NCBI RefSeq assembly: GCF_964213995.1
Contig: NW_027590123.1
Span: 992,001 to 1,056,000, forward strand
DNA: 64,000 nucleotides
Direction of reading: 5' to 3'
Source: Mustelus asterias
Lineage: Eukaryota
Every line of letters begins with the position of its first letter. The first letter of the stretch is position 1. Below the pieces are notes generated by a model that saw only the letters and a list, made by a program, of their open reading frames with translations, was not told where the DNA came from and made no database searches. A program made the position numbers and the translations under genes. Of this stretch, positions 1 to 64,000 are shown piece by piece.

Positions 1-1300
1 TTTTATTTGGGGTGGGGGAGAGATGGAGGGGGGGGGGAGCGAGGGAGAGAGAGGGAGAAGTGTGGTTCCCTCATTGCCCACTCACTTTAGCCCAATCCTC
101 ACTTAAAATATCACTTTGTATCTGGCCCTGCTCAGACTGTGTGTGGGATCTTGCTGTGCCCTCCTCCCCACCCCATATTCCCTGCACTGTGACAGCGCCC
201 CACACTTTAAACATGAAAAGATGGAGAGGAAGGAGGGTGGGGTAGAGAGAGAGGAACAGAGAATGGGTGGGGAGTGTCGGGGGCTCAGTGGAGGGGGGTA
301 GGGGGATAGAGACAGAGGCTCTGGGGGTGGGTGGGTGTCCTCCTGCAGTGTGGGACTCCCTGTGGGATCCTGATTGCAGCATTCCCAGTCTCTCTCTCTC
401 TCACTGTGAAGCACTCGGGAGGGAGAGGGAGCTGAAATTCAAATTCCTGAGCCTGGGGGAAAGGCTTGTTCTCAGTCCCACAGTCCTGCTTGTGTTTTCA
501 GACAGGGCGCTGGGATTTGTGGGTGTGGATGGAGAAGATTGTTCTGTTTAACTGGGGGGTGGGAGAGAGGGGGGTTTGTTCTTTCTACCTGAGGAATAAT
601 GCAGCCTCTGTGACTAGGCCGCACTTCACGGCCTAAATCTCAGCAGCACTTTTGCATTCGCTTAATTCCCCAACAGGGTTTAAGTGGCTGAATTCAATGG
701 TTCAATAAAATGTGAAGCAGCCGCTTCAGGGTGGGATTGTGGATTTTCCTGCCCCCGCCTCCCTCTCATTTCCCTTTTGATTGTGAGTTTTATTTTAAAC
801 GGTCAGACAGAAACTTAGAGAGAGCATTTCAATCCAGATTCACCTCGAGGTAGAGAAACAGAGCAGAGATCAGGACAGGTTATCCAGAGACGGGGTATTG
901 GACAGATATAGATCTGGGGGAAGTGTGTAGGAGACGGAGAGGGAGAAACAGAGTGAGGGGAGAGAGGTGACTGATAGAAGTGGGAACTTCATTGGGGCCT
1001 CCTGTGTTTATTCACTGGCCTGTCTCTGGAGTAAAGCCCCCAGAATGCTTTGACGTGTTTAATAAATTCAATATCGGGACAGTCAGGAGGCAGTTGGAAG
1101 TTCATTGCATTTGAAACGTGTTCCCATTTTGTCAGGGTTTAATAATGAGGAGGTGAAAATGAATGTTTCCCCCACCCCCCCCAGTGAGATTGTGAATTTC
1201 AGCAAGTCCTGGGATCTTGCTGTGCCTTTTATTGTTTTTAATCAGCTTTTGTTTTGTGTTTAATCAAATTTCACTTTATTTTCTCTTTCTCTCTTCCAAG

Positions 1301-1420
1301 GAGAATTCCTTTGGAAACTTTGGCGATGCAGAGAGCGAATAGTTTTGCCATGAGGAATCCTCGGACAAGAGCTATAACCAGAGAGAAAAATATTAATAAA
1401 AGTCCCCGTGTCTTTGTCGT
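1301..1420 (+). other. Candidate terminal exon of an unidentified gene
   Basis: Strong polypyrimidine acceptor (tttattttctctttctctcttccaag, AG 1299-1300). Short reading frames end ENSFGNFGDAESE* or EFLWKLWRCRERIVLP*. AATAAA at 1395-1400 is followed by a GT/T-rich tract. Confidence 0.3.
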
Positions 1421-4180
1421 TCATTTTTATACACAGATAGACTGGTGGGGCTTTTACACTGAGGGTTAGTGGTCTGTGTGTCAGGGGGAGGGGGTATTCC
1501 CAGTGATCCCTGCTCCAATGTAATCCCACAGATTTCAATCCCTCTCCCTGAAGCTCTGTCTGTGCAACTCCCCCATCCTCAGAACTGTTTCTCCACATCT
1601 TTCCAATCCCTGTCTCTCCTCATCCTTTATACCTCAGCCTCTCACAATGGCAGCATCTTTCCCTTTTTCTCTCCTTCTCTCTGTCTTTCACTCTCTCTGA
1701 AACGTTGTCACTCTGTCTTGCCAAAGCCCCACTTTCTACTTATCTCCACATCTCACTTTGTATCTCAGCCTCTCTGGACATCTCCCTCTCTCTCTCTGTG
1801 GATCATTTTATCTCAATCACAGCAGCCTCCTCTCCGTCTCTCTCTCTATCTCTGCTCCCCCCTCTGTCTATCTCTGCTCCCTCTCTGTGACTCATTCTGT
1901 CTGAAGTACAGCAGCATTCTCTCTCACTCCCCATCTCTATATCTGTTCACAATAACTTCATTGCAGTGTTAATGTAAGCCTACTTGTGATTAACAAATAA
2001 AATTTTAACTTTAACTCTACTTTTGTCTCTTATCTCTCTCTCTATCGCTTCCCTCTATCTGCTTCCCCCTCTCTCTGATCTCTGCTTCCCCCTCTGTGAA
2101 TCAGTCTGAATTACAGTCGCATCCTCCCCATCTCCCTGATCTCTGCTTCCCCCTCTCTGTGAATCATTCTGTCTGAATTACAGCAGCATTCTCTCTATCT
2201 CCATCTCTATATCTCTGCTTCTCTGTCTCTTATATCTCTCTCTCTGCTCTCTCGTGGGGGACGGGCCAGATCACGGGTTTGCTGTTCACAAGCAGCAAAG
2301 GCCCAGGAACGCAGAGGGAGGGAATCAGGGGCAATTCAGAGGGATCCAGCACTGCTGAAAGGGGGGAGTGTGTAATACAGGGGTTTGTTCAGAGCCGGGG
2401 CTATTAGACAGAGAGGGAAGGGGCCGGTGGGGGAGGCTGTTGTACAAGAGCGGGAAAAATTATAACACAGGCTGACCAGAGTCAGGGGTTATCAGAGAAA
2501 GGGGGCAATGGAGGAGGGGAGGGGGAATCAGACAGGGGGTCTGTTGTACAGGATGGGGGTGGGGGATGTTATAACACAGGCTGCTCAGTGTCAAGGGAAT
2601 TAGTCATTTGAACGTTAATGTTTAAAATGGGCAGAGTTTCCACATCCAACTCCACCAGGAGCTGTTTACAGGGGGGTGGTGGACGGGGATGGACGCGCGG
2701 AGGGGGGGGGGTACTAATTAGAAAGGGGGGGATCTGTCAGTCCAGAGGCTGTTCACAGGGAGGGAGTGGGAATTTGCCAGGTTGAGAGGGGCGGGGGGGG
2801 GAAAGAGGGGAACTTAGAGGGATACGGGGCTCAGAGGGAAGGATCGGGAGATTTAGAGGGATTGTGAGGAGGGACGACAGATTTGGCTGGAGTGGGGGGG
2901 GGATTGAGGGGGATTAAAGGGGGAGAGTGGAGAGGGATGTAGGGGGAGACTCAGGGATTGTGGTCGGGAATTAGAGGGATTCAGGGGGATTTAAGGGTCT
3001 CATGGGGACTTTGGGATTTAGCGGGGCTGAGAGGGAGGGAATCGGGGGGAATTCGGGAAGAGGGGGCTCAGAGGGGGATTTCTGGGGTTCTGAGGGATAC
3101 AGGAGGGATTGGGGGGTTTACGGGGATTAAAAGACATGGTTTGGTGCTCAGACAGATAGAAGGGGTGGGATTGGAGAGGGAGCAGGATTCGGGGGCAGAG
3201 GAATGTGGCGAGGGTGGGTGCGATCTCGGGAGACATTCAGGGGGGATTCCAGAGGAATCTCAGGGGCTTAGAATCTGGGGAGGGTCTGGATGGGGTAGGG
3301 AGTCAGAGGGAGTTAGCAGGGGGGCGAGTCGGGGTGGAGGGAAAGGGATTGAGGGCGGGGTGGATTTATAGGGATTTGGGAGGGGGGAAATTCAGAGAGG
3401 GATTTAGGGTGGGGCCTTGCATCAGGGTTAGAATTGGGGGGGTGTCGAGCGATTCGGAGTGGGGGGGTGACTCAGAGGGATTCAGGGGTGGGGAGGACTG
3501 AGGAAGGATTGGGTGGCTTGATTTTGGCAGGGGGGGGGCAAAGGGAGCCTTTGGGGGGGGGCTGAGGATTTGGGGCAGGAACTTGGAGGATTCAGGGGGC
3601 TGAGAGTCAGATTGGCAGTGGGTGTCAGAGAGATTGAGCGGGGGGAGGGGGTGCTTACAGAGTCGGATTAAAGGAGATCGGGCAGAGGGAAGATCGGGCA
3701 GAGGGACAGGGAATCAGGTGGGGGAAAGAGGAGTTTTGGGGGGGAATTAGTGGAGATTGAGGGCAGCGGGTTGAGAAGGATTGGGAGTGGCTCAGAGGGC
3801 TTTGGCGGTGAGTTCCTGAGAGAGAGTGAGTGGGGGGGGTGATTAGAGTGGGATTGGAGAAGATTGGGCAGAGAGGATCGGGGGGAGGGGCCGAGAGAGA
3901 TTGGGCAGCAGGGAGGGTTAGAGGCGTTGAAGTGGAGGGATTTAGAGTGCGTTTCTGGAGTGGGGAATTAAGGAGGGGTTTGGGGGGGGGGGAGGGGAAT
4001 TTGGGGGTGAGAGACTGAGGGTGGCGGGTTTAAAAGGATTGGGAGTGGGTTCAGGAGAAGGGTTCGGGGGGATTGAGCTGAGAGAGGAATCTATAGGGCA
4101 TTGGCAGGAAGGGGAGGGGGGGGGGGGGGGAGATTCAGCAGCGGTTTTTGTGTCTGGTGGGAACAGCTGGAGACGGGAAG

Positions 4181-4482
4181 CGGGGGGGGGCGCAAGTCGG
4201 GGGGGCGCAATTCGGGGGGGGGGGCGCAATTCGGGGGGGGGGCGCAATTCGGGGGGGGGGGGCGCAATTCGGGGGGGGGGGCGCAATGCCGGGGGGGGGG
4301 GGGCAATACGGGGGGGACAAAGCCCAGGGGGGGGACAAAGCCCAGGGGGGGGGGAGGGACAAAGCCCAGGGGGGGGGGGGGGGGGGAGAGGGACAAAGCC
4401 CAGGGGGGGGGGGGGGAGGGACAAAGCCCAGGGGGGGGGGGACAAAGCCCAGGGGGGGGGGGACAAAGCCCAGGGGGGGGAA
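4181..4482 (+). repeat. G-run tandem repeat (GCGCAATTC/GCAATAC/ACAAAGCCCA cores separated by G7-G15), G-quadruplex-prone
   Basis: Directly visible; it ends at an assembly gap. Confidence 0.9.
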
Positions 4483-5006
4483 NNNNNNNNNNNNNNNNNN
4501 NNNNNNNNNNNNNNNNNNNNNNNNNNNNNNNNNNNNNNNNNNNNNNNNNNNNNNNNNNNNNNNNNNNNNNNNNNNNNNNNNNNNNNNNNNNNNNNNNNNN
4601 NNNNNNNNNNNNNNNNNNNNNNNNNNNNNNNNNNNNNNNNNNNNNNNNNNNNNNNNNNNNNNNNNNNNNNNNNNNNNNNNNNNNNNNNNNNNNNNNNNNN
4701 NNNNNNNNNNNNNNNNNNNNNNNNNNNNNNNNNNNNNNNNNNNNNNNNNNNNNNNNNNNNNNNNNNNNNNNNNNNNNNNNNNNNNNNNNNNNNNNNNNNN
4801 NNNNNNNNNNNNNNNNNNNNNNNNNNNNNNNNNNNNNNNNNNNNNNNNNNNNNNNNNNNNNNNNNNNNNNNNNNNNNNNNNNNNNNNNNNNNNNNNNNNN
4901 NNNNNNNNNNNNNNNNNNNNNNNNNNNNNNNNNNNNNNNNNNNNNNNNNNNNNNNNNNNNNNNNNNNNNNNNNNNNNNNNNNNNNNNNNNNNNNNNNNNN
5001 NNNNNN
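4483..5006. other. Assembly gap (N run)
   Basis: Ns. Confidence 1.
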
Positions 5007-5320
5007 GAAAGATTGAGAAAGACAGAGCGAAAGATTGAGAGAGAGATTGAGAGAAAGATTGAGAGACAGAAAGATTGAGANNNNNNNNNNNNNNNNNNNN
5101 NNNNNNNNNNNNNNNNNNNNNNNNNNNNNNNNNNNNNNNNNNNNNNNNNNNNNNNNNNNNNNNNNNNNNNNNNNNNNNNNNNNNNNNNNNNNNNNNNNNN
5201 NNNNNNNNNNGATTGAGACATAGAAAGATTGAGAGATAGAAAGATTGAGAGATAGAAAGATTGAGAGATAGAAAGATTGAGAGATAGAAAGACAGAGATT
5301 GAGAGAGAGATTGAGAGAGA
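5007..5320 (+). repeat. ~16-bp GAAAGATTGAGAGATA minisatellite interrupted by a second gap (5081-5210)
   Basis: Visible tandem units on both sides of the N run. Confidence 0.85.
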
Positions 5321-5436
5321 GAAAGGTTGAAAGAGAGAAAGATGGAGAGGGAGATTGAGAGGAGGCTGCAAACAGAGAGAAAAGCAGGGCTGAGGCGGGA
5401 AAGGTGCGGACAGAAAGTGAAGAGGTTCATACTCAC

Positions 5437-5668
5437 CATCGCACATGTTTTCCCTCGGTGATCTCTCCAACTCCTTCCATCCCCTCTCCCATGGTGGGGA
5501 GAGAGATCCTTGGCCAGGGGCTTTGTGCTGGGAAAGGGGGGGTTACAATATCAGAGCTGGAACTCCATGCAAGCACACACTGACTCACTCACAAAGACAC
5601 AGCTTACCTGATACTTACCAACCCACGTGTAGAGAGAGACTGGACAATGCATCGCCAGCCTTTTTATA
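5437..5668 (-). other. Candidate promoter plus first two exons of an unidentified minus-strand gene
   Basis: TATAAAA at 5668-5662 and an Inr-like CCAGTCT (A at 5641). Donors GTAAGT (5618) and GTAAGC (5607), acceptor CCCTTTCCCAG (5529-5528). Kozak CCACCATGG at 5492 opens MGEGMEGVGEITEGKHVR, followed by donor GTGAGT at 5436. Confidence 0.5.
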
Positions 5669-7597
5669 ACCTCACTGAGTCCCACACCTCCCCAATCAAT
5701 CCTTATCCAACCACAGCTCCTCCACCTCACCTGAACACACCTCCTCCTACCTGGCCCAGTCCAACACCAACCTGTCTCTGACTGTGTGGGGGGGGTGTTT
5801 GTGTGTGGGGGTTAGTGAGCACCAGGCAAATGGTTTATCCCAAGGCTCTCCCTCCCCCCCACTCCCAGCTTCACATCACCAGCACTGGGAGCTGAGAGAA
5901 GATGGGTTTCAATTAACTCGCAGCCCTGCACTGCCAGAGAGAGAGAGAGGCCAGGTCTGAATGTGGATTGTACAACTTGTTCATCCAGGACTCCATCTGC
6001 TACAGGTTTGCACCCTTTGCTGATTCTTGCAAAATTCACTTTTCCTTAAGTTGCCTGAACTGAAACAATATCTTGCAAAGTTCTTTGTTGCTGCATTTAC
6101 AAATCCCACTTCTGATTTACAATCTGCCTGTTGTCTGTCCGGGTGTCTGAATGTGTGTGTGTGCCCTGTGCTTAGTGGTTAATAATTCACCAGAGATCAG
6201 AGCTGCAAAATAAAGCGTTTCAACTTTTTTTAACAGAAGCACTGGCTGGGGGAGGGGAGGGAGAGAATGAGAGTGAAGTTTCTGTCTGATGAATGCTGTA
6301 AATGTGTCTTTAACCAGCAGCTCTGCAGAGAGACAGATGCAGGATTTTAAACTCTCTGGGAGCTGCAGGCAGGAACTCACACACACACACACACACACAG
6401 ATAGACATCAGCTCCTGTTTCACACCAACAACCAGGCTGGAGTCTATGCAGCTAATTTCCATCCAGAAATGTACTTGATCCATGAAGTCAGTGAGGGCTA
6501 CATTCCCATGACTTCCCATTCAGTCCAATCCAGCTCAGTTTGTTGGAATGCAGTGTGGGAGCCTCTGAGGGAGTTTGGCTCTGGGGGGGGGGGGGGGTTC
6601 ACTTTTCTCTCATTCAATCTCTCCTGTCTTCCACCCTCTCACAGACCTTCCTTTCGTCCCTGTCCCACCCGCCCCTTTCTCCAAACCTGTTACATTTCTA
6701 ACTTTCCCCAGTTCACAGGAAAGGTCACAGAGCTGAAATGTTAACTCTGTTTCTCTCTCTCTCTGCACAGATGCTGCCGAACCTGCTGAGTTTAATTCCA
6801 GCATTTCCCTGTTTTCTAAGATTTCACAGAATAGTGTTGGTGCAGGAGGAGGCCATTTGGCCCATCGTGTCTGCACCAGCTCTCCAATGTGCTGTTAAAT
6901 CAGAGATTGGTGTAAAACTGGGATCTGTTCCTGACTGAGAGCGAAACGGCAGCTTTACATTTCCAACCTGAAAATAACTGGCCAATATTTTGTGCAGATT
7001 GTTCCCAGTTCCTTGATTGTGGTCTATCCCTAACTGCCCTTGAACTGAGCGGCTTGCTTGCTGGGCCATTCCAGAGTCAACCACATCGTGTGGACCTGGA
7101 TTCACATGAAAGACTTACAGGTCCTACCAGACCTGCTGAGATTTTCCAGCGTCCTCTGGTCTTATTCTGGAGTCGGATAAGTTCCTTCTCTAAAGGGCAT
7201 CGGTGAACCAAATGGGTTTTAACGGCAATGGTTTCATGGTCATCACCAGGCCTTTAATGACAGATTTTTATTGAATTGAGATTTCACTATTTGCTGTGGT
7301 GTGATTGGAAGCTGGCTGGCTCTGGGCTCCCAGTCCAGTGACAATACCCCCACACCATCAGACTGAGAGCATTTGTGTGATAGTCCCCAGTCTACCACTT
7401 TCAGGCCGGTCTCAATATGTTTAAAATAAACCGTTTTAAAATAAATCAATTCAAGTCTAATTAAATACGAGTTGGAGGAATTCACAGGAGCCTGGGGCAG
7501 TTTTCTAACACATTACCATCTTTCTATAGATAAGGAATCAAGTATTGTACACAATACTCCAGATGTGGTCTCTCCAATGCCTTGCACAATGGAAACA

Positions 7598-7980
7598 TAC
7601 TGGAATTTAGAAGAATGAGAGATAACTGACAAGATGATAAAAGGTGTGGATAAAGTAGACGTGGAGCGGATGCTTCCTCCTGTGGGGCATTCTAGGACGA
7701 GAGGTCACAGTCTTAGGATAAGGGGCAGCAAATTTAAAACAGAGTTGAGGAGAAACTACTTCTCCCAAAGCGTTGTGAATCTGTGGAATTCGCTACCCCA
7801 AAGAGCGGAGGATGCTGGGACAGTGAGTAAATTTAAGTAGGGGTTAGACAGATTTTTAATTGGTGATGGGTTGAAGGGTTATGGGGAGAAGGCAGGAAAA
7901 TGGGGATGAGGAGCATATCAGCCATGATCGAATGACGGAACGGACTCGATGGGCCGAATGGCCTAATTCTGCTCCAATAT
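7598..7980 (+). mobile_element. CR1 LINE 3' fragment
   Basis: ORF2 C-terminus (TRGHSLRIRG..RRNYFSQSVVNLWNSLP) plus the CR1 3' UTR. Confidence 0.85.
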
Positions 7981-8339
7981 CTGAGGAATTTCTGACCCGT
8001 CCTATTTAATAATACATTCTCTCGTAATAAATGGTAACATTTTATGACATTTCTAATTAATTGCTGTACCTGTATATTAGCCCCTTTTGATTCATGCCCA
8101 AGGACGGCCCAATCCCTCTGTCCCTCAGAATGTTGTGATCTCGCACCATTTAGTTATTAAGTGTATTTTATATTCATCAGGCCAAAATGTACATTTTCAC
8201 ATCCGCCCACATAAACACAATTTGGCGAAGCTTTGCCAATTCACTGAACTATTTATGTCCCTTCATCGTCCCCTTACATCCTCATCACCATTTATTTTCC
8301 AATCTATCGTTGTATCGTCAGCAAACTTAACATCCATAT

Positions 8340-9921
8340 CTGCTCTGTAACATATCACTGTGTAATCCAACAATTAATCCAGTTCCCCTGGATTACTGCT
8401 CTGTGACATTTCACTGTGTAATCTAACAATTAATCCAGTTCCCCTGGATTACTGCTCTGTGACATTTCACTGTGTAATCTAACAATTAATCCAGTTCCCC
8501 TGGATTACTGCTCTGTGACATTTCACTGTGTAATCTAACAATTAATCCAGTTCCCCTGGATTACTGCTCTGTGACATTTCACTGTGTAATCTAACAATTA
8601 ATCCAGTTCCCCTGGATTACTGCTCTGTGACATTTCACTGTGTAATCTAACAATTAATCCAGTTCCCCTGGATTACTGCTCTGTGACATTTCACTGTGTA
8701 ATCTAACAATTAATCCAGTTCCCCTGGATTACTGCTCTGTGACATTTCACTGTGTAATCTAACAATTAATCCAGTTCCCCTGGATTACTGCTCTGTAACA
8801 TATCACTGTGTAATCTAACAATTACTCCAGTTCTCCTGGATTACTGCTCTGTGACATTTCACTGTGTAATCTAACAATTAATCCAGTTCTCCTGCATTAC
8901 TGCTCTGTAACATATCACTGTGTAATCCAACAATTACTCCAGTTCCCCTGGATTACTGCTCTGTAACATATCACTGTGTAATCCAACAATTACTCCAGTT
9001 CCCCTGGATTACTGTTCTGTAACATATCACTGTGTAATCCAACAATTACTCCAGTTCCCCTGGATTCCTGCTCTGTAACATATCACTGTGTAATCTAACA
9101 ATTACTCCAGTTCCCCTGGATTCCTGCTCTGTAACATATCACTGTGTAATCTAACAATTAATCCAGTTCCCTGGATTACTGCTCTGTAACATATCACTGT
9201 GTAATCCAACAATTACTCCAGTTCTCCTGCATTACTGCTCTGTAACATATCACTGTGTAATCTAACAATTAATCCAGTTCCCCTGGATTACTGCTCTGTG
9301 ACATTTCACTGTGTAATCTAACAATTAATCCAGTTCCCCTGGATTACTGCTCTGTAACATATCACTGTGTAATCTAACAATTACTCCAGTTCTCCTGGAT
9401 TACTGCTCTGTGACATTTCACTGTGTAATCTAACAATTAATCCAGTTCCCCTGGATTACTGCTCTGTAACATATCACTGTGTAATGTAACAATTACTCCA
9501 GTTCTCCTGCATTACTGCTCTGTAACATATCACTGTGTAATCCAACAATTACTCCAGTTCCCCTGGATTACTGCTCTGTAACATATCACTGTGTAATCTA
9601 ACAATTAATCCAGTTCCCCTGGATTACTGCTCTGTAACATATCACTGTGTAATCTAACAATTACTCCAGTTCTCCTGGATTACTGCTCTGTAACATATCA
9701 CTGTGTAATCTAACAATTACTCCAGTTCTCCTGGATTACTGCTCTGTAACATATCACTGTGTAATCCAACAATTACTCCAGTTCTCCTGGATTACTGCTC
9801 TGTAACATATCACTGTGTAATCTAACAATTACTCCAGTTCCCCTGGATTACTGCTCTGTAACATATCACTGTGTAATCTAACAATTACTCCAGTTCTCCT
9901 GGATTACTGCTCTGTAACATA
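8340..9921 (+). repeat. 56-bp tandem satellite, ~28 copies
   Basis: Unit CTGCTCTGTAACATATCACTGTGTAATCTAACAATTAATCCAGTTCCCCTGGATTA with a few recurring variant positions. Confidence 0.97.
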
Positions 9922-9923
9922 AT

Positions 9924-11123
9924 ATGTTGGACACGGGTGAGGTCCCTGAGGATTGGAGGATAGCGAATGTGGTCCCGTTGTTTAAGAAGGGTAGCAGGGA
10001 TAACCCGGGAAATTATAGGCCGGTGAACTTGACGTCCGTGGTAGGGAAGTTGTTGGAGAGGATTCTTAGAGACAGGATGTATGTGCATTTAGAACGGAAC
10101 AAACTCATTAGTTACAGACAGCATGGTTTTGTAAGAGGGAGGTCGTGCCTTACAAATTTGGTGGAGTTTTTTGAGGAAGTGACAAAAACGGTTGATGAAG
10201 GAAGGGCCGTGGATGTCGTCTATATGGATTTCAGTAAGGCATTTGACAAAGTCCCACATGGCAGGTTGGTTAAGAAGGTTAAGGCTCATGGGATACAAGG
10301 AGAAGTGGCTAGATGGGTGGAGAACTGGCTTGGCCATAGGAAACAGAGGGTAGTGGTCGAAGGGTCTTTTTCCGGCTGGAGGTCTGTGACCAGTGGTGTT
10401 CCGCAGGGCTCTGTACTGGGACCTCTGCTATTTGTGATATATATAAATGATTTGGAAGAAGGTGTAACTGGTGTAATCAGCAAGTTTGCGGATGACACGA
10501 AGATGGCTGGACTTGCGGATAGCGAAGAGCATTGTCGGGCAATACAGCAGGATATAAATAGGCTGGAAAATTGGGCGGAGAGGTGGCAGATGGAGTTTAA
10601 TCCGGATAAATGTGAAGTGATGCATTTTGGAAGAAATAATGTAGGGAGGAGTTATACAATAAATGGCAGAGTCATCAGGAGTATAGAAACACAGAGGGAC
10701 CTAGGTGTGCAAGTCCACAAATCCTTGAAGGTGGCAACACAGGTGGAGAAGGTGGTGAAGAAGGCATATGGTATGCTTGCCTTTATAGGACGGGGTATAG
10801 AGTATAAAAGCTGGAGTCTGATGATGCAGCTGTATAGAACGCTGGTTAGGCTACATTTGGAGTACTGCGTCCAGTTCTGGTCGCCGCACTACCAGAAGGA
10901 CGTGGAGGCATTGGAGAGAGTGCAGAGAAGGTTTACCAGGATGTTGCCTGGTATGGAGGGTCTTAGCTATGAGGAGAGATTGGGTAGACTGGGGTTGTTC
11001 TCCTTGGAAAGACGGAGAATGAGGGGAGATCTAATAGAGGTGTGCAAGATTATGAAGGGTATAGATAGGGTGAACAGTGGGAAGCTTTTTCCCAGGTCGG
11101 AGGTGACGGTCACGAGGGGTCAC
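9924..11123 (+). mobile_element. CR1 LINE ORF2 RT fragment (5'- and 3'-truncated), same subfamily as 24987-27918
   Basis: Motifs [21 protein letters not shown] and FADD; closely similar to the corresponding part of the 25-28 kb copy. Confidence 0.95.
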
Positions 11124-11379
11124 GGGGGGGGGGGCAATGCCGGGGGGGGGGGCAATGCCGGGGGGGGGGGGCAATGCCGGGGGGGGGCAATACGGGGGGG
11201 GGGGCAATACGGGGGGGGGGCAATACGGGGGGGGGGGCAATACGGGGGGGGGGCAATACGGGGGGGGGGCGCAATACGGGGGGGGGGCGCAATTCGGGGG
11301 GGGCGCAATTCGGGGGGGGGCGCAATTCGGGGGGGGGCGCAATTCGGGGGGGGGGGCGCAATTCGGGGGGGGGCGCAAT
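11124..11379 (+). repeat. G-run tandem repeat (GCAATGCC/GCAATAC/GCGCAATTC + Gn), same family as 4181-4482
   Basis: Directly visible. Confidence 0.9.
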
Positions 11380-11409
11380 TAATAAATAAACTTGAAACTT
11401 AATCCAGTT

Positions 11410-13210
11410 AGAATTTTATAAGTTTCAATGAGATCCCCTCTCACTCTTCTAAATTCCAATTTATACAATCCTAACTGACTTAGTCTCTCCTCTTATGACA
11501 GATCTGCCATCCTAGGAATCAGCCGGGTAAACCTTCACTGTGCTCCCTCTATAGCAAGGACATCCTTCCTCAGATAATAGTCCAGATGTGGCCTCACCAA
11601 TGCCCTGTATAATTTCAGTAAAACATCTCTATTCCTGTACTCAAATCCTGTTGCTATGAAGGCCAACATACCATTTGTCAGAGGATACAGCAGGATATAA
11701 ATTGCCTGGAGACCTGAACCAAAAGATGGCAGATGGAATTTAACACAGACAAACGTGAGGTGATGTAATTTGGAAGGTCTACTGCAGAAGGAAAGTATAC
11801 AGTAAATGCTAGAGTCCTTAGAAATGTTGGCGTACAGAGGGATCTAAGTGTGCAGATCCACAGTACGCTGAACGTGGCAACTCAGGTGGACAAGGTGGTC
11901 AAGAGGGCGAATCGCATGCTGGCCTTAAATCGGTCGAGACGCTGAGTATATAAGAATTGGAAAAACATGTTGCAGCTGTATAAGACTTTGGTTATGCTGA
12001 CCCTAGCAACTTCCCTACTACCTACATGAGGTTCAGTAGTCTATAGTTCCCCACTTTCTCGCTTCCTCCCTTTTTGAATCATGGGATATTCCTTTGTGAA
12101 TTCAGAAGCAAAGTACGAATTTAGTTCCTCAGCCACTTCTTTATTCCCCGTTATGAATTCTCCTGTTTCTGACTGTAAAGGGCCTACATTCGTTTTGTCA
12201 ACCTTTTTCTCTTTACATACCTATAGAACCTTTTACACTCAGTTTTTATGTTCTCCACTAGCTTACTTTCATATTCTAATTTCTCCTTCTGAATCAATTC
12301 CTTGGTCCTCCTTTGCTGTATTTTAAACTGCTCCCAATCCTCAGGTCTTTTGCTTTTTCTTGCCAATTTTTATGCTTCTTCTTGGAATCTAATGCTCTCT
12401 CTAATTTCCCTTGGAAGCAATGGTTTGGCTACAGTTCCTTTTCCACTCTTGTGCCAAATAGGAGTAAACAGCTTTGAGTTCACCTACTTGTTCCTTAAAT
12501 GCCTACCGTGGGTGGCACGGTGGCATAGTGGTTCGCAATGCTGCCGGGTTCGATTCCTGGCTTGGGTCACTGTCTCTGTGGAGTTTGCATGTTCTCCCCG
12601 TGTCCGCGTGGGTTTCCTCCGGGTGCTCCGGTTTCCTCCCACATTTTGAAAGACGTGTTGTTGGATACATTGACCCGAACAGGCGCCGGAGTGTGGCGAC
12701 TAGGGGAATTTCACAGTAACTTCATTGCAGTGTTAATGTCAGCCTTGCTTGTGTCTAATAAATAAACTTTAACATTGTCTGTCCACTGTCCTTCCTTTCA
12801 GTCATGTTTCCCAGGCCATCATAGCCAATCCATGCCTCAATCCATTATAGTTACCTTTACTGAAATTCAGGACTCTGGTGTCAGAATCAACTACATCATT
12901 ATTCACCTTGACAAAGAATTCTATCATATTATGGTCGCTCATCCCCAAGGGTTCTCTCACAACTAGATTGTCAATCCTTTCTCATTGCACAATACCCAGT
13001 TCAAGATGGCATGCTCCCCTTAGTCCCTCAAAGGTATTGGTCCAGAAAACCACTCCAAACATTCCTCCTCTATTGTAATGTGATTAATTTGATCACCCAA
13101 TCTATATGCAGATTAAAGTCACCTCTAATCACCGATATTTCTTTTACACATGCATCTCTGATTTCCTGTCTGATGCTTTTCCCAACATTACCATTAATTT
13201 GGTGGTCTGT
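11410..13210. mobile_element. Nested old CR1 fragments in both orientations, interrupted by a SINE
   Basis: Degenerate CR1 ORF2 pieces, e.g. minus-strand ARKSKRPEDWEQFK..KRFYRYVKRKR; plus-strand piece at 11680-12000. Confidence 0.75.
12509..12772 (+). mobile_element. tRNA-derived elasmobranch SINE (HE1-like)
   Basis: A/B boxes (TGGCATAGTGG, GGTTCGATTCC), body TGTGGAGTTTGCATGTTCTCCCCGTG, tail AATAAATAAACTTT. Confidence 0.85.
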
Positions 13211-14829
13211 ATACCACATATTATCAATCACGATATATGTGGGTGTGCCTGTCCGATACCAATCATTCTTGTTTGAAACAGTCGGTTTATTTTTTGCTAA
13301 TATTTATAAGTAGCTGTGAGAAACGTCTCATCACTCTGCTATTGTGTGGGTAATATTTAGCGTGAACGTTATAACATTTTCTCAGTGATAAACTGGCATT
13401 GAGGGACAGGTCAATATGAACAATAGTGCAGTGCTCTTTGCAATATATTTAGGAATCTCTGTTATGATGCCTTTTATTCGTTGTAGATTGTGCTGCACTA
13501 TGTCAATTTGCTGCAGATTTTAGCGATAAAGATTGTTTCGCCTGTCGTATTTTATTAATAGCATTCAACTGATACACTGGCGGTATGAGACAGAATTTTG
13601 TACTCGCAATATCGCCAGATGGGCTCCCACAGGCCAATTTTCTAACCAATGGTTCATTGTTCATCTGTTTCAGAAAGAAATAAAACGAAATGGCCACAGA
13701 ACAAGTTATGTTTGAATAGAATTTAAATATATATATTTTCTGCAATTTCCATTCTTATCTTCAAAATTATTTTTCAGTTTGGGATGTGTTAATCTGCCCA
13801 GGCCCGAAGCTCTGTTATTCCCTCCCGAAATCTCCTTATCTCACTTTCCTCGTCTAAATCAAGGCATAAAACTGTCCCTGTATTGATCGTCCTTTTAGTA
13901 ATCTGTTCAAATATCTCCTTGCTCAAAAACAAGATACTGCGGATGCATGGGATCTGAAAAATGAACTGCCAGAAACACTCAGCAGATCATTCATCATAAA
14001 TGGAGTGATATTAGTGCACTTGTCCATCTGTCTCTCTCTCTCTCTCTCCTCCCTCAGTCAACACTGCAGTTCATCCTCCAGGATTCATAGCATTTTATTA
14101 CTGAATTAGGTTATGATTCCGAGGAACATATTAATGGCCATTTTTGTTCTCTTGCTTACTATGGTACGACGATGTATATGCTTAAATTTCACTATATATT
14201 GAGTTTAGTTTTATTACACTGCCCCTCCTTCTGTTATTACTGCATTTCACCATGTAATTTTTTTTATTGCACAGGAGTTGTCTCAGTCATGTCTGTACGC
14301 CACCATATCTCGTTTTATCTTTCTTTCTGCACTATATAACGCAACCTGAAGTTTAATTTATTAACGGACTGGGCCTTGATCTATAAGGGCTACAATTAAC
14401 CCTGTCTCAGTTAGTACTGTACTTGACGATGTTCGCTGCAATAACCCATTTGGTGCAGTCGTATACAGTAATGCACTAGGCCATGCCTCTTCATATACTG
14501 CATTTGATTCATTTGAATCATTATTGCAATATACCTTGTATCTGTTTACATTACATTACATGCCGCTTCTTTTATATTACATGAAGACATGCCGTGATAT
14601 ATGCTACAATTAATCATTTCTGAGCTGTTGTTGCTCAGTCAATAGTCCACATATGTTACATTAGGTTCCATCTCAGATATTATTTTTGGTAGGTTGTATG
14701 CCATGCACTACTGAGTACACCCGTACCTCACGTTGCATTACATTGGGTCCGAATAAAATAGCAGGCACTGCCTCAGTTACTAATTTTCTATAAAATGCGT
14801 CTGATGGATGGAAAAAGAGGAAGACCAAG

Positions 14830-15120
14830 CTAGCTGGATGGCGCAGTGGTGAGCAGTGGTTAGCACTGCTGCCTCACAGTGCTGGGGACTCGAGTTCGAT
14901 TCCTGGCTTGGTCACTATATGTGTGGAGTTTGTACGTTCTCCCTGCGTCTGTGTCGGTTTCCTTCCACATTCCAAAGCTGTGCTAGTTAGGTGCATTGGG
15001 AATGTTAAATTCTCCCTCAGTGTACCCGAACAGCTGCCAGAGTGTGGCGACTGGGGGATTCTCAGAGCCGCTTCATTGCAGTGCTAATGCAAGCCGACAT
15101 GTGACTAATAAATTAACTTT
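14830..15120 (+). mobile_element. HE1-like SINE
   Basis: Same head, body and tail as 12509. Confidence 0.85.
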
Positions 15121-18100
15121 GAATAAATAGATACTAACTGAAGAAATGAAACGTATTCGTGTGGATGAAAGGGGCTGGAAGTATGCATTTCATCTTGTTA
15201 ATAAATATTCGGTGTTGCACATCCTATCTAGTTGCTCTCGTATTGTGTGCAATAATTTCTTGAAAGCTTGGGATGAATCTTGTAACATCCTCTTGTTCAA
15301 AAGAAATTGAGGAATACGATAAACGTATGCCACGTTGGACTGCAAATGCTCAGGGACAATTCAGCATGACCAGTCCTCCTAACCTGCACATCTTTGGACT
15401 GCAGGAGGAAAGTGGTAAACTTGGCGGAAACCCACGCACACAATTTGCAAAAACCACACAGACAGTTACACAAGGCCGAAATGGACCCTATGCCCATAAC
15501 AATGTGAGGTACCAGTCATAACTCCTATGTAAATAATTGCAATTAGTTTTAAGCATTTTATGGTAATTTGTTCAGTATTTACTTGCACATTCTTTGCCTC
15601 AGTCAATGCCTAAAGTAAATGAACTGCTCTGGACGTTCTTGATTGTGATATACAGCTGGCCATTCCACTGCCAAGGCATTGCATCTTTCAAATGACTCAT
15701 TGAACTTCTCTCCTCTCTTTCTCTGTCTCAGACAATACCTAAATCGGAAAACCTCTCTTCTCTCTCTCAACCTCCTTTAGCTCACTTACACAGGTACCCA
15801 TGAGCCGGATCTGGCTACTCGTTCAAAAATGTTTAACTTTCATGCTTAAGGCAACTTGTGACTGAAAAGATGAAGCACAACAATCTCAACAGAGGAAAAT
15901 TCAGCGCCGGAAACAGACCAGTTCACTCTTTTATACGCTCTCCTCGATTTCACTCACACAACACCTAACACACTTAAACTTTCTATCTTAGAACACCTGT
16001 GCGGGGAAAAATGTTGCTTTAATTTTCCCTCTTTTCTCTCAGCGATAATCTTCAATCCGTCTTCCTTTCAATTAACCTACCTAAACCCCAAATATGATCA
16101 TTTTCTTGATTCATTAACATGGCAATCGAAGTGAATGTAATGCTGCGACCGGCAGCAATTCTGTGACTGTTCTTGAAGCTTTCAGAATGAGTTCACCCTC
16201 GCAGGCAGGAAGACTGTTCACGGTGATAACATTAAACTGGCCCCGTTTGTTTCATTCTCAGGTAATATAACTTCCTGATTCTTGCTGCCAGTTCCAAACC
16301 ACACATTTCACTTCTGAGCAGAAAATAAATCCAGGGGCCACAATCTGACGAGAACATCTGTCAGTGCGGCCTATATCTGTCCACAGAGCCAGGGCAGAGA
16401 CACACAGATCACATTGTGGTGACATTTACAAATGAGTCTGTTGTGATCTGTTCAGAGTTTCCATTCCAGGACATAACTGGATGGTCAGTGGATCAGTCAC
16501 TGAGCTCTCCCAGGTTTCGTGAAGAAACGAAATGATAGCTCTTATCTTGCATTGTTCGATCATTTTCTCTCCATCTGCTATTTATTTTTTGTTCTTCAGC
16601 TTTTATCTGTCAGCACCCCGTTTTTCTTTCTCCTAACTCTCCCGGTGTCTCTCTCTCTCTCTATCTCCTTGCCAGTGTTTTGAACACTTTTATTCGTGTA
16701 TGGGAGGGTTGGAGGTGGACATTTGCCAGGAACGATTCCGAAATTCAATTATTCAATTCTATTTACAAGCCATCACTTTGAACAAATTAGCATTGGATCG
16801 AACTTGTTTCGGAAAAGTGCAATAATCCTTAACAGTTAACAGTGAATTGGAACCAATATCTGGTTTTGCTACGTTTGACACCTGCCAGTTGTTATTGAAC
16901 AATTTACTTTTTTCTAGAATGATCACACGGAAAAAAATGTTTATTTAAATGTTATATCATGTTCTGTCTCTCATATTCTATATATCTCATACATTAATTT
17001 ACATGACTCTCCCGGCCAGTTTATGTTATCATTGCGCCAGCACATCTGTCTATATTAGATTAGATTCTGTCTCTGTTGTTACCGCATAATTTTTAATCAT
17101 TTATGGGACGTGGGCATCACTGGCATCTGTTGCCCTTCTCTAATTGCCCCTGACAAAGTGATGATGAGCTGCCATCTTGAACAGCTACTGTCCATGTTCA
17201 CCAGGCAATATCACTGTTTATATCCACCCTCATAATATACCTGATCCTGATTCATCGTGTTACAGAGATTGTACAACCTATACACAGTAGAACATATTTA
17301 GGATGGTTACCATGGAATTGGCGAATGTAACGGTTAAACAGAAATATTGCTCCATCTCTGGAGAGCAGCTGATGTTTCAATCATTTGCATTAATAGGAAT
17401 AAGAAGTCTGAGAATTACAGGTGTAATTATCTCCTGCCGCCATCATTTTCACAAATCAGCACATAATTGAGTCGAAAATCAGGAACTTTAGTGAGACACG
17501 AAGAGGATCAATTTCCAGTAATCTCCTCGTCATTCGAGATGTGATTTATCCATTTTCCAACAGATTTTTAATGACAGATAAGTCAACGCTGGGAGCAAGA
17601 TAGTCAGATTGAAATCGTTTTGTGTGCAAGAGCACACAGCAGAATGGTTGTCAATAAATAGTTACATATTAAATGTTCTTCAGTTGAAATACATGAACTG
17701 TCTGGTGTTTTCATACACTCATGGAAGGCAGAGATGGACTGAAGGTTATCACTTGGAAAACTGAAGGGAAATTGCTGAAAGAAATCATTGCTCCAAAGGG
17801 GGTAATTGGAGAAAAGAATATTTAAAAGAAATAAGCACTCGAATGTCTAAGCAAGGTATGATATGATAATTCTTAGACATAGAACCATAGAATCCCTAGA
17901 GTTCAGAAAAAGACCATCTGGCTCACCGAGTTTGCATCCCACCCAGGCCCTCCCCTCTGCCCTGTCCCCGTTAGCCCCACACATTTACCATGGCGAATCC
18001 ACATACCCTATGGACAATAACAGGCAATTTTGCATAGCCAATCCATCGAATACGATCTGTTGTATTATGAACGAAGGACGGGTTTTGTGCAGTGATACAG

Positions 18101-18192
18101 AGACAGTGTCGAGTGCAACAATTATTGATACAGCACTTGTACTAATATGAATGTAGACTGGGTCCAGTTCAGTGCTTACTGAGAGCGGGTAT

Positions 18193-18990
18193 AGAACAAA
18201 GAAAAATTACAGCACAGGAACAGGCACTTCGGCCCTCCAAGCCTGCACCGACCATCTGCCCGACTTAACTAAAACACGCTACGCTTCCGAAGACCATATC
18301 CCTCTATTCCCATCTCATTCATGTACTTTCCTAGGCGCCCCTTAAAAGTCACTACCGTGTCGGCTTCCACTACCTCCCCGGCAACGAGTTCCAGGCACCC
18401 ACAACTCTCTGTGTAAAAGATCTGCCTCGTACATCTCTTTTAAAACTTGCCCCTCGCACCATAACCTATGCCCCCTAGTAATTGACTCTTCCACCCTGGG
18501 AAAAAGCTTCTGACTATCCACTCTGTCCATGCCTCTTATAATCTTGTAGACTTCTATCAGGTCTCCCCTCAACCTCCGTCGCTCCAGTGAGAACAAACCA
18601 AGTTTCTCCAACCTCTCCTCATAGCTAATGCCCTCCGTACCAGGCAACATCCTGGTAAATCTTTTCTGTACCCTCTCCAGAGCCTCCACATCCTTCTGGT
18701 AGTGTGGCGACCAGAATTGACCATACATTCCAAGTGCGGCCTCACTAAGATTCTATAAAGCGTCAACATGACTTGCCAATTTTTAAACTCAATACACCGG
18801 CCGATGAAGGCAAGCATGCCGTATGCCTTCTTGACTACCTTCTCCACCCGCCTTGCCACTTTCAGTGACCTGTGTACCTGTACACCCAGATCCCTTTGGC
18901 CTATCAATACTCCTAAGGGTTCTGCCATTTACTGTAAATGTCCTATCTGTATTAGACCTTCCAAAATGCATTACCTCACATTTGTCCGGA
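18193..18990 (-). mobile_element. CR1 LINE 3' fragment
   Basis: Frameshifted ORF2 C-terminus (QFWSPHYQKDVEALERVQKRFTRMLPG) and 3' UTR. Confidence 0.92.
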
Positions 18991-20279
18991 ATTTGTATAG
19001 CGTAGTACTAACCAGCGTGATGTTTTCTCACATAGACAGAAAAATGAATTACGCAGCTGTAACAAAGTCAAGGTTTATTCTAATGTAAGCAGAGACAATG
19101 TGTACTATAATTTAAACTGAGACAGGTTCTAGTGTAATGTAATCTCACATGGACGCTATTAGAATATAGGGATATAATCTCGTGTGATATAAACAGAGAT
19201 GTGACCCAGTGGAATAAAAAGTGAGGCAATGCAGAGTAAAGCAATAATTGAGAGGGGATAATGTGTAAAATGAACAGTGGTATGGTTTGGCGCATTAATA
19301 AAGGACACAGCAGCTAGCGCAATAAAACTCCACCTGTTCAATCGGTTCAAATACTGTTGAATCTGAATCTGGGCATTGTATGATATAAACTGAGACAAAG
19401 CTGATGCAATAATTTCAAACTAAGGCTTCAGATTGATAAAAGATTTGACAGGGACATTAGAGCAATGAACGAGTCATGAAATAGAACAATAATTAGAGAC
19501 AGGATATTATTCGGTATAAAGAGGGAGGTGGACTGGTGCAGCAGTGGTTGAGGTATCGTCGAGGTTTCTTTATACGTTGCAGATTCCAGCAATGTAATAT
19601 CAAATGAGGCTTGGTGCGGTATAGTGACAACTAGGATTTTGCTGAGTATAGAATCAATTGAGAATTATTGTCACGTAATCAGAAATATGATTTTGTGTCA
19701 CATAAACTGGGTCTAGTTTAGGATGGATAAAGACTGCATCTATTGCAGCAATAACTGAGACGTTCTGTTTCGCGTCGTGCCAAAGAGCACGGTTTCACTG
19801 CCATCTCCTGGACGTCCTTTGCTATTGCAGATGTTATGAAATGCTGATTTTCGTTGCTGTTTCTTATTCTTTCATGGGGTGTATACACAGCTGGCCAGGC
19901 CAGCATAATTTGGCAATCGCGAGTACTCTGAATTGATTGGTTTCCTAGATCATCACAGAAGTCATGTAAACGCCAAACACGTGTGGGCCTTGAGTCAGCT
20001 ATGGGCCAAACTGGGAAATGATGGATGGTTTCCTTTTCTGCTGGGCATTAGAGGATCTGCTATATTACTTGTATTGGCCGCAATTACGGAACGAGGTTTA
20101 AATTCAAAATTGCAATTGCATTTTAAAACCCACGTTCTTTTGCAGTTAGATTTGAACATATACCTTGAGAAAATTGCCTCCCCTCAGAAATCCTCTCCCA
20201 GTGATATTACCACTTTGCCACTGACTTCATTTTCCATACTGATAGACTATTTACAGGAGAGAAGAAGGCCATTTTGAAG

Positions 20280-21850
20280 CATCATGTATGTGCTGGTCCT
20301 CTAAAGGAGCAATTCATCCAATAACACTCTATAGCCCACAGTCCAGCATTTTTTTCAATTCCAGACAATAATCCAATCCCATTTTGAAACCATCAATTGG
20401 CGCTCCCTGAACCGTACTCTGAAACAGCAGATTGCAGGTCTGAATCAGTCACTGTCCGAAAATGTTTTTCGTTATGACTCCATGCTTCTTTCACCAATTA
20501 ACTTCAACCCGCGCCCTCTGTTACAAAATCCATCTGCTATTGAACAATTACTCTCTATCTACTCTGTCAAGACCCCTCAGGATTTTGAAGGCCTCAATGG
20601 GATCACATCAGCAACTTCCTGTCAAGGAAATCAGTCCGAACCTCACCAATATATTTTCGGAACTGAAGTTTCTGATCTCTGGAACTAATCTCGTATTTTC
20701 CCCCTGCATCCAGCCTATTGGCTTTACATTTCTCCTTACGTTTGGTGCCCAGAATTTGACGCAATTTTTCAGTTGACTATTTTCCAGTGCTTTTTACAAA
20801 TTTAGCATAACTTCCTTGCTTCTGTATTATTTTCCCTAACAAAGACTGTTAACTATTTTCTTTTCCGCTCTTTCAAACTATCTTCCACCATGAATGATCT
20901 ATGCACATATTCACTCAGGTCCCTCGGCGTCTTACCGCCACATTCATAGCGTTTTCATAATTTCCCTTTGTCTCTTCACATTCTGCTTAACAAAACTAAT
21001 CATGTAACTTTACATGCAATCAATTAAATCTCCCAATTGCAGGACAATTCCACAAATTAGTTTTTTTTTCGTTCTGAAGTTCTGCTCGGTCTTCTGATGG
21101 TTGGCAATGTTTCCATGTTTTGCATTATACACAGATTTTGAAAGTCTGACCTCCATCCCAAGCTCTCGGCCATTACTATGCCGGGAAGATCAAGAGTCAT
21201 ATAACCTGTTCCTGGCACCTTCACTGCAAACTTTGTTCCAGTCCGAAAAACAGCTATGAGTTGTTTCCTGGCACTCAGCCAATTTCCTATCCGTGTTGCT
21301 CCTATCCATTTTATTCTCTGATCTCCACATTTACTCACAAGCTGTGATGTAGCACCATATCACATGACCTTTGGACGCCCATTAAGAGAAATACCCTCAC
21401 AAACCATCTCTGTTGTTCAGCATTAAACTCAAGCAAGTTGACGAAAAACGATTTGATCTGAACAAATACATTCTGGCTGAATTTGTCAAAAAGCATTAAA
21501 GTGGGATGATTTCTGCAGTGATGAAGGCAGTGAAGATATGGATGTTATATCTGCTGGCGACACAAGGATAGATCGTAAAATTGGGCATTGGCGAGGGCAT
21601 TGGATATATATCAAATATTGTGCACACTACTTGTCTCCTTATCTTAAGAAATATGTTAATGCATGAGAAAAAGTTCAGAGGAGTTTTACGAAACCATCAC
21701 CAGCTCTGAGCGGGTGATCTGATGAGGAAAGGATGTTGACGCCAGGTTTGTATCCACGGGAGTTCAGAAGAGTAAGAGGCAAATTGACTGAAAGCTTTAA
21801 AACGCTAAGGGGTGCCAACAGTGTGGATGTTGAGCGGATGATTCCTCTTG
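20280..21850. mobile_element. Old degenerate CR1 fragments
   Basis: Scattered CR1 ORF2 and 3' UTR similarity on both strands. Confidence 0.55.
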
Positions 21851-21909
21851 TCCAATGTTGTAGCTGCACTGGATATGTCTCTGAGTGTACATTTGTGGGC
21901 TCTTGGTAT

Positions 21910-22027
21910 TCCGTCTGTTTCCAATGCTGTTGTACTGTCCACGGAGGGCGCTCTCTGATCGCTTACCGAAAATCATGGCATCTTTTTGCAGAAAGTGAAT
22001 ATTTGCCGATATGCAAATGGGCGGAGA
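21910..22027 (+). promoter_or_regulatory. Orphan paralogue of the upstream region of the V segment at 34919, with an octamer
   Basis: Aligns by eye with 34685-34807; ATGCAAAT at 22011-22018 is followed by GGGCGG. Confidence 0.55.
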
Positions 22028-22767
22028 AAATAAATCCCATCCCATCACATTGTATCTTCCCGGTTCTTTTGATTCAACCTTTAACTTCAATACATTTATT
22101 TAACACAAATGTCCTCATTCTGAATTGAATATCTCTGAAATAGACAACATTGAATTGCAAGCATGGCTAATCAACAAAAGAGCGCGAGTCACTGGGAAAT
22201 ACACATCCCATGGTACTTTTTTGAAATTGACCAAAGTCAGCTTTCAAACAAAAGCAAATATCTTTCAAGGGAAGAGATTTAAGAATGATCTGTTAGTTAT
22301 ACGTGATCCTTCTTTATTCGGTGTGTGAAACATTCTGGCACTTAAATATCTTTCATCGACCGGAGGCCCAGCAGTTCCGCACTGATTCTCGATTTCCTCA
22401 TCTGTCTGAGTGTTTTTTCCTATTTCTTTATTCGGAAGAACAATTTTAAAAATAAGCTTCGAAGCAATGTGTGCCATTTCCTCGAGTTCCGTTACAGTTT
22501 CACTTGTGTCTGTCTACCACGACTGGTAGACATGTTTCAGATGGTGATTAAGTCTGTTCGTCGGCACCGGTAAACGCATTAAATTTTGTTGCGGACTGAA
22601 CGAGTAGCGAATATATGTACAAACAATACATACATTTATTTCCTGCCATTGCATCCTAAATAACAGCATTTCTGATTTTCCTAAAGGCAATTGAATTAAT
22701 GTAAGGTCCGATTTTCCGAAAAGCATTTGAGTTGATGTAACATCGAGATTCACATAATGTTGAGCAA

Positions 22768-23080
22768 TGATGGTGGCACAGTGGGACGGCACAGTGGCAC
22801 ATTGGTTAGCACTGCGGCCTCACAGACACCTGAGTTCGATTCACGGCTTGGGTCACTGTCTGTGTTGCGTTTGCACGTTCTCTCCGTGTTCCCCGGGTCC
22901 TGGTTTCCTCCTACGGTCCAAAGATGTGCAGGTGAGGTGGATAGGCCATGCTAAATTGCCCCTTAGTGCCAGGGGGACGAGCTAGGTAAATACATGGGGT
23001 TATGGGGATAGGGCCTGGGTGGGATTGTGTTCGGTGCAGTCTCGATGGGCCGAATGGCCTCCCTCTTCACTGCATGATTC
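22768..23080 (+). mobile_element. HE1-like SINE
   Basis: tRNA-like head and CR1-like 3' tail. Confidence 0.85.
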
Positions 23081-24408
23081 TAGGAAGTTAAACCATGCAG
23101 GCATCGCACTCCCTTCATAAGAATGGTCCAAAAGTGCTTCTAAAGTGCCGGGTTTTGATCCGGGAATCTTTTACGTGTGAGGCGAACGTGGTAACCATGA
23201 CATTACACGAACAGCTGACAGCATATTTTAGCTAATCGGCCTGTCTGCAATGTCCAACTGCGCTGCGCTGCTGCAGGTTCCAATGGTTAGACTGAGAGCC
23301 CATGTCACTTAATTCAGGAAGAAAACCGGTATTTTCAACCTGATTTCTCAACTTATCTTGAACATCAAAATTTAAAAGCTTTCGTTTGGCAAATATCTAA
23401 GTGAGCATTGATTTCTGCCCATTCATTAATGCATCATTCTCATCTTCCTTCGAATAATCTCAACAAATTGTAATCAGTAATAAAAGTAAATTACTGCGGA
23501 TTCTGGAATCGGAAACCAAAAGAGAAAATGCTGGAAAATCTCGCAATGTCTGACAGCTCCTGTTAGGAGAGAAAAGGGCTGACCTTTCGAGTCCAGATGA
23601 CATTTTGTGAAAGCTCATTGAGCAATTGTACTCAGTATTTTTTTTATTATTCACTATTTAGTATCAATGCATTATTTAACACATATGTCTTCATTATGAA
23701 TTGAATATTTCTGGAATTGAATATCACTGAATTGCAAACATAACTGACCAACAGAACGAAGCGAATCACCGGGTAATCACCGGGTAATACAGATCGCAAT
23801 TTTGAGATTGACCATCGCCAGCTTTTAAACAAATTCAACTACGTTTTAAATGGAAGTGATTCAAAAATTAAATGTTCGTGACACTTGAGCCTTTTTTATT
23901 ATGGGCGTGAAATAGTCAGGCGCATAAATTCCGGCCATTTATAGGAAAGTCCAGAAGATCTGCACTGAGTCCCGATTCCTTCATCTGTCTGAGTGTCTTT
24001 TTTTCTATTTCTTTGTTGTGAACAACGATTTTAAAATGGAATCTTCTGGGAAATGAGCGCCATTTCCGATAGATCACTTACAATATCACTTGTGTCAGTC
24101 TTCTGGAGCACAAACTACTATTAGATATGTTTCAGACGGCGATTAGCCATGTCAGTCTGCACCTATAAACCCATTAAATTCTGTTGGAGACTGAACGAGA
24201 TGCGAATATGTGCTCGATGTCAAAATCGAAACGTTTCTTTCCTGTCAGTGCATCAAAAAAAAATCAGCATTTCTTATTTTACAGAAAACATTGGAGGCCG
24301 ATGTCAGAGCAACGATAATATGCCTGTAATATCGAGGTTCAGATAATGTTGAGGAACGAACTGAAATCATGCAATTTTCCTTCACCCGACATGAGAAATC
24401 TTAATGAA

Positions 24409-24481
24409 TGTTTCTGCTTCGTTTGGAACCAGGATCCTTCCGCGTGTCAGACGAACATAATAACCACTACACTACAGAAAC
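24409..24481 (-). pseudogene. tRNA-Val pseudogene (best-preserved copy in the array)
   Basis: Reverse complement GTTTCTGTAGTGTAGTGGTTATTATGTTCGTCTGACACGCGGAAGGATCCTGGTTCCAAACGAAGCAGAAACA resembles vertebrate tRNA-Val; T-stem is broken. Confidence 0.8.
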
Positions 24482-24986
24482 AGCTGGACTCAAGCTGCAG
24501 CAAATCGGCCTGTCCGCAATGTTCAACTGCTGCAGGTTCCAATGGTTAGACTGAGAGCCCATGTCACTTAATTCAGGAAGATAACCGTTGCTTTCAATCT
24601 GATTGCTCAAATTATCTTGAACTTCAAAAGTTAAAAGCGTTCTTCTGGCAAATATCTAAGGGAACAATGATTTCTGGCCATTCATTAATGCATCATTCTC
24701 ATCTTCCTTCGACTAATCTCAACCAATTTTACTCAGCGATAAAAGCAAATTCCTGCGGATACTGGAATCGGAAACCAAATGAGAAAATGCTGGTAAATCT
24801 CAAAACGTCTGACAGCACCTGTAAGGAGAGAAATGAGCTGATGTTCGAATCCAGGTGACACTTTAACAAAGTTCATTGTACAATTGTACTCAGTATTTGT
24901 TTCAGTATTTAGTCTGAATGCATTATTTAACACATATGTCTTCATTATGAATTGTATACCTCTGAAATTCAATATCATAGAATTGC

Positions 24987-27918
24987 TCCTCCCTCTGGGG
25001 GAGGATGACCTCACTGGGCCTGGAGGTCTGGAGTGCTTATACTTAAATGCAAGGAGCGTAGCAGGTAAGACAGATGAACTTAGGGCCTTAATGCTCACGA
25101 TGAATTTGGATGTGGTTGCGGTGACAGAGACTTGGTTGAAAGAGGTACAGGACTGGCAGCTGAATATTCCGGGGTACAAGTGTTTTAGGCGAGACAGAGG
25201 AGGGACCAAAAGAGGTGGGGGAGTAGCAGTATTAGTTGGAGAGCATATTACAGCGGTGCAGAGGGAGGACAATTCAGAGGGGTCGTGTAACGAGTCACTC
25301 TGGGTGGAGCTTAGAAACAGGAAGGGCGCAGTCACTATGTTGGGGGTGTACTACAGCAACCCCCCCCCCCCCCCCCCCGCCAACAGCCCAAGGGAAGTGG
25401 AAGAACGGATATGTCAGGAAATACTGGATAGCTGCAGGAAAAATAGGGTTGTTGTAGTGGGAGACTTCAATTTCCCTGGTATAGACTGGAAATCGCTGAG
25501 ATCAGGGACTCTGAATGAGGAGGAATTTGTAAAATGCGTACAGGAGGGTTCTTTGGAACAATATGTAGATAGCCCGACTAGAGAGGGGGCTATACTAGAC
25601 CTCGTACTGGGGAATGAGCCCGGTCAGGTCTTCAAAGTTTCGGTAGGGGAACATGTGGCAAATAGTGACCACAATTCTGTTAGCTTTAGGATAGTGATGG
25701 AAAAGGATGAGTGGTGTCCCAAGGGTAAGGTGTTGGATTGGGGGAAGGCTAACTTTAGTGGGATTAGGCAGAAATTGGCAGCTCTTGATTGGGAGAGGCT
25801 GTTTGAGGGTAAATCCACATCTGGCATGTGGGAGTCTTTTAAGGAACAGTTGTTAGGGCTACAGGACAGGCATGTGCCTGTTAAAAAGAAGAATAGGAAG
25901 GGTAGGATTCGAGAACCGTGGATAACCAGGGAAATTGAGGGACTGGTCAAAAAGAAAAGAGAGGCGTATGGTAGGTCCAGGCAGCTAAAAACGGAGGGAG
26001 CTCTGGAGGAGTACAAAGAAAGTAGGAAAGAACTCAAACGGGGAATTAGAAGAGCAAAAAGGGGTCACGAAATGTTCTTGGCAGACAGGATTAAGGAGAA
26101 TCCCAAGGCATTTTATTCATACGTTAGGAACAAAAGGGTTGTCAGGGAAAAAATCGGACCTCTCAGGGACAAAAGTGGGGAATTATACTTGGAGCCCAAA
26201 GAAGTAGGGGAGATCCTAAATGAATACTTTGCGTCGGTATTCACAAAGGAGAGGGATGTGTTGACTGGGAGTGTCTCGGAGGGGAGTGTTGAACCGTTGG
26301 AGAAAATCTCCATTACAAAGGAGGAAGTGTTAGGTTTGTTAGAGAATTTAAAGACTGACAAATCCCCAGGGCCTGATGGAATCTATCCAAGGCTGCTCAG
26401 GGAGACGAGAGATGAAATCGCTGGGCCTCTGACGCAAATATTTGTCTCGTCACTGGACGCAGGTGAGGTCCCAGAGGATTGGAGGATAGCTAATGTGGTT
26501 CCGTTATTTAAGAAGGGTAGGACAGATAACCCGGGTAATTATAGGCCGGTGAGCTTGACGTCCGTGGTGGGGAAGTTGTTGGAGAAGATTCTTAGAGATA
26601 GGATGTATGCGCATTTAGAAAGGAATAAACTCATTAACGATAGTCAGCATGGTTTTGTGAGAGGGAGGTCATGCCTCCCTAACCTGGTGGAGTTTTTTGA
26701 AGAAGTGACCAAAATGGTTGACGAAGGAAGGGCCATGGATGTCGTCTATATGGACTTTAGTAAAGCGTTTGACAAAGTCCCTCATGGTAGGCTGGTGAAA
26801 AAGGTTGGATCTCATGGGATAAAGGGGGAGGTGACTAGATGGGTGGAGAACTGGCTTGGTCACAGAAGACAGAGAGTGGTAGTGGAAGGGTCTTTCTCCG
26901 GCTGGAGGCCTGTGACTAGTGGTGTTCCGCAGGGCTCTGTATTGGGACCTCTGCTGTTTGTGATTTATATAAATGATCTGGAAGAAGGTGTAACTGGGGT
27001 GATCAGTAAGTTTGCGGACGACACAAAATTGGCAGGACTTGCAGATAGTGAGGAGCATTGTCAGAAGCTACAGAAGGATATAGATAGGCTGGAAATTTGG
27101 GCAAAGAAATGGCAGATGGAGTTCGATCCTGATGAATGCGAAGTGATGCATTTTGGTAGAAATAATGTCGGGAGGAGCTATATGATAAATGGCAGAACCA
27201 TAAAGGGTGTAGATACGCAGAGGGACATGGGTGTGCAAGTCCACAGATCCTTGAAGGTGACGTCACAGGTGGAGAAGGCGGTGAAGAAGGCATATGGCAT
27301 GCTTGCCTTTATAGGGCGGGGCATAGAGTATAAAAGTTGGGGTCTGATGTTGCAGATGTATAGAACGTTGGTTCAGCCGCATCTGGAATACTGCGTCCAG
27401 TTCTGGTCGCCACACTACCAGAAGGACGTGGAGGCTTTGGAGAGAGTACAGAGGAGGTTTACCAGGATGTTACCTGGTATGGAGGGGCTTAGTTATGAGG
27501 AGAGATTGGCTAAACTGGGGTTGTTCTCCCTGGAAAGACGGAGGATGAGGGGAGACTTAATAGAGGTGTATAAAATTATGAAAGGCATAGATAGGGTGAA
27601 CGGTGGGAAGCTTTTCCCCAGGTCGGTGTTGACGTTCACGAGGGGTCATAGGTTCAAGGTGAAGGGAGGGAGGTTTAACGCAGATATCAGACGGACATAT
27701 TTTACACAGAGGGTGGTGGGGGCCTGGAATGCGCTGCCAGGCAAGGTGGTGGAGGCGGACACACTGGGAACGTTTAAGACTTATCTAGACAGCCATATGA
27801 ACGGAGTGGGAATGGAGGGATACAAAAGAATGGTCTAGTTTGGACCAGGGAGCGGCGCGGGCTTGGAGGGCCGAAGGGCCTGTTCCTGTGCTGTATTGTT
27901 CTTTGTTCTTTGTTCTTT
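24987..27918 (+). mobile_element. 5'-truncated CR1 LINE with an uninterrupted ORF2 (APE endonuclease + reverse transcriptase)
   Basis: Open frame to the stop at 27838. Endonuclease motifs YLNARS, VTETWL, GGGVAV, GDFN and SDHN; RT motifs [15 protein letters not shown] and FADD; (TTGTTCT)n tail. The first ~34 codons of the 24884 ORF come from flanking DNA. Confidence 0.97.
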
Positions 27919-28517
27919 ATAACTGATCAAAAGGAATCGAGTCACCGGGGAATACAGATCACAATTATGAGATTGACCATAGCGAACTACATTTAACCAA
28001 AGTGAACTACATTTAAATAGACGAGATTGAAGAATTATCTGCTATTGACACTTGTGTCTTTTTTATTATGGGCGTGAAATATTCAGGCGCATAAATTCCA
28101 GCCATTTAAATGAAAGTCCAGTAGATCCGCACTAAATCTCGATTTCCTCATCTATCTGAGTGTTTTTTTTTTCCTATTTCTTTGTTTTGAAGAACGATTA
28201 AAGAAAAAGATTCTTCTGGGAAATGTGCGCCATTTCCGATAGTTCACTTGTGTTAGTCCCCTCGAGCACATACTACAATTCGAACAGTTCCAGATGGTGA
28301 ATAGCTGCGTTCATCTGCACCCACAAACTCATTAAATTCTGTTGTTGATTGAACGTGATGCGAATATGTGCACAGTGTCGCAATCGAAATGTTTCTTTCC
28401 TGTCATTTCGTCACAAAGCTATCAACATTCTTATTTTACAGAAAGCATTTGAGGCCGAGGTCAGAGCAAAGATCATATGGCTGCAATATCAAGATTCGGA
28501 TAACGTTCAGCAACGAA

Positions 28518-29289
28518 AGTCTAATACAGATAGGAAATATACAGTAAATGGCAGCACCCTTAAGAGTATTGATAGACAAAGGGATCTGGGTGTACAAGTA
28601 CACAGGTCACTGAAAGTGGCAATGCAGGTGGAGAAGGTAGTCAAGAAGGCATACGGCATGGTTGCCTTCATCGGCCGGGGCATTGAGTTTAAAAATTGGC
28701 AAGTCATGTTGCAGCTTTATAGAACCTTATTTGGGCCGCACTTGGAATATCGTGTTGAATTCTGGTTACCACACAACCAGAAGGATGTGGAGCTTTGGAG
28801 AGGGTACATAAAAGATTTGCCAGGATGTTGCGTGGTATGGAGAGGATTAGCTACGAAGTGAGATTGCAGAAACTTGGTTTGTTCTCACGAGAGCGACGGA
28901 GGTTGAGGGGCGCCCTGATAGAAGTCTACAAGATTATGAGAGGCATGGACAGAGTGGATAGTCAGAAGCTTTTTCCTCGGGTGGAAGAGTCAATTACTGG
29001 GGGACATAGGTTTACAATGCGAGGGGCAAGGTTTAAAGGAGATGTACAAGGCAGACTTTTTAAACAGGGATTAGTGGGTGCCTGGGACTTGTTGCCAGGG
29101 GAGGTAGTGCAAGCGAATACGGTAGTGACTTTTAAGGGACGCCTTGACAAGTACATGAATAGGAATGGGAATAGAGGGATATGGTCCCCGGAAAGGTCGG
29201 GGGTTTTGGTTAATTCGGGCAGCATGGTCGGTACAGACATGGAGGGCCGAAGGGCCTGTTCCTGTGCTGTAATGTTCTTTGTTCTTTGT
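28518..29289 (+). mobile_element. CR1 LINE 3' fragment inserted in a Val-array unit
   Basis: Frameshifted ORF2 C-terminus and TTCTTTGTTCTTTGT tail. The flanks CAACGAA|ACTGAAATC rejoin the uninterrupted unit seen at ~30520. Confidence 0.92.
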
Positions 29290-32200
29290 ACTGAAATCAT
29301 ACAGATTTTCCTCAATCTAAATTAGGAAGCTCAATAAATGTTTCTGCCAGGTTTTGAACCTGGAACCTTTCGCCTCTCTGCAATGTTCAACTGCGCTGTA
29401 TTGCTGCAGTTTCAAATGATTAGACTGAGAGCCCATGTCACTTGTTTCAGGAAGATAACCGTTACTTTCAATGTGATTGCTCAACTTATCTTGAACTTCA
29501 AAATTTGAAAGCGATCGCCTGGCAAATATCTAAGGGATCAATGATTTCTGCTCATTCACTAATGCATCATATTCATCTTCCTTCGAATAATCTCAACCAC
29601 TTGTGCTCATTAATAAAAGCAAATTACTGGGGATGATGGATTCTGAAAGCAGAGGAGAAAATGCTGGAAAATCTCACATGGTCTGGCAGCATATGTAAGG
29701 AGAGAAAGGAGCTGACGTTTCGAGTCCAGATGACACTTTGTCAAAGCTCATTGTACAATTGTACTCAGTATTTGTTTCAATATTTAGTGTCAATGCATGA
29801 TTTAACACATATGTCTGAATATCTCTGAACTTGAATATCACTGAATTGCAAACGTAACTGGCCAACGAAAAGAGTCGAGTCACCGGGTAATACAGATCCC
29901 ATGGTGTTTGTTTGAGATTGGCCATCATCAGCTTTTAAACAAAGTCAACTATAATTAAATGGAAGAGATTGAAGAATTATCTGTTAGGTATACTTGAGTC
30001 TTTTTTATTATAAGTGTGAAACACTCAGGCGCATAAATTCCAGCCATCTATAGGAAAGATTAGTTGATCCGCACTGAGTCTCCATTTCCTCATCTGTCTG
30101 AGTGTTTTTTTTCCGATTTCCATGTGATAAAGCAAGATTTTTAAAAAAAGATTCTTCTGGGAAATTTGCACCATTTCCCCTAGTTCCCCTAGTTCCCCTA
30201 GACTTCTATCAGGTCGCCCCTCAACCTCCGTCGTTCTAGTTCACTTAGAGTATTACTTGTGTCTGTCTTTTTGAGCACACACTCCCATTAGACATGTTTC
30301 AGATGGTGATTCGCTATTTTAGTTTGCACCTATGAACCCATTAAATTCTGTTGTCCACTGAACAAGATGATACTATGTGCAGGTTGTCAAAGTAGAGACG
30401 TTTCTTTCCTGCCATTGCGTCAAAAAAAATCAGCATTTCTTATTCGCAGAAAGCATTTGAGGTTGAGGTCAGAGGAAAGATAATATTGCTTTAATAACGA
30501 GATTCGGATAATGTTCAGCAACGAACTGAAATCATACAGGATTTCCCTCATCTTACATGAGCAAGCTTAACGAATGCTGTTTCCCCGTTTCGGACCGGGG
30601 ACTTTTCGTGTTTTAGGAGAACGGGATAACCACTCCACTGCAGCTAGCATTGGGGCCTCAATGGCCCTGACTGCAATGTTTAACTCCACTTTGTTGCTGC
30701 AGGTTTGAATGGTATGATTGAGGGCCCATGTCACTTAATACAAGAGCACAGCCCTTACTTTCAACCTGATATCTCAACTTATCTTGTTCTTCAAAATTAA
30801 AAATAGTTCGTCCGGCAAATATCTAAGGAAGCACTGATTTCTGCTCAATTATTAATGCGTTATTCTTAGCTTCCTGCGAATAATTTCAACCAATTGTACT
30901 CAGTATCTGTTTCATAGAATCATAGATTCAGTGCAGAAACGGCCAATCGGCCCAACGAATCAGCAGCGACGCCAGAGTATCATAACCAGGCCATTTCCCC
31001 TGCTGTCCCCACAACGCTACTCTTTTCCCATGGCTAATCAATCTAACCGAGGGGCAATTTAGCATGCCCAATCCACCTTGGATCATCATTCAATTTTTAA
31101 TATCAATACAGTTATTTAATATATACGTCCAAATTCTGAATTTAATATCTCTGGAACAATATCTCTGGAATATGCAATTGGTCTGACTGCATTGTTCAAC
31201 TCCGCTCTATTGCTGCAGGTTCGAATGGTTAGGCTGAGAGGCCATGTACCTCAGTGCAAGAAGGCAACCGTTACTTTCAACGTGATGTCTCAACTTGTCT
31301 CGAATTTCAAAATTTAAAAGCATTCATCGGACAAATGTCTAAGGGAACAATGATTTCTGCTCAATCGTGAATGCGTCATTCTCATATACCATCGATTAAC
31401 TTCAACCAGTTATATCCAGTATTTGTTCGGTAATCAACATTTACTATCAATCCAGTTATTTAACACATTGCGAATTGAATATGTCTGAAATATACAACAT
31501 TGAATTGCAAACATTACTGACCAACAAAATAAATCGAGTCACGGGTAATACACATCGAATGGTGCTTTTTTAAGTAAGTTTGACCATGATCAGCTTTTAA
31601 ACCAAATCAAATATATTTAAAGGGAAGAGATTCAAGAATGATCTGTCAGTTATACTTGATCCCTCTTTATTCTGTGTGAGAAACATTCTGGCGCCTAAAT
31701 CTCGTTCATCTATAGGAGATCCAGAAGGTCCGCTTTGTTTCTTGATTTCCTCTTCTGTCTGAGAGGTTTTCCCTATTTCGTTAGTATGAAGAAAAATTTT
31801 AAAAAGATGCTTCGGGGAAATGTTCTCCATTTTCTCTACTTCAGTTACATTATCACTTGTATCTGTATTTTTGAGCGCCCAATACTATTAGACATGTTTC
31901 AGTTGATGATGAAGTATGTTAGTCTGCATCTATAAACCTATTAAATTCTGGCGTGGACTGAAAATATTGCTAATATGTGCACGGTTTTAAAATAGGAACA
32001 TTTCCTCTCATTGCGTCATGAAAATACAAGGTTTCTGATTTTGCTGAAAGCTTTTGAGGCAGAGGTGAGCGCAAATATAACATGGCTGTAACATCGAGTT
32101 TCGGATAATGTTCAGCTACAATCTGAAATTATACAGACTTCCCTCAACCTTAATGAACAAATTTCATTAATGCTTCTGCTCGATTTCGAACGTGGGCCCT

Positions 32201-33454
32201 TGCGTGCGTGAAGCAAATGCAACCAGCACGACACCACAGAAACTGTTGGCTGCTCCGTAGCCCAATGGGGCTGAGTTGATATGTTGCAATATTCGTTGGG
32301 AATGCTGGAGACACATTAATCTAAGAATGATTGAAAATGGTTAACAATGTCACAGATCGATGAGAGGCTCATCAATCCATCAGATATTTGCGAATTATTT
32401 TATGAGGAGCTAAATAATTAAGATGTCGTTGCGGGATTGATGGGCCGATGGGCCTGTTCCTGTCCTGAACTGTTCTTTGTTCCAATTTCAATTTCCTCCT
32501 CTCATTCCATGAAGTTGATGTTTCTCCCTTTTAAGTCATTGAAAAATCCCAATTTGAAGAAGGAGTTTCTGCGGAATCCATGGACAATTTGCTATAACAA
32601 CCTTTCCCTTACCCAATGGCAGCAAGTATTGGATTTAGCTTCCTGATATAGTTTTCAACGTAAACATATATTTATTTTTGCAATTGATTTTATATCGATT
32701 TTACAAAACGAATTTAAATCTGATGAAGCATCTCCTCATTATTTCTGAATTATACCTAATATAACTACATTTACTCCACAACCTTCCACAGAGTGTGGAA
32801 TATAACAGACGAGAATAAATCACCTACACCTGAAGCAGTCTTCTTGTGCTGTCCTCCTGTGTCCTGAACATCCAATCCGAAAACCTCGAGAATGGATGGA
32901 GAATCTGTCTTATTCACACGGACTTCACATAGGCCAACACAGTGGCACAGTGGTTAGCACTGCTGTTTCACAACGCTAGGGACCCGGGTTCAATTGAAAT
33001 TCCTCCTTAGTGTACACGAATAGGCGGCGGAATGTGGCGACGAGAGGATTTTCACAGTAACTTGAATTATTAATTGCAGTATTAATGTAAGCCTGGTTGT
33101 GACACGAGTAAATATGTTTTGCACACGGACACATCCAGAATATGTTTGGCGTAAAAATAAATATATCCATTATTGCTTATTCTGCAAAAGGGTCCACGTC
33201 GATTTGTCAATCAATGATCACCATTGATGAGAAATAGATTTCTGGCTGCTCCTGTTGTTAAAATGTTGTGTTCCATCGTAATGAGTATCTAACACGATAT
33301 TGCCGCACTTACACCACACCAGGGAATTCCAGTTCAGGAAGTTTACTCCGGAGCTAGCACGCTTTTTACGTTGCCAATGAGTTCATGTCTCTTTTGTGTG
33401 TCAATGGCTGTGCCAATCTGCTTGGTTATCTTTCTTAGTGATTGTCCGTGTGTC

Positions 33455-34143
33455 TCGTGGAACAAGCTGCCAGAGGTATTAGTAGAAGCCGTTACAAGTT
33501 TATCTTTTAAAAAGCATTTAGATAGTATATGGGTACGATGGGTATAGAGGGATATGGGCCAAATGCGGGCAATTGAGATTAGCTGAGGGGTTTAAACAAA
33601 AACGGGCGGCATGGACAAGTTGGGCCGAAGGGCCTGTTTCCATGCTGAAAACCTCCAGAGATTTTAGAGAGAGTGCAGAGGAGGTTTACCAGGATGTTGC
33701 CTGGTATGGAAGGGCTTAGTTATGAGGAGAGATTGGGTAAACTGGGGTTGTTCTCACTGGAAAGACGGAGGATGAGGGGTGACCTAAGAGAGGTGTATAA
33801 AATTATGAAAGGCATAGATAGAGTGAACGGTGAGAAGCTTTTTCCCAGGTCGGTGGTGACGTTCATGAGGGGTCATAGGTTCAAGATGAGGGGTGGGGGG
33901 GGGGGGGAGGTTTAATACGGATATCAGAAGGAGGTATTTTACACAGAGGGTGGTGGGGGCCTGGAATGCGCTGCCGGGCAAGGTGGTGGAGGCGGTGGGA
34001 ACTTTTAAGACTTATCTAGATAGCCACATGAACGGAGTGGGAATGGAGGGATACAAAAGAATGGTCTAGTTGGGACCAGGGAGCGGCGCGGGCTTGGAGG
34101 GCCGAAGGGCCTGTTCCTGTGCTGTATTGTTCTTTGTTCTTTG
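33455..34143 (+). mobile_element. Two adjacent CR1 3' fragments
   Basis: RRFTRMLPGMEGLSYEERL...; the 3' UTR matches that of the 27.9 kb copy. Confidence 0.9.
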
Positions 34144-34918
34144 ACTCTATGACTATGTTTGAGTCGATCGGTTTGGGAATCTATCACTTAGTTTACTGGT
34201 CTCTGTGTTGATTCTGTGCAGTATCCGAGACTTCCAGTGAACACGGAGGTGGAAGTATTCATGCATTATCATGGTTAGCAACGCAAACTAATAGGTGTCA
34301 GAAATCTGCAGAATAATTCTGGATTTATAACGAGGGACGTTAGAATTGATGTCACTGTCTGGGCATATATCTATATGGTTATATATCCTTATTCGTGTTG
34401 GTCTTTCCACGTGACCGTGTGTCTATCTGTTCTCCGCATGTCTGCTGGGTTTCCTCGGGTGCTGTGGTTTCCTCCAACAGACCAAAGATGTGCGGATTAG
34501 GTGGATTGGCCATGATAAATTGACCCCTAGTGTCAGGGAGATTATGTGTGCGGTTACGGGAATAGGGCCTCGGTGGAATTGTGGTCGGTACAGATTCGCT
34601 GGGCCGAATGGCCTCCTTCTGTACTGTAGGGGTTCTATGATTCAATGTTCTCTATAAGTGTCAGTCTTTTCAGGTTGCCGCGTGTGTCCCTGTTTCCAAT
34701 ATGCGGCTGTGCTGTCCACGGGAGAGTACTCTCTGATCACTTATGAAAGATCACAATCCCTTTCTAAAGGAAGCGTCTGTTTGAAGATGTAAAGATGGGC
34801 GGAGAGATGGAGTCACTTTGGACCTCATAACATCCCCCTGACTGTTTCAACATCTCCAATTGCAGATCAGATTCAGACAGTGATCAGTCTCTCTGTTTCT
34901 GCTGTTCAGACTCGAACC

Positions 34919-35390
34919 ATGGGGGTGAAACTCTGTCTCACTCTGGTTATTGTCCTGATTACAGGTCTGTCATTTTGAACTTCTGCGTGAAATCTGCCAG
35001 TCACCACATTCATTCCCCATTTCCATCTGGAGGGGATTATTCCATTGTTGTTACTCCTTCTAACCCACTGCGTGTCTGTTATCTATTTTCAGACATGAGT
35101 AACGGTGACTCAGTGTCCCAGTCAGGACCAGGTGTTGAAGCAGCAGAGGGTGAAGATTCAGCAATACCCTGCAGTTACTCGGGACAGAGTTTAACTGTAC
35201 AACATTACTGTTCTGGTATCGCCAGTATACACACCGAGCTCCTCATTGACTGCTCAGAGCCGCGAATGTACGGGTCTCAAGGTTTTTTACATTGCAGCGG
35301 GAATCTCAACCTGAAACAAAGCACTTTTCACTTGCCCATGAAAGATTTGAAGGTGACAGACAACACCGAGAATTACTGTGCACTGAGAGC
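34919..35390 (+). pseudogene. TRAV/TRDV: TCR alpha/delta V segment (leader 34919-34964, V exon 35093-35390) with compensating frameshifts; probably non-functional
   Basis: Leader MGVKLCLTLVIVLIT, GT-AG intron, DSVSQS..C..YCALRA. WYRQ (TGG 35214-35216) lies in a shifted frame. Confidence 0.85.
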
Positions 35391-35429
35391 CACAGTGAAT
35401 GAGGCTCCCGCGGGCCTCATACAAAATCT
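35391..35429 (+). other. 23-RSS
   Basis: CACAGTG-23-ACAAAATCT. Confidence 0.92.
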
Positions 35430-35961
35430 GGCACAGGTCGATAATCAATGATTCATTGTCAGGACAACACATGGGGTTAAAAATCAGCGAAAATTTACTC
35501 ATAGTGAACCTGACAATACAGTCCCGTCTAATTGTTTTCCCTCACTGAGGTTACTGATTGTCACTGTTGGGAAGTTTGACATGTTTTTACTCATATTACT
35601 ATCACATCAAGTCCAATCGCTCCCCGATCCTTTCACACAAACCCACAGATCTCCCAGGTGAACCATGTCATCAGACAGACCACACCTTTCAAAAGTGATC
35701 AAGTTTCAAAGGCAGACTCAGAGTTGTCACATGTTGAAGTTGCTGGTTAAAATTATTGACTGTAACATGTGTACTTTATAAACAAAAACCCCCAGTTGCA
35801 AACAGTCGAAGTAACAATATTGGACGGATATTTTGCTGGAACTTAAAGTCCACAAATGCTGATGCGGTAAGTTATTTAATCAATTTCGGCTTTCACTCGA
35901 GGTGTCAGAACTGCTTTGTAGAAAGTTAAACAATTTTTATTTTGCTAGCTACTAACGTGCA

Positions 35962-36051
35962 GGCTCGTTGGTCTAGGGGTATGATTCTCGCTTAGGGTAC
36001 CTCGCCCCATTAGCATGCGAGAGGTCCCGGGTTCAAATCCCGGACGAGCCC
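35962..36051 (+). tRNA. tRNA-Pro-AGG: tRNA-Pro(AGG) with an 18-nt intron (35998-36015)
   Basis: Exons match canonical vertebrate tRNA-Pro(AGG) as recalled. The insert sits exactly between positions 37 and 38; TTTT terminator at 36054-36057. Confidence 0.93.
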
Positions 36052-36344
36052 CGTTTTGACCGAAATATTGTGTTCGAAAGGAGATATTTTGATTTATTTC
36101 AGGTGCAAACGGCGGGATGGCTTTCTGCTGACTGGCTCCGAAAAAGAGTAATAAAGGCACAGAGTTTTACAGCACGGATAGAGCCCACTCGGACACCCAC
36201 ATGGCAGGCGCGGACATCCATCATGTCTGCGCCTGCCACGTGACAGCTGGGCGGGAAGCGTTAGTTCTGATTCTCGCTCCACAGGTACTTCCAGAAATAC
36301 TGACATAACCCAGTATTTTCTGTTTTTATTTCAGATTTTGAAAG

Positions 36345-36990
36345 ACCGCAGTGTGCTGCATTATATTAGACTTTGGGCTGACAAGTGGCAAGTAACATTC
36401 GCGCCACACAAATGCCAGACAATGTCCATCACCAATAAGAGAAAATCTAACCACCACCTCTTGACAGTCAATAGTTTTTCCATCACTGAATCCCCCAAGG
36501 TTAACATCCATACGGTTACCATTGACCAGATACTCAATTGGACTCGTCACATAAACACAATGGCTACAAGAGCAGGTCAGAGGCCAGGAATACTGCGGCG
36601 AATAACTCACCTCCTGACTCCCCAGAGTCTGTCCACCATCTACAAGGCACAGGTCAGGAGCGTGATGGAATATTCCCACCTCGCCTGGATGGGTGCAGCT
36701 CCAACAACACACAAGAAGATTGACATTATCCAGGACAAAGCAGCCCGCTTGACTGGCACCACATCCACAAGCATTCAATCCCACCACAGCCGATGCTCAG
36801 TAGCAGCGATGTGCATCTAAAAGACACACAGTAGAAATTCACCAAAGATCCTTAGACAGCACCTTCGAAATCCATGACCACTTCCATCCAGAAGGAAAAG
36901 GGTAGTAGACACATGGGAACATCACCACCTGCAAGTTCTCCTCCAAGTCACTCACCATCCTGACTTGGAATTATATTGCCATTCCTTCGC
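36345..36990 (+). mobile_element. LINE (CR1/L2 group, different family) RT C-terminal fragment
   Basis: WADKWQVTFAPHKCQ..IYKAQVRSVMEYS. Confidence 0.8.
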
Positions 36991-37084
36991 ATGGCCTCAT
37001 TCTGTGGTGTACTCATTTTCTGATTTAGTGCGTACTTCACCCTGAGGCCGTGATCCGCAAAGTATTTTCTCATTTCTCATTTCT

Positions 37085-37838
37085 GTCATCTCTCCCTCAA
37101 TGTCAATAAAACGGAGATTGTCATTGACTTCAGAAAGCGTAGAGGAGAACATGCCCCTGTCTCCATCAAAGGGAACGAAGTGGAATGGGTCGAGAGCTTC
37201 AGGTTTTTAGGTCTCCAGAGCACCAACAACCTGTCCTGGCCTCCCATGCCGACACTATAGTGAAGAAAGCCCATCAACGCCTCTACTTTCTTAGAAGACT
37301 TAGGAAATTTGGCATGTCAGCAACGACTGTCAGCAAGGTTTGCAGGTGCACCATAGAAAACATTATTTCTAGTTGTATCACAGCTTGGTATGGCTCCTGC
37401 TCTGCCCAAGACCGCAATAAACTACAAAGAGTCGTGAATGTAGCCCAATCCATCACTCAAACCAGCCTCCCATCCAGTGATTCTGTCTACGCTTCCTGCT
37501 GCCTCGGCAAAGCAGCCAGCATAGTTAAGGACCCCACGCACCCCGGACATTCTCTCTTCCATCTTCCTCCTTCGAGAGAAAGATACAGAAGTCTGAGGTC
37601 ACGTGCTAGCCGACTGAAGAACAGCTTCTTCCCTGCAGCCATCATACTTTTGAATGGACATTACCTTGCATTAAGTTGATCTTTCTCTAGACCCTGACAG
37701 TGACTGTAATACCACATTCTGCACTGTCCCGTTTCCTTCTCTATGAACAGTACACGTTGTCTGTATAGCGCGCAAGAAAAAATGCTTTTCACTGTATACT
37801 AATACATGTGACAATAATAAGTAAAACCAAATCAAATC
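37085..37838 (+). mobile_element. Rex1/Babar-clade LINE 3' fragment
   Basis: KKAHQRLYFLRRLRKFG..RLKNSFFP and an (AAATC)n tail. A further minus-strand piece lies at ~54105-54450. Confidence 0.8.
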
Positions 37839-38101
37839 GTTTCATTTCTCCTGACTTCCAGCCTATTCCTGTTGTTAAATTTCCTCCCTCCTGAGTTTCA
37901 GTCGTTTCAAATTCCCACATTTTTCACCTTTTCCTGTTGTAATGAAAGGCCATGGACGGAAAAGATGAGCGTTGTTTCCCTGTCCACAAATTCTGCCTGA
38001 ATTCCTAAGTTTCTGCAGCATCTTCCGCCTTCGCTGCAGTTATCTGATCGGTTTTGACTGACCAAGAGAGCATCTTTTCTTTCAATCAGTGGCTGCTTAT
38101 A

Positions 38102-50201: not shown

Positions 50202-51765
50202 CTTCTGATTATTCCTGGTTTGAACTTTGTGTCCACAGAGCGAATTGAATCAAATCCACCCAAACACTCGGGCGGTTGCACATTTCCGTTCATTCACCAA
50301 AGCATCACGGAACCTGCAGTCAGAAATGGAACAGAGACGGAGCCAGGTTGTGTTTTCAGTATGTTGTCTCTCCTTCGGCCTCTGTCACGCTGGGTGCGTG
50401 TATGTGTCTGGGTTTCTCTGTGTGCGTCAATGTGCTTTAGCTCCCCCTTGGAAATGAACAGCTTTTTACCGTCACAAAATTATCCACAATAGTTCAAAAG
50501 TTTAATCATGAAATGTTTCAGAGAAAAGATCAGAGTGAAAGATGTAAGAGGAGTTTGTAATGTTTGGAAGGAGGTGCAGCAAATAAATAGAAGATGGGAA
50601 TGATGTTACTGCTGACTGAGAGGAATGCAATGTAACGGTGGGGATTTTATTGATCGGTTAACTGTAAACGTTGGATTCAGAACAAGCTGAGGCACCAGAT
50701 GGAAACAGCGTTTGGCTTCACGTATGTTAAGAAAGGGTGCAAGCATCGCTACAGCAGGAGGACGGTTAGCTTAGTCGCAGCATATCAGATGTAATTTCAG
50801 AATCGTTGGTTGCAGCCCCACGTTAGACTCCATCGTGTTTAATCTTTGCTGCTTTCCTGGGTGACTCCAGCTCTCCATCCCTCCGGCAGCGTCACCAATC
50901 AAACTGAACCTTTCTCCATCCCGCTTTGTTGATCTCAGTGAAGGAATGAAAATTGCAATCAATAAAGGTGAAAGAGTTTAATGTTCATTCGGTGAGAAGT
51001 TTTCTTCTTCGCCTGGGAATTTGTATCCAGAAATGCGTGATATTTTTGTCAGTATAAACGGGTCAATCTGGCCCATTAGCACCCAGACGTTACGTTGTAT
51101 CACGATCTCTATCGGCAGAACCTTACAATCTATCACTGTCCTTCACTATCTGTGTTTGTCCTTTACCTGTTGCACATGTGACATTTCCAGCTCGCAAGCC
51201 AACTACAAATCTCACTCCACTGATTCTGACAGAGCTGCTTTCGATCAGGAAGTACTTCAAGTTTTTTTAAAATCAAAACCATTAAATCTTAGTACATCGA
51301 AGCCAGTCTGCGACCCTGAAAACGCCGACCCCTCACCACTCGATGACCAGGATCCCACCTGCCCGATTCTCCCAGATACTGATTACAGCAATGTGCACAG
51401 TGCCAATTATCCACAGTCACACTCTGCTTCCTGTCTGTTAAGGTTAGAAATTGTTCACATTTTCACACTGGCTTCCAATGCGACGAAAATAGAGGGTGAA
51501 CAGCTGATGCTGTTCAGTAGATTTACCACAATAGAGTTTCTAACAGGTCGATGCTAACATTGCTGTTTGAATGTGGTGAGCTGCAGTGAAATTCAATGCA
51601 GTTGAAGGTAGAGTACTCATTATTTTCGGAGGAAACAGCAGGGCAATGTCAGTATGAATTGCTGTGGGTAATTGACGGGATTGTGGAATGGGAATGATTT
51701 TTCTCCCTGCTGTTCAGACTGGCACAGGTATTGCATGATTATTTGCAGGCGGATATTGTGCGTTG

Positions 51766-51837
51766 GGTTCCGTGGTGTAATGGTGAGCACTCTGGACTCT
51801 GAATCCAGCGATCTGAGTTCAAATCTCGGCGGAACCT
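51766..51837 (+). tRNA. tRNA-Gln-CTG: tRNA-Gln(CTG), structurally intact
   Basis: Canonical sequence with a compensatory G7:C66 pair and one G-U pair in the T stem. Confidence 0.88.
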
Positions 51838-52087
51838 TGGTCAACGCTGATGGTTGATTTGCCGAAGGGCGTTTCGTTCAATTTTTTCACAACGTACGAA
51901 TCGAGAGGGCAATTTGTCAGCCAGTTCAACTGCTATTACAATGCGCATTGCTGAGCCTCTGGCGCCAGATGCCTGGCGCATCAATGTCTTTTCATATTTT
52001 ATCTTCTCTTTAATTCCTCTGTTGAAAGAAAGGAGCAGCTGGTGCCACACAGCAACAGCCCTTCGAATGGAGTCCAGCAATTATTGA

Positions 52088-52091
<4 letters not shown>

Positions 52092-52128
<37 letters not shown>

Positions 52129-52156
52129 CGCGTGCGCGTGAGAGAGAGAGAGAGAG
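52092..52156 (+). repeat. Compound (GT)n(GC)n(GA)n microsatellite
   Basis: Visible. Confidence 0.95.
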
Positions 52157-55100
52157 CGAGTGTAGGTACGTGTGTGTGTTTTGGGAGACAAGTCTAGTGT
52201 CTTCGGTCACTGTGCTGTCGATTCCATGGTGTAACGGATCGCACTCTGGCCTCTCGCTTCCGAACTCTTTAAATTGGGACAGATGAGTGAGTGAATGACA
52301 CGACACATGAAGATGGACCCCCCCCCCCCCCGCCTTTCTACAGTGGCTTCCCTGCCTCTCAGCGCATTGTATTCCTGAGCAATCATCCTCTGGGGCTGAT
52401 GCAATGACGCCAGGAGAGGCATTCGCTGCAGCGTCTGCAATTTGAATGCCGTGGAATTTGCTGAGATTTCGTCAGTGTTGAGATTTACACTTTCTGACAA
52501 TTTAAAATAAAATGCCCTTCTGCAAACCCGTCATCGGCTTTAGCAAAACAAATCAAGGTTTTGCCACGATACGAACTCGAATTGCTGGATTCAGATTCCA
52601 GAGCGCTCACCGGTACACCACAGATCTCAGAACGCGCCCATTGCCGGCAAATGATCACTCGAACAATTTGATCTCTTTCATTCGATGTGACAGCAACAGC
52701 AAGTATGATAACAATGTGTCGTTATAGGCCACCGTTGATATCAGAAAAGCTCAGAAGGCAGAGTGCCCCAAATCTCAAATTATTTCATCGCAAGACCTAT
52801 CGGGAGATATCTCCAGAAATAGCCATGTTTCGCAGGTCATTTGCAAGTCATTGCGGTGCTCTGTGTTCCGTGGTGTAATGGTGAGCTCGCTGAACTTTCA
52901 ATGCTGCGATCTGAGTTCAAATCTCGGTGGAGCCTTGCTCTCCTTTACCAATGCTGATAATTGATTTTCTCCATGACATTTATTCTCCATTTGTCACCAT
53001 GTACGAATCGAGAGGGCACTTTGTCAATACACATTGCTGAGACTCTGGCGCCAGATGCTTGTAGCATCAGTGTTTTTCTTTTATCATCTTTCGCTACTCT
53101 TTGACGTTCTGTCGAATCAGAGGAGCAGTTGGTGTCAAACAAAAACCCGACTGGAGCCTGGCAATTATTGAGCAAGAGTGTGTTTGTGTGAGATTTGGGT
53201 GAAAGATCTCCCGCATTAAAACAGCGCCCAGTTGGTTCCATGGTGTAACGGTGAGCACTCTGGACTTTGAATCCAGCATTCCGAGCTCGAATCTCAATGA
53301 AACCACTATTCTCAACGCCCGAACTCCTGCTTAACTTGGGGCAGATGACTCAGTGAATTATATCGGTAGAATAACTGTGGTTAGCACTACTGCCTCCCAG
53401 TAACAGGGCCCGTGTTCAGTTCTGGCTTCGGGTGACTGTGTGCAGTTTGCACATTCTCCCCGTGTCTGTATGTGCGGAAGAAAACCGAGCACACGTCCTA
53501 TAAGACAAAAATGTGCGGATTAGGTTGATTGGTCATGTTACGTTACCCTTAGAGTCAGGGGATTAACTGGGTAAATATGCGGGATTACAGGGATGGAGAC
53601 TGGGTGCGTTTGCTGCTGGTGCCGGATGAGCCAAATTGCTTCCTTCTACACGATAAGGGTTCTATGATTCTGCCTCCGAACTCTTCATTTTCTTGAGCAA
53701 TCGTCCTCTGTGACTGAAGCCATGAAGCTAGGAAATCATTTCCTGCATCGTCTGCAATGTGGATGCGGTGGAATTTGCTGAAATTTCTTCAGAGTTTAAA
53801 ATTTCACTTTCTGCCAATTTTAAATAAAATACCCTTCAGCAAACCAATCATCGCCTTTAGCAAAGAAAAGCAAGGCTCCACCGAGATCTGATTTCAGATT
53901 ACTGGATTCAGAGTTCAGAATGCTCACCGTTACACCACACAACCGGGAACATGGGCGCCACTTGCAAATCGTCACCAACCGCATTTGGTTCTGTGGTGAA
54001 ACTGTGGGCACTCTAGAGTCTGAATCCAGAGATCTGAGTTCGAATCTCCTTGGAACATTGTTTTTCTTTGCCAATTCTGATGATTGATTTGCTAGATGAT
54101 ATTTGATTTGATTTTGATTTAATTTATTATTGTCACGTGTATTAGTATACAGTGAAAAGTATTGTTTCTTGCGCATTATACAGACAAAGCATAACGTTCA
54201 TAGGGAAAGAAATGAGAGAGTGCAGAATGTAATGTCACAGTCATAGCTAGGGTGTAGAGAAAGGTCAACTTAATAGAAGGTAGGTACATTCAAAAGTCTG
54301 ATGGGAGCAGGACAGAAACTCTTCCTGAGTCAGCTGGTACGTGACCTCAGACTTTTGTATCTTTTTTCCCAACGGAAGTAGGTGAAAGAGAGAATGTCCA
54401 GGGTGCGTGGGGTGCTTAATTATGTTGGCTGCTTTGCCGAGGCAACCGAGGTTTAACTTTCTCACAAAGTATGAATCGAGAGGACAATTTGAAAGCCAGT
54501 TCAACTTCAATGACAATGCACATTGCAGAGAAAATGTGTGTGTGTGTTTGTGTGTGTGTGACTAAGAGAAAGATCTGGGAAAATGGCCTGCTGCCTTAAA
54601 CCAGTGGCCTGTCGGTTCTATGGTGAACTGGTTAGCTTTCTGGTTTGTGAATCAAGCAAACTGAGTTCGAATTTCCGTGGAGCCACTATTCTTTTCGTTC
54701 TAAGTCTTGTTTAAATTGGGAGAAAGGACTCAGTAAATGATACCGGTTGGGGAACCCCTGCACTCTGTGGCATTTCCGGCACGGTGGCACAATGCTACCT
54801 CACAGTGTTAGGCACCGGGTTTCAATTCTGGCTTCGGGTGACATTCTGCAGTTTGCACATTCTCCCCGTGTCTGCGTGTGTGGAAGGAAGCTGAGCATCC
54901 GGCGCAGAATCCAAAGGTGTGTGGGTAGGTTGATTGGCCATGCTACTTTGCCCGTAGTGTCAGGGGGACTAAGAGGGTAAGTGTATGGGGATAGGGCCAG
55001 GGTGTGATTGTTATCGGCGCAGGCTCGATGGGCCGAATGGCTTCCTTCTGCACTGCAGGGATTTTATGATTCTGCCTCCGGGCTCTATTCTTTCTTGAAC

Positions 55101-56148
55101 AATCGCCCTCGAGGGCTGAAGCAATAACACCAGGAGAATCATTCGCTGCATCGTCTGCAATGTGATTGCGGTGGAATTTGCTGAAATTTCCTCAGAGTCT
55201 AAAATTCACTTTCTGAGAATTTCAAATAAAATGTCCTTCAGCAAACCAATCACCGGCTTTAGCAAATAGAAGGAACGTTTCACCGAGATCTGAACTCGTA
55301 TTACTGAATTCAGAGTCCAGAGTGCTCACCATCACACCACTTAACCAGGAACAGAGCCGCCAGATGCAAATGGTCACTCAAAGTATGTGACCTCCTTCAT
55401 TCAATGTGGGAGGAACAACAAGTGGATCAATTGCTTTGAGCGACCATTTGAAGCCGACTGATCTGTTGTCGGTTTTCTGGTCTAACTGTGAGCACTCTGG
55501 ATCCAGCGAACCAGGTTTAAGTTTAGTTGGATCCTTGCTCTTCTTTCCCATTGCTGAGGATTAGTTTGTGAAACGACCTTTTATTTAAATTTCTCATGAA
55601 GTAGGAATCTGGAGGACAGTTTGTCAGCCAGTTTAACTTCTCTTACATTGCACATTGCTGAGCCTCTGGGGACAGATGCCTGCAACAACAATGTTTTGTT
55701 TCCATCTTTTCGCGACATACACAATTGTTTCCTTTTCTTCATGTTGAGCTCCTGTTTTCTCTTTTTGGTGTCTGTTACAGTTGTACATATATTGGGCAGC
55801 TCAGAGCACACGTGCTCTGTTCTCAATATGAAAATCAATTGTTATGTTCCCTTCTGTGAACTTTAAAAAAACGTTTCTGTAAAATGTTCTCTGAATTTTT
55901 AAAGTAAATCTTGAATAAAAAATGAATAAATCATCACTTTGCCAAACTCCTTTCCCCATCAGGCAAAATGGATATCCATCCTTGTGTCCAATCTGCGCTT
56001 CAAACCAAATCTCTCAGAGTAAAATATAATTCTCTTCCCCACTGCACGAGGCACGCTTTCCAAGTATAAGGATCTCCCACACCACAACACAGTCCTGTGC
56101 AATCTCTCAGGGAGAAGTGGAACATTGAGGCTCATAATTCGAACAAAT

Positions 56149-56162
56149 GCCACCAGAGGGCG
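56149..56162 (+). promoter_or_regulatory. CTCF-like motif
   Basis: GCCACCAGAGGGCG matches the CTCF core consensus CCASYAGRKGGCR. Confidence 0.55.
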
Positions 56163-57336
56163 TTTCAGCATTACTCGAGTTTCAGCATTGGGATATTGAC
56201 TCGCTCTCAGTGAATATATGCCAGATACATACTTTCATACCTAACATAAATGGACATTAATGATTGCAACCCAGTTCAATGCAACCAAAATTAGCTACTT
56301 GAATAGGCATCTACGGAACTATGGCCAAAAGTTCCTCAGCAACAGCACTGGTCGGCAGCTCAGTCTCGATATTGACATTCTCAATTAAACATTCGCCTTT
56401 AAAGCATTTTCAACATTGAGAGCAGAACGGTAGAATACACTGGAGTGTTTTACCTACAGTGACGTGTGATGCGACAATGACCATGCTCCAATGTCGGCTG
56501 CAGGTTCCAACAGTCAATGCTTTTCCATTTTTTCAAATCTACTTGCCTGAATATCATAGAAACATCGGATCCCTACAGTGCAGAAGGAGGCAATTTGGCC
56601 CATTGAACCTACACCGACTCCCTGACACCAATCCTACTCAGGCCCTATCCCCGGAAGCCCATATATTCAGCCCGCTAATCCCCCTAACCGACACACACAT
56701 CTTGGGACACTAAGGGGCATGTGAGCTCGGCCAATCCACCTAACCTGCATAGCTTTGGAGTTTGGGATGAAACAGCAGCACCGGGAGGAACTTTCTATTA
56801 CTGGAAAAGCTAGATGTGCTACGCATCCTCTTTCACCATATTAATAGTCCCGAGAGACCACAGCAGTTTAAGAACCTGCACATCCCCTCTCCTTCTCAAG
56901 GGTAATTAGGAATGGAGTTGAAATCTAGACTTCCCAGTAACGCTGACATTACTTCATGTATTAATAATAATTAAAGCCCGTGAGAGGAATTTCACTGCAG
57001 TCATGGTTATCACTACGCTGATAGTGGAGCAAAATCCGTGAAAACAAAGTGACAAACTCATTCAAAAATTATTTACTTTCTTTAGTACAATTAAGGTGAA
57101 GGTGTTCCTTCCCCAACTCCGGTGGATAATACGGGAAGCATTTTCTCTGCAAGAATAGTGACTGTAATGCAGCTCGGGGTGATTCTCTTTGCTATCTGCC
57201 GGCCTCACAGCACCAATGGAAAAGCAAGGAAGTGAGGTGAGTACAGCCTGAGACACGGCAGCAGATTATTGAGGGCGGGGTTTAGAAAGGGTGGCTAAAT
57301 ATCCAACCCTCCCCTTTCACAGAGCGGACAGAGACA

Positions 57337-57791
57337 ATGCGGCTGCTCAGCATCTGGGTTGTGTGGGGAATATTTCTGGCAGGTAAATGTGGATGCGTTC
57401 TTCCATTCCCCAAGCTTGATTGGAATCAAATTTCAACCAGCCACCGGTCTATACTTTTCCTGATTAATTTATTATATTCCAGATCTGAGTCATGGAGATT
57501 CTGTCACTCAGCCGCTGCCCTCAGATGTTAAGGCAGAAGGAGCAGCGCTCATATTCACCTGTAACTATGAAACTACACAGAGAAACTATGCATTACACTG
57601 GTACCGCCAACTCCCAGGAAACCATCCCGAGTTTATAGTGTGGAGAAGTACATACAACAGTGAAGATAAAGCAGATTTTGCCAAAAGCCGTTTCTCTATC
57701 GAGCTTCATACATCGACTAAATTCACCAGTTTAACTGTTTCGGATCTGCAGCTGACTGATGTCGCCGTGTATTACTGCGCTTTACAGCTAT
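57337..57791 (+). CDS. TRAV/TRDV: Intact germline TCR alpha/delta V segment (leader 57337-57382, V exon 57483-57791)
   Basis: Spliced product MRLLSIWVVWGIFLADLSHG-DSVTQPLPSDVKAEGAALIFTCNYETTQRNYALHWYRQLPGNHPEFIVWRSTYNSEDKADFAKSRFSIELHTSTKFTSLTVSDLQLTDVAVYYCALQL. Cys23, Trp41 and Cys104 are present; GT-AG intron. Confidence 0.95.
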
Positions 57792-57830
57792 CACAGTGAT
57801 GGAAAGCTGTCTCACCCCTGCACAAAAACT
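57792..57830 (+). other. 23-RSS
   Basis: CACAGTG-23-ACAAAAACT. Confidence 0.96.
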
Positions 57831-59704
57831 GCCTTTGGATTGTTGGTGCGAGCTCTGTTCTGTTGAGCGTTAAGTAGGAGTGCGGTTGTTGCAGTGCAGC
57901 GGCGCTCACAGGCGCTCAGATACACACCGAGAGGAAACCAAATTAACCCCGGATCAAACTGTCACCCAACAGTTAGCAGGAGAGACTGAGAAAATGAAAT
58001 GCAGAACTGCAGTGGAACAGAGAAACATCACATAATCATAACTGAAGCCACCCGTTATAATCCCCGCCCTCAATGATCCGACGTCCTGTGTGAGCTGGAT
58101 GTCAGTGAAAGGAAACACCTCGATCTGTGCTGCAGCCAATGTCCTGGTGGGAGACAGCGTTCTGCTGTGTGGGTTGGTTTGTTAATGATCATCAGAAAAA
58201 CAATAGTTAAAGGAAAAGGGGAAACAAGATTAGCCTCAGGAGACACCCTGAAGCACAAGCAGCTCATTCTCAATTCTCAGTTACTACTTTGTGGAACAAG
58301 TTGGTTGCAGATACGCTGTTTCTGATCCAGTAACACGCACTGATTAAATATAGCTCTGAACAGACCAGTTGTAAGCTGCTGGAGAGTGAGGGAGGAGATG
58401 ATAAATGGTTGTTTCATAGGCGGGCAGGTGGGGAACGGGTAGTAAAGGAGACAAAAAGCACATTAAAATATCATGAGCGCATTTATGACGTTTAACTTCT
58501 GTATAAAGGCGACTTGTAATCAACTAATGTAATAAGTCCACTGGTGGCCATGTGAACATACAAATTCGGAGCTGGAGTAGGCAACCGTGCCACCTCGAGA
58601 CTGCCCGACATTTGATAAGATCCTGGCGGATTGAATTGTGACATCTCTATTTCCATGTCTCCCCTGTACACTCTGACTCCCTGGTCATTCAATAATCGAC
58701 CTCACCCCGTCCTAATTGTTTTCAATGAACTTGCCACCACTGATTTCTGGGGAAGGGGATATCACAGACCAAATAACATCATGGTGACAAAAAGGCATAA
58801 TCTCATCATTTCTGAGGGGACCTTGAGGAGTTTATTAACATTATCTCCCAAGTTTTTGTCCCTGTCACAAAGGAAACATCCTTTTAGTTTGGAATTAACC
58901 TCTGCACATTCTATACTGACCCAGCGATGATAACGGAAAAACCGTATAATTCCAGGAATGAATGATACGGATTTTTTCTGTTTTATTCAAATAGGTTATG
59001 TATTTTTAAAATATCTTTAACACTATGCTATATTACTCTGCACACAACTGGCCTTGACAGGCCGGAAGGAGATTTATTGGAATGGTATTTGTGATCAGGG
59101 AGCTCTCCAAATTTGGTCAGCTCAAACAGTGTAAAACTGATAGCAATTCCGCACCACTCGAGGTCACTGGGGGACGAGACACCAAAACTTTCTCCAAAAC
59201 AAACCATTTTAAAATTAATTTGACCGAGTGTGGGATTCGTTGCTGAGTCCACAATTTATTGTATTCCCTAATTGCTTTTCAAATGGTGGTGATGATGTTG
59301 GGGCTGCCCTCTTCCAGGCCAGCTGATATCAAGAAAACCAAACTCAGCTGTGAGTTCAAACTGCAGTTTCACTATCTTGCGATTAAACTATTACAATATC
59401 ACCATCTGGTGGTGACTTGCACTTACGGCAGGCGCTGGCCTCTGTGAGTCTCGGGGAAGTTCAGGCACTGGATGGCTGGAACTGGCATCCGGTTGATGAA
59501 GTGCCAATATGGAATAAGATTGTTCATTCCCTTTTGCAAACTTTCATTCCTAAATTGGAATGGAAGTTTGCAACATGTGCTCGGGTGGTGCATTCGCCTA
59601 TTTGTCACCAGGCACTGTATAAGAATTTTGTGACCCATTCCCCATGGGAGATATTGTCTGGAGTTGCAGTTCGGGATTATTGTGTACATTAATATTTAAA
59701 ATAA

Positions 59705-59897
59705 ATATTATTGAAGATATATGGCACGGGAGATACGTTTCAAGATCTACCGGACAGATGTTCTTGCTGTTTTGCGCAAAGGAAATAAAACTGTTCTTTT
59801 TGATGTTGCCGGGATGCTTCTCTCTGACACCGCCGTGTATCACTGTGCCACGGAGCCCACACTGCTGCAGAGATAGAGCGGATCCCAGACAATAACC
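59705..59897 (+). pseudogene. 5'-truncated TCR V relic with RSS
   Basis: ..KIYGTGDTFQDLPDR/(frameshift)LAVLRKGNKTVLFDVAGMLLSDTAVYHCATE, then CACACTG (59858)-24-ACAATAACC (59889-59897). Confidence 0.75.
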
Positions 59898-59923
59898 CCA
59901 CACATGGGAGTTCCAGTTAGGTA

Positions 59924-59937
59924 CCACTAGATGGCGG
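59924..59937 (+). promoter_or_regulatory. CTCF-like motif just 3' of an RSS
   Basis: CCACTAGATGGCGG. Confidence 0.5.
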
Positions 59938-60712
59938 TCTTACGCTGGTAAACATAATCAATAATTCACTCTCCATGTAAGTCACAGGGAACTTCCCAAG
60001 AGGTCAGAAAAAAAACACAATCTCAACAAGAGGTGAGCAACATTTGAGGAGTTATATTAGTTTATTTTAACTTGCATTTGTGCTATCGCCGATCTTCTTA
60101 AATCTATTCCATTTAGCTCAGTTGTTGCCCTTGGATGCAGTTTCCGTGTCTCTAATATTGAACAACTCAATCCCCCTCTCCCCTGACAGGTTTCTGAAGT
60201 CTATTACCGCGGCCTGGTCACTGGGTTTATTTGATCCGAGAGATGTACAGCTTCCGAGAAAGTGTATACACAATGAAGAAATTTCACAATGAAGTGACTG
60301 TGATCTTTTAAATAGACATTGAGCACAGAATTTCCCCAATGACCAGTGAACTTCAGAATGTTTCCTCAATGATGCTTGTTACTATAAAGCAACCAAGAAT
60401 TTGCAGCTGCCAATTAACAGAGCAGGGTTTCATCCCCGCAACCCCATCCGGAAAAGTGCACCCGTTCCCCTATCGAGATGCTGAAATCAGCTCGGCTCGA
60501 GGGATTTCCTTTCGATATCAGCCAGCTCATAACTGAGAGATCTCACAGACTCAGAGAGACACAATGATTGAAGTGGCAGGATACTGGACACACTTGGGCT
60601 GATCACAGGTTAATGAGCAATCTTGCATAACTGACAGTCACATTATGGCTGCATCTGCCCGCGATTCTGAGCAACCCGCAGCAGACAGGGTTTTCAACCT
60701 ATAGTTAAAGAC

Positions 60713-60751
60713 AGTTTTTGTGCAGCAGTCAGACTGCTTTCCATCACTGTG
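60713..60751 (-). other. 23-RSS
   Basis: CACAGTG-23-ACAAAAACT. Confidence 0.95.
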
Positions 60752-61209
60752 AGTTTCAGCGAGAGCGCAGTAGTACAAGGCAGTGTCAGTCAGCTGCAGA
60801 CCCGAGATGGTCAAACTGGTGAATTTACTCGATGCCTGAAGTTCTCCAGAGAAGCGGCTTTCAGCAAAATCTGCTACATCTTCACCAAACAATGAGTTCT
60901 TCCCCACTGTAACACAGGGTGTTGCCGGTACCAGTGTAAATTGTAGTTGCTCATTGTAGTATCAAAGGTACAGTTTAAAGTCACCGTTTCTCCTTCTGTC
61001 TGTTATTCTGAGGACAGCGACTGAGTAACAGAATCTCCATGACCCAGATCTGAAAAACATGTTCGAACGAAAACAGATCAGAACAACTGAATACGTAAAA
61101 TTCAGTTCAAAAACAAATTTGTAAAATTAAAGTAGATATGAAATGCGTTTGGTCCATAATTACCTGTCAGGAATGTTCCCCGCACAATCCAGAAGCTGAG
61201 TAGCAGCAT
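60752..61209 (-). pseudogene. TRAV/TRDV: TCR alpha/delta V pseudogene, same family as 57337 (leader 61209-61164, V exon 61049-60752)
   Basis: MLLLSFWIVRGTFLTDLGHG-DSVTQSLSSE* (TAA 61005-61003). Frameshift after WYRQHP, then ADFAESRFS..ALYYCALAET. Confidence 0.92.
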
Positions 61210-61732
61210 CGTTGTTGTCTGCTCTGTAAAAGTGGAGTTGGATATTTGAAGACACCCTTTCCAAACTTCACCCTGTATATTTTGCTGTCGTGTCTCGGAA
61301 TGCTCTCACTGCATTTCCCTGTATCCGCTGTGGTGCTGTGGGGTTGGTAGCTGGTGAGCTGTCTGCCAGTGAATGGATTCACCCCGTGCTAGCTTCAGTC
61401 AGAGTTCCGATCGGACGAAATAGTTTCCTAGTTAGACACGTGGGAAGAGATTTGTAACCGGAAACATGGGGTCACTGATGGGGTTTATTTATTCCGGCTT
61501 CAATTCTTCATCTCCGATTCCAGTAGAATCGATGTCAGTGAGTGTGGGCGGATAAAACCCGAGTCTCAGCTTCTTTGATCAGTTCGACAGATAGGCGCCT
61601 CAGTTGGATACGAAGCAGGCGTTTGACTCCTTGTAAATTCTTCCGAATATTAAACCCAGGTCCTGGTTCTCATCTGAACTCCCTGGACAACTGCTTCAGC
61701 AGAAATTTCATATGATCTGAAAAAAGCTTCGA

Positions 61733-62057
61733 ATTTACAGACTCTCTTTGCTGAGTTTCGCTCTGACATGCACTGGGGTGACTGGAGCAGATGAGGTGAT
61801 GCAGCTTCCTCGGTGGAAATGTTGTGAGTGAAGGGGGATCCGTATCCATGAACTGCACCACGACCACTACATTTAGCAACGCATATTGGTACAGACAGTC
61901 CCCGAATCAGCCACCCCAGTATCTGGTGATGGCCAGAACAGAAACCGATTAACGCGAGAGGATCACTGCCTCAATCGGCGGAGGCAGCAAATTCAGCGCC
62001 CTGACTGTGAGAGACGCCAAAGTTACAGACACTGCCACCTATCTCTGCGCCGTGAGC
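61733..62057 (+). pseudogene. TRAV: TCR alpha-like V pseudogene with the leader fused to V (no intron)
   Basis: (ATT)YRLSLLSFALTCTGVTGA-DEVMQLPRWK/(frameshift)VVSEGGSVSMNCTTTTTFSNAYWYRQSPNQPPQYLVMARTETD*RERIT..DTATYLCAVS; TAA at 61950-61952. Confidence 0.85.
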
Positions 62058-62096
62058 CACAGTGTGACAAACATAGGGTGAGCCCATACAAAAACA
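62058..62096 (+). other. 23-RSS
   Basis: CACAGTG-23-ACAAAAACA. Confidence 0.93.
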
Positions 62097-62437
62097 TGCA
62101 CAGACTGCGAGAGCAACTCTGCTGAGTCCGGAGTATCGGCAGAGTGAATGGAATTATAAAAAGTCCATTAACAAAGGAAATGAGCGCAACACAAAATAAA
62201 ATATAGAATCTAATTGTTAAAATTCCGTCAGAAATGAAGATAGATGAGAACAGAGATGGAGAAGAAAAAAGAAGGACGATGTAAACCACAATGAGCGAGC
62301 AGCAAATTGAAATAGAAACGTTCAATCTTCATAGGAGAAATGGGCAGAACATGAGGGAACTATCGAAAGGGAAATTGAAGACACTGAAAAGCATTAATAA
62401 ACGGGTTGAAGATCAGATTAAATCATAAATAAAAGTC

Positions 62438-64000
62438 GAACATAGAACAGTACAGCACAGAACAGGCCCTTCGGTCCACGATGTTGTGCCGAGCTTTATC
62501 TGAAACCAAGATTAAGTTATCCCACTCCCTATCATCCTGGTGTGCTCCATGTGCCAATCCAATAACCGCTTAAATGTTCCCAAAGTGTCTGACTCCACTA
62601 TCACTGCAGGGAGTCCATTCCACACCCCAACCACTCTCTGCGTAAAGAACCTACCTCTGATATCCTTCCTATGTCTCCCACCATGAACCCTATAGCTATG
62701 CCCCCTTGTAATAGCTCCATCCACCCGAGGAAATAGTCTTTGAACGTTCACTCTATCTATCCCCTTCATCATTTTATAAACATCTATGAAGTCTCCCCTC
62801 AGCCTCCCCCGCTCCAGAGAGAACAGCCCTGGCTCCCTCAACCTTTCCTCATAAGAGCTACCCTCCAAGCCAGGCAGCATCCTGGTAAATCTCCTCTGCA
62901 CACTTTCCAGCGCTTCCACATCCTTCCTATAGTGAGGTGACCAGAACTGCACACAATATTCCAAATGTGGTCTCACCAAGGTCCTGTACAGTTGCAGCAT
63001 AACCCCACGGCTCTTAAACTCCAACCCCATGTTAATAAATGCTAACACACTCTAGGTCTTCTTCACAGCTCTATCCACTTGAGTGGCAACCTTTAGAGAT
63101 CTGTGAATATGGACCCCAAGATCTCTCTGTTCCTCCACAGTCTTCAGAGCCCTAACTTTGACCCTGTAATCCACATTTAAATTAGTCCTACCAAAATGAA
63201 TCACCTCACATTTATCAGGGTTAAACTCCATTTGCCATTTTTCAGCCCAGCTTTGCATCCTATCTATGTCTCTTTGCAGCCTACAACAGCCCTCCACCTC
63301 ATCCACTCCTCCCACGAATCTTGGTGTCATCAGCAAATTTACTGTTCCAGTCCTCAGCCCCCTCCTCTAAGTCATTAATAAAAATCATAAAGAGCAGAGG
63401 ACCAAGCACTGATCCCTGTGGCACTCCGCTAGCAACCTGCCTCCAGTCCGAAAATATTCTATCCACCACCACCCTCTGTCTTCGATCAGATAGCCAGTTA
63501 CCTATCCAATCGGCCAACTTTCCCTCTATCCCACACCTCCTTACTTTCATCATAAGCCGACCATGGGGGGCCTTATCAAACGCCTTACTAAAATCCATGT
63601 ATATGACATCAACTGCCCTACCTTCATCAACACACTTAGTTACCTCCTCAAAAAATTCTATCAAATTTGTGAGGCACGACTTGCCCTTCACGAATCCGTG
63701 CTGACTATCCCGGATTAATCCGCATCTTTCTAAATGGTCGTAAATCCTATCCCTAAGGATCTTTTCCATCAATTTACGAACCACCGAAGTAAGACTAACT
63801 GGTCTATAATTACCAGGGTCATTTCTATTCCCTTTCTTAAACAGAGGAACAACATTCGCCACTCTCCAGTCCTCTGGCACCATCCGCGTGGGCAGTGAGG
63901 ACCCAAAGATCAAAGCCAAAGGCTCTGCATTCTCATCCCTTGCCCCCCAAGAATCCTAGGATATATTTCATCAGGCCCAGGGGACTTATCGAACTTCATT
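62438..64000 (-). mobile_element. CR1 LINE RT region and 3' UTR, frameshifted, running off the window
   Basis: RT motifs in ORFs 63919-63299, 63336-63052 and 63048-62512. Confidence 0.93.

What the first reader, a model, noticed from the sequence alone, without database searches (positions are those of the whole stretch)
34919..62096. TCR alpha/delta V segments interdigitated with a tRNA gene cluster
Seen: six V segments with RSSs alternate with intact tRNA genes (Pro-AGG ~530 bp 3' of the 35.4 kb RSS, Glu-CTC, Gln-CTG) and more than 20 decayed tRNA copies. Established: tRNA genes bind TFIIIC/Pol III and can act as insulators and chromatin-contact anchors. Human 14q11.2 has a tRNA cluster near, but outside, TRA/TRD. 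Inference: in this elasmobranch, tRNA genes lie inside the V field. They may organise V accessibility or locus contraction, or may simply have been co-duplicated with V cassettes.
Basis: partly seen in the sequence, partly recalled or inferred. Interest (0 to 1): 0.7.

Follow-up and report, generated by a model that had tools for sequence, protein, structure and literature searches.

The report
Shark tRNA genes carry dead V-segments
In this shark-type genome, T-cell-receptor gene pieces do sit among tRNA genes, but the piece closest to a tRNA gene is broken in every linked copy examined while the tRNA gene is conserved and likely active, so the pairing is likely a by-product of repeated block copying rather than a device that steers immune gene shuffling.

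Summary
There are six V segments with RSSs, only one fully intact, and 21 tRNA-like elements (3 perfect, 2 near-intact, 16 decayed). They form blocks rather than a strict alternation.

The window is one copy of a duplicated unit of the elasmobranch antigen-receptor complex. A 95%-identical copy of its right part lies on a 20-Mb scaffold that also holds IgM clusters, 3 of 19 TCR-delta constant exons and, 1.9 Mb further on, the J-alpha/C-alpha array.

The V35-tRNA-Pro(AGG) pair is a natural experiment. All 30 closest copies keep the tRNA 563-773 bp behind the RSS, and all 30 V segments are broken. The tRNA exons are conserved, while the 5' flank and intron change 4-5 times faster than background, the published mark of active tRNA genes. 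None of 14 further family members, 10 of them open, has the tRNA within about 1 kb. So co-duplication is supported and the V is the likely passenger; a role in V accessibility is not supported.

The scan found tRNA/V mixing, 19 C-delta copies and intron-bearing Pro tRNAs before on other DNA.

The parts
34919..35429 (+). V35: TCR alpha/delta-type V pseudogene (leader 34919-34964, V exon 35093-35390, 23-RSS 35391-35429); the conserved Trp is out of frame
35430..35961 (+). spacer of the V35-tRNA cassette; likeness to tRNA-free relatives stops at about 35760-35780, the inferred duplication junction; 35942-35961 is the hypervariable inner 5' flank of the tRNA gene
35962..36051 (+). tRNA-Pro(AGG) gene with an 18-nt intron at position 37/38 (35999-36016), followed by TTTT; likely active
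38102..38182 (+). decayed tRNA-Pro copy
41560..41902 (-). V41: open V exon with 23-RSS (heptamer CACAGAG); leader-like exon has a stop and no GT donor
43183..44113 (.). three decayed tRNA-Val copies
44621..44715 (-). tRNA-Ile(TAT) with intron, acceptor stem damaged
45659..45732 (+). tRNA-Asn(GTT), near-intact, T-loop changes
47098..47169 (+). tRNA-Glu(CTC), perfect
49117..50827 (+). four decayed tRNA copies (Val-, Glu-, Ser- and Lys-like)
51766..51837 (+). tRNA-Gln(CTG), perfect
52555..55536 (.). eight decayed tRNA-Gln-derived copies on both strands
57337..57830 (+). V57: the one intact V gene (leader 57337-57382, V exon 57483-57791, 23-RSS 57792-57830); 13 of 14 close copies are open
   Evidence: 53% identical to the V of the TCR-delta-type protein P0101
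59735..59897 (+). V59: 3' remnant of a V with a 24-bp-spacer RSS
60713..61209 (-). V60: V pseudogene (stop and frameshift) of the V57 group, with 23-RSS
61780..62096 (+). V62: V pseudogene (stop and frameshift) with 23-RSS

Best explanation
The window is one copy of a repeatedly duplicated block of an elasmobranch-type antigen-receptor chromosome, in which likely active tRNA genes and mostly broken TCR V segments were copied together, the V segments likely as passengers. The chromosome is a mosaic of IgM clusters, TCR-delta D-J-C mini-clusters, V patches, tRNA patches and zinc-finger genes (shown). A duplication junction likely placed one member of a live V family about 570-610 bp in front of an intron-bearing tRNA-Pro gene (inferred from where likeness to tRNA-free relatives ends). 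That V carries a stop and frameshifts, and the pair was amplified to at least 30 assembled copies (shown). Selection has kept the tRNA exons, and Pol III transcription has likely mutated the flank and intron (pattern shown, cause inferred). Surplus tRNA and V copies decay by birth and death. Intact V segments such as V57 would join a nearby TCR-delta cluster or the distant J-alpha array without needing a neighbouring tRNA gene (inferred).
For: Duplication: window 19-48 kb recurs at 99.4% 101 kb upstream on the same contig; 47-62 kb recurs at 95-97% on C71 at 16.47-16.49 Mb.

Cassette: 30 of the 30 best V35 copies fetched (of 40 listed, 192 candidates) have the Pro gene 563-773 bp behind the heptamer; none has an intact V frame with the Trp.

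Selection pattern over 28 copies, parsimony changes per site against non-coding background: tRNA exons 0.50x (p=0.024), V exon 1.2x (p=0.11), inner 5' flank 4.3x (p=1e-8), intron 5.0x (p=4e-10). PMC6130373 (passages) reports about 4x inner 5' flank divergence, and intron divergence tracking it, for tRNA genes, and about five times more in active than inactive ones. Glu-CTC and Gln-CTG show weaker flank excess (p=0.04, 0.014).

Control: 0 of 14 further family members has the Pro gene within about 1,040 bp, and 10 of them are open.

Context: IgM cluster on the same contig; TRD mini-cluster followed by V, tRNA and V patches and an IgM cluster on C71; 19 C-delta exons; TRAJ/TRAC.
Against: Two of the 30 copies (L083, L090) have a decayed tRNA, so the tRNA is not always kept; with them the exon signal weakens to 0.64x, p=0.047. 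The exon signal is modest, and background itself varies from 0.68x to 1.46x between flanks. The Gln-CTG gene body is not significantly more conserved than a neighbouring dead copy in the six close copies (1 of 72 sites each). The 30 linked copies descend from one event, so they are one independent case. I picked most of the 14 control copies for long open frames, so their open fraction is not an estimate. Many unplaced contigs are near-identical and may be haplotype duplicates. Intact V segments do lie 6-13 kb from good tRNA genes (V57 at 5.9 kb), within reach of a chromatin effect. No expression or chromatin data were available.
Confidence: 0.75

Rival explanations
1. tRNA genes act as TFIIIC/cohesin anchors or open-chromatin islands that bring far-flung V segments to J-alpha or D-delta, at the scale of patches (5-50 kb) rather than of single neighbours.
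For: V segments are spread over more than 10 Mb of C71, and the 165 kb upstream of the first J-alpha holds no V, so long-range contraction is needed. tRNA patches abut V patches. Insulator activity of tRNA genes is established knowledge (recalled; a barrier role in yeast is mentioned in PMC10275265).
Against: The closest tRNA-V pair has a dead V in 30 of 30 copies. Intact V segments are no nearer to tRNA genes. The V patch next to C-delta at C71 12.30-12.34 Mb holds three open V segments 17-34 kb from any good tRNA gene. tRNA-Pro genes also lie on C85, where four 8-kb samples held no V.
Confidence: 0.12
2. An active Pol III gene within about 1 kb disables or silences a V segment (interference with Pol II germline transcription, or local mutation), so such V segments drop out of use and decay; the dead V is a consequence of the tRNA, not only a passenger.
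For: Linked lineage 30 of 30 broken, unlinked lineage largely open. Three V60-type copies with a Glu-CTC gene at 98.6-100% identity about 1.3 kb away are also broken. 0 of 13 intact and 3 of 16 broken V segments lie within 2 kb of a good tRNA gene.
Against: Only two independent lineages; 0 of 13 against 3 of 16 is not significant (p=0.23) and the three are one family. V60 in this window is broken without a near tRNA. The V exon shows no raised mutation rate (1.2x). The order of junction and V death is unknown.
Confidence: 0.08
3. The interleaving and copy numbers are largely an assembly artefact of unplaced, duplicated contigs.
For: Several contigs carry copies 99-100% identical to the window.
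Against: Copies differ by up to 10% and lie at many places on one 20-Mb scaffold. The C71 regions read have no N. Contigs from two other organism labels show many divergent copies of V35 and its spacer.
Confidence: 0.05

Closest known systems
Elasmobranch antigen-receptor complex, AgRC (Flajnik et al. 2025, PMC12227049; read parts 1-2 of 8, a term search of the main text, and the first 11 places per term in Table S1)
   Same: IgM mini-clusters linked to TCR alpha/delta, with TCR-type V exons between IgH clusters; Table S1 lists such V segments from 8.2 to 17.1 Mb of great white chromosome 27.
   Different: The paper calls TCR alpha/delta a translocon, and neither the main text nor Table S1 contains 'tRNA'. 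Here there are 19 assembled C-delta exons, a J-alpha array with no V or C-delta in the 165 kb upstream, and tRNA patches copied with V segments.
Transcription-associated mutagenesis at tRNA genes (Thornlow et al. 2018, PMC6130373; passages read)
   Same: Conserved mature sequence, about 4x divergent 20-bp 5' flank, divergent intron.
   Different: Seen here among paralogous copies in one genome rather than between species; the inner 3' flank is not raised for the Pro gene (0.72x).
Human intron-containing tRNA families Tyr-GUA, Ile-UAU, Arg-UCU, Leu-CAA (PMC10275265; passages read)
   Same: Short intron between N37 and N38 that pairs with N32-N35 (anticodon-intron pair).
   Different: The intron is in tRNA-Pro of all three anticodons (91 of the first 100 listed of 147 exact matches); Pro is not among the four families named in the passages I read.
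Passenger genes in mammalian TCR loci (olfactory receptors in TRA/TRD, trypsinogens in TRB; recalled, olfactory example also named in earlier scan notes)
   Same: Unrelated multigene families lie inside a recombining locus and are copied or deleted with it.
   Different: Here the bystanders are Pol III genes and zinc-finger genes over megabases, and in the tested cassette the V is the decayed partner.

Membership tests
Functional TCR alpha/delta V gene | split leader, open V exon with both Cys and the Trp, 23-RSS | tested here: met
   V57 only; 1 of 6 in the window
Functional TCR alpha/delta V gene | the same features for V35, V41, V59, V60, V62 | tested here: not met
Functional TCR alpha/delta V gene | found rearranged to D/J and C in transcripts | not testable with these tools
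   no RNA holder listed for the stretch searched; nearest rearranged protein P0101 is 53% identical
Elasmobranch AgRC | IgH mini-clusters linked to TCR alpha/delta V segments | tested here: met
   IgM V-D-J-C at C91 851-867 kb; IgM, TRD and TRA on C71
Elasmobranch AgRC | linkage to PSMB5, UrIg2, IgW and IgNAR | not tested
   not searched
Canonical single TRA/TRD translocon | one TRD D-J-C directly upstream of the J-alpha array, behind a compact V field | tested here: not met
   no V or C-delta in 165 kb upstream of J-alpha; 19 C-delta exons, the nearest on C71 about 6.1 Mb away
Canonical intron-containing eukaryotic tRNA gene | intron between N37 and N38, intact exons, T-run terminator | tested here: met
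Canonical intron-containing eukaryotic tRNA gene | intron pairs with N32-N35, including the anticodon-intron pair | tested here: met
   11 of 11 distinct AGG introns, 4 of 5 TGG, 0 of 1 CGG in this register; the base facing N34 is T in AGG and A/G in 4 of 5 TGG. The unconstrained fold did not give this structure.
Canonical intron-containing eukaryotic tRNA gene | spliced in vivo | not testable with these tools
   no RNA data
tRNA-gene insulator or chromatin anchor | Pol III/TFIIIC occupancy and looping | not testable with these tools
   only indirect sign of transcription
tRNA-gene insulator or chromatin anchor | positional coupling to functional V segments | tested here: not met
   small number of independent families

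The most novel reading that the evidence does not exclude
This shark has no compact TCR-alpha V field. Its V segments are strewn over more than 12 Mb among IgM clusters, multiple TCR-delta mini-clusters and most of the genome's proline tRNA genes, so each V-alpha to J-alpha join would delete or invert megabases that hold active tRNA and zinc-finger genes, giving every T-cell clone its own tRNA gene dosage. Selection for tRNA supply would also help keep and spread the duplicated immune units.
Probability: 0.3. Interest if true: 0.75.

Novelty: new variant of a known kind. Interest (0 to 1): 0.42.

Why it matters
It tests, and weakens, an attractive idea (tRNA genes as organisers of V(D)J recombination) with a natural experiment, and it shows which partner selection keeps. 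It also fixes the layout of a shark TCR alpha/delta chromosome: dispersed V patches, several delta mini-clusters and one isolated J-alpha array on the scaffold. That raises a testable question: how recombination spans megabases of housekeeping tRNA genes (67 of 100 listed Pro genes lie on V-bearing contigs, 23 on C71 upstream of J-alpha), and what T cells lose when it does. As a regulatory mechanism the finding is modest.

Tried and rejected
Tool misses and false calls: default ARAGORN and Rfam missed Pro-AGG. The ARAGORN call at 14823 and many short 'Ala/Val/Glu' hits in zinc-finger regions look SINE-derived and were dropped.

Searches that gave nothing useful: Rfam tRNA over the genome scored only 63 candidates and gave no usable distribution. 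Pfam PF09291 found no C-alpha and a J pattern found nothing; J-alpha was found by sampling. The PDB sequence search returned mostly antibody constructs and did not classify V57.

Weak statistics: dN/dS was uninformative: 0.71 for 8 close V57 copies, 1.62 for the 5' part of 16 V35 copies; the 3' figure was computed in the wrong frame and is discarded. The pooled V-to-tRNA distance test (p=0.007) includes IgH V segments and duplicate copies and missed V41; I use the family-level value (p=0.095; 0.22 or 0.06 with V41 counted as intact or broken). RSS conservation in dead V35 copies is not significant in the 28-copy set (p=0.34; p=0.04 with all 30). The free RNA fold of the anticodon arm was no better than shuffles (z -0.74).

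Sequencing runs: no RNA holder listed. Run X5 covered only 7 of 30 bins.

Literature: searches that returned no paper describing tRNA genes inside a shark or other TCR locus were made; for Pro introns in vertebrates (listings only, apart from the five papers named). The library lacks most subscription papers, and bioRxiv supplements were closed.
Full report
1. Observation. An RSS scan found six V-type segments ending in RSSs at 35391+, 41598-, 57792+, 59858+, 60751- and 62058+. V57 has a split leader, an open exon and a 23-RSS. V41 has an open exon, but its leader-like exon has a stop and no GT donor. The other four are broken. Rfam and ARAGORN found Ile-TAT, Asn-GTT, Glu-CTC, Gln-CTG and decayed copies. 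The Pro-AGG gene at 35962-36051 appears only when introns are allowed, because it carries 18 nt at position 37/38. A library of 99 tRNA sequences taken from this genome finds 21 tRNA-like elements in the finding's range (3 perfect, 2 near-intact, 16 decayed) and 0 in the reversed window. The arrangement is blockwise: two V segments around the Pro gene, a 12-kb tRNA patch, then four V segments with no tRNA between them.

2. Where it lies. The window is G000:C91:992001-1056000, on an unplaced 2.5-Mb contig. V57 relatives (150 scored of 1776 candidates) lie from 6.5 to 17.4 Mb on the 20.4-Mb scaffold C71 and on dozens of small contigs. In 464 kb of C91 around the window I found an IgM V-D-J-C cluster, a second IgM V, zinc-finger arrays, 74 tRNA-like elements in patches, and many direct and inverted duplications, including a 99.4% copy of window 19-48 kb. 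The 47-62 kb block recurs at 95-97% on C71 at 16.47-16.49 Mb, so the interleaving is not confined to an orphan contig. That the animal is an elasmobranch is inferred from the IgM cluster layout and from named database relatives (sawshark, sawfish, elephant shark).

3. The locus. Sampling C71 hit a J array with 12-RSSs at 18.37-18.42 Mb, followed by a C exon at 18.419 Mb that I read as C-alpha from its place behind the J array; a second copy at 74% lies on C546. The 165 kb upstream of the first J holds zinc-finger genes, no V and no C-delta, and has no N. At 12.23-12.27 Mb lies a V, an IgH-type V, a D, three J segments and a C exon 49% identical to the C of P0101, an unnamed protein that I read as TCR-delta from recalled motifs. 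V, tRNA and V patches and an IgM cluster follow. That C exon has 19 open copies, 3 on C71 and none on C91. This confirms earlier scan notes. Flajnik et al. 2025 (PMC12227049; parts 1-2 of 8) describe IgH clusters linked to TCR alpha/delta with V exons between them, and their Table S1 lists V segments over about 9 Mb in the great white shark. 'tRNA' occurs in neither the text nor that table.

4. The cassette test. I fetched the 30 best copies of V35 (40 listed, 192 candidates). All 30 have the intron-bearing Pro gene 563-773 bp behind the heptamer; in 2 it is decayed. None has an intact V: 17 copies with a 303-nt exon share a stop after the WYRQ motif plus a later frameshift, 11 copies like the window's have an open but scrambled frame without the Trp, and 2 have other frameshifts. 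Parsimony changes on a tree of 28 copies, relative to non-coding background, are 0.50x in tRNA exons (p=0.024), 1.2x in the V exon, 4.3x in the 20 bp before the tRNA and 5.0x in the intron (20-bp profile). Thornlow et al. (PMC6130373, passages) report this flank and intron pattern for tRNA genes, strongest in active ones. A protein search gave 150 matches in the wider family. I fetched 14 further members, most chosen for long open frames: 10 are open by my test (9 with a CAC heptamer), and 0 of 14 has the Pro gene within about 1,040 bp. In 13 of them likeness to the window ends by position 35762; one broken copy (L273) runs on to 35943 without a recognisable tRNA. So the family lives where the tRNA is absent and is dead where it is present. 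The caveat is that the linked copies stem from one event.

5. Other V segments. V57's close family is alive (13 of 14 without stops) with no full tRNA gene within 1.5 kb; three V60-type copies with a Glu-CTC gene nearby are broken. Over 964 kb, intact V segments lie farther from good tRNA genes than broken ones (pooled p=0.007). After removing IgH V segments and duplicates this is 9 against 11 families, medians 23 and 8.9 kb, p=0.095. That is inconclusive, but it does not point the way the anchor idea predicts.

6. The tRNA side. An exact pattern found 147 tRNA-Pro genes. Of the first 100 listed, 91 have a 13-18-nt intron, 67 lie on V-bearing contigs (23 on C71), 20 on C85, C102, C103 and C130, and 13 on large chromosomes, including all 9 intronless ones (counted by eye). 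The intron can pair with N32-N35 in 11 of 11 AGG, 4 of 5 TGG and 0 of 1 CGG introns, and the base facing N34 follows the anticodon, as described for spliced introns (PMC10275265, passages; PMC4090602, section 5 and the first part of section 18). The scan reported this class before. Ten of 13 exact Gln-CTG matches lie on unplaced contigs or C71, and the other three on C4, C21 and C75. Four 8-kb samples of C85 held Pro genes and no V.

7. Other species. Laying 34900-35950 on four runs, 290, 245 and 144 contigs of organisms A, D and E covered all 30 bins with many differences, and organism B covered 7. V35 and its spacer are thus multi-copy under at least two further organism labels. No contig spans the stretch and the tRNA gene was not covered, so linkage there is inferred only.

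8. Mechanism. Shown: block duplication, V-tRNA co-duplication, dead V, conserved tRNA exons with hypervariable flank and intron. Inferred: that a duplication junction created the pair, that the tRNA is transcribed and spliced, that selection on tRNA and antibody or TCR-delta units keeps the blocks, and that intact V segments recombine without help from tRNA genes. An anchor role at patch scale cannot be excluded without chromatin data.

9. Novelty. The AgRC is published, and bystander genes in TCR loci are known (recalled). I found no paper on tRNA genes inside it (PMC5931798 passages contain no 'tRNA'), but the library is incomplete. The scan already noted tRNA/V mixing, 19 C-delta copies and Pro introns. 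New here are the within-family contrast and the placement of an isolated J-alpha array 1.9 Mb beyond a copy of this block, in the orientation that would delete the DNA between. Verdict: new variant of a known kind, interest 0.42.

Noticed in passing
G000:C71:18.20-18.42 Mb (L171-L191, L165): The J-alpha array and C-alpha have no V and no C-delta in the 165 kb upstream, only zinc-finger genes; the nearest C-delta on the scaffold is about 6.1 Mb away.
   Followed up: partly
G000:C546:240150-240416: A second C-alpha-like exon, 74% identical to the C71 one.
   Followed up: no
window 35093-35390: In 11 of 30 copies, including this one, small deletions give V35 a stop-free frame from leader to RSS, but with a scrambled middle and no Trp.
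   Followed up: partly
window 35398-35420: The 23-bp RSS spacer of the V35 family is an inverted repeat with 7-bp arms, largely kept in live and dead members.
   Followed up: no
L005 (C71 8.90 Mb), L155 (C71 2.20 Mb): Tandem tRNA arrays: Val-AAC pairs about every 1.46 kb, and Ser-AGA/Ile-AAT units about every 2.9 kb.
   Followed up: no
G000:C71:12426412 and 12444051; L006: tRNA-Asn-type bodies with ATT or GCT anticodons and good ARAGORN scores, apparent anticodon switches.
   Followed up: no
G000:C91:1093880 (38 kb beyond the window end): An open frame that looks like a class A GPCR, probably the GPR139-like family of earlier scan notes; label recalled, not searched.
   Followed up: no
G000:C71:12240942 and 7102645: IgH-type V segments with 23-RSS; the first lies just upstream of the D-J-C-delta cluster, as expected for trans-type TCR-delta V segments.
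   Followed up: partly
window 36.4-37.8 kb and 39.8-41.4 kb; 14823-14915: LINE-like fragments between V35 and V41 (recognised by eye), and a SINE-like element that ARAGORN miscalls as a tRNA.
   Followed up: no
window 23146-32243: Five decayed tRNA-Val copies on the minus strand upstream of the finding; the tRNA patch starts before 34919.
   Followed up: partly
G000:C71:18.420-18.431 Mb: An 11-kb simple-repeat array fills the intron behind C-alpha exon 1.
   Followed up: no
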